Positions 1 through 64,000 are shown, counted from the stretch's first letter. The stretch is DNA of 64,000 nucleotides from a virus (IMGVR_UViG_3300026116_000035), one strand, 5' to 3'. Notes: a model not told the origin generated them from the letters alone. Program-made: numbers and translations.

Positions 1-1
1 A

Positions 2-814
2 AAATTAGCTAATCAATTGGATGATCCTGATAGTGAAATTATTATGGCTTCAGAAAATGATGAGCATATGCTTAATATTGTAAGTTATGCTTTGGTACAT
101 GCGGCTGGAATTTTAAGAAAAGCGGCAAAAGATGTATTAAAAATTGAGCCAGCTATTGATGCAGATAGTTTGCAAGAGTTATCATTAGTGGCGGCAGATT
201 TAGATTTAGATGAAGAATTGAGTAAATATGCGGATGGTATTGATACTGCCTTAGATCTTTTTAGTAAATCTTCTGAAAAAGATAGTGAATCGATTGAAAA
301 TGTTGGTAAATTAGCTGAAATATTTGATAAATCAGAAAATGAATCCTTAAATAAATTAGCTTCTGTGTTAGATGAAATTTTATTAACTATTGGTGCACCG
401 AAAGATTCAGTTCAAAAGATTAAATCAGCTGAAGATAGTGAAATTGAGAAAATAAGAAATAAACATCGTAAGCCTTCTTCGGATTTTTTTTCGTTAGGAA
501 ATGAAAAAAAACAAGAGATGGAAGATGCTGCAGTTAAGGCAATAAATGAAAAAGTTAAAGAATATAAGCCTATGGAGCATGCATTAAATACTAGATATTG
601 TCCAGATCATGCTGGCGTGAGTTTAATGCGAATTGGCGATGGTGTATGGCAGTGTGAATTAGATAAAAAAATATACGATTTTAATAGTGGTTATACAACG
701 TTAGATGGTGATAAAGTTCCAGGTACTAGTGTTTCTAATCAAACTCAAAATTTAAGAGATCACGCACCGGAACATATTAATTTTTCTAATCGTGAGCAGA
801 AGCTTAACGGCTGA
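2..814 (+). CDS. Hypothetical head-associated protein, 5'-truncated, with C-terminal Zn-ribbon-like motif
   Basis: The frame is open from base 2 (KLANQLDD...), so the gene begins upstream of the window. Helical acidic body with KxA motifs. C-terminal RYCPDH...WQCELD resembles a metal-binding ribbon. Confidence 0.6.
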   Translation, partial: KLANQLDDPDSEIIMASENDEHMLNIVSYALVHAAGILRKAAKDVLKIEPAIDADSLQELSLVAADLDLDEELSKYADGIDTALDLFSKSSEKDSESIENVGKLAEIFDKSENESLNKLASVLDEILLTIGAPKDSVQKIKSAEDSEIEKIRNKHRKPSSDFFSLGNEKKQEMEDAAVKAINEKVKEYKPMEHALNTRYCPDHAGVSLMRIGDGVWQCELDKKIYDFNSGYTTLDGDKVPGTSVSNQTQNLRDHAPEHINFSNREQKLNG

Positions 815-889
815 TATAGATTACCTTTAAATGGAGGTATAAATGCCGATTAACAATAAATTTAAACAAAATAATAAAGAGGCAGATTA

Positions 890-1639
890 ATGGCAGTTGA
901 CTATAGTAAAATACTGAGTCATCCAGAATCTGAATCTATTATAAGTAAATTAGTTTCTGGTATTACTCCGAAAGATATAGCTGAGTATTTAAAAATTAAA
1001 TACCAAGGTAAAGATGAAGCGCATTTACGTCTTTCTGCGGCTTTATTAAAAGATTTTATAGATTCTAATTTAAATTTATACGAAACTTTAAATCAAGATA
1101 TTCAAGCTGCAAAAAATGGCAATCTTGATAAAAAAGTATCAGCTTTTTTGCGAAATAATAGAACATATCAGCAAATTATGGTCGAAATGGCTGATAAAGA
1201 AGTTGATGTTAAGAAAATGTTACAAAAAGTTGCAGTATTGCTTGAAGTTCGTTTAGAGCAATTCTGGGATAAAATGCAAGAAAATCCAGCTAATTTAAAA
1301 GCTGATTATGGTTTATTGAAATATTTTGAAACACTTATGAATTATACAGAAAAGTATAATAAAATTGTAAATCAAAGTCCAGATCAGATTATACAACATA
1401 ATGTAACGGTTCAAGTGATGGATCAATATGTTGCAATTTTTCAAGATGCAATAAGGGAGACGTTAGCTGAGATCGATCCTGATTCTGCCTTTTCATTTAT
1501 GGAAAAATTTAATGAAAAATTCCAAAATTTACAACTTCCTGAGCAAATGAAGGTGAGTAAGCCGTTAACAACTGAGAAAAGATATTTGGAGGCAGAAGTA
1601 TTATCTACAAAATTAGAAGAAATTGAAGGAAAATCGTGA
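890..1639 (+). CDS. Hypothetical helical protein (possible terminase small subunit)
   Basis: 249-aa ORF with GAGG-like RBS upstream. All-helical pattern with a central beta segment (IIQHNVTVQV), about 4.5 kb upstream of terL. The TerS assignment rests on position and size only. Confidence 0.4.
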   Translation: MAVDYSKILSHPESESIISKLVSGITPKDIAEYLKIKYQGKDEAHLRLSAALLKDFIDSNLNLYETLNQDIQAAKNGNLDKKVSAFLRNNRTYQQIMVEMADKEVDVKKMLQKVAVLLEVRLEQFWDKMQENPANLKADYGLLKYFETLMNYTEKYNKIVNQSPDQIIQHNVTVQVMDQYVAIFQDAIRETLAEIDPDSAFSFMEKFNEKFQNLQLPEQMKVSKPLTTEKRYLEAEVLSTKLEEIEGKS

Positions 1640-3120
1640 ATCCAATAGATAAAATTGCATATCCTGTAGGTGGAGAATTTTTATATGTAAATCCTCCGCA
1701 TAATATTGAAGCATGGATGAATACATTAAAACACATTTATGTTTTAACTAATAAGGGTATGGATTTTAATAAAGCATTAGATGTAATTACTGAAAAATGG
1801 GATAATATGGATAAGCGAGATTTTAAAAATTGGATTGCTTTTTATCAACAAGGTGGTCATACGGCATATAAAAAAGCAGAATTAGAAAAAAATGCTCAAT
1901 ATATGCCTGGAGCTTTTTTGGATATGAATGAATTACGTTCTGTAATTCCTGGAGTTCCTACAAGATATGAAGAAGATGAAGTTCCAAATCAAGAAATTAT
2001 ATCTCAAAAAACTGACAAACAAAGACGAGAAGAGCAGGAAAAGCAAGAGAAAGAATATATTGATCAACAAATTAAAGCATTAATTGGTAGATTAAATGCC
2101 GCTGAAAGAATAGCTACAACTCGTGGTATTGATAAAGCTTTAGGTCCTGTATATGAAAATTGGTTAAAAGCGCTTCATGATTTAAAAAGAGAAATCCAAG
2201 TTGCTCCTTTTAGAACTGTAAAATCATCTTTATTAATTGATTTAATTGTTAGGAAGGGTAATCAATTATTTGCTAATGGTTATGAAAAATCTGCTCAAAT
2301 TATGTATAAATTAGCACAAGTAGCCCCACCGCCATTAGAAAATGTTCCGGAATTGCCAGCAGAACCTTCTTTGGAAACTACTACAGATCCGGCTACGTCT
2401 GAAATGCCAACAGAATTACCTAATATAGAACCATCAAATGATAAAAAAGATGAAGATTGGGTGGAAGAATTTTTAAATGGATTAAATGGTATTGTTGATT
2501 CTAGTGAGGCAGATGATGAACTTTCTGTTTCGGATGGTGATTTAACTATTACAGCTCAAGCGGCACCAGTGCTTCCGGCAAGTCCAGTTGAAAAAGCTCC
2601 AGTAGATTTAGGAAGTGAGTTAGAACAGGCATTAGCACATGTAACAATTGATGAAGTTATTGGTAAATTAGAAGTTGTTTCTAATATATTTAAAAATCGT
2701 GAAATTTCAAGACAGTTAGCTATGGTAGATATAATGATGGATCAACTTGGCATTTCATCATTTTTCCCGGAATTAGCTGAAGCAACTTCGAAATCTTTAG
2801 AATCAAATCAATATTGTTCTACTCGTGTTGAAGATATTTTAGGTAGATTAAAGGGTAGTGTTAATGTACCGGCTGATCAAGCTTTGGATTTAGAAGGAAA
2901 TGAACCTGGTGCAGCTGAGGGTAATGCTGTAAATCTTAAAAATCAATTAAATATTGAAAAACAGAAAGAAGATGCTCGTAAAAAGAGTAGAGAAGAAGCT
3001 TCAGAAGCAGCGGAAGATGCGGCAATAAGCAATAAACAAGCTCCTCAGGCAGTAAATACAGAAGCATTAAATCAACCGACTGAAGTTCAAGCTCCAACGG
3101 CTCCAGGAGTTAGGGTTTAA
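1636..3120 (+). CDS. Hypothetical probable internal head protein
   Basis: 494 aa, GTGA overlap with the upstream gene. Multiple KxA motifs (DKIAY, KKAEL, EKNAQ, EKSAQ, YKLAQ), coiled-coil segments and a Pro/Glu-rich linker. Confidence 0.6.
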   Translation: MNPIDKIAYPVGGEFLYVNPPHNIEAWMNTLKHIYVLTNKGMDFNKALDVITEKWDNMDKRDFKNWIAFYQQGGHTAYKKAELEKNAQYMPGAFLDMNELRSVIPGVPTRYEEDEVPNQEIISQKTDKQRREEQEKQEKEYIDQQIKALIGRLNAAERIATTRGIDKALGPVYENWLKALHDLKREIQVAPFRTVKSSLLIDLIVRKGNQLFANGYEKSAQIMYKLAQVAPPPLENVPELPAEPSLETTTDPATSEMPTELPNIEPSNDKKDEDWVEEFLNGLNGIVDSSEADDELSVSDGDLTITAQAAPVLPASPVEKAPVDLGSELEQALAHVTIDEVIGKLEVVSNIFKNREISRQLAMVDIMMDQLGISSFFPELAEATSKSLESNQYCSTRVEDILGRLKGSVNVPADQALDLEGNEPGAAEGNAVNLKNQLNIEKQKEDARKKSREEASEAAEDAAISNKQAPQAVNTEALNQPTEVQAPTAPGVRV

Positions 3121-3123
3121 TGA

Positions 3124-3876
3124 ATGAATTTATCTGAAATCCTTAGCATATTATCCGGAATAGCTGCCGAAATGAATAGTAATATTTTTATCGTTGGCGG
3201 AGCTCCACGTGATAAGGTTATGGGTTTATCTAATAATATTGAAGATATAGATTTAACTTCTGGCGATAATAAAATTCATTATATTGCAAAAGAAGCTTCA
3301 ATTAAATTAAAAGATATTAATTCTGTATATAAAGTTTTAGATGATGGGCATGCACAGATAACTATTGGTGGATTTAAATTAGATTTTTCTTCTAATTTTA
3401 ATATACCTGATATTAAAAATATATTGCAAAAGGCTGGATTAAAAGGCCCTAGTGATATGCAGGCTGAATTATATTCTAGAGATTTTACTTGTAATACTTT
3501 GCTTATGAGTTTGGATTTAAAGCAAATTTTAGATCCAACTGGTTTAGCTTTAAAAGATATTAAATCAAAAATTTTAAGAACTTGTTTACCTGCAGCTGTA
3601 ACTTTAGGTTATGATAATAAAAGAGTTGTAAGAATTCTTTATATGGCCGCCAAACTTAATTTTGATGTAGATGAAGAGATAATTAAATGGGTGAAAGAAA
3701 ATCCAAGTAGTATTGCTAATTGTTCTCAAAATTATTTAATAAAAAAATTAGCTAAATCAATTGAGTATAATAAAGATAAAACTGTAGAATTATTAGATAA
3801 AATGAATTTGTGGAAATCTATTCCTCCAATTAAAGATTTACAATCAATAATGGCTAAAAATCCGGAGAGAGTATGA
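3124..3876 (+). CDS. cca: CCA-adding/poly(A) polymerase family (class II) nucleotidyltransferase, short form
   Basis: Motif A IVGGAPRD...DIDL, motif B SRDFTCNTL, DPTGLALKDI, and motif D-like YDNKRVVR. No bacterial PAP signature (GRRF) is visible. At 250 aa it lacks most of the body/tail domains. Confidence 0.85.
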   Translation: MNLSEILSILSGIAAEMNSNIFIVGGAPRDKVMGLSNNIEDIDLTSGDNKIHYIAKEASIKLKDINSVYKVLDDGHAQITIGGFKLDFSSNFNIPDIKNILQKAGLKGPSDMQAELYSRDFTCNTLLMSLDLKQILDPTGLALKDIKSKILRTCLPAAVTLGYDNKRVVRILYMAAKLNFDVDEEIIKWVKENPSSIANCSQNYLIKKLAKSIEYNKDKTVELLDKMNLWKSIPPIKDLQSIMAKNPERV

Positions 3877-4502
3877 AAAATCCTAAATCATTTCAGGCGA
3901 TGAATAAAGAATTTCAATATCTTTGGAATAAATTTGAAAGAGATGATTGGAAAGTCGAAAATCTTGGAGAATATTGTGAAGCTTTAGAGTGTATGGTTAT
4001 GAATTATTTAACTAGAAATAATGCATTAAAACCAAAAGAAGCTGGAGAAATATTATTTAAAAATTATGATTATATAGATCAATCTAAATCTGAAAAAGAA
4101 AATAATGAATCTGGCCCTGGTGGCGGATTGTATAATGGTAAAATGGATAAATATAAATCGGTTAAAGATTTTATTAATTCAGATAGAAAAATGAAAAGAA
4201 AGCAGCGGAAAAAGAAATTAGTTCATTTAATGGCAGAAGATTTGAGTGATATACCTGAAGATGTATTAAATGAGGATGAAGATAAAAAAGATGAGGATGA
4301 AGAGGTAGCTTTGGTAGGAAGTTCATTTATTAATAGAGTCGATCCTTATCCAACATATGATAGTTCTTTTGCCCAGCCGGTTGGGTATTTATTTGATAAT
4401 GATACGATGAGAAATGGGTATATTGGTTTATATAGTGTTTGGGGAAATGAAATAAATAATACTAGTAAATTGGCAGAAGTATATTATGATTTGATTAAAT
4501 AA
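3873..4502 (+). CDS. Hypothetical protein
   Basis: 209-aa ORF with ATGA overlap. GPGGGLY motif, then a basic helix (KRKQRKKKLVHLMAED), then an acidic tract. Confidence 0.6.
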   Translation: MKNPKSFQAMNKEFQYLWNKFERDDWKVENLGEYCEALECMVMNYLTRNNALKPKEAGEILFKNYDYIDQSKSEKENNESGPGGGLYNGKMDKYKSVKDFINSDRKMKRKQRKKKLVHLMAEDLSDIPEDVLNEDEDKKDEDEEVALVGSSFINRVDPYPTYDSSFAQPVGYLFDNDTMRNGYIGLYSVWGNEINNTSKLAEVYYDLIK

Positions 4503-4564
4503 GTAATAATTCGATATATTATAAGTAAAACCAAGTATTTTCGTCTGGTTAAGGAATTAAAAAC

Positions 4565-5470
4565 ATGAGTTTAGCAAAAACTGCACAATTATCATCTTCA
4601 AAATTAGATAAAGATCTATTATACATAACTGACGAAGATTTATCTGTATCTGAAGAGGAATGTGAGCCGGAGGATAAAGATGATAAACCTTCCGGAGAAG
4701 TTATTGTATTGGTTACTGAAGAGCCAAAAGAAGAAGTTGAGGAAATTTCTTTTGAATTACCATTAGTTCCTGGTGGTGATTCTCAGGATGAGCTTGAAGA
4801 CGAAAATGATTTATCTGTGGAAGAAGAGGAAGATAAAATAGAGGTAGCTGAGCCTGGCGTTTGGGATTGGAAGGCTCATTTTCCTAAGAATTTTCATATT
4901 TGGTTGAAGAATATGATGTCAAATCCTCCGAAGCATACTGGATTAGATTCAGTAGGTATTGAGCGCTGTGTAGCTTATTTTCAGAAATTAAATACGATTA
5001 TATCACAAGCAGTTCGTTTGGATGTAGATGGTGTTTTAAACATTAATTTAATTGAAAAAGCACGTGAAGAAATTCATAAGGCAATTGATCGATTAAATGA
5101 AAGATTAGATCGTATAAATAGTAATAAATTTAAGAAAAAGAAGAAAGCTGATGAGGATTCTGAAGTATTTGTAAAAGAAGCTCAAAAAGCCGCAGGAGTT
5201 TACGGTAGAATTTCTGTGGTCGTACCTTTATTAATTTCACATATTGCTAGAGTTTGTATTAATAGTGTTGTTAGTGCCGGCAAAAATTTAGAACAAGTAT
5301 TTGATCAAATGGCAAAAAAATATGAGTTAACAACACGGGAAAAAGCGGAGTTAATACAGTTATTATGTGATATGGGCTTTCCGCTTCGTCATCGTGAAGT
5401 TGATTTGGATTCAGATTTTGACGCTTCTTCAGAAAATAATCCAGATTATATTGCTAATTACTTCGCTTAA
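4565..5470 (+). CDS. Hypothetical acidic head-associated protein
   Basis: 301 aa, AAGGA RBS. N-terminal LAKTAQ, a Glu/Asp-rich segment, and KKKADE and VKEAQ motifs. Confidence 0.6.
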   Translation: MSLAKTAQLSSSKLDKDLLYITDEDLSVSEEECEPEDKDDKPSGEVIVLVTEEPKEEVEEISFELPLVPGGDSQDELEDENDLSVEEEEDKIEVAEPGVWDWKAHFPKNFHIWLKNMMSNPPKHTGLDSVGIERCVAYFQKLNTIISQAVRLDVDGVLNINLIEKAREEIHKAIDRLNERLDRINSNKFKKKKKADEDSEVFVKEAQKAAGVYGRISVVVPLLISHIARVCINSVVSAGKNLEQVFDQMAKKYELTTREKAELIQLLCDMGFPLRHREVDLDSDFDASSENNPDYIANYFA

Positions 5471-5481
5471 TAGGAAAAATA

Positions 5482-6111
5482 ATGTCTAGAGTTCTTAAAA
5501 TTTCAACATATGCAGAAGATAAAGAGTTTGAAGAAGGTGAACAGAAGTTATCTCCTATGTTATCGCAATTTGCAAAAGCTGTAATTCCACCAAATGCAGT
5601 AGAACAAGCTCGTGCAAGAAATGCTCAATCAGTAATGCAACAATTAACTTCGATCATGGCAAATAAACCACGATATGCCACTGTAGATGATGCTGTAAGA
5701 GATATGCAAGAGCGTACTGGTTTAAATCTTCATCTTGAAAATATTAAATCTGCAAAAAAAAAAGTAAATAAGCAAGCTCATGAATTAGTGGATATTCCAG
5801 AATCATTAAAAAAATATGATTTTGTGGGTAATATTGTAAATTATATTAAAAATAATATAAAAAATACAAATGGTGTTGGAAATTCTGTACCTCAATTACA
5901 GCATGATATTTTGTCATTATTTTCAAAAGATGGTTTAGCTCCTCAAGACATTTTAAATGACGAAGTATCTAAATATCTTAGTGATTGTATTTTAGAACAG
6001 CAAAAAATGCTTCCAAGTGATTCTGATAATGGGCAACTAGGCTTTGGTGTTGGAAAAGACCTAGTATTTGAAAATGAAGATCCTTGGAGTGGATTAATGC
6101 CCAGTAAATAA
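5482..6111 (+). CDS. Hypothetical protein
   Basis: 209-aa ORF with AGGA RBS, immediately upstream of terL. Confidence 0.6.
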   Translation: MSRVLKISTYAEDKEFEEGEQKLSPMLSQFAKAVIPPNAVEQARARNAQSVMQQLTSIMANKPRYATVDDAVRDMQERTGLNLHLENIKSAKKKVNKQAHELVDIPESLKKYDFVGNIVNYIKNNIKNTNGVGNSVPQLQHDILSLFSKDGLAPQDILNDEVSKYLSDCILEQQKMLPSDSDNGQLGFGVGKDLVFENEDPWSGLMPSK

Positions 6112-6119
6112 AGTATTAA

Positions 6120-7937
6120 ATGCAAGATAGTATTTTTGAAAAATTTAAAGATAATATATCGAATTTAGATCCTGTACATTGGATAGAAAAAAATTTAACT
6201 TTAGACGGTAAACCTTTCCGAATTAACGGAAATGGATATAAAGCATTTAGCGATATTTATAGATATATTGGTGTAACTGCAACTCAACGTGATTCTAAGC
6301 CTATATGTTTAGTAAAAGGCCGTCAGGTTGGTGGTTCGAGTTTAGCTTGTGCATTATCTTTATATTTTGGAGCATCTGGTATTTTTGGAACCGGCAATCG
6401 GCCTCCAATGCGTGTTATTCATTGTTTTCCTACATTAGTTCACGTTTTTACTTATGCTAAAACTAAATTAAATCCAACTATTTCTTCGGCTGTACTATCT
6501 CCTAATAAAGTTCGTGGAAAAGTTAAATCTGTAATTGAAGAAAAACTGGATGTTTCAACTCCGGCGAATGATTCTTTACAATATAAACAATTTGTTGGAG
6601 GTAATTTTTTACGAGTTGAATCTACAGGTTTAGATGCATCAAGACTTCGTGGTTCTACTGGTGATTGTAATTTTTATGATGAAGTTCAGGATATTCCGGC
6701 TGAAGCTATATCGAATGCAAATAAATTATTAACTACTGCTCATTATGGGCGAGTTGGTGAAGGTATTCAGCTTTATTTTGGTACGCCTAAACAAAAAGGT
6801 TCAGCTTATTGGAATATTTGGAATGCGTCAACAAAACAATATTTTCATTTAGGTTGTGAATCTTGTAATGAATTATTTCCTCTGTATACGCCAGGGTCAG
6901 ATGCTTGGGAAAAAATTTGGCTTTATGGATTTGTAGTTAAGTGTCCTCATTGTGGTTGTGAGCAAGATAAACGTGAAGCAACAGAAAGAGGAAAATGGGT
7001 AGCATTAGGAGATCCTGATGCTGAATATATTGGATTTCACATTAATCAATTATATTTACCATATTTTGATAAAGAATATATTATTTCTCAAAAACCAGAA
7101 AATCATCCAATTAATACAGAAAGAGCGTATCAAAATGAAGTTCTTGGAGAATTTTATTCTGGAGACGCTAGTCCAATTACACCTGAGGAAATTCAACAAA
7201 AATGTGCTGATTCTGGTCGTAAATTTAGAGCATCAATTAGTTCTTCAGAAAATAAAAATGTATATGCAGGATTTGACTGGGGTAAGAAAAAAGATGTTGA
7301 AGGATCTCAAGGTCAATCTTATAGCACAACGGTTTTATTGAGTGATGATGGAAAAGGTTTATTAAGTGTAGAATTTTTTACGTTATTAAAACGTAATGAT
7401 TTTGAGGAGAAAAAATCAATTGTAGATCAAATGTTTAGACAATATAGTGTTAAATTAGGGGTTGGTGATATTGGATATGCTAATGATTTAACTGAAATAT
7501 TGCAAAAGGAGCATGGAGATCGATTTATTGCAAGCGAAGCTTCTGGACATGTAAATGGTCATCAAAAATATGTTGATGAATATTTTCCTAAGCGTGTAGT
7601 TTTTGAAAAAGATTATTATATTGCTGAAGTTTATGGGTTATTAAAAAAGGGAATGATTAGATTTCCATATGGTGATTATGAAAAGATAGCTACTTTAATT
7701 CAGCATATTTGTAGTATGGAAATAAAAACTACAATGAATAGATTAGGAGAGCCTCAGCAAAAGTATGTGAAAGGACCTACGCCTAACGATGCTTTTGCTG
7801 CGTTAATAAATGCTTATATTGCTTATAAATTTGATATAACTAAGGGTTTTAAGAATGGACCTGGAGGAAGTCCATTTAATCAAAGTGGAAATAGACAAAT
7901 ACCGGCAGTTTTGGGTTTCGCTCCAAAATTCAGATAG
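6120..7937 (+). CDS. terL: Terminase large subunit (GpA-like)
   Basis: Walker A KGRQVGGS, Walker B FYDEVQD, coupling motif FGTP, Cys-rich insert CESC...CPHC typical of lambda GpA-like terminases, nuclease motif AGFDWG and C-terminal PNDAFAA. Directly followed by portal. Confidence 0.93.
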   Translation: MQDSIFEKFKDNISNLDPVHWIEKNLTLDGKPFRINGNGYKAFSDIYRYIGVTATQRDSKPICLVKGRQVGGSSLACALSLYFGASGIFGTGNRPPMRVIHCFPTLVHVFTYAKTKLNPTISSAVLSPNKVRGKVKSVIEEKLDVSTPANDSLQYKQFVGGNFLRVESTGLDASRLRGSTGDCNFYDEVQDIPAEAISNANKLLTTAHYGRVGEGIQLYFGTPKQKGSAYWNIWNASTKQYFHLGCESCNELFPLYTPGSDAWEKIWLYGFVVKCPHCGCEQDKREATERGKWVALGDPDAEYIGFHINQLYLPYFDKEYIISQKPENHPINTERAYQNEVLGEFYSGDASPITPEEIQQKCADSGRKFRASISSSENKNVYAGFDWGKKKDVEGSQGQSYSTTVLLSDDGKGLLSVEFFTLLKRNDFEEKKSIVDQMFRQYSVKLGVGDIGYANDLTEILQKEHGDRFIASEASGHVNGHQKYVDEYFPKRVVFEKDYYIAEVYGLLKKGMIRFPYGDYEKIATLIQHICSMEIKTTMNRLGEPQQKYVKGPTPNDAFAALINAYIAYKFDITKGFKNGPGGSPFNQSGNRQIPAVLGFAPKFR

Positions 7938-8011
7938 TTTATTAAATTACATTATATCAATAAATTTCCATATAATCATGCGAAGTTTTAATTGATATAT
8001 AAGATAATAAT

Positions 8012-9751
8012 ATGAATAAATCTGAAGAGTTTTTAAAATCCAGAGAGCAACCGCCATTAGTTACTCCAAATATGTGGAAAAGTGTATCAGCATATAGGCG
8101 AGATCTTTTGGAACAAGAGGCTTCTGAAGGTAAATTTCGTGAGCCTGGTGGAAGTCCAAATTACGGTATTTCTAAAAGTGGAGCTGGAAATGTAGTTGCT
8201 GCTAAATTTGCACAACAGGCTAATTCAGTTTCTGGGACGAGTGGAGCAAATTGGCGAGGATCGGGCGGGACAGTTCAAATGACTCCCGAGGTTTATTCGC
8301 CATTATGGTTAAATTCTAATTTAAATTTACCTCGAGATAGAGCAACGGTTAATGCTTGGGCTCGTGCATTTTTTGCATTAAATCCCATAGTTCAGAATGC
8401 TATTTCTTTACATTCTACATATCCGATATCTAAATTAAATATTAAATGTAAAGATGAAAAAGTACAGAAATTTTTCCAGGAAATGTGTGAAGAAATAGAT
8501 TTAATGAATGTTTGCACGCAGATAGCTCAAGAATATTGGACTGTAGGTGAGGCATTTGTTTACGCTGAATTAGATGAAAGAGCTTTAAAATGGAGCCGAT
8601 TATTAATTCAAAATCCAGATTATATAGTTGTTCAACGTTCAGTTGTTGCTGGTGAACCTATTATTAGTTTACGTCCTGATGAAAATTTAAGAAGAATTTG
8701 TACTAGTAATAAACCTTCAGATATTCAGCAAAAAAAATCATTAAGCAAAAATATAATTGAAGCAGTTAAACGTGGTGAAAATATTCCATTAAGTAATTTT
8801 TATGTATCTCATTTAGCTAGAAGAATTAGTCCATATGAAATTAGGGGTACTAGTTTAATTGTAAGTTGTTTTCGATCACTTCAGTTATGGGATCAAATTA
8901 AAGAATGTAAATATGCTCAAACTGGCGATATGATAAATCCTTTGCGTATATTTAAGGTAGGTGGGGGTGTTTCTAATTATCAACCAACTCCTGCAGATTT
9001 AGAACAGTGGAGATTAGTTATTGAGGAAGCTTCTAATAATAAAAATTTCAAATTAATTACTCATGATGGTTTTAGTGCTGAAACTGTAGGGGCAGGATCC
9101 GGAATATACGATACTTCTGCAGATATTACGCAATTAATGAAGGAAATGTATATTGGGTTGATGGTTCCAAATGTTATTATGGATGGCGGTGGAGATATTT
9201 CTTATCAAAATGGTGGGGTGGCGTTGGACGTATTAAGACAGCGTTATACACAATTTAGAAATTATTTAACAAATTGGCTTCGTAGGAAAATATTTGCTCC
9301 AATATCTAAGATGAATGAATTTTATGATTATTCAAATGGAAAAAAAATATTAATTGTTCCAGATGTTGATTGGAATCATATGTCATTATTTGATACTAGT
9401 GATTATATTCAACAATTAACTACATTGGCTACAGCTCAACCTCCAAGAGTTAGTAATCAAACACTATATAAATCTCTCGGTTTAGAGTATGAAGATGAAT
9501 TAAGAAAGATTCGTCGAGAGCAAATTGATTTAGCTATTCAGACTAGAGAAGTAAATACATTAAATGCTATGTCATTAAATGATTTGAGAGCATTAGGTAC
9601 AGAGTCTGAAATTAAGGAAATAGTAGATAGGTTACCGGGTGAATCTCCGTATGAAGAACCTATACCTGGGTCTGAAGGTGGAAATTCTATTCCGCCACCT
9701 CCACCAAATCCTTCTCCGTTTAGTAGTCCTTCCGCTCCATTATCAAAATAA
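8012..9751 (+). CDS. Portal protein
   Basis: 579 aa directly after terL. Portal-like segments NPIVQNAISLHSTYP, YWTVGEAFVY, IQNPDYI, HLARRISPYEIRGTS, NPLRIFKVG, and a Pro-rich tail. Confidence 0.88.
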   Translation: MNKSEEFLKSREQPPLVTPNMWKSVSAYRRDLLEQEASEGKFREPGGSPNYGISKSGAGNVVAAKFAQQANSVSGTSGANWRGSGGTVQMTPEVYSPLWLNSNLNLPRDRATVNAWARAFFALNPIVQNAISLHSTYPISKLNIKCKDEKVQKFFQEMCEEIDLMNVCTQIAQEYWTVGEAFVYAELDERALKWSRLLIQNPDYIVVQRSVVAGEPIISLRPDENLRRICTSNKPSDIQQKKSLSKNIIEAVKRGENIPLSNFYVSHLARRISPYEIRGTSLIVSCFRSLQLWDQIKECKYAQTGDMINPLRIFKVGGGVSNYQPTPADLEQWRLVIEEASNNKNFKLITHDGFSAETVGAGSGIYDTSADITQLMKEMYIGLMVPNVIMDGGGDISYQNGGVALDVLRQRYTQFRNYLTNWLRRKIFAPISKMNEFYDYSNGKKILIVPDVDWNHMSLFDTSDYIQQLTTLATAQPPRVSNQTLYKSLGLEYEDELRKIRREQIDLAIQTREVNTLNAMSLNDLRALGTESEIKEIVDRLPGESPYEEPIPGSEGGNSIPPPPPNPSPFSSPSAPLSK

Positions 9752-9822
9752 ATATTTGATATATAACTACTTTTTAGGTATATAATTGAACTTTATTTAA
9801 AAATAGATTTTGGGAGTAGTGA

Positions 9823-12489
9823 ATGTCTTATAAAAAAGATTTAAAGGTAGAGGCGCAAAATTACGGACTTAAGCATAAATTACGTCAGTATGTTACGCCT
9901 TCTGGTTGGCAAAGAGCTATTTCCGAAGTAGGATCTGATAAATATAAAGAGCGTATGGAAACTTTGCGTGAAGCAGATGATTCCATGAGAGAAACGGCAA
10001 CTTTATTTAAAGGTTATTTAAAAAGTGCTGAAAATGCATTTAAAGATAATAGATATTTAGATGTAGCTCATTGGTGCGCTATGATAAATGATGGCGTTAA
10101 ATTAATGATTAAGGATTCTAAGCCTGTCACTGATTTACGTGATTCAGAAGTTGCTGAATATTATACACGTCATGAAGATGCAAATCCAGAACATAATTAT
10201 TTTTCTGCTGATGACGGTTTAGTTGCTACTGCTGGAATTTTTGATCGATTATTTGGAAATTCTATAGAAAAATTATATTGGAAAAAAATTAAAGAAAGTA
10301 AAATGGCGGTACAATCTTTAATTAATAGAACTGGCAAATTAGTTGCAATGACTTATTCATCGTTAGATAGAATGGGAAATGCTCGGGCTCAAGGCAATAT
10401 TGGAGCTTGGATTGAAGATATACAAAGAATTGCTAAAGCACAGGGTGAATTTCAAATTTTTGCTAAGAGTGTATACGATAAGCATTTAAAGGAATTAGCT
10501 GATATTGTTAAATCTAATAAGCCAGCTCAAAATATTTCTCAACCTATAAATGAACAAATTCCAAAAGCTAATAAAGCAGAGGAAGCGGATGATTTAGTTA
10601 ATGAATCACCGGAAGATGAAGAAGAATTAATTTTCGATTTAAAAAATAAGAAGGAGCCTATCAAACCTGTAGAAGAAGCTAAGTTTGATAAAGGTCGTCC
10701 TGCATTAACTGATCCAAGGTCAGTTAAAAAACAAAATGAAAAAGAATTAGAGGAATGGTCAAAAGTTCAGGATTTTTTAAAGGGAAATCAAAAAAATACT
10801 GAAGAAAAAGTTGAAGAACCTAAAGTTGAAGAACCTAAAGTTGAATCAGTTAAGCCTATAGAACAGCCTAAAATTGAATCGGTCAAACCACTTCAAGAAA
10901 AGGTTAATATTCCAGAAGTAAAACCCGAAATTAAAGAAGAATCTAAAGTTGAAACTTCTAAAGTTGTAGAAGCTCCCAAACCAATTGTCAATCAACCAAT
11001 TAAACAAGAACTTCCTAAACCTGTAGAAGTTCCTAAAATTGTTGAAGCTCCTAAAGTTGTAGAAATTCCTAAAGCGGCACCAATTCCTCAAATTCCTCAG
11101 GCACCAACACAAACTACCGTTGAAGCTCCACCTAAGCGTGGACGTGGCAGACCGCGAAAAAATCCATTACCGACCGCGCCAGCTGTAACTTCTATGCCTA
11201 TTTCTAATGAAGTTCCAACTCAAGTTTCAAGTAATCCATTTGATTCAGCTCCTGCAGTAGTTCCTACAGCTGCTCCTAAATCAGCTCCGAGCCAACCCAC
11301 TATAACAACTGCACCAAAAACTCAGCCAGTTCATGTTGATATTAAGGGGACTGAACCAAAAACGCCGGAATCTGTGGATGAAAAAGAATCTTCAAAAGAA
11401 GAAAGTTCATCAATTTCTAAAGAAGATGCTGCTTTAAATTCTAGTGATAAAGTTTTAACATTAGTTATGATTCCAAAAATTAAACCTGATAATTTGGATG
11501 AAATTAAGGAATCATTACAAAAGAAATTTGGACATCCGATCCGTTTTGTTACTAAAGAAAATGGTGCTGGAATTGCTAAAATGTATAAAGAAGACGGTTG
11601 GAAACTTGATGCAGTAACTTATGATGAAGCGATTAAAGAAGTTGAAGCTCCAAAACGTAATCCTTTAGAGTTATTAAATGATCCGAAATTTTTGGCAGAA
11701 TTACCTACATTAAGTAATGGTTATTTTGATAAAGGTCGTATTATTGATGTAGTTAAATCTCCATATGATAATGGTAAGATGAATACATATCCTGAATTTA
11801 GAAATATGGATAAAGCTACAAGAAAAGCTGTTATTGATAAATTAAATGAATTAGATGATGAAAAAGATCGAATTAAAGCAGAAATGGCAAATAAAACAGT
11901 TTCTAGCCCTGAATTATCTTCTAAATTGCCTGAAGTTCCTAAAACTGAAGAATTAAAACAAAGTGAACCAATTATAAACAATGAAATTAAATCTGAAAAT
12001 CCTACTGAAGAATTATCAGAGGATGAAATAGAACAAGAAATATTTATTCATACAGGATCAATTCAGAAATTATTAGGTAAGTCAATGAAGGATGTAACAT
12101 CAACTGATATATTTAAATTATTAAACTTAAAAGAATATCTTGATTCATTACCTAGATTAAAAAATAATAATAAATTATTTAATTTAGATTTAATTGCTAG
12201 ATTTCCTGAAATAAATATATTAGGACCTGCTGCAAAAATTTATTTTGATACATTAAAGCAATTACAAGCTGGAAAAGCCGCATATCCCAAAGAAAAAGTA
12301 GCAAATGTTGAAGAATTAGTAATTAAACGTTCTCATACATTATTTTTCAATGAATTAAAGAAAGTAGCGGCAACCCAAAATAAAGGTTTAATGGCGGCAA
12401 TAATGTGTAAATATTCGGAACAAATCGAAGAAATTGATCCAGAAATGAGTATTAAGTTACTACAGCAGGCGGAGAAATTAGTTGATTGA
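9823..12489 (+). CDS. Large low-complexity probable internal head protein with AT-hook
   Basis: 888 aa. Helical N-terminus, Pro/Glu/Lys-rich linker containing a VEEPK tandem repeat (about 10807-10845), AT-hook KRGRGRPRK at 11134-11160, and KxA motifs near both ends. Confidence 0.65.
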   Translation: MSYKKDLKVEAQNYGLKHKLRQYVTPSGWQRAISEVGSDKYKERMETLREADDSMRETATLFKGYLKSAENAFKDNRYLDVAHWCAMINDGVKLMIKDSKPVTDLRDSEVAEYYTRHEDANPEHNYFSADDGLVATAGIFDRLFGNSIEKLYWKKIKESKMAVQSLINRTGKLVAMTYSSLDRMGNARAQGNIGAWIEDIQRIAKAQGEFQIFAKSVYDKHLKELADIVKSNKPAQNISQPINEQIPKANKAEEADDLVNESPEDEEELIFDLKNKKEPIKPVEEAKFDKGRPALTDPRSVKKQNEKELEEWSKVQDFLKGNQKNTEEKVEEPKVEEPKVESVKPIEQPKIESVKPLQEKVNIPEVKPEIKEESKVETSKVVEAPKPIVNQPIKQELPKPVEVPKIVEAPKVVEIPKAAPIPQIPQAPTQTTVEAPPKRGRGRPRKNPLPTAPAVTSMPISNEVPTQVSSNPFDSAPAVVPTAAPKSAPSQPTITTAPKTQPVHVDIKGTEPKTPESVDEKESSKEESSSISKEDAALNSSDKVLTLVMIPKIKPDNLDEIKESLQKKFGHPIRFVTKENGAGIAKMYKEDGWKLDAVTYDEAIKEVEAPKRNPLELLNDPKFLAELPTLSNGYFDKGRIIDVVKSPYDNGKMNTYPEFRNMDKATRKAVIDKLNELDDEKDRIKAEMANKTVSSPELSSKLPEVPKTEELKQSEPIINNEIKSENPTEELSEDEIEQEIFIHTGSIQKLLGKSMKDVTSTDIFKLLNLKEYLDSLPRLKNNNKLFNLDLIARFPEINILGPAAKIYFDTLKQLQAGKAAYPKEKVANVEELVIKRSHTLFFNELKKVAATQNKGLMAAIMCKYSEQIEEIDPEMSIKLLQQAEKLVD

Positions 12490-14545
12490 AATAATTAAAC
12501 AAGCTTCGGTAGAACTTCAGAACTTTGATGATAATGATATTGTTAAAGTTGCTGGAGTTTTACGTCGATTGAAAAATTGGTTAGGATCATTGGGAAATGA
12601 AGAATATAGGGCGCAATTAGAAAATCTTCATAATGAATCTACGGTAATTAATGGACATTTGTCTAATTTATCTAAACATATTAATTTATTACAATCGGCC
12701 ATTAAAGATGCAGACATTAAATCATATGAATTAGAATTAGAGGAAGTTAAATTTTTATCTAAACAATTATCTGACGAATTAGAAAAATTAAATTCTACAG
12801 CAACTTTGGCTAAAATTCCACAAGATAAAGAATTTATTGATAAAAGTACAGATATTAAAATAAATGATTCAAAAAATAGATCTGGATATGATGTGCCATT
12901 TGGGTTAGTTAATAAACCATATAAGAGTTTTGAACATTTTAATCAAATTTCTTCAGATTTAATTGTAATAAGTGATGTTGTTAAATCGAGAATATTACAA
13001 AATTTAGCTACCAAATTGGATAGATTAAGATTAAATGATCAATTAGATTTATTTAAAAATAATATGGATGCTTTTTTAATTGTTTTTAAAGAAGCAATTA
13101 CAAATGGCGTTATTTTAGAAAATAGTTTAGTTCAAGATGCTAAAAAAGAGCGTCCTTCTGGTCAAACATATGTGAAAATTAGAACGGCACCTTTTAGTGT
13201 TCCTGGTATTAATTTAAAAATTCAAGGTGTAGTATTATTAACTGATTTATATGCTCAAAAATCTCCAAAAATGAAATTAAGTGTTATGAGATTTACAGAT
13301 ATTGAAATTGAAAAAATATCTAGATCGGAAAGAAGAATTATTTTAAATAAAATTGCAAATCAGGTAGGCAGATCAGTAACTAATTTATCTCCTATTCAAT
13401 TAGCTGAAGTATTAAAAAATGCTTATATTAGAGTTTTTGGAAAAGAACCTACGTTACAAGTATTAGGTACAGCTTGGGCTCAATCTATGGCTGAGCAAAG
13501 TGGTCATTATATTAATAATAATATAGGAAATATTACTGCTACAAAAGGATGGATTGATTCTGGTGGTAATTATTGGTCATTTGACACGACTGAATTTGAT
13601 AATAGTGGAAAACCTCGAAAAGAATCTATGAAGTTTAGAGCGTATAATACGATAGATGATGGAGCTGTTGATTATTGGAAACAATTAGCAACATCATTTA
13701 AGGGTGCATTTAAATGGTTTGGAACAGGTGATGCATTACATTCGGCTTTAGCATTAGGGGATCAATCGTATTATACAGCTGATAGGACTCTTTATGCTGG
13801 AAATATGTCTAGTCTTTATGAAACATTTTTAAATAATGTAGCTCCTAATTTAAATTTAATATCTAAACCTACATTGCCACCATCTAGAAAATTTCCTGAG
13901 TATAAAGCTCATATAAATTCACCTAGTCAGCCAATTCCTGAAAAATTTATTGATAAAATTAATAAAAATACTGCTTATAAAATTGTTAATGATAATAATA
14001 AGCAATATATAGTGTTAAATCGAAGATTAAATAATGATAATAAATCAGAAAATGCACCGGCTGAAATAGCGCAAAATATTCCTAAAGTTGATAATATTGA
14101 TTCCGAGGTAAATGATCTTATGAATTATCTTTTTAAATCAGCAAAATCTTTAGATTCTATTGTTAAACATGCTTTAGAAGAAAAGTTATTGCCTAAAACG
14201 CAATTGTTAATAACAATTGCTTCGGTAAATGATTTTCATATAAAAATGAAATATGCTGCAATAGTTTCAGAATTATTAGAAAAAAATATTAATGCAAAAA
14301 CTGATATAATGTCCGATGGTGATATTATTAATATTAATTGCATAGCTGCTGGAGATAATAAATTAGTAACAGATGCAGTATTAGCTATATGTGAAATTGT
14401 TTCTGATGGTTTTTATTTTAAAGATAATAGTAAAATAGTAAAATCAATACTAAAAGAAAATCAATTTTCTAAATTTGCGAGTGTTTCATATGAAGAAATT
14501 GAAAGATGTTTAAGAAAATGTGATCTTGAAATTTTAAATAAGTGA
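12482..14545 (+). CDS. Virion-associated peptidoglycan hydrolase, GH73/FlgJ-like glucosaminidase domain
   Basis: Central domain (about 13390-13830) reads AQSMAEQSG...NNNIGNI...TTEF...FRAYNTIDDGAVDYWKQL...YYTADRTLYAGNM, matching the GH73 pattern. TTG start overlapping the upstream gene. Confidence 0.7.
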   Translation: MIEIIKQASVELQNFDDNDIVKVAGVLRRLKNWLGSLGNEEYRAQLENLHNESTVINGHLSNLSKHINLLQSAIKDADIKSYELELEEVKFLSKQLSDELEKLNSTATLAKIPQDKEFIDKSTDIKINDSKNRSGYDVPFGLVNKPYKSFEHFNQISSDLIVISDVVKSRILQNLATKLDRLRLNDQLDLFKNNMDAFLIVFKEAITNGVILENSLVQDAKKERPSGQTYVKIRTAPFSVPGINLKIQGVVLLTDLYAQKSPKMKLSVMRFTDIEIEKISRSERRIILNKIANQVGRSVTNLSPIQLAEVLKNAYIRVFGKEPTLQVLGTAWAQSMAEQSGHYINNNIGNITATKGWIDSGGNYWSFDTTEFDNSGKPRKESMKFRAYNTIDDGAVDYWKQLATSFKGAFKWFGTGDALHSALALGDQSYYTADRTLYAGNMSSLYETFLNNVAPNLNLISKPTLPPSRKFPEYKAHINSPSQPIPEKFIDKINKNTAYKIVNDNNKQYIVLNRRLNNDNKSENAPAEIAQNIPKVDNIDSEVNDLMNYLFKSAKSLDSIVKHALEEKLLPKTQLLITIASVNDFHIKMKYAAIVSELLEKNINAKTDIMSDGDIININCIAAGDNKLVTDAVLAICEIVSDGFYFKDNSKIVKSILKENQFSKFASVSYEEIERCLRKCDLEILNK

Positions 14546-14916
14546 TAAAAATGGAAAAATTAGCTTATATTCGTAAACAAGTTAATGGAAAATATAAAAT
14601 TTTTTCTGAAGAAGGTAAAAGTTTAGGAGAATATGATTTTTTTTCCGAAGCCAAGGAAAGATTAAAGCAAATTGAATATTTTAAGCATAAAAAAAGTAAG
14701 ATATTAAGAAGAAAATTATTAAAAGTATTAGCTTACGAAGAACCGAGTTATTCAGCGATTATGCGTGAATTATGTAAAAAAGATAAAGCTATTTTAGTTA
14801 TATTTATGTCAGCATTTAAAAGAGCATTTGATGATTCTGTTATAGAAGAATTAGAAAATCCCGATAAAATCGCTTTATTAGCAGCGATGAAATCTATAAA
14901 TTATGAGGCTGAATAA
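14542..14916 (+). CDS. Conserved phage head-region protein
   Basis: Motif IRKQVNGKYKIFSEEGKSLGEY...EAKERLKQIEYFKH, which I recognise from large-phage head modules. Followed by a basic helix RRKLLKVLA. Confidence 0.55.
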   Translation: MIKMEKLAYIRKQVNGKYKIFSEEGKSLGEYDFFSEAKERLKQIEYFKHKKSKILRRKLLKVLAYEEPSYSAIMRELCKKDKAILVIFMSAFKRAFDDSVIEELENPDKIALLAAMKSINYEAE

Positions 14917-15285
14917 ATGTTTTCGGAAATTTTAAAATTATCTGAATATTATTTTAGCTTATCAATTAACAATGTTAATAATATTCAAGATAGAATTTTT
15001 AAATTAGCAGCTACCATTGATATGGGTGAGCCTGTTGAAGCTGGTAAAGGAATAGCTGAAATAATTAAATTTTTACTTAAACGTATTGACTCTAAAAATA
15101 GAGAAAAATCTTTATATAAATTAAAAAAGAAAATTTGGAATTTAAATGAATGGGAAATGTCTTCTAAAAAGATGCCAGCTTCTTCATCTTTGGGAATTTC
15201 TATTAGTTTTATTAAAAATATATTAAATGGTCATCCGGCACCTTATATTCGATCAATATTAAGTGAAATATATAGGAATTTATAA
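14917..15285 (+). CDS. Hypothetical protein
   Basis: 122 aa. TAAATG stop-start junctions on both sides. FKLAA motif. Confidence 0.6.
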   Translation: MFSEILKLSEYYFSLSINNVNNIQDRIFKLAATIDMGEPVEAGKGIAEIIKFLLKRIDSKNREKSLYKLKKKIWNLNEWEMSSKKMPASSSLGISISFIKNILNGHPAPYIRSILSEIYRNL

Positions 15286-16146
15286 ATGCCTCAAAATTTT
15301 AAAATAGTAATTCCTGGAAAATTATATAGATCAGGGCAAATTGCTCCATCGGAAATTCCTCAATTAATTAATTCATCTTATAATATTAAAAAAATTGTAT
15401 CATTAGATGCACAGGCTGGAATATTAATTCATTCATTTATTCCAAAATCAATAGAGCATATAATGTTTCCACTTTTAGAAGGTAATGGTTCAGATGAAGC
15501 TAGAAAATTAGCAAATGCAATTAAATCTGGATTATTAGATGGAAATGGCGCTGTTTTAGTTCATTGTTTGCACGGTCAAGATAGAACAGGATTAGCTATA
15601 GCTATGTATAGAGTGATAAAACAGGGATGGACATGTACTAAAGCTATAGAAGAGGCAAAATCATTAGGTTATGGAATAGGCATGCCTCTAAATACCACAA
15701 ATCAATATAATATAGAAATTTGTAGAGTATGTACTAAAAATCATACACATTTTTGTCAAACTATTAAAACTGATGTATCTCAAGTTGATGATATAGTTAA
15801 TATAATGCGTGATGATTTTTCGCATCAACAAGGTTCAAATTCTGCTGGAGTTATAGTCCCTGGATTTGATAATCAATATACTTTTGCCCCATTTACTGAT
15901 TCTTCCTCAGAGGGAGCTTTAGGTGCAAAAACCTCATCCAAAAGTAGAAAATCTGTATTAAAAAAAATAATTAAATTTTTAGATGAAGAAGAAATAAAAA
16001 AAGATATTAATTTAATAGCTTTACCTACATCTGGACAAATAGATAATTATAGTGGTTCAAATGCTGTTAGTGCTCCAAGTGCTACTCCTGGATCTCCTAA
16101 TTCAGCAGGTTTTACAGCTGACCCTACAGGATTAGTACAAATATAA
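15286..16146 (+). CDS. Cysteine-based protein tyrosine/dual-specificity phosphatase family protein
   Basis: N-terminal LYRSGQ and the P-loop signature VLVHCLHGQDRTG (HCxxGxxRTG), followed by AMYRVIKQGW. Low-complexity C-terminal extension. Confidence 0.88.
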   Translation: MPQNFKIVIPGKLYRSGQIAPSEIPQLINSSYNIKKIVSLDAQAGILIHSFIPKSIEHIMFPLLEGNGSDEARKLANAIKSGLLDGNGAVLVHCLHGQDRTGLAIAMYRVIKQGWTCTKAIEEAKSLGYGIGMPLNTTNQYNIEICRVCTKNHTHFCQTIKTDVSQVDDIVNIMRDDFSHQQGSNSAGVIVPGFDNQYTFAPFTDSSSEGALGAKTSSKSRKSVLKKIIKFLDEEEIKKDINLIALPTSGQIDNYSGSNAVSAPSATPGSPNSAGFTADPTGLVQI

Positions 16147-16167
16147 TCAATATTTAAACATATAATT

Positions 16168-16812
16168 ATGACATTTTCTAAATTAGCTGAATCAATAAAT
16201 ATGTCACTAGATGTACCGTCTTCTGAAAAAAAGATTGCACAGATGGTTGTACGTAAATTTCAGCAATTAAGTAAAAAAATAGACGCTTTTGATAAGCATT
16301 TAGATATTTTATATAATCCTTTTAAATCTCATGAGACTGTAACGGAAGAATCTGTTATACAGCATCGAGCTGCATTAAGGCGATATCGAGACAAAATTAA
16401 AGATAATTTTGCTAATATTAAAGTTTTTATTGTTTCATGCATTACTGATTTAAATTATTTTTCTTCAGATACACATATTTCTGAGTTAATGAAATCTTTT
16501 AATGATTCAATTGGTGATATAGAAGAAGCATTGGAAGATTTATTAACTAATTTGGATAATTGGAAAAACAAAGAATATCGTACAAATGTTATGAAATGTA
16601 TTGAATCTGTAAAAAAACAATGCAATCAATTAGATGATTTAATAAATGATCGAATTATTGATGACATAAATACGAATATTTTGGCAAAGAATTGGACCGA
16701 TAATTTAGATGATAAATTAAAATCATCAATTAAAGATAAAGAACCGTATGTTAAACGACTTCATGAAGATCGTGAACAGAGATTAAAAGAATTATTGAAT
16801 GTAGGAGAATAA
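16168..16812 (+). CDS. Hypothetical helical-bundle protein
   Basis: 214 aa with heptad-like pattern. SKLAES and KKIAQ motifs. Confidence 0.6.
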   Translation: MTFSKLAESINMSLDVPSSEKKIAQMVVRKFQQLSKKIDAFDKHLDILYNPFKSHETVTEESVIQHRAALRRYRDKIKDNFANIKVFIVSCITDLNYFSSDTHISELMKSFNDSIGDIEEALEDLLTNLDNWKNKEYRTNVMKCIESVKKQCNQLDDLINDRIIDDINTNILAKNWTDNLDDKLKSSIKDKEPYVKRLHEDREQRLKELLNVGE

Positions 16813-16959
16813 ATGTTAATTAAGCAGGGTGATGGGAAAGTTTTAAAAGTAATTGATGCTGAAGAGATGTTAAATCTTGATCAAAATAAAGTTGCACAAT
16901 TATTTGATGAACCTAAAAAAGATTTAAATAAAGACAAAAATAAAAAAGAATATAAATAA
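16813..16959 (+). CDS. Small hypothetical protein (48 aa) not in the supplied ORF track
   Basis: ATG directly abuts the upstream TAA (TAAATG, as at other junctions). Reads MLIKQGDGKVLKVIDAEEMLNLDQNKVAQLFDEPKKDLNKDKNKKEYK and contains a KVAQ motif. Confidence 0.55.
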   Translation: MLIKQGDGKVLKVIDAEEMLNLDQNKVAQLFDEPKKDLNKDKNKKEYK

Positions 16960-16996
16960 TATTTTATATTTAATTTAAGTAAATTCTGGAGAATCA

Positions 16997-19900
16997 ATGA
17001 GTTTTGTGAAAATTGGTGAAAATTTTGAAATAAATAGTAATGATATTAAGACTACAGATTCGGTTTTATCTGAATTAGATTCTTCAGTATTAGATCAGTT
17101 TATACGAACCGCTTCTGATTTAAAAAAAATCGCCCCGAAAGCTAAAGATTTCTTATATTTTACTGGTATTATGTTACACGCTGCAGAAGCCGCTTTATAT
17201 GATGACGAAGGTAATATAAAGAAAGATGCTAAAGGTCAAGATGTTTCTGCTAAATGGGAAGTTAACGAAAAAACGGGTTCATGGAAATGGGTTTGCTCAG
17301 ATAAATCTATTAAACCAATGAAAAATAATAATGGTGATATTTTCCCTGAACCAGAATTAAAAATAGCTTATAAAAAATGGGTAGGTAAACCTCTCTGTAT
17401 TGATCATAAATCAAGTTCAGTAGATCATATTCGTGGTGTTATTGTTGATACTTTTTATGATGATAAATTAAAGAGGGTAATCGGTCTTTGTGCTTTAGAT
17501 AAAGTTAATTATCCTGATTTGGCAAGAAAAGTATCTACAGGTTATTCAGCTAATTTAAGCATGGGTACGGGTGTTTCTTGTGCAATTTGTTATGATTGTG
17601 GAAAAGCTGCAAGAGTAGAAGCTGATTTTTGTAATCATATGAGATCTAAATCATGTTATGGTGAAATTAATACAGGTCTTTCTCCAATTGAGTTATCGAT
17701 TGTTGTAAATCCAGCTGATCCTAAAGCTAGAATTCGTCATATTGTTGCGGCAGCTGATTCAATTGCTAAATATGTAGAACAAAAAGAATTGAGTTTAAAA
17801 ACATCATTATCATCTAATGATTTTGATAAATTAGAAAAAGATTTAGAAAATGCGCAAGATAGTTTAAATAAATTAAAGGAAGGCTTATCCGATTTTAAAA
17901 AAGAAGAATTGGATGAGGAAAAAGACGAAGAGTCAGATAAAAATGACGCTGGTGTAAAAAATATGGCAGAAACGGATATAGAGAATACAGACAGGAATTA
18001 TAATATGCCTGCCCGTTTTGCTGAAGAAAATGATTTAAATTCATTAAATTACAAATTAATTTTTGGAAAATTAAATGGATTGGAAGAAAAGATTAACAAT
18101 TTTATCAATAAAATGGCTTCTATAGAGAAGACTAATAATTTTAGTGAGGAAACAGATATGGCTAATGAAAAAAAGGCGTACTTTCAAGGCGGTGGAGAGG
18201 GCAATGAACCAGCTCCCAAGGCAGTAAAGTACCCCAAAGAGGATTCAGATAAGATTCGCGAAAAAGAAGACAAGCAAATGTCTCCAGAACCATCCAGTAT
18301 GGGTGCAGACGGTCTTCATCCTGGTGACGAAGCAAAGAAAAAACTCTTATTAAGAGCTTCAGAATTAGAGGCACGTGCTTTACGTCGTAAAGAAGCTGTT
18401 GAAAAAGTTAAATCAGTATTAAAGAGCAAAGAAGCTTACTTTAATGGTGGTGGTGAAGGTAATGAACCTACGCCTGGTAAAGCAAAATATCCCAAAGAGG
18501 ATTCAGATAAGACTCGCGAAAAAGAAGATAAACAAATGGTTGGAGCTCCACCGTTTCCGAGCGTTGGTAAAATTGATGGTCTTTATGGCGATGATTTGAA
18601 AAAGAAAGAAATGCTTAGCCGTGCTACATTAAATGCTCGGTTTATTAAAGCTGCTAATGCTGATGGTTCTGATAATATTGGAAACTCAGGCTGGCATGTA
18701 TTTTCAAAAACTGAAAATGGTGAGAAATTAATTCTTACGGCTACAGTTTCTGATATTGCTGGTGATAAAGCTGAAGCTTTCTATGATTCAATTGCTACCA
18801 AGGCCTTCGGTTCAAAAATTATAAATACGATTAAGACACAAGGTTTTGAAAAAGCTGTTAAAATGTACAAGGGTGCTCAAGAAGTCCATGTTAATCCGCT
18901 TCATTTAGATGGGTTAACCTCAGGCGCTCAACCATCTAAAGAAGAAGTTGATGCCGCTGAGGATTATCGCATTCTTCATAATGGCGAATATCCTGCAGAT
19001 TTCGTAAAGAAATATCCTACGTATCGCGCTGGAATGAAAGCTACTGCTCAAGCTGCTCCAATTATGCCAGCTAGCGCTCCAGGTGCTGCAGTTGATTCAA
19101 ATATGCCATCTGAAGTTCCTGCTAAAGCTGAAGATAAGGGCGCAGATGGTAATCCTGCCGATCAGATTGCCGCTCAAATTGAAGAAATTGATAATATTAC
19201 TGCTGATATGAAAAAAGCTGTTGAATCATTAGAAGATGAAAATACTAATGACCTTGGTGGTTTGCCTGCAAGTTCAGCATCATCTGTTTCTTTGCCTGAT
19301 ATGCGCAAGACTTTAAACTCTGCATTAAAGAAGGGTTTCAAGCAGGCTGTTTCAGAACTTCAGGATAATAAAGAGGAACTTGAATTAATTGTTAATGTTC
19401 AAAAAAATTCAAGCGCTTCAAAAGAAAATTCACAATTAGTAAAAACTATTGTATCAGCTGCACTTAATGACGCGAAGACCTCTACTGCTAATGCTTATAA
19501 ATTAATGTCAGCATTTGTTAAGTATGCTCATGGTACGGACGCTCTTTTAAAGAAAGCAGCAGAAGAGGCTAAAATGAAAAAATCTGCACAAGAAGCTAAC
19601 GATCCGCATGATTGGAAGCAAACTATGGAAGACTTAAAGAAGGTTAATCCTCCTCCTACTCCGGAAGAGAAATTCCCATTGAAAGTTGATCCTAAACCTG
19701 TTCCGCCAGGCACTTTACAACCGATTTTCGAAAGCGGTAATGTTGAAGATAGTAATGATGCCGTTTCTTTTGAAATTGGTGATGACGGAAAAGTTAAAGG
19801 CACTGCTGATAGTTTGGCCGATGTTAAAGCTGGTGCTGAATATGATCTTAATACGCCTGAAGGTCGCGCTGTAATGCGTGCCAAGATTGCGCAAAAAGGT

Positions 19901-20596
19901 CTTAAATTCAGTGATATGATTGGTAAAGCACATCCTAAAGGTGGCACGGTAGTTCCAGGCCTCAATTCAAAACCCACTGGTGATTTAGCTAAGGTTGAAG
20001 ATATTGAAGAAGCACATGATAAGATTATGGATATCGTTTCAACGGTTACCCCGAAAGTACGTACCGCTGCCGAACAAATCCAAAAACTTGTTGTTGCTGG
20101 CAAAATTGATCCAGCTAAAGATTTTGACGGATTAATTGCCGAAGGTCTTGATTCAGCGGCTGTTTCTTTCTGGAAGAAATTCTATGGTGAAGCAAAAGAT
20201 GGTGGATCACAATTTGCTGCTGATCTTGTGAAAAATTATGAAACCAAGAAATCAGCTGAACTTGAGAGTGCTGTAACTGTTAAAGTTTCTCGTGCATTTG
20301 AGTTAGCTCATGAAATGGCTGAGCGTGGTATGATTGCTAATAATGCTGGTGCGATTAGAGCTCAAGCTGATGAAATTGTTAAATACAATGACGCCAGTTT
20401 TGATAGCCTTAAGAAAGTTGTAGCTCGTCAGGGCTCAATGGCTAAGACCGCTTCTCATTTACCGGTTGTTGGTTATCAGCATGAATCAATAATTGATGCT
20501 GCTGGATTAACTCTTCCTGGAGCCGGTTCAGGTTCCGATTTAAGAAGCCAGCTTGAAGCAGCTTTTAATACACCCGTTCGTCCAGGTAAACGCTAA
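16997..20596 (+). CDS. Prohead maturation protease fused to a long scaffold/core region
   Basis: HK97/herpes-type protease motifs NNNGDIF, KPLCIDH, NLSMG (followed by a Cys/His Zn insert) and ELSIVVNPAD. About 900 aa of C-terminal extension with two AYF(Q/N)GGGEGNEP...KYPKEDSDK.REKEDKQM repeats and many KxA motifs. C-ending codon bias of a highly expressed gene. Confidence 0.85.
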   Translation: MSFVKIGENFEINSNDIKTTDSVLSELDSSVLDQFIRTASDLKKIAPKAKDFLYFTGIMLHAAEAALYDDEGNIKKDAKGQDVSAKWEVNEKTGSWKWVCSDKSIKPMKNNNGDIFPEPELKIAYKKWVGKPLCIDHKSSSVDHIRGVIVDTFYDDKLKRVIGLCALDKVNYPDLARKVSTGYSANLSMGTGVSCAICYDCGKAARVEADFCNHMRSKSCYGEINTGLSPIELSIVVNPADPKARIRHIVAAADSIAKYVEQKELSLKTSLSSNDFDKLEKDLENAQDSLNKLKEGLSDFKKEELDEEKDEESDKNDAGVKNMAETDIENTDRNYNMPARFAEENDLNSLNYKLIFGKLNGLEEKINNFINKMASIEKTNNFSEETDMANEKKAYFQGGGEGNEPAPKAVKYPKEDSDKIREKEDKQMSPEPSSMGADGLHPGDEAKKKLLLRASELEARALRRKEAVEKVKSVLKSKEAYFNGGGEGNEPTPGKAKYPKEDSDKTREKEDKQMVGAPPFPSVGKIDGLYGDDLKKKEMLSRATLNARFIKAANADGSDNIGNSGWHVFSKTENGEKLILTATVSDIAGDKAEAFYDSIATKAFGSKIINTIKTQGFEKAVKMYKGAQEVHVNPLHLDGLTSGAQPSKEEVDAAEDYRILHNGEYPADFVKKYPTYRAGMKATAQAAPIMPASAPGAAVDSNMPSEVPAKAEDKGADGNPADQIAAQIEEIDNITADMKKAVESLEDENTNDLGGLPASSASSVSLPDMRKTLNSALKKGFKQAVSELQDNKEELELIVNVQKNSSASKENSQLVKTIVSAALNDAKTSTANAYKLMSAFVKYAHGTDALLKKAAEEAKMKKSAQEANDPHDWKQTMEDLKKVNPPPTPEEKFPLKVDPKPVPPGTLQPIFESGNVEDSNDAVSFEIGDDGKVKGTADSLADVKAGAEYDLNTPEGRAVMRAKIAQKGLKFSDMIGKAHPKGGTVVPGLNSKPTGDLAKVEDIEEAHDKIMDIVSTVTPKVRTAAEQIQKLVVAGKIDPAKDFDGLIAEGLDSAAVSFWKKFYGEAKDGGSQFAADLVKNYETKKSAELESAVTVKVSRAFELAHEMAERGMIANNAGAIRAQADEIVKYNDASFDSLKKVVARQGSMAKTASHLPVVGYQHESIIDAAGLTLPGAGSGSDLRSQLEAAFNTPVRPGKR

Positions 20597-20605
20597 ACTG
20601 AAATT

Positions 20606-20657
20606 TTAATATAGTGGGTTTGTATTAAATTATGAGCCCACTATATTAATTTTTTTT
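20606..20657 (+). terminator. Intrinsic terminator after the protease gene
   Basis: Inverted repeat TTAATATAGTGGG (20606-20618) / CCCACTATATTAA (20637-20649), followed by a T-run. Confidence 0.7.
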
Positions 20658-20680
20658 ACGATTTTAAATAGGAACTTAAA

Positions 20681-22426
20681 ATGTCTTCAAAATTTTCTGA
20701 TCAAGTAGCTCAAGGAATGAGTCAAATATTAAACGATAAAAATTTTCAAAAAGTTTTTACGCCAGCTGTTAAAGTAGCTTCCGATAGCACTGTTACTGAA
20801 GGTGAATCTTCAGATGACGAAGATGCGTTTAAAGCATTTGCTGAACTTGCTGTTACCGCCAAAAAGAAAAAAGAAGATGATGAAAAGTCAGAAGATGATA
20901 AATCTGATGATAAAAAATCTAAAAAAGAAGATAAATCAGAAGATAAGTCTGATGATAAAAAAGAATTAAAAAAGAGTAAAAAAGATAAAAGTGATTCTGA
21001 TAAAGATGAAGTTAAAGAAGATAAATCAAAAAATAAAAAGAAATCATTTCCTTTTTTCAAAAAGAAAAAAGCTGATGATCAATTATACGCTTCAGCTTTA
21101 AGACATATAGTTGAATCATTTACTAAAACTTCTTCAGTTCTTGAAAATATGGGTTTAGAAAAAAGTTCAATTGCTACTATGGCTATTCTTAATCACATAA
21201 TTGAAGAAGCTGCCTATATTAAAATGGCTAAAAATTCACTTCCTCATTTAAATCATAAATTAAAAGATCTTAAAGAAAGATTCAAAAAATTACATGATCC
21301 TGAATCACACTATGATGCTGATTTAGCTGAAGAATTAGATAATGAAATAACCGAAATTGAAGATACAATTAAAGCGTTAGAAGAAGATAAAGGTGAAGAT
21401 AAAAAGAAAGATTCTGAAGATTTGCATGAAAAATTAAAAAATCTTAAAGAGAAATTTAAAAAATTACATAGTGCTGATTCATCTTATGATGCTGATGTAG
21501 CCGAAGAATTAGATAAAGAAATTACTGAAACTGAAAATAAGATTAAATCATTAAAAGAAGATGATAATGATGTACGTGGAACCGATTTACTTTTGGGTTT
21601 AGATGATCCGGAAGCACGTGAAGGTTTTTTAGATGATCATGTAGATGATCCTCGTTCATCTGCAGTATTAGAAGATATACTTACAAAAAATCCTAAATTA
21701 GTTGATGATATTGTTCCAGGATTAAAAAGTAAATTTAATGATGAGACAATTGAGGAGCAATTAAAAAATAGAATTAAATCTCGTTTACCTTCTATAATTG
21801 AAACGCCTGAAGATGATGATATTGAATCGATAATGAATGCATATAATGAAGCGCGCCAAGCAATTCCTGGTATGGCTAAATTACCTCATGAACATGATAT
21901 TGAAAAAAAACATGATCCATTAAAAACAAAAATTGATGAATTAAACGCAGATGATATGGATGATGATGTTTTAATTAAAAAAATGCTTAAAGAATTATCT
22001 ATTAATTCTGAAGAATATGATGACTCAGGTGAAATTAATTGTACACTTTTAGCAGAAAATATGGCTGATAAATATGATCTTTATGAAGGCGATAATTATG
22101 ATATTCCGGAATATGTATTTGACTGTGCCGTTGAAGCTGCTGAAAAATTTGAAAAATTAAATAAAGAAGATGAGCATGATTGTGATGATAAATGTAATCA
22201 TGTACTTCAAGCATTTAATTTAGTTAATCAATGGGTTAAAGAAGCTGATGAATCAACTTTTGAAGATGAAGGTAATACAAAAGTTACGGATGATGATCTT
22301 AAATCAGTTTTAGATGTAATTGGTGGATATTCAGATAAAGAAATTAATGATAGAGCATCATTATCTAATCCAAGTGATTTAGATGCTTATACTCAAGAAT
22401 TTTATGATGCAGTAGGTAAAAAGTGA
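20681..22426 (+). CDS. Acidic/lysine-rich scaffold-like internal head protein with internal duplication
   Basis: 581 aa with a D/E/K-rich tract. Two copies of about 50 aa, H.KLK.LKE.FKKLH...S.YDAD.AEELD.EI.E.E..IK.L.ED (about 21245-21390 and 21420-21565). KVAS, KKKAD, IKMAK and VKEAD motifs. Confidence 0.6.
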   Translation: MSSKFSDQVAQGMSQILNDKNFQKVFTPAVKVASDSTVTEGESSDDEDAFKAFAELAVTAKKKKEDDEKSEDDKSDDKKSKKEDKSEDKSDDKKELKKSKKDKSDSDKDEVKEDKSKNKKKSFPFFKKKKADDQLYASALRHIVESFTKTSSVLENMGLEKSSIATMAILNHIIEEAAYIKMAKNSLPHLNHKLKDLKERFKKLHDPESHYDADLAEELDNEITEIEDTIKALEEDKGEDKKKDSEDLHEKLKNLKEKFKKLHSADSSYDADVAEELDKEITETENKIKSLKEDDNDVRGTDLLLGLDDPEAREGFLDDHVDDPRSSAVLEDILTKNPKLVDDIVPGLKSKFNDETIEEQLKNRIKSRLPSIIETPEDDDIESIMNAYNEARQAIPGMAKLPHEHDIEKKHDPLKTKIDELNADDMDDDVLIKKMLKELSINSEEYDDSGEINCTLLAENMADKYDLYEGDNYDIPEYVFDCAVEAAEKFEKLNKEDEHDCDDKCNHVLQAFNLVNQWVKEADESTFEDEGNTKVTDDDLKSVLDVIGGYSDKEINDRASLSNPSDLDAYTQEFYDAVGKK

Positions 22427-22635
22427 TATTTAATAAAAAAACTATATTAGCTGAAGAATTAGCTTCTTCAATGAATAATCTTTTAAAAAAGACCGCATCT
22501 TCTGATGTTGTTGAAGCTAAGTCAGAAAAATTAATATCTGATTTAAGCCGTTCATCTGAAATATTTGATGATATTGGAAATCATAAAACGGCGGAAATTA
22601 TAACCAAAATTCTTGAAAAAATAGCTGGAATATAA
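22423..22635 (+). CDS. Small head-associated protein
   Basis: 70 aa, GTGA overlap. Contains KKTASS and the shared F-x3-G-x2-K-x-A hairpin motif. Confidence 0.55.
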   Translation: MIFNKKTILAEELASSMNNLLKKTASSDVVEAKSEKLISDLSRSSEIFDDIGNHKTAEIITKILEKIAGI

Positions 22636-23217
22636 ATGTTTAAAATTAATGAATCAGTTTATGATGAGGTAGTGGCACAATTAGAAGTTAATTTGAATAA
22701 AATTGCTTTTGATGAAGCTACCGAATTAGAGCAAAAGAAACTTGAAGCTTTAAATTTATTAAATTCTTCAGCTGAATTATTGGAGCAATTTGGTTTTGAA
22801 AAAGAAGCGGAAATAATTACAAAATTAATATTAATAAATGCTAGTAATATAAAACATTTTCACACTGAAGAATCTGGAATACCTGTAATTTATTTAATTA
22901 AAGATGATCCGGATTTTAATACTTTTTGTGCTTCTTGCGCTAAGAAATTACAAGATGAAGGAAAAGATATCATAGGACACGCATATGAAGAAGGGCCAAA
23001 TCGGGAATGTGCATTATGTGGCACCGATTTAGAATCAGCTATGGGTCAAGATGCTTATTATAAAACTTACGGTGATTCAGATGATAATAATACATCAGAT
23101 TATAAAAAAACTCACGAAGGGCCAGACGAATATAAAAAAGAAAAATTAGAAGATCAATATTTAGAAGAAATCCTTCATGAATTAGATGAAGGTGAAGAAG
23201 ATCAAGTTTTTATCTAA
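22636..23217 (+). CDS. Hypothetical protein with CxxC...CxxC motif
   Basis: 193 aa. NKIAF, the shared L-x3-G-x2-K-x-A motif, FCASC and ECALC pairs, and an acidic tail. Confidence 0.6.
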   Translation: MFKINESVYDEVVAQLEVNLNKIAFDEATELEQKKLEALNLLNSSAELLEQFGFEKEAEIITKLILINASNIKHFHTEESGIPVIYLIKDDPDFNTFCASCAKKLQDEGKDIIGHAYEEGPNRECALCGTDLESAMGQDAYYKTYGDSDDNNTSDYKKTHEGPDEYKKEKLEDQYLEEILHELDEGEEDQVFI

Positions 23218-23240
23218 ATTTATAAAAAGACTTAACTTAT

Positions 23241-23280
23241 AAGCTCCCTCGGACTTGTTTCGAAGGAGCTTTTTTATTTT
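23241..23280 (+). terminator. Intrinsic terminator
   Basis: AAGCTCC-c-TCGGA-loop-TTCGA-a-GGAGCTT followed by TTTTTATTTT. Confidence 0.75.
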
Positions 23281-23305
23281 TAAATATTCATGTTATATAG
23301 ATTAT

Positions 23306-23311
23306 GCATAA
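23306..23311 (+). promoter_or_regulatory. GCATAA candidate late-promoter element (also at 24430, 33650, 58003, 61425)
   Basis: The same hexamer lies 20-44 nt upstream of five gene starts, three of them just after intrinsic terminators. Confidence 0.35.
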
Positions 23312-23343
23312 AATAACATGATTTATGTAATATAAGGAAATAT

Positions 23344-24039
23344 ATGCTTAGAATTATTCAAGCTGGAAATTCTCTACCAACAAGTTTTCCAGTTGATCCA
23401 AATGCTGAATTTATGCCAGGAATGTGTGGTCAATTAACTACACTTGGGTCTAATATTGTTTGTGGGGTTTCGGATGGTTCAGCACCATTAGGTATAATTG
23501 ATGATATTAAAACAAGAGCTTTTTATGCCCCTTCTGTTGATGAAATTGTAATTGTTGGACCGCTTGCTGGTGTTATGGGCCAAGGTGGATATTTAGTTAC
23601 TCCAAATGATGTTAAAGCAGAATTAGATCATGCTTACATTCGTCCTAGTTCATTTATTTCAAATCCAGTAGATGTAGAATTAAAACCTACAAATGGAGTA
23701 GTTACATTTTTAGCAGGAACACCGTTAAATTTTGATGCAGATGGAGATGGTATTCCCGATTCTATTCGTACTGTCGTTAGTTATTCATATCAAGTGCCTA
23801 ATGTAATTGGAGATGATTCAACTATTGCTTCTGGACGAATAACTCTTTGGTATTCTCGTATGATTTTTGAAACTGATCAATTTTCAACTTCAGAACGTTA
23901 TCCAATAAATGCATCTTTATTTTGTGGTCCGGATGGTAAATTAACTACAAAACAAGCTGATCCTAATTATCCAGGTATCGCTTTAGTTCTAGCTCCGCCA
24001 ACTTCAATTCTTGGTTCTCTTCAAGCTTTATGGATTTAA
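23344..24039 (+). CDS. Capsid decoration/cement-like protein (paralogue 1)
   Basis: Gly-rich beta pattern. Shares MLRIIQAG, SGRITLW and LF...GKLT with the gene preceding the MCP (30442). Confidence 0.55.
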   Translation: MLRIIQAGNSLPTSFPVDPNAEFMPGMCGQLTTLGSNIVCGVSDGSAPLGIIDDIKTRAFYAPSVDEIVIVGPLAGVMGQGGYLVTPNDVKAELDHAYIRPSSFISNPVDVELKPTNGVVTFLAGTPLNFDADGDGIPDSIRTVVSYSYQVPNVIGDDSTIASGRITLWYSRMIFETDQFSTSERYPINASLFCGPDGKLTTKQADPNYPGIALVLAPPTSILGSLQALWI

Positions 24040-24051
24040 AATATATAAATT

Positions 24052-24423
24052 ATGTTTAAATTAATAGAATCGCTAAATAAAGGATTTATTCGGTTTCAAA
24101 TAGTTGGATCAAATATTTCCGTTGGCCATATAGTTCAAACAAAAGAAATTTCTGGAGATTTATTTGTAGAAAAATCTGATGGAAGTAGACCATTTGGATT
24201 TGTAGGAGATATAGAAGATAATTGGGCGAAAATATATTCATCTAGAATGATTTGTAGAACTAGTAAATTTGATAAAAGTTTAACATATAAAGGTGGAGAT
24301 TTTCTATATGTTAATGATGGAATTTTAACTAATATTAAAACTAATATTTCTCATTATAGTGTTGGAAATTTAATAACTGACTTTAGGCCTAAATATAATT
24401 ATATAGAATTAAATTGGCTTTGA
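24052..24423 (+). CDS. Short decoration-like paralogue (paralogue 2)
   Basis: SDGSRPFGFVGD versus SDGSAPLGIIDD, and YSSRMICRTSKF versus YSRMIFETDQF, relative to the 23344 gene. Confidence 0.5.
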   Translation: MFKLIESLNKGFIRFQIVGSNISVGHIVQTKEISGDLFVEKSDGSRPFGFVGDIEDNWAKIYSSRMICRTSKFDKSLTYKGGDFLYVNDGILTNIKTNISHYSVGNLITDFRPKYNYIELNWL

Positions 24424-24461
24424 ATAATGGCATAAAGTATCATTATATTAAGGAGTATTTC

Positions 24462-24749
24462 ATGGATGATATGACATGGCGTAGCTGTATGGCTAGTGAA
24501 ATTTTTAGAAATTATATTTTTAATGAAACGGCTAAAGAAAAAGCTAATATTAAGTCTGCTGAAAAAATTGCCGAAGAAAATTTAGAAATAATGAATAGTT
24601 TTGAACAATTTCAGCAACAAATAAATGAATCTCCAAAACTAAAAGATACATTTAAACAATTACAACATATTTTTGCCACTAATCAAAAATACACTCAAAC
24701 TGTAGATCCTTTGTTTGTTGAAGGTGTCTTATTGTTAAAAATTGATTGA
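24462..24749 (+). CDS. Hypothetical protein
   Basis: The track starts at TTG 24414, but ATG 24462 has an AAGGAG RBS at 24450 and is the more likely start. IKSAEK motif. Confidence 0.55.
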   Translation: MDDMTWRSCMASEIFRNYIFNETAKEKANIKSAEKIAEENLEIMNSFEQFQQQINESPKLKDTFKQLQHIFATNQKYTQTVDPLFVEGVLLLKID

Positions 24750-24758
24750 GGAATATAA

Positions 24759-27638
24759 ATGATATTCAAACATAAACCATTATCACAGAGCATTGTTATG
24801 AAAGAGTTCGAAAAAGTAGCTATAGCGAAAGGTTTAGCTAAAGCCGAAGTTATTTCAAGCAATAAATCTGATAATGTTAAATTAGAGCCATCTGAAAATT
24901 TAATGATCGATATGTTAAATTTAGCAGAAGGGTTGCGTTCAAAAGGTTTTATTAAAGATGCTCAATCATTAGAAGAAAAAGTATTAGCATTTAAATCAGC
25001 CGAAACTCATTTATATAGAGCCGTTGATGAAGATGCTGAAGATATGCTTGAATTCGCTCATCCAAAGAAAAATCGTGTTAAATTTGAAGCTAAAGATGGT
25101 CATGGAGATTTTGAAGATACAAGAACTCAACATGAAAAAATGATCAGTATTGTCAATAAAAAAGTAGCTGAAGAATATAATGAGGTTTTAGAAAAAACTG
25201 CAGAAATATTAGGTCTAAAAAAAAATTCTGATTTAGATGTTATTGGTGAAAAAATAACCAATATTACCTATTTTAAAAATAAAATTAACGAATTATTAAA
25301 TCAAAAACCAGCATTTTATTTCGCTACTCGTGCCAGCTTTTTATCAGGTAGTGATGATGTATTATATATTGGTAGTAATAAATTAGGTGTTGGATTTCCA
25401 TTAATTGAAGGAAATGCTGCTTATAATAATGATCAATTTTCTCATGATGCATTAAATTTATTTAAAAAAATTAACAGTATAACTGAAACTATTTGGAAAT
25501 CATTTTTAGATAAAGATTCTAGTTTTGATGAAATTGTTAGTGATGAAAATATAAATCGCGCTAATAGTAAAATTCAGGAAATGTATGCTGAATTTTTAAA
25601 TAAATTACATTCTCTACCGTTAATTGAAAAACAAGGTGACGGATCGGTTAAAGATGATATTTTAAATCAATATACCGAAACGTTAAATTATTTATTAAGT
25701 CCAGCTAATATATTTATTTTTGAGTCATTAACTACAAATGATGATAAATTAGAAAATAAAGTTCGTGATTTTGTTTCAAGTCTTATAGCTAATGTAAAAG
25801 ATTTAAAACCATATACTGCTAAAACAGGAATGAGTGAAATTTTAGATTCAGGTTGGGCTAATTTAATTGCCAGCCGTTTTGAATCTGTCGCTGCAATTAA
25901 GGACGCTCCAGATTCGGATCCTAATTATTTTACTACAGTAGCTAATATAATTAAATCTAATGCAAATAAACCTTATGAGGTTACTTATAAAGCTCTCATA
26001 GCATTTGATAAAGATTTAACTCAAGCAACTGATAAATCTAAATTAGATTTGTGGGCACAAGAATGGCAAAAGCACTTTCAAAAAAAAGCTTCAAAAATTA
26101 ATAATATAATTAAAGAAGCGAAAATTCCAGGTGCTTCTGTGGTCCCTCAAGCGCCTACAAGTCCAGCAAAATATTCACGTCCAGTGTCTCATGTGAATCA
26201 TTCAGTTATACATAAATCAACTTTTCAGCAAGCTAATCCTGAAGAATATGATGCGGTTTCTAAAATGCAAACCGCCATTCATGCTTTAGCTGATTCTTTA
26301 TCTGAATTATTTCCGAAAGAACAAGCAAATGTACTTGCTAATTGGGTAAGTGATTTAACTTCAACTGGTTATGGAGAAAAAGGTCCCAAAGCTGAACCTA
26401 TTGATGGTGAATGGGGTCCAGCTACTGAAAAATCATTAAAAGTAGCTCAATCAATTTTATCTAAATTAGGTTATAAAGAAACATTAACCACAGATGCTCA
26501 AAGAATTAATGGTCAAGCTAAAAATTCTAAAGAAGATATTATTAATTTAGCTACAGCAAATTTAAATCAAATTCAAAAAGCTCTAATTGATCATAATATT
26601 GATTTTAAGGGTAAAGTTCAAGCTGTTAAAATTGAAGAAGATTCTCCATATATAGATTCTTTGCCGGAAAATATAAATTTTGCAGGTCCTGTCTTAACAG
26701 AAGAAAATTTAAAATCAGGATTAAATTTAACTAAAGATAATTTAAGTTCATTTAATAATTTATTTAATTTTCTTAAAATACATGGATTAGTGGAAGCAAA
26801 TGGATTGAATATTAAGGATTGGGAAAGAAATATTCGTTGGCTTTATAATAGAGCTTCTAAACAATTAATTGATACTAAAAAGAAATCAAAAGCTGAATAT
26901 AAAATTCTTCTAGAACATTTATTTAGTAAATTACAAGATTATGCTGCTACTCATGAAGCTTCAGATGCTATTATTCCATCTAAACAACTTGATGGAAATG
27001 TTACAAGTACAGTTTCACAAAAACCTAGTGGTCCAACAATTCCAGCATCAAATGATTCAAATTCTGAAGGAGTTGATGAACAAACTAATTCTGTAGAAAA
27101 AATACTTCCGGCGCCATTTGGTTATAAATTTGATTTAACTAATTTGCATGAACAATATGGCACCGTTATGAATGCTTATGATCAATATGCTTATTTATTA
27201 AATGATGTAACGTTTGATGTTAATGATTTTGGTTATGATGTTACCGCTATTGCTACAACTTATATCAAATTAACAATAGATAAAATACTTCAATTAAATA
27301 GACTTAATCCTAATGATTTTGTTCCAAATTTAAAAATTAAAGGGCAACCAGTAACATACACTCAACTTTTCAGCTATTTTGGAAATGTACCGTATGTAAT
27401 TGATATAAAGGCTAAAGCTTATGATTATGCATTATATCAAGTATGTTCAGGTTTATTAAATGATCTTTCCAACGTAATGGCTTATTGGAAGAGAAATACC
27501 AAACATGCTCAGCAATCTTCAGAATTACTTGATGCTGCTTGGAAGAAATGGTCAGAATCATTACGAAGAACATTAGGCAGAATTAATCAAGATTTAGCTC
27601 AAAATGGACCTTCTCCTTCATTACAAGGATCTTACTAA
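24759..27638 (+). CDS. Large probable internal/ejection protein with peptidoglycan-binding-like motif
   Basis: 959 aa. N-terminal region shared with the 28727 gene (AHPK module). IDGEWGPAT at about 26400 resembles the PG_binding_1 DG-x-x-G-x-x-T motif. Several KxA motifs. Confidence 0.5.
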   Translation: MIFKHKPLSQSIVMKEFEKVAIAKGLAKAEVISSNKSDNVKLEPSENLMIDMLNLAEGLRSKGFIKDAQSLEEKVLAFKSAETHLYRAVDEDAEDMLEFAHPKKNRVKFEAKDGHGDFEDTRTQHEKMISIVNKKVAEEYNEVLEKTAEILGLKKNSDLDVIGEKITNITYFKNKINELLNQKPAFYFATRASFLSGSDDVLYIGSNKLGVGFPLIEGNAAYNNDQFSHDALNLFKKINSITETIWKSFLDKDSSFDEIVSDENINRANSKIQEMYAEFLNKLHSLPLIEKQGDGSVKDDILNQYTETLNYLLSPANIFIFESLTTNDDKLENKVRDFVSSLIANVKDLKPYTAKTGMSEILDSGWANLIASRFESVAAIKDAPDSDPNYFTTVANIIKSNANKPYEVTYKALIAFDKDLTQATDKSKLDLWAQEWQKHFQKKASKINNIIKEAKIPGASVVPQAPTSPAKYSRPVSHVNHSVIHKSTFQQANPEEYDAVSKMQTAIHALADSLSELFPKEQANVLANWVSDLTSTGYGEKGPKAEPIDGEWGPATEKSLKVAQSILSKLGYKETLTTDAQRINGQAKNSKEDIINLATANLNQIQKALIDHNIDFKGKVQAVKIEEDSPYIDSLPENINFAGPVLTEENLKSGLNLTKDNLSSFNNLFNFLKIHGLVEANGLNIKDWERNIRWLYNRASKQLIDTKKKSKAEYKILLEHLFSKLQDYAATHEASDAIIPSKQLDGNVTSTVSQKPSGPTIPASNDSNSEGVDEQTNSVEKILPAPFGYKFDLTNLHEQYGTVMNAYDQYAYLLNDVTFDVNDFGYDVTAIATTYIKLTIDKILQLNRLNPNDFVPNLKIKGQPVTYTQLFSYFGNVPYVIDIKAKAYDYALYQVCSGLLNDLSNVMAYWKRNTKHAQQSSELLDAAWKKWSESLRRTLGRINQDLAQNGPSPSLQGSY

Positions 27639-28730
27639 ATGAAAGGTTATGGTCAATATTTAGCTGATACCATGCTAATCGAAAAATTAGCTACAATGGA
27701 AATTGGATTATCTAAAACTGCCGGGATTACTGATTTACTTGGCGGTTTAGGTGATAAAATTAAATCTGAAGTATCATCCGTAGCTCAAGATAAAGGTTTA
27801 GTCTCTACTCTTGAAGAATATTTGGCTACCGGTGTTATTTTAAAATTATTAGGTCCTTGGGGCTGGGTTATTTCTACAGCCGCCTCTTTTCTTGGTTTTG
27901 ATATTGGATCTTTTATTGGTAAAATAATAGAATTTGTTAAAAATAAAATAGCTAATGGTCAAGATATTTCTTTAGATGATATTAATTCTACAGGAAAATC
28001 TTTAGCCGAATCAGCTTCTTCGTTTGCCGCTAATGATGGTTTAACTTCTCATTCTTCAGATATGTTAATTTTTCTAAAAAAAGCCGATGCTAATGAATCT
28101 ATTATGAAATTAGCAGCAGGATATTTTGAAGCTGCCAATGAAGCTACTCCTTTTCTAGGTGGTAAAGGTGGAATTATAGGAAGAATATTCGGTAATTTAT
28201 TTTCACAAGGAGCTCACGGTAAATCTAAAATATTAATGATTATCGCAGGACTTATTGTTTGGGTTATTAAAACTGTTCTCCTCGGCGCTGGTGCTGTTAA
28301 AGCTTCTTCTATGATTAAAAATTATGTAGATAAAAATAAATCACATTCTGAAAATGAAACAGAAACTACTAAATCTGAAAATACCGAAGTTCATTATAAT
28401 ATTCCTCTAGCTATACCCAATTCATTTAAATCAAGTGGAGATGGAAATCAATATCATATAAATGACGGAACCTCTATGTGGATTGTCCCGCTTTTAAATA
28501 AAGATATTAAAAAAACACTACTTTGGTGGACTATTACTATTTATCCAGAACTTAAAGGATATGAAAATGAACTTAGCTCAGCAAGTTCTTTCACTAATAT
28601 GGTATCTTTATTAAGTAAAGGTATTGATCCAAATCATCCAGATTATGTAAAAATACCAATAGGATTACACACAAGAAAAGAAATCGTTGATCGATTTGCT
28701 GGCGAAGTTAAATTAAAGGATATGAAATGA
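27639..28730 (+). CDS. Probable ejection protein with hydrophobic Gly-rich segments
   Basis: 363 aa. SKTA is followed by GITDLLGGLG. Hydrophobic stretches GVILKLLGPWGWVISTAASFLG and ILMIIAGLIVWVIKTVLLGAGAV. Confidence 0.5.
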   Translation: MKGYGQYLADTMLIEKLATMEIGLSKTAGITDLLGGLGDKIKSEVSSVAQDKGLVSTLEEYLATGVILKLLGPWGWVISTAASFLGFDIGSFIGKIIEFVKNKIANGQDISLDDINSTGKSLAESASSFAANDGLTSHSSDMLIFLKKADANESIMKLAAGYFEAANEATPFLGGKGGIIGRIFGNLFSQGAHGKSKILMIIAGLIVWVIKTVLLGAGAVKASSMIKNYVDKNKSHSENETETTKSENTEVHYNIPLAIPNSFKSSGDGNQYHINDGTSMWIVPLLNKDIKKTLLWWTITIYPELKGYENELSSASSFTNMVSLLSKGIDPNHPDYVKIPIGLHTRKEIVDRFAGEVKLKDMK

Positions 28731-29896
28731 AACTTAGAAGAAGCGAAATATTAGACAACTTTGCTAAAATAGCCTTAGAAAAAGGATTAATCGATAATAA
28801 ATTAACATCAAAAGCCGAAGCTATGTCAAAAGAAGATAAATACAAAGATTCGGAATGGAAAAAAAATATCGAAGCTCTTTATGGTGTTAAATTAGATAAT
28901 GAAGATATTTTAGATAAAGCTCATCCTAAACCCGTAGTCACTCTCCCGGCGTATGATAATGTTAATGGTTTAGTCGAAAATCTAAAAGAACGTCATAATA
29001 TTATGGTCGGTATTGTTAATAAAATGCCTAATGGTGCTTATGTAGGTACTAAATATGCTTCAGCGTATGATGATTTATTAAAAGAATTAATCAAAATTGG
29101 CTACTCCATGGATAATAAAAATATACACGAATTAAGAGTTTTAGCCGATTCTTGTTCCGAACGATTTACTAAAACTGCTTTCGCTCCACTTGCTATTGCC
29201 GGAGGGATTGCTGCAGTTTTAGGTTTAATAGCCATAATTAATCACACCACTCCTAGCGATCAAGGTGTTATTAATAATTGCGAAAAAGCTATAGCTGAAA
29301 TAGAAGAAGTTAAACCCAAATTACCACAAATTTCTAAAAATGTTGACGCTCTTTTAAGTGATCTAAAAGCATTAGAAGATTTGGCCAAACAATATAATAA
29401 TTTAGGTGGAATTGACGCTTCCACTCCAGAAAAATTAATGGATGCAGCCAATAAAGAAAAATCTTCTTTTGATGTCGTTAAAAAATATAAAAGCGCTTGT
29501 TCTTTAATGTCAGAAAAAATTCCAAAGTATATCGATCTAATTTCTTCGTATCATACCCAAACTGAAAGAACTTGGGATTGGTGGCAGAAAATTAAAAATG
29601 TGACCGAATTATTAACCGGTACTGATCAAGAAGATGCAGTTTTAGCTCTTCAAACTTTAAAAAATTCTCTAGAAGATTCAGTTAAAGAAGCTAATAATTT
29701 TATGGATTTAGCTAGAAAACAAGAGCCAAGTTTAGTTGCTGCTCTCTCTAAATTAAATACCGAAGAACCAAATCAACATACTGAATCTAAATCAAATAAT
29801 AATTCACAACCAGCTAATCATCAAAAATTTAATCCAAATGATGATATCGATCCAGAAGAAATTTGGAAAGATAACGGAATTCAACCATTAACATGA
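28727..29896 (+). CDS. Probable ejection protein with one TM-like helix
   Basis: 389 aa. AHPK module, then TKTA immediately followed by FAPLAIAGGIAAVLGLIAII, then a helical bundle. Confidence 0.5.
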   Translation: MKLRRSEILDNFAKIALEKGLIDNKLTSKAEAMSKEDKYKDSEWKKNIEALYGVKLDNEDILDKAHPKPVVTLPAYDNVNGLVENLKERHNIMVGIVNKMPNGAYVGTKYASAYDDLLKELIKIGYSMDNKNIHELRVLADSCSERFTKTAFAPLAIAGGIAAVLGLIAIINHTTPSDQGVINNCEKAIAEIEEVKPKLPQISKNVDALLSDLKALEDLAKQYNNLGGIDASTPEKLMDAANKEKSSFDVVKKYKSACSLMSEKIPKYIDLISSYHTQTERTWDWWQKIKNVTELLTGTDQEDAVLALQTLKNSLEDSVKEANNFMDLARKQEPSLVAALSKLNTEEPNQHTESKSNNNSQPANHQKFNPNDDIDPEEIWKDNGIQPLT

Positions 29897-30345
29897 ATAT
29901 CGTTCCTAATACAAGTTTAGATGAAACTACTATTAATGATAATGTTCCAGCTTTAACTTTCGTAAAAGAACCTAATGTTCAATTAATCACTAGAGATATA
30001 CCAAAAAGCATGAATACCGTACCTAACGAAAATATAGAAAATATCCAAAATTATCTTAAAAATAATGAAGATGTTAACTATTTAATTAACGAAAATTATG
30101 ATGGTCCCATTGATGGCTTACTTAATGAAAAATTAATTAATATTGCTAAATCTCTTGAAAAGGCAATTTCTGAAACAATTAATAAAAATGTTAATGGAAT
30201 AATCTTAAAAACTACCGCTAATGATCTGAAATCTGCTCTTAAAAAAGTAGTCGCATTTAAAAAAAATAATCAAACAAAACAAGTTAAAATTAGCCAAGAT
30301 CAAAGAATTTATGAACTTGGTAAATTAAAAATGTCAAAAAAATAA
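29893..30345 (+). CDS. Hypothetical protein with PG-binding-like motif
   Basis: 150 aa. IQNYL...NYDGPIDGLL resembles the PG_binding_1 helix-loop (Y-x-G-x-I-D-G). Confidence 0.4.
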   Translation: MNIVPNTSLDETTINDNVPALTFVKEPNVQLITRDIPKSMNTVPNENIENIQNYLKNNEDVNYLINENYDGPIDGLLNEKLINIAKSLEKAISETINKNVNGIILKTTANDLKSALKKVVAFKKNNQTKQVKISQDQRIYELGKLKMSKK

Positions 30346-30441
30346 AATTTTCTATCATTAAATCAATATATTTTTAGATTTATGTAAGTTTAGAATAAGA
30401 AATACGTGCATTATATAATTTGCACATACAAGGAAATCAAA

Positions 30442-31107
30442 ATGGCTCTTAAAATTTTACAATCAGGTATGAATCCCCTCGGTCAGTTCGACTGCTTAGA
30501 CTCCGAACTCACCTCATTTAAAGGTGGCGAAGTTTGCACGTTAACCAGAGTAACCTATAAAGGTTCAGATGTTAATGCTGCTGACGTTAATGACGGTTAT
30601 TCAGGTTCTACTTCTAAAACCCGTCCTGCCGTAACTCTTACTCTCGTTTCCGGTACTCGTCCGTTATTCTTAGCTGATGACGGTACGACTGGTTACGGTA
30701 CGCTTTTTGGTCAGGTAGTTGGTTCTTCAGTTGGTCAATCAGTAACTGGTGGCGCTCAGTTAGGTCCGCACACTGCTGCTGGCTCTGGCAAAATGACGCT
30801 CTGGGATAAAGAAGGTCTTTATGGCGTAACGTTAGATGCTGTTGATACGACCGTTGCTACTGGCCTCGTTCCTACTAATACCAGCATTACCTGCGGAGAC
30901 CCCCTCTTCGCTACGACTGCCGGTAAATTAACCCCCAACACTGGTAACCGCTTTGAAGCTTATACCGTTGCTCGTTTTATTGAATTTGCAACGAATGGCA
31001 GCTTAGTTACGACTGGTGCTGGCGCTGTAGGTACTGGTGTTCTTGCTGCCCCAGGTGGTTTCTCAGCTTTCACTCAAGCTATTATCCACTTCCAGCTCGG
31101 CGTCTGA
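30442..31107 (+). CDS. Capsid decoration/cement protein (paralogue 3, adjacent to MCP)
   Basis: ATG 30442 has an AAGGA RBS (the track start 30406 is less likely). Gly/Thr-rich beta protein directly upstream of the MCP with the same high-expression codon bias. Confidence 0.65.
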   Translation: MALKILQSGMNPLGQFDCLDSELTSFKGGEVCTLTRVTYKGSDVNAADVNDGYSGSTSKTRPAVTLTLVSGTRPLFLADDGTTGYGTLFGQVVGSSVGQSVTGGAQLGPHTAAGSGKMTLWDKEGLYGVTLDAVDTTVATGLVPTNTSITCGDPLFATTAGKLTPNTGNRFEAYTVARFIEFATNGSLVTTGAGAVGTGVLAAPGGFSAFTQAIIHFQLGV

Positions 31108-31127
31108 TACTTAATTAACACAATCTT

Positions 31128-31155
31128 TGGGAGACTTTTTTATAAGAGTCTCCCA
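31128..31155 (+). promoter_or_regulatory. Stem-loop between the decoration and major capsid genes
   Basis: TGGGAGACTTT-loop-AAGAGTCTCCCA with only a weak downstream T-run. Could be a partial terminator or an mRNA processing/stability hairpin. Confidence 0.5.
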
Positions 31156-31210
31156 TCTTTAATAAACAAATTAATTATCTATAATTTCATAGATAATCAG
31201 GAGAAACAGA

Positions 31211-32221
31211 ATGAATATATTTAATAACAAAGGTGAGCTCAATGCTTCATCGCTCCAAGAAGCGATGCAGACGCTTGCTAAATTCGCTTCCGTTTTGGAA
31301 GAGAATGCCCCCTCAAATTTAGCTCTCTCAAGTCAGTCAGCTCTCTCAGTTAATGCTCGTGATGAGTTAATTGAGCGCGCTATTATGTCACATGAGGGTA
31401 AAATTGCTCTAGCTCAGGCTATGGCTAACCCCATTCGCAAAAACCTTGATTATCAAGGTATTGCCCGCAGAGCACTCGTTGTTGACCCGCTTCCGCAAGG
31501 TGCTTTACCGGTTTATGACCGTGATATTGATGTAACTGCTGTTGTAATTTCAAGCAACGGTTCAGGTCCCGAGAGCCGTGTATTCGGTGATCGCGTATCA
31601 GTTCCTACGTTTGAATTATTCTCAAATCCTACTGTTCGTATTTCTGAGGTTCGTCGTCGTCGTTTCAACGTCATCGACCGTGCTGTTCAGAAAGCTCGTC
31701 AGGAAATCATGGCTCAAGAAGATGCTAACGTCTTCGCTGCTCTTGATTCAGCCGGTGGTGTTGAAAACGTTGTTCAGGATATCGCCGATGGTGGTATGCT
31801 CAAACGCGACTTAGTTGAAATTAAGGTCCAGATTGATCGCTGGGACTTGGTTACTACGAAGTTCTTCATGAATATCTCTGAGTACACCGATATCCTTAAC
31901 TGGGCTTCTGGTGGTGGTCAGGGTCCCACGGGCGGTGAAATCGATCCCGTAACTCAGCGTGAAGTTCTCCAGACTGGTCTATTTGCTCATATCTGGGGTG
32001 CTGATCTAATGGTATCAAAGATTGTTCCGCCTGGTACGGTTTATGGTTGTGCTGATCCGGAATTCGTAGGCGTAATGCCCGTTCGCCAGGAGATTGAAGT
32101 ATATCCGGCTGACGAACCTAAGCAGTTAAAGCTCGGGTGGGTAATCAGCGAAGAAATAGGAATTTGTATTGCAAATTCGAGGGGTTGCGCTGTTGGTCGT
32201 AAGTCAACTGCTGTTGGCTGA
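31211..32221 (+). CDS. Major capsid protein (HK97 fold)
   Basis: 336 aa. LAQAMANPIRKNLDYQGIARRALVVDPLPQGALPVYDRD, VPTFELFSNP, FNVIDRAVQKARQEIMAQED. CAGGAG RBS, strongest codon bias in the window, and followed by a terminator. Confidence 0.9.
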   Translation: MNIFNNKGELNASSLQEAMQTLAKFASVLEENAPSNLALSSQSALSVNARDELIERAIMSHEGKIALAQAMANPIRKNLDYQGIARRALVVDPLPQGALPVYDRDIDVTAVVISSNGSGPESRVFGDRVSVPTFELFSNPTVRISEVRRRRFNVIDRAVQKARQEIMAQEDANVFAALDSAGGVENVVQDIADGGMLKRDLVEIKVQIDRWDLVTTKFFMNISEYTDILNWASGGGQGPTGGEIDPVTQREVLQTGLFAHIWGADLMVSKIVPPGTVYGCADPEFVGVMPVRQEIEVYPADEPKQLKLGWVISEEIGICIANSRGCAVGRKSTAVG

Positions 32222-32257
32222 AACTAATAATCTTTAATTAATACTTAAAGGTTTAAT

Positions 32258-32290
32258 AAAAGCTGTCATAGAAATATGGCAGCTTTTTTA
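32258..32290 (+). terminator. Intrinsic terminator after MCP
   Basis: AAAAGCTGTCATA-GAAA-TATGGCAGCTTTT followed by further Ts (GNRA loop). Confidence 0.85.
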
Positions 32291-32389
32291 TTTCTATTTA
32301 AACGGTAAATTTTATACTCTGAAAAGAAATATCGATGGATCCAAGTTTTACAATTCATATTTTTAAACCCTAATAGTAAAGGATAAAAT

Positions 32390-33577
32390 ATGGGCTCATT
32401 TGAAGATATTACAGGTCAGAGATTTGGAAAATTAATTGTTACGAAACGAATAGAAAATAGAGATAATAGACCTTATTTTTTGTGTACATGTGATTGCGGA
32501 AAGACAAAAGAGGTATCATCACAAAATTTAAAAAAAGGTTCTGTACAATCATGTGGTTGTTTTAGAAGAGAAGTTAAATTTGTTGATCTTACCGGTAAAG
32601 TTTTTAGTAGAATGACTGTTTTAAAAGAAAATGGTGTTCTTGGCGCAGGAAAAGATAAAAAAACGGCATATCTTTGTCGTTGTGCTTGTGGAGCAGAAAA
32701 AACTGTAAGAGGAGCGGATTTAGTTTCAAAGAAAATAGTTTCATGTGGATGCTGGAGAGATGAGAAAGCATTAGAAAATATAAAAGATGTTAAAAATACT
32801 TCAGAAGATGCTAGATTATCTAGTGCAATGGCCATGTATAATGCTAATTATAATGATGGAAATTTAACATTTGAACAATTTTTAGAAATGTCGAGCAAAG
32901 ATTGTTATTATTGTGGATTGCCTCCTTCAAACAATTGCAATAAATTCATTGGTCCTAATTATGCCAAAATTTCTATTGAAAATGGAAATTTTAATTATAA
33001 TGGATTAGACAGAGTAAATTCAAATTTACCACATAATTTTGAAAATTTGGTCACGAGCTGTATAGCTTGTAACGCGTCCAAATCTGATATGACAATTGAT
33101 GAATTTAAATTATTAATATATAATTCTTACAATCATATTATATCAAACACGAGTTATATTGGTGATAGTAATAAATATTTGAAATTATTAAATGAAGAAC
33201 ATATTAATAAAGAAGAATATAATAGAAAAAATCATCCAGCAATTACTAGTGCTAAAGGAATGTATAGAAATTATGATGATGGTGATTTAACATTTGAGCA
33301 ATTTTTAAAAATGACTCAGCATCATTGCGTATATTGTGGTTGTGCACCTAAAAATAAATATAACGCATTTAAAAATAGATCTGATGCTTCTACATATTCT
33401 ATCGAAAACGGAGATTTTATCTATAATGGTTTAGATAGAATAGATTCAAACTTACCTCATAATGTAGATAATTTAACTCCAGCTTGTTTGACTTGTAATT
33501 GGAGTAAGTCTAATAAATCAGTTGAAGAATATATAAATTGGGTAACAAGGGCATATAAACATTTATATTCAGAATAA
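32390..33577 (+). CDS. Free-standing HNH-type homing endonuclease with duplicated domains
   Basis: Two N-terminal D(I/L)TG..F..(L/M).V...YxCxCxCG...SCGC repeats, and two C-terminal C(Y/V)YCG...NGLDR..SNLPHN..NL...C..CN.SKS nuclease-like repeats. Confidence 0.8.
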   Translation: MGSFEDITGQRFGKLIVTKRIENRDNRPYFLCTCDCGKTKEVSSQNLKKGSVQSCGCFRREVKFVDLTGKVFSRMTVLKENGVLGAGKDKKTAYLCRCACGAEKTVRGADLVSKKIVSCGCWRDEKALENIKDVKNTSEDARLSSAMAMYNANYNDGNLTFEQFLEMSSKDCYYCGLPPSNNCNKFIGPNYAKISIENGNFNYNGLDRVNSNLPHNFENLVTSCIACNASKSDMTIDEFKLLIYNSYNHIISNTSYIGDSNKYLKLLNEEHINKEEYNRKNHPAITSAKGMYRNYDDGDLTFEQFLKMTQHHCVYCGCAPKNKYNAFKNRSDASTYSIENGDFIYNGLDRIDSNLPHNVDNLTPACLTCNWSKSNKSVEEYINWVTRAYKHLYSE

Positions 33578-33600
33578 AATAATACTTAAAATTTTTATTT

Positions 33601-33630
33601 AAAGCCACTGAGATATCGGTGGCTTTTTTA
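33601..33630 (+). terminator. Intrinsic terminator after the HNH gene
   Basis: AAAGCCACTGA-GATA-TCGGTGGCTTT followed by Ts. Confidence 0.85.
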
Positions 33631-33669
33631 TTTGGTGCATTAAAGTTCGGCATAATTTAGTATAAAAAT

Positions 33670-34479
33670 ATGACAATGAGTGATAAAAAGTTACCTTTTT
33701 CAGGAAATGCTACTCTTTTAGAAAAAATTGTAATAGATTTTAATAAATTAGTAGAAGCTGATGCCGCAGAAATTCCCAAAACCCGAGTATATAAAATAGC
33801 GTGTGAGAGTGAATCTCCGAAGGTAGAAAGATCTGCGAGAAAATCTGCGCTTGAAAGTATGCAAAATTCTGAAGGGTTTACAAAATTAGCTATTGATTCA
33901 CGACGTATAAATCAAACAATTGAGAGAAGTCCACGTCCCACAATTCAATATTTTTCTCGTTCTGAACCATATATTGATAATAGAGATCAAGAAACGATAA
34001 ATGTATTTTCTAAATTAATGGTACCTTTAATGGAAATAAAGGCGTCATTTGGAGAACAGCCGGAATATTTTGAGTCATATTCTAGGGTTTTACATGATCA
34101 AGTAGAGAGAATTTTGCGATTAAAAGTAGCTGATCAGGATATATTTAGACCACAATTAGCGTATTTAGAACAGTTAATATATGCCCGGTATCGTTTATCT
34201 ATGGAAGAAATATCAAGAATGGATAAGAGTAGTTTAAAGGCAAAATTATTAGATAAGGATGAGGCATTAATGAAGCGCGGAGCATTTATGCATATGACTG
34301 CTGCTCCTGAAGAAAATAAAAAAGTAGCAAATATACCGTTAAAAACTGGAGATCAAACGGGAAATACGCAAGAGGCTATAGTTAATGCGATATTTGGAAA
34401 TAATAATATTCGTAGAGAAGGTGAAAAAGTAGTAGAGCGCACCATTACAATTACAATAAAAGATGAAGTTAAAGATTGA
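33670..34479 (+). CDS. Hypothetical protein
   Basis: 269 aa with YKIAC, TKLAI and KKVAN motifs like those of the head-module proteins. Confidence 0.6.
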   Translation: MTMSDKKLPFSGNATLLEKIVIDFNKLVEADAAEIPKTRVYKIACESESPKVERSARKSALESMQNSEGFTKLAIDSRRINQTIERSPRPTIQYFSRSEPYIDNRDQETINVFSKLMVPLMEIKASFGEQPEYFESYSRVLHDQVERILRLKVADQDIFRPQLAYLEQLIYARYRLSMEEISRMDKSSLKAKLLDKDEALMKRGAFMHMTAAPEENKKVANIPLKTGDQTGNTQEAIVNAIFGNNNIRREGEKVVERTITITIKDEVKD

Positions 34480-34513
34480 TATATAATAAATATATATTGA
34501 ATTGAGGTAAAGA

Positions 34514-35131
34514 ATGGGCGGAGCTGTTGGTTATGATTTATGGTTTCCAAAGACGTGCGATACAAAATTTGTTGTGCGGAATATTGCCCGTGGAAATAAA
34601 ACGGTAAGAGTTTGGAATTATCCTATATTAAATGGAAAAACTCGTGATTTAATGACTATTCCGGCTATAAGTGAAGCTGATATTAGAAATGGTTTATTAA
34701 AGGGTGAATTAGGAATTAAATTTAAAACTAGAGAATTAGTGGTAGTGGAAAGTAATATAGATTTAATTCAATTTGATCCATGTCAGAAGGAATTTTTAGA
34801 ATCTATTGGAATAACGGTTGGATTATCAGCTGGAGGTGATGGAAGTTTGCCTGTAAATTTCAAACAAAACATTTCATTAATTGGGGCTAGAGATGGAAAT
34901 AATAGAATTTTTAAAGTTCCCAGTCCTGATAAATTTATAAATGGAATATTTCAGAACAATGAATTTCGTATTTTAGTTAGACATAATGGTAAAGGTTTAG
35001 AAGAAAATATAGATTACATTGTAGCGGAGAGTGGTGGAAGTGGAACGGGTTATGACACAATAATATTAACAAATATGTCTCCACCACCTAGAAGTAGATT
35101 ATTATGTGATTATGTAGTTCAAATTGGATAA
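34514..35131 (+). CDS. Putative virion structural protein
   Basis: 205 aa, GAGG RBS. The N-terminal half resembles ORF 52965. The C-terminal half is a beta-rich domain (GARDGNNRIF...NGKGL...DY). Confidence 0.5.
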   Translation: MGGAVGYDLWFPKTCDTKFVVRNIARGNKTVRVWNYPILNGKTRDLMTIPAISEADIRNGLLKGELGIKFKTRELVVVESNIDLIQFDPCQKEFLESIGITVGLSAGGDGSLPVNFKQNISLIGARDGNNRIFKVPSPDKFINGIFQNNEFRILVRHNGKGLEENIDYIVAESGGSGTGYDTIILTNMSPPPRSRLLCDYVVQIG

Positions 35132-35134
35132 ATA

Positions 35135-36253
35135 ATGGCAGTAATAGATAATAGATTAGATCCGGCATTAGATATAGCGGGTTCATTAAATCAACAAGAA
35201 AATTTAGTAAAAAATGAAGAGCCGTTACAATATGGCTCTAGAATTCCTGGTCAAATAGGATTTACTGCATCAATAATAAATTCAGGAGTGGTAACAATTT
35301 CTGGATTAAGTGGGATGACTGATCAAAGTGTTGGAAGATTTTTGACATTATTTGGAGCGACTAATTCAAATAATAATGGAACTTTTTTAATTACATTATT
35401 TAATAGTCCAACTAGTGTAGATATAAAAAATGATAATGCTGTAAATGATTTAAATAATGGTCATATAAATTGGATAGAGAGAAAGTCATATTCATTAGAG
35501 GATGATTTAAATTATATTAGGACAGATAGAGCTGATATTAAAGGTGTTGGATATTCGGCAGATGTACCTACTTATTTTAGATGTGATGATTCTGTTACTC
35601 CTATACCGGCAAATTTAGCTAATATTGCGGGACATACTACAGATGCTAAGTCATTAGTTAATAGTAGAAAATATGAAAGAGCAATGCCTATAACTGGGCA
35701 AAGTTATATACGATTAGCAGGGACATTGGGAGAATTTCCTTATGCAAATTTGGTTAATAGATTAGGTATACCAATTCATGATGGATTTGATTCGAGTAAT
35801 GATTATGCGTGTTATTGTGATATTATAAGTCAAGATACTGGAGCTGGGTTTAATGTTTTATCTGGATCGCATAGTGGGGAAAAAATATTTGGATTTTCTA
35901 GGAAAGGAAGTACGGGGGTAGATGGAACAAGTTTTGAAGTTGAATTAAGATCGATGAAGGATGGATATTCATTTAGTCAATCTTCAATATATTTATGGGA
36001 ACCTACGCAACCTAATGTAGTTGATGTATATTTTCCTTATAGAGAATGTTTTGCAGATATGGATGAATCTGCATTAAGATTTACTGTAGTACATGGAGTA
36101 ACGGCTGGAGGTATATCAGTTAAGCCTACAGCGATTGGACAAATTTTATATTCAGTTGAAAGTGATAATTTAATATTTACAGTAGAGCAACCAATTGTTA
36201 ATGATGAAAGTTTAATAATGGTAAATGATGATGATGTTATATTGGTAATGTAG
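35135..36253 (+). CDS. Putative tail/virion structural protein
   Basis: 372 aa, beta-rich (VTISGLSGMT...GRFLT...NGTFLI), directly upstream of the fibre genes. Contains a DGY motif. Confidence 0.5.
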   Translation: MAVIDNRLDPALDIAGSLNQQENLVKNEEPLQYGSRIPGQIGFTASIINSGVVTISGLSGMTDQSVGRFLTLFGATNSNNNGTFLITLFNSPTSVDIKNDNAVNDLNNGHINWIERKSYSLEDDLNYIRTDRADIKGVGYSADVPTYFRCDDSVTPIPANLANIAGHTTDAKSLVNSRKYERAMPITGQSYIRLAGTLGEFPYANLVNRLGIPIHDGFDSSNDYACYCDIISQDTGAGFNVLSGSHSGEKIFGFSRKGSTGVDGTSFEVELRSMKDGYSFSQSSIYLWEPTQPNVVDVYFPYRECFADMDESALRFTVVHGVTAGGISVKPTAIGQILYSVESDNLIFTVEQPIVNDESLIMVNDDDVILVM

Positions 36254-36320
36254 TTTTTAATATAAATATCAATATTATAGCATTATTCTGAACTGCTAAA
36301 AATTATATCTTTGGAGCACA

Positions 36321-39300
36321 ATGGTTAGCGCTAGGCATAAAAATCAAACGATAGATCAGGGCATACATTCCATTGTAGCTTATTATTACGCTGATTCTAC
36401 AGAGCGTTTAGCGACTTCAGGATTTAGAGCTTATGATTTATATAAATTAGCTATTGATTTAAATGATAATACTTTTTGGATTATTACAAATATTGATGGT
36501 TTTGGAAATGCAACTTGGCAAAATTTAGTAGCTTCAACAGGTGGGGCAGTAGGTGGAGATTTAAGTGGAGCTTTACCAAATCCATCTGTAGTAGATCTAA
36601 CAATTTCGGGGCAGCAGCAAGGTTCTATATTATATTATAATGGAACAAATTGGGTAGTATTAAATCCTGGTACTGATGGATATGTATTAACTACTCATGA
36701 TGTTGGAAATAATCCTACCTGGACGGCTGCTAGTGGTGGAGGTGGTGGAGCAAATTTAGCAAATACGGCTCCTGTTGATGTTACTAAAGCGGCAGCATCT
36801 GTAGGCACTTCATTATTTGCGGCTAGAGCAGATCATAAACATAATATATTAACTGATGTACCTATTTCTATTGGTCCAGTTAATTCAGAAGGTGTATCGA
36901 CTGCATTAGCAAGAGCTGATCATAAACATGCAGTTACAGATTTGGCAATTCCTGGACAAACTCAGGGTGACATTATATTTTTTAATGGTACAAATTGGGT
37001 TAAGTTAGCAATTGGTTCAGATGGATATGTATTAACGGCGCATGGACCTGGAACAAATCCTGAGTGGGACAAACCTGCAACTCCTGGACCGTCTGGAATA
37101 TTTGCTGGAGCGCAATTAGCAACAACTGGAAATGTTACTTTTGCAAATTCTAATGGTATTTCTTTTGGAATGAGTAATTTTAATCAAATTACTGCTAGTT
37201 ATACAGTTCCTTCTACAGCTGGATTGATTTCAAATATAAATGTAAGTGCTGGGACTACATCAAATAATTTATCCGCATTAACATTTAGCAATTCAAACGG
37301 GTTAAGTTTTGGATTAAATGGTTCAGTTATTACAGGATCGTATACAGTTCCTACACAGACGAATTTTGTATTTTCAAATTCAAATGGATTAAGTTTTGGA
37401 ACTAATGGGTCTACAGTAACGGGTAGTTATACAGTTCCAAATGTTCCTGTACAAACTAATCAAACTGAGGGATTTTATGCAATTGGAAATACAGTAGGAC
37501 AATCTTCGAGTTCAACATTTGATGCTCGAACTTTATCTATTTCTGGTGCAGGTATTGCTTCTGTTGGATATTCAGGAAATGCATTAATAGTTTCAGTTCC
37601 TGCAGGGCTGGCTAATATTAATATAAGTGCAGGTACTACGTCAAATAATCTTTCAGCTCTTACATTTAGTAATTCAAATGGTTTAAGTTTTGGATTAAAC
37701 GGTTCTGTAGTTACCGGGTCATATACTGTACCTACGCAAAGTAATCAAACTGAAGGAATGTATGCGATAGGTAATACAGCTGGACAGAGTTCTAGTTCTA
37801 CGTTTGATGCTAGGACGATGAGTGTATCTGGAGCTGGAAATATTTCTGTAGGTTATTCTGGAAATGCTTTAGTTATTTCTGGATCACAATCAGCGCAAAC
37901 TCAAAATGTAGTTGTACCATCTGCTGGAACTCAATCTGCAACTTCTGGTACAGTAATATTTAGTAATTCCAATGGTATTAGTTTTGGGATGAGTAATTCT
38001 AGTGTTATTACTGCGAGTTATACAGTTCCTTCTACGGCTGGATTATTATCAAATGTTAATGTAAGTGCAGGAACTACTTCAAATAATTTAAGTGCTTTTG
38101 TATTTAGTAATTCTAATAATGTATCTTTCGGATTAAATGGAAGTACTATTACAGCTACAGTTACAACTCCGGCTCAAACAAATCAAAGTATAGGATTATA
38201 TGCTCTAGGTAATACTACCCAAAATAGTTCTACTACTTTAGACGCACGTAGTTTATCGTTTAATGGTTTAGGTATCATTACGGCTGGTTATTCTAATGGT
38301 TCTATTCAATTATCAGCTACGCAATCAGTTCAGACTCAAAATGTAGTTGCTCCCTCTGCTGGAACTCAGACAGCTACATCGGGAACTGTAATATTCAGTA
38401 ATTCTAACGGTATTTCTTTCGGTATGAGTAATTCTAGTGTTATTACTGCTAGTTATACGGTACCAACTCAAACTGCTCAGACTGTAGGATTATATGCATT
38501 AGGAAATACAACCCAAAATAGTTCAACTACTTTGGATGCTAGGACTTTATCTTTTAATGGATTAGGTGCTGCTACTGTAGGTTATTCAAACGGATCAATT
38601 CAGATCTCAGTTCCTACACAAACAGCTCAAACCCAGAGTAATATTCAAGCTATTTATGACGGCGCAAATTCAATAAGTACGGGAACAATTCGTTTCTCAA
38701 ATTCAAATGGTTTAAGTTTTGGAATAAATGGTCAGACTATAACTGGATCTTATACAGTTCCTTCAACGGCTGGATTAATTTCTGCAATAAATGTATCAGC
38801 AGGGACTACATCTAATAATCTTTCAGCTGTAACTTTTAGTAACTCTAATGGTTTAAGTTTTGGATTAAATGGATCGATTATAACTGGGTCATATACAGTT
38901 CCTACTCAAAGTAATCAAACAGAGGGAAGATATGCAGTAGGTAATACTACTGGGCAAAGTTCTAGTTCTACATTTGACGCTAGGACAATGAGTGTATCAG
39001 GTGCTGGAAATATTTCTGTAGGTTATTCTGGTGGTAATCTTGTAATTTCAGGAACAGCTCCGAGTGGATCACTTAATTTTTCTGCAGGTACAACATCAAA
39101 TAATTTAACTGCATTAACATTTAGTAATTCAAATGGAGTTTCTTTTGGATTAAATGGGTCAGTGGTAACAGGATCAGTTGCCGCCCAAAGCAATCAGACG
39201 GCCGGATTCTATGCAGTTGGTAATACTACAGGTCAATCTTCAAGTTCTACATTTGATGTAAGAACATTAAGCTTGTCTGGAGCTGGTATCGCATCTGTAG

Positions 39301-42300
39301 GTTATTCAGGAAATAATATTATAATTAATGTACCTGCAGCTGGAGCAAGTGTTAATTTCTCTGCCGGCACTACTTCTGGTAATTTAAATGCTGTAACTTT
39401 TTCAAATTCAAATGGTATAAGTTTTGGATTAAATAATGGTGTTATTACCGCCACTGTAACTCCTGGAGCTGCGGCGGGTATAGCGGCTATTCAAGGTGGA
39501 ACACAAACAGCAACATCTGGAACTGTAATATTTAGTAATTCAAATGGTATATCTTTTGGATTATCAAATTCTAGTATAATGACCGCTAGTTATACAGTAC
39601 CCACTCAAACTGCACAAACTGTAGGACTTTATGCCTTAGGTAATACTACTCAAAATAGTTCTACTACATTAGATGCCAGAACTTTAAGTTTTAATGGTTT
39701 AGGTGCCGCTACAGTAGGTTATTCTAATGGGTCTATTCAGATTTCTGTTCCTACACAGACCGCACAAACTCAGAGTAATATTCAGGCTATTTATGATGGT
39801 GCTAATTCAATAAGTACTGGAACAATTAGATATTCAAATTCAAATGGTGTATCTTTTGGAATTAACGGACAAACTTTAACTGCATCTGTAGCTGCTCAAA
39901 CTGCGCAGACGGTAGGATTATATGCTTTAGGTAATACTACGCAAAATTCCAGCACAACTTTAGATGCTAGAACATTATCATTTAATGGTTTAGGAGCAGC
40001 AACTGTAGGATATTCAAATGGATCAATTCAAATTTCAGTTCCTAATGCATTAACCAATGTAAATATTTCCGCTGGCACTACATCGAATAATTTAACTAAT
40101 TTTGTATTTTCAAATTCAAATAATGTATCTTTCGGATTAAACGGAAGTACTATTACAGCTACGGTAACTACTCCAGCTCAAACCGCTCAGACCATTGGAC
40201 TTTATGCTTTAGGAAATACTACTCAGAATAGCTCTACTACTTTAGATGCTCGTACTTTAAGTTTCAATGGTTTGGGTATTATCACTGCTGGTTATTCTAA
40301 TGGATCTATTCAATTATCTGCAACTCAATCTGCGCAGACTCAGAACGTAGTCGTACCTTCTGCTGGTACTCAAACAGCAACTTCTGGAACTGTAGTATTT
40401 AGCAATTCTAATGGCATTTCTTTTGGTATGAGTAATTCTAGTGTTATTACCGCTAGCTATACAGTACCAACTCAAACTGCGCAAACTATAGGTCTTTATG
40501 CAATTGGAAATACCACTCAGAATAGTTCAACTACATTAGACGCAAGAACATTAAGCTTCAATGGTTTGGGAGCTGCAACGGTTGGGTATTCTAATGGATC
40601 AATTCAGGTTTCCGTTCCCACACAAACGGCTCAAACTCAAAGCAATATTCAGGCTATTTATGATGGTGCAAATTCTATTAGTACGGGAACTATTAGATAT
40701 TCGAATGCTAATGGTGTTTCATTCGGTATTAATGGTCAAACTTTAACTGGGTCTGTAGCTGCTCAGACAAATCAAACAATTGGGCTTTATGCAATTGGAA
40801 ATACTACACAGAATTCTAGTACTACCTTAGATGCTCGTACATTATCTTTTAATGGATTAGGGGCTGCAACAGTTGGATATTCTAATGGATCGATCCAAAT
40901 TTCAGTTCCTAATGCATTAACTAATATAAATATTTCTGCTGGTACAACGAGTAATAATTTAACTAATTTTGTATTTTCAAATTCCAATAACGTATCTTTC
41001 GGATTAAATGGAAGTACTGTTACAGCTACAGTTACTACTCCAGCTCAAACAAATCAAACAATCGGGCTTTATGCAGTTGGTAATACTACTCAAAATTCCA
41101 GTACAACTTTAGATGCTAGAACTTTGTCTTTTAATGGTTTAGGTATTATTACTGCTGGATATTCTAATGGGTCAGTGCAAATTTCAGCCACTCAATCTGC
41201 ACAAACTCAAAATGTAGTTGTACCGTCTGCTGGAACTCAATCTGCAACTTCTGGTACAGTAATATTTAGTAATTCCAATGGTATTAGTTTTGGAATGAGC
41301 AATAGTTCTGTAATTACTGCTAGTTATACAGTTCCTTCTACTGCCGGTTTAATTTCAGCAATAAATGTTTCTGCAGGCACTACATCTAATAATCTTTCGG
41401 CTATTACATTTAGTAATTCAAATGGTTTAAGTTTTGGATTAAATGGGTCTGTAGTAACCGGTTCTTACACTGTCCCAACTCAAACAAATCAGACAATTGG
41501 ATTATACGCTGTTGGAAATACTACTCAAAATAGTTCAACTACTTTAGATGCGCGGACATTAAGTTTTGATGGTTTAGGTGCTGCAAGTGTAGGTTATTCA
41601 AATGGGTCAGTTCAAATTTCTGTACCAGTTCAGTCAGCTCAAAGTCAAAGTAATATTCAGGCTATTTATGACGGTGTAAATTCTATTAGTACTGGAACAA
41701 TTAGATTTTCAAATGCTAATGGAGTTTCTTTTGGGGTTAATGGTCAAACTTTAACTGGATCTGTAGCAGCTCAATCTAGAGTTCAAGTTTCACATTTAAT
41801 GTTTCCTGAAAATCCTTGGCAAACAAATTATCCAATATCAAATGCAAGTTTTTCATTACAACATTTTAATCCTAAAGTTGATATTCTGGCAACTCAAGCC
41901 AATTTATTGATGGCATTAACAGGAAATACTGATTCTACTGGAGCATTTACTGTAAGTTTAGGTATATATACAATGGCAGGTTCAGTTATGTCATTAGCTT
42001 CTTCAAATTCTAGGGTAATAACTTGGACTTCTGGATCTCAAACAACTAATTCAAGTGTTTATGGAGGTATTTCTGGAACAAGGTATAGAACTGTAGGATT
42101 AAATTGGTCAATATCTGCTGGCGATTATGTATTAGGTATGTGGTTTAGAACTACAAATAATGGAACTTGGAATGCATTTGGTGTTCAAGGTCCTACTATC
42201 GTTGGTGGATTAGATGGAAATGAAACAAATCATTACTTAAATGGATATTCTACTAGTTCCTATTCAACTGCTATGATTGGAAGCGTAAATGTTACAAATA

Positions 42301-42368
42301 CAAATTATGTTAGAACTGGTGGTAATGCATTTCAGCAACCTGGCATAATTTTCTTAGGTAGCTATTAA
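36321..42368 (+). CDS. Giant repeat fibre/adhesin-like protein 1 (2015 aa)
   Basis: N-terminal attachment-like region (ARADHKH x2, DGYVLT x2). About 1600 aa of shuffled S/T/N/G modules with no lysine between residues 251 and 1852. Distinct C-terminal beta domain. Confidence 0.75.
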   Translation: MVSARHKNQTIDQGIHSIVAYYYADSTERLATSGFRAYDLYKLAIDLNDNTFWIITNIDGFGNATWQNLVASTGGAVGGDLSGALPNPSVVDLTISGQQQGSILYYNGTNWVVLNPGTDGYVLTTHDVGNNPTWTAASGGGGGANLANTAPVDVTKAAASVGTSLFAARADHKHNILTDVPISIGPVNSEGVSTALARADHKHAVTDLAIPGQTQGDIIFFNGTNWVKLAIGSDGYVLTAHGPGTNPEWDKPATPGPSGIFAGAQLATTGNVTFANSNGISFGMSNFNQITASYTVPSTAGLISNINVSAGTTSNNLSALTFSNSNGLSFGLNGSVITGSYTVPTQTNFVFSNSNGLSFGTNGSTVTGSYTVPNVPVQTNQTEGFYAIGNTVGQSSSSTFDARTLSISGAGIASVGYSGNALIVSVPAGLANINISAGTTSNNLSALTFSNSNGLSFGLNGSVVTGSYTVPTQSNQTEGMYAIGNTAGQSSSSTFDARTMSVSGAGNISVGYSGNALVISGSQSAQTQNVVVPSAGTQSATSGTVIFSNSNGISFGMSNSSVITASYTVPSTAGLLSNVNVSAGTTSNNLSAFVFSNSNNVSFGLNGSTITATVTTPAQTNQSIGLYALGNTTQNSSTTLDARSLSFNGLGIITAGYSNGSIQLSATQSVQTQNVVAPSAGTQTATSGTVIFSNSNGISFGMSNSSVITASYTVPTQTAQTVGLYALGNTTQNSSTTLDARTLSFNGLGAATVGYSNGSIQISVPTQTAQTQSNIQAIYDGANSISTGTIRFSNSNGLSFGINGQTITGSYTVPSTAGLISAINVSAGTTSNNLSAVTFSNSNGLSFGLNGSIITGSYTVPTQSNQTEGRYAVGNTTGQSSSSTFDARTMSVSGAGNISVGYSGGNLVISGTAPSGSLNFSAGTTSNNLTALTFSNSNGVSFGLNGSVVTGSVAAQSNQTAGFYAVGNTTGQSSSSTFDVRTLSLSGAGIASVGYSGNNIIINVPAAGASVNFSAGTTSGNLNAVTFSNSNGISFGLNNGVITATVTPGAAAGIAAIQGGTQTATSGTVIFSNSNGISFGLSNSSIMTASYTVPTQTAQTVGLYALGNTTQNSSTTLDARTLSFNGLGAATVGYSNGSIQISVPTQTAQTQSNIQAIYDGANSISTGTIRYSNSNGVSFGINGQTLTASVAAQTAQTVGLYALGNTTQNSSTTLDARTLSFNGLGAATVGYSNGSIQISVPNALTNVNISAGTTSNNLTNFVFSNSNNVSFGLNGSTITATVTTPAQTAQTIGLYALGNTTQNSSTTLDARTLSFNGLGIITAGYSNGSIQLSATQSAQTQNVVVPSAGTQTATSGTVVFSNSNGISFGMSNSSVITASYTVPTQTAQTIGLYAIGNTTQNSSTTLDARTLSFNGLGAATVGYSNGSIQVSVPTQTAQTQSNIQAIYDGANSISTGTIRYSNANGVSFGINGQTLTGSVAAQTNQTIGLYAIGNTTQNSSTTLDARTLSFNGLGAATVGYSNGSIQISVPNALTNINISAGTTSNNLTNFVFSNSNNVSFGLNGSTVTATVTTPAQTNQTIGLYAVGNTTQNSSTTLDARTLSFNGLGIITAGYSNGSVQISATQSAQTQNVVVPSAGTQSATSGTVIFSNSNGISFGMSNSSVITASYTVPSTAGLISAINVSAGTTSNNLSAITFSNSNGLSFGLNGSVVTGSYTVPTQTNQTIGLYAVGNTTQNSSTTLDARTLSFDGLGAASVGYSNGSVQISVPVQSAQSQSNIQAIYDGVNSISTGTIRFSNANGVSFGVNGQTLTGSVAAQSRVQVSHLMFPENPWQTNYPISNASFSLQHFNPKVDILATQANLLMALTGNTDSTGAFTVSLGIYTMAGSVMSLASSNSRVITWTSGSQTTNSSVYGGISGTRYRTVGLNWSISAGDYVLGMWFRTTNNGTWNAFGVQGPTIVGGLDGNETNHYLNGYSTSSYSTAMIGSVNVTNTNYVRTGGNAFQQPGIIFLGSY

Positions 42369-45300
42369 CTAATATTATGATATTTAAAGGGAATATATAA
42401 ATGGCTGAAAATTTTCAAGATAATATAAGTTATGGCGGATCAACCTTAGCGGTGAGCGGAGATGCTGTTGCTATAGGATCAACAAATGCCGGAGCAAAAA
42501 GTGTTATTTTTAATAATACTGGGTCACAAGGGCATTTAGCGTGGCAACCTACAGCTAATCGAACAATTAATTTACCTGATTCTGGTGGTACTCTCCAATT
42601 AACTGGTCAAGCGCCTGGTGCTCTTGCGGCTGGTACCCAAACTGCTACTTCAGGAACTATAGTATTTAGTAATTCTAATGGTCTTACTTTTGGTATGAGT
42701 AATTCCAGTGTAGTCACGGCAAGTTATACAGTTCCTTCTACAGCTGGTTTAATCTCTAATATTAACGTTTCCGCCGGTACTACTTCCAATAATCTTTCTG
42801 CTCTTACATTTAGTAATTCGAATGGTCTAAGTTTTGGATTAAATGGTTCTACTATCACTGGATCATACACAGTTCCAAACGTTCCTGCCCAAACTAATCA
42901 AACTGTAGGATTATATGCTCTAGGTAATACTACACAAAACAGCTCTACTACTTTAGATGCTAGAACTTTGTCATTTAATGGTTTGGGAGCAGCAACTGTA
43001 GGATATTCTAATGGATCGATTCAGGTTTCAGTCCCTGTACAATCAGCACAAACACAAAATGTAATTCAAGCAATATCAGGTGGTACTAGTAGTCAAAGCT
43101 CAGGTACTATTGTTTTTGGAAATTCTAACGGTATTACTTTCGGATTATCAAATGGAACAATTACTGCAACAGTAAACCCTGGAGCTGCAGCAGGTTTAGC
43201 AGCAGCACAAGCCGGTACTCAAACTGCTACTTCTGGTACGTTAGTATTTAGTAACTCAAACGGTATTTCTTTCGGTATGAGCAATTCTAGCGTTGTTACA
43301 GCTAGCTATACTGTACCTTCTACCGCTGGATTAATTTCAAATATTAATGTTAGTGCAGGTACTACTTCTAATAATCTTTCAGCTGTAACTTTTAGTAACT
43401 CTAATGGTTTAGCTTTCGGATTAAATGGATCGGTTGTAACTGGTTCATATACAGTTCCTACCCAAACTGCTCAGACTATTGGTTTATATGCTTTAGGTAA
43501 TACTACACAAAACTCTAGTACAACTTTAGACGCAAGAACATTAAGTTTTAACGGATTAGGTATTATTACAGCTGGATATTCTAACGGCTCTATTCAATTA
43601 TCAGCTACCCAATCTGCTCAAACACAAAATGTAGTTGTTCCTTCTGCCGGAACTCAAACTGCTACATCAGGCACTGTAGTATTCAGTAATTCTAACGGTA
43701 TTTCTTTCGGTATGAGTAATTCTAGCGTTGTTACAGCTAGCTATACAGTTCCAACACAAACAAATCAAAGTGTAGGCCTTTATGCATTAGGAAATACTAC
43801 ACAGAATAGCTCAACTACTTTAGATGCGCGAAGTTTATCTTTTAATGGTTTAGGTATTATTACGGCTGGTTATTCTAACGGATCAATTCAAATTTCAGCC
43901 ACTCAATCAGCTTATCAATTTAGTAACTCAAATAACGTAAGTTTTGGTACAAATGGTTCAACTGTTACTGCTACTGCTACTTTTGCTCAAACTAACCAAA
44001 CTGTAGGATTATATGCTTTAGGTAATACTACTCAAAATTCTAGTACTACATTAGACGCTAGAACATTATCTTTTAACGGATTAGGTGCTGCTACAGTCGG
44101 TTACTCTAATGGATCAATTCAGATTTCAGTACCTACTCAAACTGCTCAAACTCAGAGTAATATTCAAGCAATTTATGATGGAGCAAATTCTATTAGTACC
44201 GGAACAATTCGTTTTTCAAATTCTAATGGAGTTTCTTTCGGAGTTAATGGTCAAACATTAACAGCATCAGTAGCAGCTCAAACAAATCAATCAATCGGCG
44301 TTTATGCTGTAAGTAATACTACACAAAGTAGTTCAGGTACCTTAGATGCTCGTTCTTTATCTTTTCAAGGGGCAGGTATAGCTTCTGTTGGTTATACAAA
44401 TGGATCGGTTGTTATTTCTGTACCTTCAGGTGGTGCAGGTTCAGTTAATATTTCGGCCGGTACTACTTCAAATAATTTAACTAACTTTGTGTTTTCAAAT
44501 TCCAATAACGTATCTTTCGGATTAAATGGATCTACTGTTACCGCTACTGTAACTACTCCTGCACAAACAGCTCAAACTGTCGGTCTTTATGCTTTGGGCA
44601 ATACTACTCAAAATAGTTCAACTACTTTGGATGCTCGCACTCTAAGTTTTAATGGGTTGGGTGCAGCTACTGTAGGATATTCTAATGGATCAATTCAAAT
44701 TTCTGTACCAGTTCAATCAGCACAGACTCAAAGCAATATTCAGGCTATTTATGATGGTGCTAATTCAATAAGTACTGGCACAATACAATTTGCCAATGCT
44801 AATGGTGTTTCATTTAGTATTAACGGTCAAACAATAAGTGGTTCAGTTGCAGCTCAAACAAATCAAACTATAGGAATTTATGCTACTTCGAATACTACTG
44901 GAGCTTCAAGTTCTAGTACTTATGATGCAAGAAGTATAACATTTCAAGGGGCAGGTATAGCTTCAGTTGGTCATTCAAATGGGTCTGTAATTATCAGCGT
45001 TCCTTCAGGTGGTGGAGCTGGTGATGGCGTTAATATATTAGCAGCTGGTACTCAAACCGCTAATACAACCGGAACTGTATTATTTAGCAATTCAAATGGT
45101 ATTTCTTTTGGTATGAGTAATAGTTCCATAATTACAGCAAGTTATACAGTTCCTACTCAGACTGCTCAAACTATTGGACTTTATGCCTTAGGTAATACTA
45201 CACAAAATAGTTCTACTACTTTAGATGCACGAACTTTATCTTTTAACGGTTTAGGTATCATTACTGCTGGATATTCTAATGGTTCAATTCAGTTATCTGC

Positions 45301-46000
45301 TACTCAATCTGCTCAGACACAAAATGTAGTTGTCCCTTCAGCTGGTACACAAACAGCTACTTCTGGAACTGCAATATTTAGCAATTCTAATGGTGTTTCT
45401 TTCGGTATGAGTAATAGTTCTGTTATTACTGCATCATTTAATGGAACTTTAAATTCAGTTGTGTTTTCTAATGCTAATAATATTACTTTCGGGTCTGCTG
45501 GTAATACTACAATTACCGCGTCTTATTTAGGTGTTAATTATTCAGCAGGTACAACCAGTAATAATTTAGGCTCTATAGTATTCAGTAACTCAAATGGAGT
45601 ATCTTTTGGATTAAATGGATCAACTATAACAGCTTCAGCTTCATTACAAACTGAGGGGCTTTATGCACTCGGAAATACTGTTGGTCAAAGTTCTTCAACA
45701 ACTATTGACCCGCGATCTCAATCAATCTCAGGTATAGGAAATATTTCAGTAGGTTATTCGGCTGGAGCGATTATTATATCAGGATCAGGTGGTGGAGGTG
45801 GTGTAGCCTTATCTGCCGGCACAAATAGTACATCGACTGGAACTGTAGTATTTAGTAATTCAAACGGTATTAGCTTTGGTATGAATACCGATGGTGTTGT
45901 TACCGCCTCTGTACCAGCAATAGCAGGATCAGATGTTGTATTTTCAAATTCAAATAATATAATTTTTGGAAATAATGTCAGCACGATCACAGCAAGCGCA
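37130..46000 (+). repeat. Intragenic modular repeat array shared by both fibre genes
   Basis: Recurrent modules FSNSNGxSFG, SAGTTSNNL, GLYAxGNTTQNSSTTLDAR (15 copies: 9 + 6), VGYSNGSIQISVP, QSNIQAIYDGANSISTGTI and PSAGTQxATSGT. Protein-identical copies differ at synonymous sites. Confidence 0.95.
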
Positions 46001-46762
46001 GTGCCTTATAATATATCCCAATTAGATCCTTTTGGTTATTTGCCAGTTGTTAGCAATTCAGGTTTAGGACAAAATTCATTATATTTCGTTCCATTTGATG
46101 TTCCTGAATATTTGAGTGCTAATCGTATTAATGTTTTCGTTTCAGTGGCAACAACATTCGTTACAACAGCCAATAGCTCTGGTACAGGTGGTTATACTCA
46201 AAGTGCAGCAATTTATGTAAGAGATTCTGGAACAAATAGTACTCGAATAACTTCTCAATGGTCAGGAAGTTGGTTTATGAGTTATTCAGCCAGCAGCGGC
46301 ACGCAAATAAAAATAACATATCCTAATGGTATTTCGAATTCAACAGCGGTATCTACAAATAGTACCGGATTAACAACATCAAACGCTTCAACATTTCCAT
46401 TAAATAGCATTGGTGGATATAGAGCTATTGCTATGCCGATTAGTTCAATTATGACTCCTGGGCGTTATTGGTTAGCTATAGCTAATTCAAGTACTAGTAA
46501 TAATGCCGTCGCAATTTTAAATTGTAGCGTTATGCAAGTTACATATAGTAATAATATAGCTTTTAGACCATTTGGAACATCTTCGGCAGCTAGCAATGCT
46601 TCATTTTATGGAATAAGAGATGGATTAGGTACATATAGCGTTACATCTAACGCTTTCCCTGGAACTGTTATTATGAACTCTGATTCAATTCGAGCAGCAG
46701 TTACAGGTATTATTCCATATTTTAATTTCTCTGGGTATACAACTGCAACTAATATGATTTAA
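42401..46762 (+). CDS. Giant repeat fibre/adhesin-like protein 2 (1453 aa), paralogue of fibre 1
   Basis: Built from the same repeat modules as fibre 1. Only two lysines (residues 33 and 1304). Different N-terminus and a divergent C-terminal beta domain. Confidence 0.75.
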   Translation: MAENFQDNISYGGSTLAVSGDAVAIGSTNAGAKSVIFNNTGSQGHLAWQPTANRTINLPDSGGTLQLTGQAPGALAAGTQTATSGTIVFSNSNGLTFGMSNSSVVTASYTVPSTAGLISNINVSAGTTSNNLSALTFSNSNGLSFGLNGSTITGSYTVPNVPAQTNQTVGLYALGNTTQNSSTTLDARTLSFNGLGAATVGYSNGSIQVSVPVQSAQTQNVIQAISGGTSSQSSGTIVFGNSNGITFGLSNGTITATVNPGAAAGLAAAQAGTQTATSGTLVFSNSNGISFGMSNSSVVTASYTVPSTAGLISNINVSAGTTSNNLSAVTFSNSNGLAFGLNGSVVTGSYTVPTQTAQTIGLYALGNTTQNSSTTLDARTLSFNGLGIITAGYSNGSIQLSATQSAQTQNVVVPSAGTQTATSGTVVFSNSNGISFGMSNSSVVTASYTVPTQTNQSVGLYALGNTTQNSSTTLDARSLSFNGLGIITAGYSNGSIQISATQSAYQFSNSNNVSFGTNGSTVTATATFAQTNQTVGLYALGNTTQNSSTTLDARTLSFNGLGAATVGYSNGSIQISVPTQTAQTQSNIQAIYDGANSISTGTIRFSNSNGVSFGVNGQTLTASVAAQTNQSIGVYAVSNTTQSSSGTLDARSLSFQGAGIASVGYTNGSVVISVPSGGAGSVNISAGTTSNNLTNFVFSNSNNVSFGLNGSTVTATVTTPAQTAQTVGLYALGNTTQNSSTTLDARTLSFNGLGAATVGYSNGSIQISVPVQSAQTQSNIQAIYDGANSISTGTIQFANANGVSFSINGQTISGSVAAQTNQTIGIYATSNTTGASSSSTYDARSITFQGAGIASVGHSNGSVIISVPSGGGAGDGVNILAAGTQTANTTGTVLFSNSNGISFGMSNSSIITASYTVPTQTAQTIGLYALGNTTQNSSTTLDARTLSFNGLGIITAGYSNGSIQLSATQSAQTQNVVVPSAGTQTATSGTAIFSNSNGVSFGMSNSSVITASFNGTLNSVVFSNANNITFGSAGNTTITASYLGVNYSAGTTSNNLGSIVFSNSNGVSFGLNGSTITASASLQTEGLYALGNTVGQSSSTTIDPRSQSISGIGNISVGYSAGAIIISGSGGGGGVALSAGTNSTSTGTVVFSNSNGISFGMNTDGVVTASVPAIAGSDVVFSNSNNIIFGNNVSTITASAVPYNISQLDPFGYLPVVSNSGLGQNSLYFVPFDVPEYLSANRINVFVSVATTFVTTANSSGTGGYTQSAAIYVRDSGTNSTRITSQWSGSWFMSYSASSGTQIKITYPNGISNSTAVSTNSTGLTTSNASTFPLNSIGGYRAIAMPISSIMTPGRYWLAIANSSTSNNAVAILNCSVMQVTYSNNIAFRPFGTSSAASNASFYGIRDGLGTYSVTSNAFPGTVIMNSDSIRAAVTGIIPYFNFSGYTTATNMI

Positions 46763-46805
46763 TAAATGAATAATATTAATATTTAATTATATATGGAGTT
46801 ATAGT

Positions 46806-47480
46806 TTGGCAATTTCAATCGTACAAGTATTACCACTAAGTGAAAGTAACGGGCCCTCTGGAGCTACATTTCATGCAGCAAGTCTAGGTGGCGTTAATTT
46901 TACTGCCGGTAATACTGTATTTTATTGTCATTCATACTGGTTTCAAGCTCCTACTAGTTTATCTATAGCTGGCTCTGCTGCAACACTTGATTTAGCTCGA
47001 CAAACTACTTCTGGTGATCTTCTTCAAATTTGGAGATTATCAAATGTTGGTAGCGGTCGTGATGACGTTGTACTTTCCGGTGATGCTGGTGGTTATAATT
47101 GTGGGGCCATTTTAGAAGTATCCGGCCTTGATTCAAATCCACTAGATCAAATTTCAGGCCCATCTTCCGGAACTGATAATCAACCAACAGCATCAACAAG
47201 TACTACTACTGTCGCGGATGAATTAATAATTGCTTTATTTGCTAATGGTAGCGATGGAGGTGGTTCTTCTCCTCCAACTGGTTATTCATTATTATATCCG
47301 TCAGCACAAGAAGGTGGTTCAGGTGCCTATAAAATTGTTTCAGCAACTGGAACGCAAAGTGTAACATTTACTACTCCAGGAAATATCGTTTGGGTTTGCG
47401 GTATAGCTACGTATAAAGCCGCAGATACTGGAGTAAGTGGAGTTACAATTCCAACATATAGCTCTTACATTACCGTATAA
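46806..47480 (+). CDS. Putative fibre-associated beta-sandwich protein
   Basis: 224 aa, TTG start with GGAG RBS. Low charge and S/T/G-rich like the fibres, with alternating beta pattern. Confidence 0.5.
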   Translation: MAISIVQVLPLSESNGPSGATFHAASLGGVNFTAGNTVFYCHSYWFQAPTSLSIAGSAATLDLARQTTSGDLLQIWRLSNVGSGRDDVVLSGDAGGYNCGAILEVSGLDSNPLDQISGPSSGTDNQPTASTSTTTVADELIIALFANGSDGGGSSPPTGYSLLYPSAQEGGSGAYKIVSATGTQSVTFTTPGNIVWVCGIATYKAADTGVSGVTIPTYSSYITV

Positions 47481-47646
47481 TTTTCAAAATACTCGTTATA
47501 TAGATTAAAACTTGAAAATTCAGGGTATTTGTATATTTTTTAAAATATTTTGCACGGAATGATATATAAATATAAGTAAAAATTTTGTCGACCAAAATTG
47601 ACGTAATAAATTTTAAAATAAATAGTTAAATCTTGGAGAAAGAAAT

Positions 47647-48387
47647 ATGGGAAATAAGCCTGAAATTATAATGATGGATACAGCTGGTGCGCATAATAAT
47701 GATCTTGAAGGTAGTAGGGCAAGATTAATGCGTGGAGGTTCTTGGAAACGACAAAATATAGTTGTGGTACTTCCGGCCTCAAATACAATTTCAACAAGAG
47801 TTATGTTATCACATTGGAATTTAGCTTTTCCTCCGAATAACGGTGTTGTGAAAATAATAACTCAAAATATGGAAGTTGGCGACGCTTATTCATCAACCAT
47901 CGAGATGGTTTTAGCTGATCCTAATTTATCTAAGTTTCAATTTTTCTTGTTCATAGAACACGATAACATTCCGCCTTCTGATGCTGTTTTAAAATTGCTT
48001 GAAAGAATGGAAGAGCATCCAGAATATGCAGCAATTTCGGGCGGATACTGGACAAAAGGGCCCAACGGAGTATTTCAGGCGTGGGGCGACGTTAAGGACC
48101 CAGTATTAAATTTTCGCCCTCAATTACCTGATCCTAACGGTGGTCTTATTGAATGTTGTGGAATTGGTATGGGGTTCGCTATATTTAGATTAGATATGTT
48201 TAAAGATGTAAGACTTCGTAAGCCGTGGTTTCATACTCAAACTGTCGGCGGGGTTAGCACTCAAGATTTATATTTTTGGTCTGATGCTCGTAAGGCAGGA
48301 TATCGCTGTGCTGTAGATTGCAGCATAAAAGTGGGTCATTTTGACGCGGACGGATCGATCGGAGGGATCCCGGAATTTACTTGGTAA
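47647..48387 (+). CDS. Glycosyltransferase, GT-A fold (GT2-like)
   Basis: VVVLP start strand, FLFIEHDN at the DxD-equivalent position, AISGGY, GIGMGFAIF, KPWF, and QDLYF...ARKAGY...VD...VGH. Confidence 0.8.
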   Translation: MGNKPEIIMMDTAGAHNNDLEGSRARLMRGGSWKRQNIVVVLPASNTISTRVMLSHWNLAFPPNNGVVKIITQNMEVGDAYSSTIEMVLADPNLSKFQFFLFIEHDNIPPSDAVLKLLERMEEHPEYAAISGGYWTKGPNGVFQAWGDVKDPVLNFRPQLPDPNGGLIECCGIGMGFAIFRLDMFKDVRLRKPWFHTQTVGGVSTQDLYFWSDARKAGYRCAVDCSIKVGHFDADGSIGGIPEFTW

Positions 48388-48389
48388 TG

Positions 48390-48425
48390 ATTTAAATTAA
48401 TATAATTAATTTAAATTAATATAAT
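48390..48425. repeat. AT-only palindrome and tandem repeat upstream of the GIY-YIG gene
   Basis: ATTTAAATTAAT-ATA-ATTAATTTAAAT is a perfect 12-bp inverted repeat. ATTTAAATTAATATAAT occurs twice (48390 and 48409). Confidence 0.7.
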
Positions 48426-48435
48426 AAAGATAATA

Positions 48436-49386
48436 ATGAAGAAAAAAAATGAAGATGAACTTAATAATTTAAATTGTGATATTTGGAAAATATATTTAAT
48501 TTATCGTATTGATGATAATGGTGAAATATGTAATAAAGTTTATATTGGTCAAACATGCCGAAGTATAAATAAAAGATTTCAATGTCACATAACTGATAAA
48601 AAAGGAGGATGCATTAAATTATTTAATGCATTTAATAAATATGGGCGTGAAAATTTTAGAATTATAACATTAGCTGAAACAAAATGTCATGATTGTGCTA
48701 ATTATTTAGAAGCAACATTAATAAATCAATATGATAGTATTAATAATGGTTATAATATAAGAAATGGTGGCAGTAACGGTAAATTATCTGAAGAGACTAA
48801 GAAAAAAATATCTCAAAGTAGAATTGGTAAATATACCGGTGAAAATAGTTCTTTTTATGGACGCCATCATACTGAAGAAAATAGAAAAAAAATATCTGAA
48901 TTAACAAAAGCTAGAGTTCAAGGTGAAGATAATCCTTTTTTCGGTAAGAAACATACTGAAGAAACTAAAAAAATATTAGTTGAGATGACAAAAGCTAGAG
49001 TTCAGGGTGAGGATAATCCTATGTTTGGTAAAACTCATTCACCAGAAACTATTAAAAAAATTTCACAAAGTAGAATTGGCAAAACCGCTGGAAAGAATAA
49101 TCCAATGTACGGTAAAAGACATCCACCAGAATTATTAAAACAAATAGCTGAATCACATAAAGGTCAAGTTGCCTGGAATAAAGGTATACCCAATTCAGAA
49201 GCAGCTAGAGAAAAAATGAAATTAGCCTGGGTAAAACGAAGAGCTCAAAAAGAATTGGCTAAACAGATGAAAAATTTCTACGGCTCAACAATTGGGGCAA
49301 AACTCGATTTAACTGAATCAGAGATTGATAATTTAGAAATTAAAGAATTTAAATATAGTTTTCAAAATAATAAGGAAGATAAATGA
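48436..49386 (+). CDS. GIY-YIG homing endonuclease with NUMOD3 repeats
   Basis: KIYLIY...KVYIGQT, then R, LFNAFNKYG, E and NGYN. Repeated GE.NPF(F/Y)GK.HTEET.K.IS units. Confidence 0.9.
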   Translation: MKKKNEDELNNLNCDIWKIYLIYRIDDNGEICNKVYIGQTCRSINKRFQCHITDKKGGCIKLFNAFNKYGRENFRIITLAETKCHDCANYLEATLINQYDSINNGYNIRNGGSNGKLSEETKKKISQSRIGKYTGENSSFYGRHHTEENRKKISELTKARVQGEDNPFFGKKHTEETKKILVEMTKARVQGEDNPMFGKTHSPETIKKISQSRIGKTAGKNNPMYGKRHPPELLKQIAESHKGQVAWNKGIPNSEAAREKMKLAWVKRRAQKELAKQMKNFYGSTIGAKLDLTESEIDNLEIKEFKYSFQNNKEDK

Positions 49387-50024
49387 CGGAAGTAACAAAG
49401 ACAGAAGAAGTAAAACCGCTACGATTGGATTTCGGATGTGGCCCAAATAAACTCAAAGAAGCTGGTAAAGAATTTATTGGCGTTGATGCAATAGCTTTTC
49501 CAGGAGTAGATGTTGTATTAGATCTCACTGAAAAAGAATCATCAGTTCAGAATAAAGATTTTTCAGTTACACATAAATATAAGAAATGGATTTGGGAAGA
49601 TAATTCAGTAGATGAGATTCATTGTTCACATTTTCTTGAGCATTTAAATATGGAAGAGCGATGTCACTTTATGAATGAGACATATCGTATTTTAAAGCCT
49701 GGAGCACAATGTAGAATTATTGTACCGCATTGGGCTAGTGCAAGAGCTTATGGTGATGTTACTCATGATCCCATGCCAGTTTCAGAATTCTTTTTTTATT
49801 ATTTATCAAAGCCGTGGAGAGAAGCAAATGCACCTCATACGGTAGCTTCTGAAAGAAATCCCAATTTATTTCATGACGAAGTGGATTTTGCTGCAACATG
49901 GGGATATTCTTTACATCAATCATTACTTGTACGAAATCAAGAATATCAGACATTTGCGTTAGGTTTTTTTAAGGAAGCTGCACAAGATATAATTGCAACG
50001 CTAACTAAAAATGTAAAACAGTAA
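49383..50024 (+). CDS. Class I SAM-dependent methyltransferase
   Basis: Motif I LRLDFGCGP, IGVD, DNSVDEIHCSHFLEHL, RILKPGA...IIVP. This type is often seen beside glycosyltransferases. Confidence 0.88.
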   Translation: MTEVTKTEEVKPLRLDFGCGPNKLKEAGKEFIGVDAIAFPGVDVVLDLTEKESSVQNKDFSVTHKYKKWIWEDNSVDEIHCSHFLEHLNMEERCHFMNETYRILKPGAQCRIIVPHWASARAYGDVTHDPMPVSEFFFYYLSKPWREANAPHTVASERNPNLFHDEVDFAATWGYSLHQSLLVRNQEYQTFALGFFKEAAQDIIATLTKNVKQ

Positions 50025-50027
50025 AAT

Positions 50028-51107
50028 TTGAAACATTATTATTTAGATTCGGCCGCACATGTTCCGATGTCAATAGCGGCCCAGAGAGCATATATAGACT
50101 TTCAGAATTCAGAAATTTCACCGGGACATGCTAGTTCATTAAATTTAATTGGAAGAAAAGTATCCGGATTAATTGAAAAAGCTAGAGTAGAAATTTCTGA
50201 ATTATTGGGGGCTGAAAAATCTTCACAGATAATATTTACAAATACATGTACGGAGGCATGTAATTGGGCTGTGGAGATAATATTTAATAAAGCTAAAAGT
50301 GATATAGTTTATTATTCTCCATTTGAACATTCTGCTATTAAATATTTAACAGAAACCAAAAATAATATTAAAAAATTAAATATTATAAATGGTAAAGTTA
50401 ATGAATTTAATAATAAATATAATATATGTATGCATGTTCAGAATGAGGTTGGATTAATTCAGCCAATAGAGAAGTTTACTGGATATTTATTTAGTGATAT
50501 GAGTCAAAGTTTGGGGAAAATAAAGATAAATTTAAAAGAAAGTAATGTGAATTTAGCTTGTTTTTCCGGACATAAGATTGGGGCCGGGTCAATAGGGATA
50601 TTATATATAAAAGATAATAAGGATTGGGTTACATATGGGATGGGTTCTAGGTATTATCAGGATAGGGTGGGTAGTCCTGATGCGGCTGGAATAATTGGGT
50701 TAGCGGCGGGATTGAGGGATAATTTGAGTAAAATGGATGATAAAGTTATTCAGATGAAAGAATTTAGAGAAAGTTTGGAAAAAAGATTAAAAAGTTATGG
50801 ATTGAATGTTATATATGTAGAGGAAGATAGAATAGCGAATATATCGATGATTCATCTTCCGAAGGTAGCTCATTTAGTATTAGATGAGTTATCAGAAAAA
50901 TTTAATATACATTGCTCATTAGGGGCAGCGTGTTCATCGAAGTTAACTACGACAAATCCTACGATGTCAGTTTTAGGATTTGAAGGATCGGTTAATGATT
51001 TTTTGCGAATATCTTCAAATGGGGATTATGGTAAAAAAGATGGTGAATATGTGGCAGAAACAATTATTAATATAACAAAAAATTATAAGGTAAAATATGG
51101 AACATAA
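50028..51107 (+). CDS. iscS: Cysteine desulfurase, IscS/NifS-like (PLP-dependent class V)
   Basis: YLDSAA, HSAI, QNEVG.IQPI, D..QSLGK, SGHK (PLP lysine) and the group I catalytic loop SLGAACSS. TTG start. Confidence 0.85.
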   Translation: MKHYYLDSAAHVPMSIAAQRAYIDFQNSEISPGHASSLNLIGRKVSGLIEKARVEISELLGAEKSSQIIFTNTCTEACNWAVEIIFNKAKSDIVYYSPFEHSAIKYLTETKNNIKKLNIINGKVNEFNNKYNICMHVQNEVGLIQPIEKFTGYLFSDMSQSLGKIKINLKESNVNLACFSGHKIGAGSIGILYIKDNKDWVTYGMGSRYYQDRVGSPDAAGIIGLAAGLRDNLSKMDDKVIQMKEFRESLEKRLKSYGLNVIYVEEDRIANISMIHLPKVAHLVLDELSEKFNIHCSLGAACSSKLTTTNPTMSVLGFEGSVNDFLRISSNGDYGKKDGEYVAETIINITKNYKVKYGT

Positions 51108-51999
51108 TATACAGAGTAATCAGTATGAATTTAAAATTATATCACGAGATGAAATATCAAATGGTAAGGTATTGAAGCAATATGATATAAATAATGAAAA
51201 AGTTATTGGGGTTTATGAGAATGAGCCGTTTATGATTCAATTTAAAAATAATTCTTGGAATAGAGTTCAGGTAAAATTTTCAATTGATGGGACGGATATT
51301 TTAACGGGAAAATTGGCGGATACTAGTGTGACATCGGAAATGTGGGTATGTGAAGCATATTCGACATTAGAGTTAAAAGCATTTCCTGAGACAAATAAAG
51401 GCGGAGCTGAATTTATATTTGGTAAGGTAAAAGATAGTGTTGCGGTAAATACACATGGAGTTCAGACGGGTATTGGATATATTGCTGTGGCGGTATATGT
51501 TGAAGAAAGTATTAATCAGGATATTTTTAGGAGTTTATTAAGTAACCAAGAAACTATATATAATGCTAAACCTTACTGGCAATATAATAATCATACTTAT
51601 ACATATGGCGGCAGTGGCGGAAGTTCTTTTGGCAATTCAGGTATATCATATAATATAGGTAGTTTATGTGCTAGTAGTTCTCCAGATGTTGTTATAACAA
51701 ATTCAGTAACAAATAGTGTACCAGCAGTTGGAGCTGGAGAATATGTAGCTCAAGAAATAGTAAAAACAGCAGGATTAAAGCAACCGAAGCTTTTTACAAC
51801 GATGTCAATTAAATATGAGTGGTGGACTAGTTTGCGTAGTAAGATTAGGCAAACAAATAATAAGCCAATAAATCCAGCATTTCCGGGAGATCATCAGGAA
51901 GTGAAAATGTTAGATTTAAAGAAAACTCCGCGTAAGAGGAAGAGTAGGGCTGAGAATAAAGCTGAAAATAAGTATCCTGAATTAAATCGATTTGGATGA
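51097..51999 (+). CDS. Conserved hypothetical protein (bacterial-type beta domain)
   Basis: EPFMIQFKNNSWNRVQVKFSIDGTDILTG...AEFIF...GYIAVAVY pattern, which I recognise from an uncharacterised bacterial family. Low-complexity middle region. Confidence 0.55.
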   Translation: MEHNIQSNQYEFKIISRDEISNGKVLKQYDINNEKVIGVYENEPFMIQFKNNSWNRVQVKFSIDGTDILTGKLADTSVTSEMWVCEAYSTLELKAFPETNKGGAEFIFGKVKDSVAVNTHGVQTGIGYIAVAVYVEESINQDIFRSLLSNQETIYNAKPYWQYNNHTYTYGGSGGSSFGNSGISYNIGSLCASSSPDVVITNSVTNSVPAVGAGEYVAQEIVKTAGLKQPKLFTTMSIKYEWWTSLRSKIRQTNNKPINPAFPGDHQEVKMLDLKKTPRKRKSRAENKAENKYPELNRFG

Positions 52000-52002
52000 T
52001 AG

Positions 52003-52350
52003 GTGAAATTAAAGAAGTCATTGGATGAATTATGTCCTAAGGTAAATTGTGAGATATGTGGAGAGAGTAATAAAGAAATTTTACACAGGCATCATTTAAT
52101 ACCTAGGACAGATTCAAATTGTACAAATCATCCATTTAATTTAGCTGTATTATGTCCTAATTGTCATAATTTAACGCATTTGAATGTTATTAAAATAATT
52201 GGAGTTTTTCCGTCTACAAAAGCATCTGGAAGAATTTTGATATATGTTAGAGATGGAGTTTGCAATGTTCCTGGAATGGAAGATAGTGAACCTTATTATA
52301 AACCTGAAGTTGAATTAATGAAAGTGAGACCAGATGGCAAAAAAACCTGA
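52003..52350 (+). CDS. Small HNH endonuclease
   Basis: CEICG...HRHHLIP...N..NLAVLCPNCH..TH. GTG start. Confidence 0.8.
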   Translation: MKLKKSLDELCPKVNCEICGESNKEILHRHHLIPRTDSNCTNHPFNLAVLCPNCHNLTHLNVIKIIGVFPSTKASGRILIYVRDGVCNVPGMEDSEPYYKPEVELMKVRPDGKKT

Positions 52351-52687
52351 ATATATACCTCCTTATATAAATCCTAAAAGAATACAAACTGAGGAACAAT
52401 CGAGAATAAATGTAATAAATATAGCTACTGGGTTGGGATTAAAGTTTGATGCAGAGGCTATTTTTAGAAAATATGATGCGATTTTGGCTAAGCATCAAAA
52501 TCCAGATGAGCGAAAGCAAATAGCTACGATGGCTGCAGCTGAGATTTATAAATTGTTAGGTTTTCAGGACGGATTACAAGTTGGGGGTACTGAAGTAATT
52601 CCGCCATCTGAAGCTTATATTGCAGCTTTACCGGATAAAAAAGAAGATAAAGTTGAAGATAAGAGTGAAAATAAAATAATTGTTTAA
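52334..52687 (+). CDS. Hypothetical protein
   Basis: 117-aa ORF overlapping the HNH gene in the co-oriented operon. Confidence 0.55.
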   Translation: MAKKPEYIPPYINPKRIQTEEQSRINVINIATGLGLKFDAEAIFRKYDAILAKHQNPDERKQIATMAAAEIYKLLGFQDGLQVGGTEVIPPSEAYIAALPDKKEDKVEDKSENKIIV

Positions 52688-52743
52688 TATTCTGCATATA
52701 TTGATATATTTAATAGGAAAGATATTATATTTAAGGAATATTA

Positions 52744-52968
52744 ATGACTAATTCAGATAAGAAATATAGTGGTGAAGTTTGTTGGTTTGATAATAAACTA
52801 GGGATTGGTTTTATTTTATGGGAAGGTGCTAATGATATGTTTGTTCATTTTAGCGATATAGTATCTTCTGGATTTAAGACTTTGAAAAAGGGACAAAAGG
52901 TAGAATTTGGTATTGGTCAAAATAAAAAGGGTGAACCAAAAGCTATTGAAGTTGTAGTTATAGAATGA
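52744..52968 (+). CDS. cspA: Cold-shock domain protein
   Basis: GEVCWF, RNP1-like LGIGFI, RNP2 MFVHFS, GFKTL..GQKVEF...KGEPKAIEV. Confidence 0.93.
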   Translation: MTNSDKKYSGEVCWFDNKLGIGFILWEGANDMFVHFSDIVSSGFKTLKKGQKVEFGIGQNKKGEPKAIEVVVIE

Positions 52969-53336
52969 GAAAAATTGTTAAAGAGTTAGAATTTTGGGTA
53001 TCGAATATAACTGATCTTAATGTATGTTTATCTGATTTAGCATTAACGATTCCATCTCGAAAAAATGTTAATTTATTAGATAGTAGACATTATTCATATA
53101 CATTAGAGCAACTTGAAGCTTCGGCAAAATCTGGTTCTTTAAAAGCTAAGAGTGATAAATTAAAGGTGAGAAAAGTTGCTCCTGAGATTTTAGTTAAGCC
53201 GGGGGTGAATGTTTCAACGATGCCAAGATTTATTGCTCAAAATTCTCAAAGAACAAAAATTATAATTAATGAAGAAAAATATGAAGAATTGCAAGTAAGT
53301 GAAGAAAAATTTGCTGAAGAAATGAGTGAAGATTAA
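52965..53336 (+). CDS. Hypothetical protein related to the N-terminus of ORF 34514
   Basis: FWVSNI...I...VNLL...E...S..SGSL aligns by eye with FVVRNI...I...RDLM...E..IRNGL.KGEL. Confidence 0.5.
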   Translation: MRKIVKELEFWVSNITDLNVCLSDLALTIPSRKNVNLLDSRHYSYTLEQLEASAKSGSLKAKSDKLKVRKVAPEILVKPGVNVSTMPRFIAQNSQRTKIIINEEKYEELQVSEEKFAEEMSED

Positions 53337-53353
53337 TATTCTTGTATATAGGT

Positions 53354-54355
53354 ATGAGGATATTTAAATTATTTGCAATTCATTTATATTTAATTTTATG
53401 TTTTGTTATTTCGTGTGGTGGTGGAAAAGAAAGTAAAATAAACAATGATGGTGGAGCTGTATCGATGGGAGGTTCGGGTGATGCTGGACTTTATTCTACA
53501 GGTCAGGGTGGATTAATATTAAATTTAGGTGGACAAAGTGATTATGATGCTGGAGTAGAAATGGGAGGAGCTCCGGTATATATGTTACCTTCAGATTTTA
53601 CAAAAGGTAAATTTGGTGGATATAAATTAGGATCTGAATATACGGGAAATATGGGTGATTCTGGAGGAATGAGTTCGGAATGTGGAACTCAAATTTTAGG
53701 AATTGTTAGAGATTTTCGTGGAAATAATGAAGTAAATGGCCATCCTGATTTTGAACATTTTTTTGGTAATACTCCTTCATTGGGAATAGTTAAAGAAGAT
53801 TTGGGAATTGATCAGAAACCTATTTATTCTGGAAGTGGACCTATTATTGATCCAAATAATAATCAACAAACTACGAGTAAAGAATATTTTGATGAATGGT
53901 ATAGAAATATAGATGGGGTAAATGGGCCTTATATAGTATATTTTTATTTTGAGCCTAATGGGAATATATTAAGTTTTGAGAGTACAGCATTTTTTCCATT
54001 AGATAAAGCTGGATTTGGAAATACTCCTGGTCAAATGCATAATTTTGCTTTTACTACTGAAGTGCATACTAAATTTGATTATAAGGGTGGAGAGGTATTT
54101 TCTTTTATTGGTGATGACGATGTTTGGGTATTTATAAATAATAAATTAGCTATAGATTTGGGAGGGTTACATTCAAAGCAGACGAAATCAATATCTTTGG
54201 ATGTGGTAGCTAAGGACTTAAATATAGAAGTTGGTAAAAATTATAATTTAGATTTATTTCATGCGGAGAGGCATACGATAGAGAGTAATTTTAGAATTGA
54301 TACAAATTTATCATTTACGAATTGTGGAACTATAGTAGATGGTCCGCTTAAATAG
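53354..54355 (+). CDS. Fibro-slime (PA14-like) domain lipoprotein
   Basis: Signal peptide with lipobox-like VISC, then a Gly-rich linker. Fibro-slime motifs VRDF...HPDFE, FFPLD, HNFAFTTEVH, FIGDDDVWVFINNKLAIDLGGLH, LFHAERHT..SNFRIDT. ATG 53354 is preferred over TTG 53342. Confidence 0.88.
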   Translation: MRIFKLFAIHLYLILCFVISCGGGKESKINNDGGAVSMGGSGDAGLYSTGQGGLILNLGGQSDYDAGVEMGGAPVYMLPSDFTKGKFGGYKLGSEYTGNMGDSGGMSSECGTQILGIVRDFRGNNEVNGHPDFEHFFGNTPSLGIVKEDLGIDQKPIYSGSGPIIDPNNNQQTTSKEYFDEWYRNIDGVNGPYIVYFYFEPNGNILSFESTAFFPLDKAGFGNTPGQMHNFAFTTEVHTKFDYKGGEVFSFIGDDDVWVFINNKLAIDLGGLHSKQTKSISLDVVAKDLNIEVGKNYNLDLFHAERHTIESNFRIDTNLSFTNCGTIVDGPLK

Positions 54356-54391
54356 TTAATGTAATAGAACTAATAATTTTGTATATTCTAT

Positions 54392-55288
54392 ATGGTAACT
54401 ATACGATCAAGAGGCGAACATGCCCAACCCTCGGAAGCAATTCAATTAACTGCTAAATTTTATGATTTTAGTGGTAATTTAACTGATTTGGATTCATTTC
54501 CAACTGTTTCTATAATTCAACCTTCAGGAAATGTAGCGATAACGACTACAAGTGCTGGAGTATATAGGTTAGCAGTTGGAACGTATGCATTTTTGTATCA
54601 GATACCGTATACTAGTGATTATGGTGTATTTACAGATAGGTGGCAGGGTACATTTGATGGATATGTATTAAAATTTGAGTATAATTTCGTTGTTGAATTA
54701 AGTCAGCAGCCTAGTTTAAATACGGATGGATATGCTGCTTTGGGGGATTTTGTACCATTTAATTATTCACAAACGGCGATAAATAATATAAATCAATTAT
54801 TAAAGGGATTAAAAGCTAGATTAAATAGTTCTGGAAAATCTAAAAGAATAGATCAATTTGGAAATGTAGTATATGAAGATTGTGATATTTATACTATAGA
54901 TCAGTTGGTTGTATTTTTAGCTACGGCATTAAGTGCATTTAATGAGATTCCTACATTTACTGAATTTACATTTGAAGATTCGGAAATTATGAGAATTTAT
55001 TATGATGTAATTATGCAGTATGCTTTAATTTTGGCATTAAGTAGTAAGGCATTATTGGAGAGAGGAAGAGAATTTACTATAACTGATAATGGTGTATCTT
55101 TTAATCCACCGGGAGTTAGTGAAGTTTTAATGACTCAGTATTCGGCAGAGATGGGTAATTGGAATGAAAAGGTAAAATTAATTAAAGCTAATATGAAGCC
55201 GAGTCCTTTGGGTTTGAGTAATTATGCAACTTTAACTTCTCCAAGAATAAGGATATTGCGGAATTTGAGGCAAAGAGTACTTCTGTGA
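54392..55288 (+). CDS. Head-tail adaptor/connector-like protein with N-terminal Ig-like domain
   Basis: Beta-sandwich N-terminal half (VSIIQPSG...GTYAFLY...FTDRWQG), then a helical adaptor-like half (TALSAFN..P...ALLERGREFTITDNGVSF). Two DGY motifs. Confidence 0.6.
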   Translation: MVTIRSRGEHAQPSEAIQLTAKFYDFSGNLTDLDSFPTVSIIQPSGNVAITTTSAGVYRLAVGTYAFLYQIPYTSDYGVFTDRWQGTFDGYVLKFEYNFVVELSQQPSLNTDGYAALGDFVPFNYSQTAINNINQLLKGLKARLNSSGKSKRIDQFGNVVYEDCDIYTIDQLVVFLATALSAFNEIPTFTEFTFEDSEIMRIYYDVIMQYALILALSSKALLERGREFTITDNGVSFNPPGVSEVLMTQYSAEMGNWNEKVKLIKANMKPSPLGLSNYATLTSPRIRILRNLRQRVLL

Positions 55289-55395
55289 GTCAGCGTAAAC
55301 TTTTTTAGTTGCTTAGAATATAATTTTATACGCAGAATAAAATATAACTCCACATGTATAATAAAATATAAATTTCATAATTGTCGCATATCTTT

Positions 55396-55755
55396 ATGGA
55401 TATTAAAGATTTAATTTTTTATATAAATAAATTTAAAGCCGAATGCGAAAAGCTTAAACCTATAAATGATGATAAAATTTCTATATTTCTTTGTGAGAAA
55501 GATTTTGAAGAATTTATAAAGTAAATTTTCCGGAAAAAGTATCAATCTATAATTACAGCCACAGGTTCATCTGGTGAATACATGGGAAAATTATTTATAA
55601 TAAATGGATATGATTATATAGTTCAACCTTATAATCCAGAAGATCCAAATGATTTTTTAAATGTAAATGAAGTTTTTTATTACATGAATGGACATTTTGG
55701 AGAAGACACTGTTTATGCTGAAAATGAAAGAATAATACAAAATATTATAGATTAA
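55396..55755 (+). pseudogene. First member of the C-terminal-tag gene array, interrupted by an in-frame TAA
   Basis: ATG 55396 gives MDIKDLIFYINKFK (homologous to the starts of 55833, 56217 and 57654). A single TAA at 55522-55524 interrupts the frame, which then continues to ...ENERIIQNIID* at 55755. Confidence 0.75.
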
Positions 55756-61906: not shown

Positions 61907-64000
61907 ATGAGTAATTTTCCTACAGTTTTAGATGATGATAATTCCATTTATCGTATTGATGATAATTTATCTGAATTAGGTGTTTTTACTATAAATCAAC
62001 TAAGATCAGCTGTTTTTGCAATTGAAGGTTATCTAGGATTAACTGGTCCTGGATCTTTATCTTCAATGTCAAGCCGTTTAGATGTATCATTAAATCCTGA
62101 CGGAACAATTAAAGCATCTGCTCTTACAAGTGTTGGTTTAGCTACTTTACCAATTGTTAATTCTCAAGTTGGAACAAATGCTGGTATTTTAGAATCTAAA
62201 CTTCATTTAGATTATGGAACATCGGATTTACATACCTTAATTCAAGCAAATTCTACATTGTTAAATTCTTTATCTGTATTTGAAGCAGCTTTAGAAGTTA
62301 AAGTTAATAGTCATATAGCTGGTGGTCCGGCTTCTAATTTAAGACATGTAGCTAGTCATATTGATATCAATGCTCATCCTACTGATTCACGAGATGGATC
62401 TTTTACTTGGGGTGGATTAATTGATAAAGATGGCTATCAATTAACCGCTACTAATGTTGCTGGCGCCTTAGATCAAATTAATACAACTTTAACTGGACAT
62501 CAAAATCAAGTACTTGACGCTCATCCTGCTTCAGCTATTTCTGTAGATACTTCTAATTTTTCAGAATTATTAGCTACTTCGGAAAATGTTCAACAAGTAC
62601 TTGAAAACATTGATGATATTGAATTATTACAATTAGGCACTCATAGAGCTACTCAACATTCAAATGGAATTCCAAAAGCCGCAAGATCGTTAAATTTGAG
62701 TTCAGCTACTACATTGGGTTCGGATGGATATAATTTAGAGGTTGTTAGTTCTACACCTTGTCAAACTTTCGTTGCCCATAATCCTCCTGGTATTGCCCCT
62801 ATAGATAATGTTTCTGTAGGAGATAGTATTATTACATTTAAGCCAGCAACAAATGTAGGGTCTGTATTTGATGCTAAATTTTCTCAAGTTAAAGTTGGCG
62901 ATATTATTAGAATAAATTATGGATCAATTGAAGATATTCGCAGGGTAGAATCAATTAGATTTACTCCAGGTTCAGAATGGGTTATTAGAATAAATGGAGT
63001 TAATTTAATTGATACTGATGGTTATACAGCTTTAGCTCGTATTGATCGTCCATTATATGATTCTAATACTAGCGGTGTATTGGCTGTAGCTGCCGCAAAC
63101 CCTGTTCCTTTGGCTAGTTTTGCGATATTAGGAAGTGTAATTATAGGCGATCCGAGAGGGGCTACTGCTCTCGGTATGAATTTTGATGTTAATAAATTTA
63201 CTTCTAAAAATTATAATTTATATTTAGAATTATATCCTACAGGAAATCCTGCTGACCATGTTATTAAATTACCTGCTGTAGATGTAACTGGTAATGCTGG
63301 AGCTACTCCTGGATTATATACTTTGGATGATATTGTTACTGCTACTAATAATGCATTTAGAGCTACAGGTTATAATTTTAGATTTATTGCTTATTCTGTA
63401 AATGGTAATTTTGGAATTATGTTAGCAGATTCTATTGATGGAGCTTCTTTTGCTATTATTAATGGGTCTAATGCTACAGGTTCATTAACTAATGGAACTT
63501 ATGTACATAATGTTATTGGCGATGCAGATGGACTTCATATTGATCCATTAGGTTTTGGATTTGAAAATGCAAATTTAGCCAGCCCTACGTATCAAGCTAG
63601 TTGGCTAGATGCTACTGCTGCTCAAATTCCTACTAAAATAATACATCCAGTTAAATCACGAAATTATATAGTTAACGGCCGTCCATTTGATAATTTTAAA
63701 CAAAAAGATTTAACTACAAATGGTTTCTGGGTTGCTGATATTGATTCAAAAAACATTACTGGTATATCTGTAGAAGTTACTTATAAAGTTAATACGGTTT
63801 TAGATACTGCAGGATTAAAACCTGGTAAAACTATTATTGTTCAGCCAGCTGTTGGATATTCGGATCCACTTTATAAAGATGTTGATTATGGTAGATTTAT
63901 TATTAAATCAGTTGTATTTAATAATTGTCACTGTGTAAATGATTACACATTAATTACAGTTATAAATGGCGTGCATGGTACTAGTAATCCATTAAGTATA
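61907..64000 (+). CDS. Large virion structural (tail/baseplate-like) protein, 3'-truncated, not in the ORF track
   Basis: ATG 61907 (AAGGTG upstream) gives MSNFPTVLDDDNSIYRIDDNLSELG...HVASHI...AHPASAI. The frame stays open for 698 codons to the window end. Three DGY motifs. Confidence 0.7.
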   Translation, partial: MSNFPTVLDDDNSIYRIDDNLSELGVFTINQLRSAVFAIEGYLGLTGPGSLSSMSSRLDVSLNPDGTIKASALTSVGLATLPIVNSQVGTNAGILESKLHLDYGTSDLHTLIQANSTLLNSLSVFEAALEVKVNSHIAGGPASNLRHVASHIDINAHPTDSRDGSFTWGGLIDKDGYQLTATNVAGALDQINTTLTGHQNQVLDAHPASAISVDTSNFSELLATSENVQQVLENIDDIELLQLGTHRATQHSNGIPKAARSLNLSSATTLGSDGYNLEVVSSTPCQTFVAHNPPGIAPIDNVSVGDSIITFKPATNVGSVFDAKFSQVKVGDIIRINYGSIEDIRRVESIRFTPGSEWVIRINGVNLIDTDGYTALARIDRPLYDSNTSGVLAVAAANPVPLASFAILGSVIIGDPRGATALGMNFDVNKFTSKNYNLYLELYPTGNPADHVIKLPAVDVTGNAGATPGLYTLDDIVTATNNAFRATGYNFRFIAYSVNGNFGIMLADSIDGASFAIINGSNATGSLTNGTYVHNVIGDADGLHIDPLGFGFENANLASPTYQASWLDATAAQIPTKIIHPVKSRNYIVNGRPFDNFKQKDLTTNGFWVADIDSKNITGISVEVTYKVNTVLDTAGLKPGKTIIVQPAVGYSDPLYKDVDYGRFIIKSVVFNNCHCVNDYTLITVINGVHGTSNPLSI

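What the first reader, a model, noticed from the sequence alone, without database searches (positions are those of the whole stretch)
36321..46762. Two giant, essentially lysine-free fibres assembled from the same shuffled modules but with different tips
Seen directly: fibre 1 has no Lys over 1600 residues and fibre 2 has two Lys in 1453, in a genome whose other proteins are Lys-rich. About six S/T/N/G modules recur in changing order in both genes, and the N-termini and C-terminal beta domains differ. Inference: a long, uncharged, trypsin-resistant beta-solenoid stalk whose length and order can be recombined, carrying alternative receptor or matrix-binding heads. This suits a protease-rich, slime-coated host. 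I do not recognise the repeat as a named family.
Basis: partly seen in the sequence, partly recalled or inferred. Interest (0 to 1): 0.7.

Follow-up and report, generated by a model that had tools for sequence, protein, structure and literature searches.

The report
Lysine-free trimeric megaphage fibre pair
A giant soil phage encodes two neighbouring, almost lysine-free fibre proteins, predicted to be three-chain shafts built from shuffled 45-54-residue units with sugar-binding-like heads; the kind of protein is familiar, but the repeat family is undescribed and its composition is extreme.

Summary
Fibre 1 (36321-42368, 2015 aa) has no Lys over residues 252-1851, and fibre 2 (42401-46762, 1453 aa) has two Lys; other ORFs average 8.5% Lys. 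Both shafts are tiled by 33 and 25 units of two core types (5-8 subtypes) in different orders.

The interpretation needs correcting in four places.
- The shaft is predicted to be an intertwined homotrimer, not a single-chain solenoid.
- Arg is kept in every B and most A3 units, so "trypsin-resistant" fails.
- The two tips are homologous (hhalign 98%) lectin/CBM-like beta-sandwiches. Their nearest folds are mycobacteriophage tail-tip/central-fibre domains and cyanophage A4 gp25.
- The repeat copies are saturated at synonymous sites, with no recent exchange. Shuffling, 4-fold length change and anchor/tip swapping appear only between related phages.

Lys and Glu depletion is a trait of a whole unnamed metagenomic family (more than 370 long members). 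That family is linked to a glycosyltransferase-like gene and a SAM methyltransferase.

This scan had already met the same family on other DNA (e1-3409062, e1-5344146, e1-3973726). Virion location (tail or head) and the reason for Lys avoidance remain open.

The parts
36321..42368 (+). Fibre 1 gene (2015 aa, P0001): anchor 1, two GDLSG/ARADHKH modules, 33 shaft units, tip 1
   Evidence: ORF and translation. GGAG lies 6-7 nt before the ATG. The start is supported by homologues that align from residue 1.
36321..36536 (+). Anchor 1 (aa 1-72), probable virion-attachment domain
   Evidence: Shared at 40-65% identity with the N-termini of P0310, P0158, P0010, P0007-9, P0013, P0298 and others, which carry different shafts and tips.
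36537..37070 (+). Two copies of a separate fibre repeat (GDLSG...QGxIxYYNGxNWVxL...AARADHKH); holds most of fibre 1's lysines
   Evidence: 50-60% identical to a module repeated five or more times in P0291. Relatives sometimes carry DUF5907 or DUF2793.
37071..41774 (+). Fibre 1 shaft: 33 units (A1 A2 A4 B2 A2 B2 A1 A2' B1' A1 B1 A3 A2 B2 A2 B2 A2 A1 B1 A3 B1 A2' B1' A1 B1 A3 B1 A2' B1' A1 A2 B1 A3), no Lys
   Evidence: Motif segmentation and HMM tiling; composition.
39468..41195 (+). Two tandem copies of a six-unit super-repeat (A1 B1 A3 B1 A2' B1', about 289 aa)
   Evidence: 90.6% aa identity but 80.7% nt identity and 58% third-position identity. 867-nt spacing in the repeat families.
41775..42365 (+). 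Tip 1 (aa 1819-2015): lectin/CBM-like beta-sandwich head
   Evidence: AF2 model with pLDDT 86.7, pTM 0.83. VIA Z 13.2 to Bxb1 tail tip 9d93_Pa and Z 11.9 to A4 gp25. Foldseek also finds Douge central fibre gp20. 205 representative homologues, with the domain at or near the C-terminus in nearly all listed.
42401..46762 (+). Fibre 2 gene (1453 aa, P0002): anchor 2, 25 shaft units, tip 2
   Evidence: ORF and translation. AGGGA lies upstream of the ATG. Orthologue P0020 matches both ends.
42401..42595 (+). Anchor 2 (aa 1-65), unrelated to anchor 1
   Evidence: Found on P0020 (tip 2 type) and on many proteins with tip 1-type heads, e.g. P0150 at 94% identity.
42596..46009 (+). Fibre 2 shaft: 25 units (A1 A2 B1 A3 A1 A2 B1' A1 B1' A4 B1 A3 B2 A2' B1 A3 B2 A1 B1' A1 A4 A2 B2 A1 A4), no Lys
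46010..46759 (+). Tip 2 (aa 1204-1453): diverged homologue of tip 1
   Evidence: hhalign probability 98.2% against the tip 1 profile. AF2 model pLDDT 67, core 75-88. VIA Z 12.2 to 9d93_Pa and Z 11.8 to 9jwb_Z. 20 homologues.
35135..36253 (+). P0004 (372 aa), a fibre-associated domain that in a relative forms the N-terminus of a fibre
   Evidence: 55% identical to residues 5-325 of P0006, which continues into the same units and tip 1. A 506-aa version sits upstream of the fibres in L008.
47647..48387 (+). GT-like protein (246 aa), conserved partner of the fibre family
   Evidence: phrog_12406 glycosyltransferase E 1.4e-7; weak Glycos_transf_2, below Pfam's cut-off. Homologues at 69%, 63% and 40% identity lie next to fibre-family genes in L001, L006 and L004.
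49383..50024 (+). Class I SAM methyltransferase (213 aa), second conserved partner
   Evidence: Methyltransf_11 E 8.7e-7, above the cut-off. Homologues at 59%, 44% and 34% identity lie next to the GT homologue in L001, L006 and L004.
46806..47480 (+). P0003 (224 aa, TTG start, 0.9% Lys), unknown role; membership uncertain
   Evidence: Composition. Only weak C-terminal similarity to proteins downstream of fibres in L001 and L004. Not a tip relative.
33601..33626 (+). Intrinsic-terminator-like hairpin that may mark the upstream end of the transcription unit 33670-47480
   Evidence: 11-bp stem with a T tract. No comparable + strand site until after 47480.

Best explanation
The two genes encode paralogous homotrimeric virion fibres of a phage-G-related soil or rhizosphere megaphage. 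Each chain has three independently assorting parts. The first is a short N-terminal anchor (two unrelated kinds, so probably two attachment sites). The second is a long shaft in which three chains are wound together, built from 33 or 25 S/T/N/G-rich units of about 45-54 residues. The third is a C-terminal lectin/CBM-like beta-sandwich head that most likely binds a host-surface glycan. The two heads are diverged homologues and so probably recognise different ligands. The near absence of Lys and Glu is a trait of the whole protein family, kept by purifying selection. The shaft surface is made of small polar residues. The only charges are one conserved Asp and one Arg per B unit and in most A3 units. 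Even the globular heads use Arg rather than Lys. A glycosyltransferase-like gene and a SAM methyltransferase travel with the family, so the sequon-rich surface is probably modified after translation. Shown: composition, unit architecture, family membership, homology of the heads, synteny, gene linkage. Predicted by models: trimer, head fold. Inferred: virion location, glycan binding, modification, reason for Lys avoidance.
For: Phage context: portal, prohead protease, and an MCP 55% identical to phage G gp27 upstream. The order MCP, fibre 1 orthologue, fibre 2 orthologue is conserved on 399-kb and 448-kb contigs and in L008. Trimer: ipSAE 0.84 against 0.00 for the best of 3 controls. The runs agree in at least 86% of contacts and the partner's pLDDT is at least 77. 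In the tool's calibration the mark was reached by 20 of 30 proteins solved as pairs of one chain and 1 of 23 solved as single chains; those counts hold only roughly here, because my own alignment and three copies were used. Shaft residues 2-98 of the piece are almost all at the interface, with same-residue contacts such as 49-49 and 47-47. Heads. A4 gp25 is a trimeric CBM protein (PMC12002296), and Douge central-fibre domains with carbohydrate-binding-like folds bind M. smegmatis (PMC13033339). Family-wide depletion: 120 long homologues have 0-1.6% Lys, nearly all at or below 1%. Shafts average K 0.18%, R 1.07%, D 1.34%, E 0.39%. 111 of 120 heads have R > K and 44 have no Lys. Selection: 25% of codons are one step from Lys. 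Between-strain differences fall at third codon positions in 31 of 40 listed sites. GT and MTase linkage is seen in four independent contexts. Sequons number 4.2-4.6 per 100 aa against 0.71 elsewhere, about 1.5 times the shuffled expectation, z about 4.3. Neither N-terminus looks like a signal peptide when read by eye.
Against: There is no direct evidence that either protein is in the virion: no proteome, no isolate, and Bacillus phage G has no detectable homologue. The gene position, next to the capsid gene here but near tailspike-like genes in L006 and L004, does not settle tail versus head. The trimer and the head folds are predictions, and trimeric fibres are common in solved structures, so the pass may partly reflect likeness. 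The GT assignment is weak (Pfam E 0.008, below the cut-off), no modification has been shown, and sequon enrichment is modest once composition is accounted for. Family members also occur in assemblies labelled Saccharimonadales, so not every member need be virion-borne.
Confidence: 0.7

Rival explanations
1. They are head fibres: trimers anchored on the capsid, for example at threefold axes or vertices, that project from the head and mediate reversible adhesion, rather than tail fibres that trigger infection.
For: The pair sits directly after the major capsid gene, inside a portal-protease-MCP block, here and in the 399-kb and 448-kb relatives. One of the two best structural neighbours of both heads is cyanophage A4 gp25, a trimeric CBM protein seated on capsid threefold axes (PMC12002296). 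No recognisable tail gene lies within the window downstream.
Against: The other top neighbours are tail-tip and central-fibre proteins (Bxb1 9d93_Pa, Douge gp20). In the smaller phage contigs the family gene lies near tailspike-like genes. Gene order in jumbo phages is scattered, and mobile endonuclease genes separate the MCP from the fibres. The anchors match no solved capsid-binding domain.
Confidence: 0.2
2. Lysine avoidance is an adaptation against lysine-directed attack: host ubiquitin-like conjugation that targets tail fibres (Bil-type defence), Lys-specific proteases, or chemical modification in soil. It is not a by-product of the fold.
For: Arg supplies nearly all positive charge, even in the globular heads (tip 1: K 1, R 6; tip 2: K 1, R 8; 111 of 120 family heads have R > K). 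This holds although this AT-rich phage otherwise prefers Lys (8.5% against 3.2%). A quarter of codons are one step from Lys. A bacterial Ubl system conjugates its Ubl to a phage central tail fibre (abstract of 10.1101/2023.09.04.556158). That Ubl conjugation targets lysines is general knowledge (abstract of 10.1101/2023.09.26.559546).
Against: Glu is depleted as strongly as Lys, and Asp is preferred over Glu. That fits a general exclusion of long, flexible charged side chains from an all-beta fibre. T4 fibres show the same direction of bias (R > K, D > E) in milder form. The N-terminal 250 residues of fibre 1 keep seven Lys. The Bil preprint does not mention lysine. No such defence is known for the unknown host.
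Confidence: 0.1
3. They are not virion parts. They are fibres displayed on or released from the infected cell, or in other genomes cellular adhesins, for example for aggregation or matrix binding.
For: Family members occur in assemblies labelled Saccharimonadales, and an earlier follow-up (e1-3973726) read one as a chromosomal adhesion fibre. No virion evidence exists.
Against: By eye there is no signal peptide, membrane helix or cell-wall anchor in either protein, and Pfam finds none. The genes lie in a block of virion genes. The contexts examined, including the Saccharimonadales-labelled contigs, look like phage regions. The nearest structural neighbours of the heads are virion proteins.
Confidence: 0.06
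4. Each chain folds on its own into a right-handed beta-solenoid, with one rung or a few rungs per unit.
For: Strong lag-2 hydrophobic alternation and a regular 47-50-residue period. The monomer model shows short regular strands in the two units before tip 2.
Against: As a monomer those units reach only pLDDT 54-65. As a trimer the partner's pLDDT is 78-80, with about 600 inter-chain contacts covering nearly all shaft residues. No similarity to pectate-lyase-type solenoids was found by Pfam, by PDB sequence search or by fold search.
Confidence: 0.08

Closest known systems
Unnamed metagenomic fibre family with a linked glycosyltransferase-like gene and SAM methyltransferase
   Same: The same A and B unit cores, the same Lys/Glu depletion, the same type of C-terminal head, and the same two neighbouring enzyme genes.
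   Different: Here there are two paralogues side by side in a phage-G-like megaphage, they are among the longest shafts, and the GT and MTase genes are separated by a GIY-YIG homing endonuclease gene.
T4 long tail fibre proteins gp34/gp37 (trimeric, repeat-built shafts with triple beta-helix segments; PMC5537660)
   Same: Long homotrimeric shaft built from repeated units, a distal binding domain, and the same direction of compositional bias (R > K, D > E).
   Different: No sequence similarity. T4 fibres have 3.8-5% Lys and ordinary charge. The unit here is a different family of about 48 residues, and no chaperone gene such as gp38 or gp57A was recognised.
Tail-tip or central-fibre proteins of mycobacteriophages Bxb1 (9d93_Pa) and Douge (gp20, 8zdp)
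   Same: Best structural match of both heads (Z 13.2 and 12.2, 162-171 residues aligned). In Douge these domains have carbohydrate-binding-like folds and bind the host surface (PMC13033339).
   Different: 8-11% sequence identity. The matching domain is internal in the 610-residue Bxb1 chain (residues 209-407) but terminal here. The shafts are unrelated.
Cyanophage A4 gp25 auxiliary cement protein (9jwb_Z; PMC12002296)
   Same: A trimeric CBM-fold domain with Z 11.8-11.9 to both heads and Foldseek E 3e-5 to tip 1.
   Different: gp25 is a 201-residue capsid-bound protein with a short N-terminal anchor and no shaft.
Phage-encoded virion glycosylation in mycobacteriophages (recalled from my own knowledge; cited by title in PMC11256854 and others found)
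   Same: Phage-encoded glycosyltransferases next to genes for Ser/Thr-rich virion surface proteins.
   Different: There the targets are capsid and tail-tube C-terminal tails. Here the candidate target is a giant fibre, a methyltransferase is always present, and no modification has been shown.

Membership tests
Unnamed fibre / GT-like / MTase cassette family (metagenomic) | Shaft of S/T/N/G-rich units of about 45-54 aa with FSNSNGxSFG-type and LDARTLSF-type cores | tested here: met
   33 and 25 units in the two genes. Unit HMMs tile homologues P0005-P0036 and others.
Unnamed fibre / GT-like / MTase cassette family (metagenomic) | Family-wide depletion of Lys and Glu | tested here: met
   120 long homologues have 0-1.6% Lys, nearly all at or below 1%. 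Shaft means are K 0.18% and E 0.39%.
Unnamed fibre / GT-like / MTase cassette family (metagenomic) | Adjacent GT-like protein of about 245 aa and a class I SAM methyltransferase | tested here: met
   Homologues of 47647-48387 and 49383-50024 lie next to family genes in L001, L006 and L004.
Trimeric phage receptor-binding fibre (functional class) | Homotrimer with an intertwined shaft | tested here: met
   Model only: ipSAE 0.84 against best control 0.00, at least 86% contact agreement, partner pLDDT at least 77. Calibration: 20 of 30 homo-oligomers and 1 of 23 single chains reached the mark; this holds only roughly here.
Trimeric phage receptor-binding fibre (functional class) | Distal binding head | tested here: met
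   Both C-terminal domains model as lectin/CBM-like beta-sandwiches whose nearest neighbours are virion proteins. Binding itself was not tested.
Trimeric phage receptor-binding fibre (functional class) | Presence in the virion, attached through the N-terminus | not testable with these tools
   No isolate or proteome exists. The anchors have no solved relative.
Triple beta-helix shaft (as in T4 gp5C, gp12, gp34 segments) | Three chains forming one three-sided helix, with neighbouring chains staggered by a third of a turn | tested here: inconclusive
   Inter-chain contacts show a register offset of about 15 residues, roughly a third of a unit. The sequence shows no clear one-third-unit periodicity, and no coordinates were available.
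Single-chain right-handed beta-solenoid (pectate-lyase-like) | Each chain forms its own solenoid core | tested here: inconclusive
   The monomer model of the shaft units reaches only pLDDT 54-65, while the trimer model buries nearly all shaft residues between chains. No Pfam or fold match to such solenoids was listed.
Lectin/CBM-like jelly-roll head shared with Bxb1 9d93_Pa, Douge gp20 and A4 gp25 | Fold similarity over the whole domain, standing above background | tested here: met
   Tip 1: Z 13.2 (171 aligned, rmsd 3.1) and Z 11.9; the next hit is 9.2. Tip 2: Z 12.2 and Z 11.8; the next hit is 8.5.
Lectin/CBM-like jelly-roll head shared with Bxb1 9d93_Pa, Douge gp20 and A4 gp25 | Detectable sequence homology or conserved sugar-binding residues | tested here: not met
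   No PDB sequence hit at E <= 1, and 8-16% identity in the structural alignments. Binding residues were not examined.
Trimeric autotransporter adhesin (a JGI name on homologue P0080) | Signal peptide and C-terminal YadA-type beta-barrel anchor | tested here: not met
   Pfam finds no YadA anchor, stalk or head domain in either protein. The N-termini are not signal-like by eye, and the C-terminus is a beta-sandwich head.
Collagen-like / BclA-type fibres | G-X-Y triplet repeats | tested here: not met
   No G-X-Y tracts in either translation, and no Collagen Pfam hit.
Peptidase_S74 intramolecular-chaperone fibres | C-terminal self-cleaving S74 chaperone domain | tested here: not met
   No Pfam hit on either C-terminal domain, even at E <= 5.
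DUF5907 / DUF2793 fibre repeats (N-terminal modules) | Pfam match above the gathering score | tested here: inconclusive
   P0001:1-262 has only a sub-threshold DUF7435 hit. Some proteins sharing its N-terminal region carry DUF5907 or DUF2793.

The most novel reading that the evidence does not exclude
The whole exposed fibre, shaft and head alike, has been purged of lysine as a shield against lysine-directed attack. One candidate attack is a host ubiquitin-like conjugation defence of the Bil type, which is known to tag phage tail fibres. The remaining surface would be masked by phage-made, methylated glycans. This would make the family a widespread structural counter-defence rather than a mere compositional oddity.
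Probability: 0.1. Interest if true: 0.85.

Novelty: new variant of a known kind. Interest (0 to 1): 0.5.

Why it matters
Receptor-binding fibres decide which bacteria a phage can infect, and for soil megaphages almost nothing is known about them. This locus gives a clean, dissectable example of a very large fibre family that has no annotation. It has separable anchors, a shaft of countable units and swappable lectin-like heads. It also shows three unusual features together: near-total exclusion of Lys and Glu under selection, protein-identical repeats whose codons are fully scrambled, and obligate linkage to a glycosyltransferase-like gene and a methyltransferase. Naming and modelling the family would annotate hundreds of giant 'hypothetical' genes in metagenomes. 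It would also give a testable system for phage-encoded fibre modification and for why lysine is avoided.

Tried and rejected
- Tandem Repeats Finder found no array. The repeats are too diverged as DNA.
- tblastn of fibre 1 against 50,697 phage records found nothing, and the N-terminal 262 aa gave one weak hit. The low-complexity filter may contribute.
- Pfam, PHROGs and NCBIfam gave no named family for either fibre, P0003 or P0004.
- PDB sequence searches of the N-terminus, the shaft with tip 1, and tip 2 gave nothing usable.
- The search of the phage G record gave no match, but the tool warns that an empty answer shows nothing.
- No whole genome is held for the window.
- BLASTP of tip 1 against tip 2 was not significant. 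Only the profile comparison showed homology.
- P0003 as a stand-alone head was rejected (hhalign probability 5%).
- No other anchor or tip copy exists in the window.
- The hydrophobic autocorrelation shows no clear one-third-unit period.
- Length polymorphism could not be tested. All runs are kept as contigs, which break inside the repeats. One 120-nt joint (36698 to 36819) has only 29 letters on its shorter side.
- No RNA holder is listed. Run X5 is only guessed to be RNA.
- The Bil preprint does not mention lysine, and the tail-methylation paper (PMC13445384) does not name the methylated residues in its main text.
- 'Trypsin-resistant' was rejected because Arg is retained.
- 'Recently recombining cassettes' was rejected because of synonymous saturation.

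Full report
**What is there.** The window is all + strand, about 31% G+C, and is phage DNA. It has a portal gene (8012-9751), a prohead-protease fusion (16997-20596) and a major capsid protein (31211-32221) that is 55% identical to Bacillus phage G gp27. After the capsid gene come an HNH endonuclease gene, a strong terminator-like hairpin (33601-33626), three small ORFs and then the two flagged genes. These are fibre 1 (36321-42368, 2015 aa, P0001) and fibre 2 (42401-46762, 1453 aa, P0002). Both have Shine-Dalgarno-like sequences, and no convincing terminator lies between them.

**The composition claim is correct.**
- Fibre 1 has 8 Lys, seven in the first 251 residues and one at 1852. Residues 252-1851 are therefore a 1600-residue Lys-free run.
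- Fibre 2 has Lys only at 33 and 1304.
- The other ORFs average 8.5% Lys.
- The chance of such a run is 10^-61 at the background frequency and 10^-7 even at 1% Lys.
- The absence is not mutational. A quarter of all codons in both genes, including 209 Asn codons in fibre 1, are one substitution from Lys.
- T4 gp34-gp37 have 3.8-5.0% Lys and Lys-free runs of at most 139 residues.
Glu is depleted as strongly as Lys (0.4% and 0.2% against 7.2%), whereas Arg and Asp fall only two- to four-fold.
- Each B unit and most A3 units carry one Asp and one Arg, and A2 and A2' units carry no charge at all.
- Because Arg recurs every 50-100 residues, 'trypsin-resistant' does not follow.

**The repeat architecture is as described.** Two core motifs, A (FSNSNGxSFG) and B (LDARTLSF), mark 33 units in fibre 1 and 25 in fibre 2, spaced 27-55 residues apart. 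They cluster into A1, A2/A2', A3, a short A4, B1/B1' and B2. All types occur in both genes, in different orders. Fibre 1 also contains two tandem copies of a six-unit super-repeat at 39468-41195.

**The copies are old.** B1 units are about 94% identical as protein, yet at identical residues only about 50% use the same codon. The expectation from random synonymous choice is 0.49. Within-gene and between-gene pairs are equally diverged. The two super-repeat copies are 90.6% identical as protein, 80.7% as DNA and 58% at third positions. Tandem Repeats Finder reports nothing. The longest exact repeat is 68 nt. The best fibre 1-fibre 2 DNA match is 85% over 155 nt.

Contigs from another soil study carry a strain about 10% diverged that is collinear over 1.9 kb of shaft without gaps. 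Of the 40 differences listed, 31 fall at third codon positions. The protein sequence of the units is therefore under strong purifying selection, and the present arrangement is stable rather than actively recombining.

**Shuffling is real between related phages.**
- Orthologues that share fibre 1's anchor and tip have 19-44 units in different orders.
- A close relative (L008) keeps the synteny. Its fibre 1 orthologue has only 8 units (826 aa). A second fibre there has an anchor 94% identical to fibre 2's anchor but a tip 1-type head and 6 units. A third has anchor 2 and at least 14 units.
- Anchor 2 occurs on many proteins with tip 1-type heads, and anchor 1 occurs with other heads.
- The upstream ORF P0004 (35135-36253) is 55% identical to the N-terminal 325 residues of P0006, which continues into the same units and tip 1.
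- Residues 74-250 of fibre 1 are a separate fibre repeat (GDLSG...AARADHKH) that occurs five or more times in P0291.
- Anchors, shaft and heads therefore assort independently.

**The tips.** BLASTP sees no similarity between them. Profiles built from 50 tip 1 and 21 tip 2 homologues align over 189 columns with 98.2% probability and E 3e-14. Tip 1 folds confidently (pLDDT 86.7, pTM 0.83) and tip 2 moderately (pLDDT 67, core 75-88).

Both models have the same two best structural neighbours, standing clear of the rest. The first is the Bxb1 tail-tip chain 9d93_Pa (Z 13.2 and 12.2). The second is cyanophage A4 gp25 (Z 11.9 and 11.8). Lectin-like and CBM domains follow at Z 6-9. Foldseek adds Douge central fibre gp20. 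A4 gp25 is a trimeric CBM protein on capsid threefold axes (PMC12002296). Douge central-fibre domains with carbohydrate-binding-like folds bind M. smegmatis (PMC13033339). The two 'different tips' are thus diverged members of one lectin-like head family.

**The shaft.** Three copies of residues 1720-2015 of fibre 1 (two units plus tip 1, 26-row alignment) scored ipSAE 0.84 against 0.00 for the best of three controls. The runs agree in at least 86% of contacts, and the partner's pLDDT is at least 77. In the tool's calibration the mark was reached by 20 of 30 proteins solved as pairs of one chain and 1 of 23 solved as single chains. Those counts hold only roughly here, and likeness to solved trimeric fibres may contribute.

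Nearly every shaft residue lies at the interface. There are same-residue contacts that would lie on the axis, and an inter-chain register offset of about 15 residues, a third of a unit. As a monomer the shaft units reach only pLDDT 54-65. I read this as an intertwined three-chain shaft, possibly a triple beta-helix. The sequence shows no clear one-third-unit period, so the exact geometry is open.

**The family.** A search of 5.8 billion proteins found at least 372 long relatives, almost none named and none with a relevant Pfam domain. The 120 examined have 0-1.6% Lys, nearly all at or below 1%, and several have none. Their heads use Arg over Lys in 111 of 120 cases. The contexts examined look like phage regions, including two contigs labelled Saccharimonadales.

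The GT-like protein (47647-48387) and the SAM methyltransferase (49383-50024) have homologues next to family genes in three other contexts. Here a GIY-YIG homing endonuclease gene sits between them. N-x-S/T sequons are six times denser than in other ORFs and about 1.5 times the composition-matched expectation. Earlier follow-ups of this scan described the same cassette, the trimer and the lectin-like head on other DNA. I used them as leads and checked the points above myself.

**Reading.** The best explanation is a pair of paralogous trimeric virion fibres with two kinds of anchor and two diverged glycan-binding heads, members of an undescribed shaft-repeat family that is probably modified by its linked enzymes. 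Tail versus head attachment is open. The position next to the capsid gene and the gp25 likeness favour the head. The tail-tip likeness and the contexts in smaller phages favour the tail.

Lys avoidance is partly a general exclusion of long charged side chains (Glu goes too) and partly specific to Lys (Arg replaces it even in the globular heads). A counter-defence role, for example against Ubl conjugation to tail fibres (10.1101/2023.09.04.556158), is possible but unsupported.

Noticed in passing
47647-50024: The GT-like gene and the SAM methyltransferase gene, adjacent in three other contexts, are separated here by a GIY-YIG homing endonuclease gene (48436-49386) whose end overlaps the methyltransferase start. 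This looks like a mobile insertion into the conserved cassette.
   Followed up: partly
35135-36253: P0004 stands alone here. In P0006 the same domain is fused to the shaft units and tip 1, and in L008 it is a 506-aa protein. It may be an alternative anchor or an adaptor of the fibre system.
   Followed up: partly
46806-47480: P0003 (224 aa, TTG start) is also nearly Lys-free (0.9%) and rich in S/T/G/A, with no family match. Only its C-terminus weakly resembles proteins downstream of fibres in L001 and L004.
   Followed up: partly
30406-31107: A 233-aa Lys-poor ORF just upstream of the capsid gene has a 50%-identical homologue in a similar position upstream of the capsid gene in the 399-kb relative. 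Phage G's decoration protein gp26 occupies that position, so this may be a capsid decoration protein.
   Followed up: no
32390-33577 and 33601-33626: An HNH endonuclease gene lies between the capsid gene and the fibre cluster, followed by the only strong terminator-like hairpin in the region.
   Followed up: no
50028-51107: A NifS/IscS-like cysteine desulfurase (Aminotran_5 E 7e-28), an auxiliary metabolic gene directly after the methyltransferase.
   Followed up: no
53342-54355: A 337-aa protein with a C-terminal PA14 domain (E 3e-9), another possible carbohydrate-binding virion or accessory protein.
   Followed up: no
58520-61402: A 960-aa ORF combining ribonucleotide-reductase-like stretches with an HNH-like segment, possibly a gene invaded by an intein or endonuclease.
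   Followed up: no
36698-36819: In the probable source run one contig skips 120 nt inside the first GDLSG module. Contigs of two runs have loose ends at 36698 that encode variant '...NP.W T' sequences. This hints at strain variation in the N-terminal module, but support is weak (29 letters on the shorter side).
   Followed up: no
36361-45749: A run guessed to be metagenomic RNA-Seq holds six short contigs (151-192 nt) that are 99-100% identical to the fibre genes. These could be transcripts or carried-over DNA.
   Followed up: no
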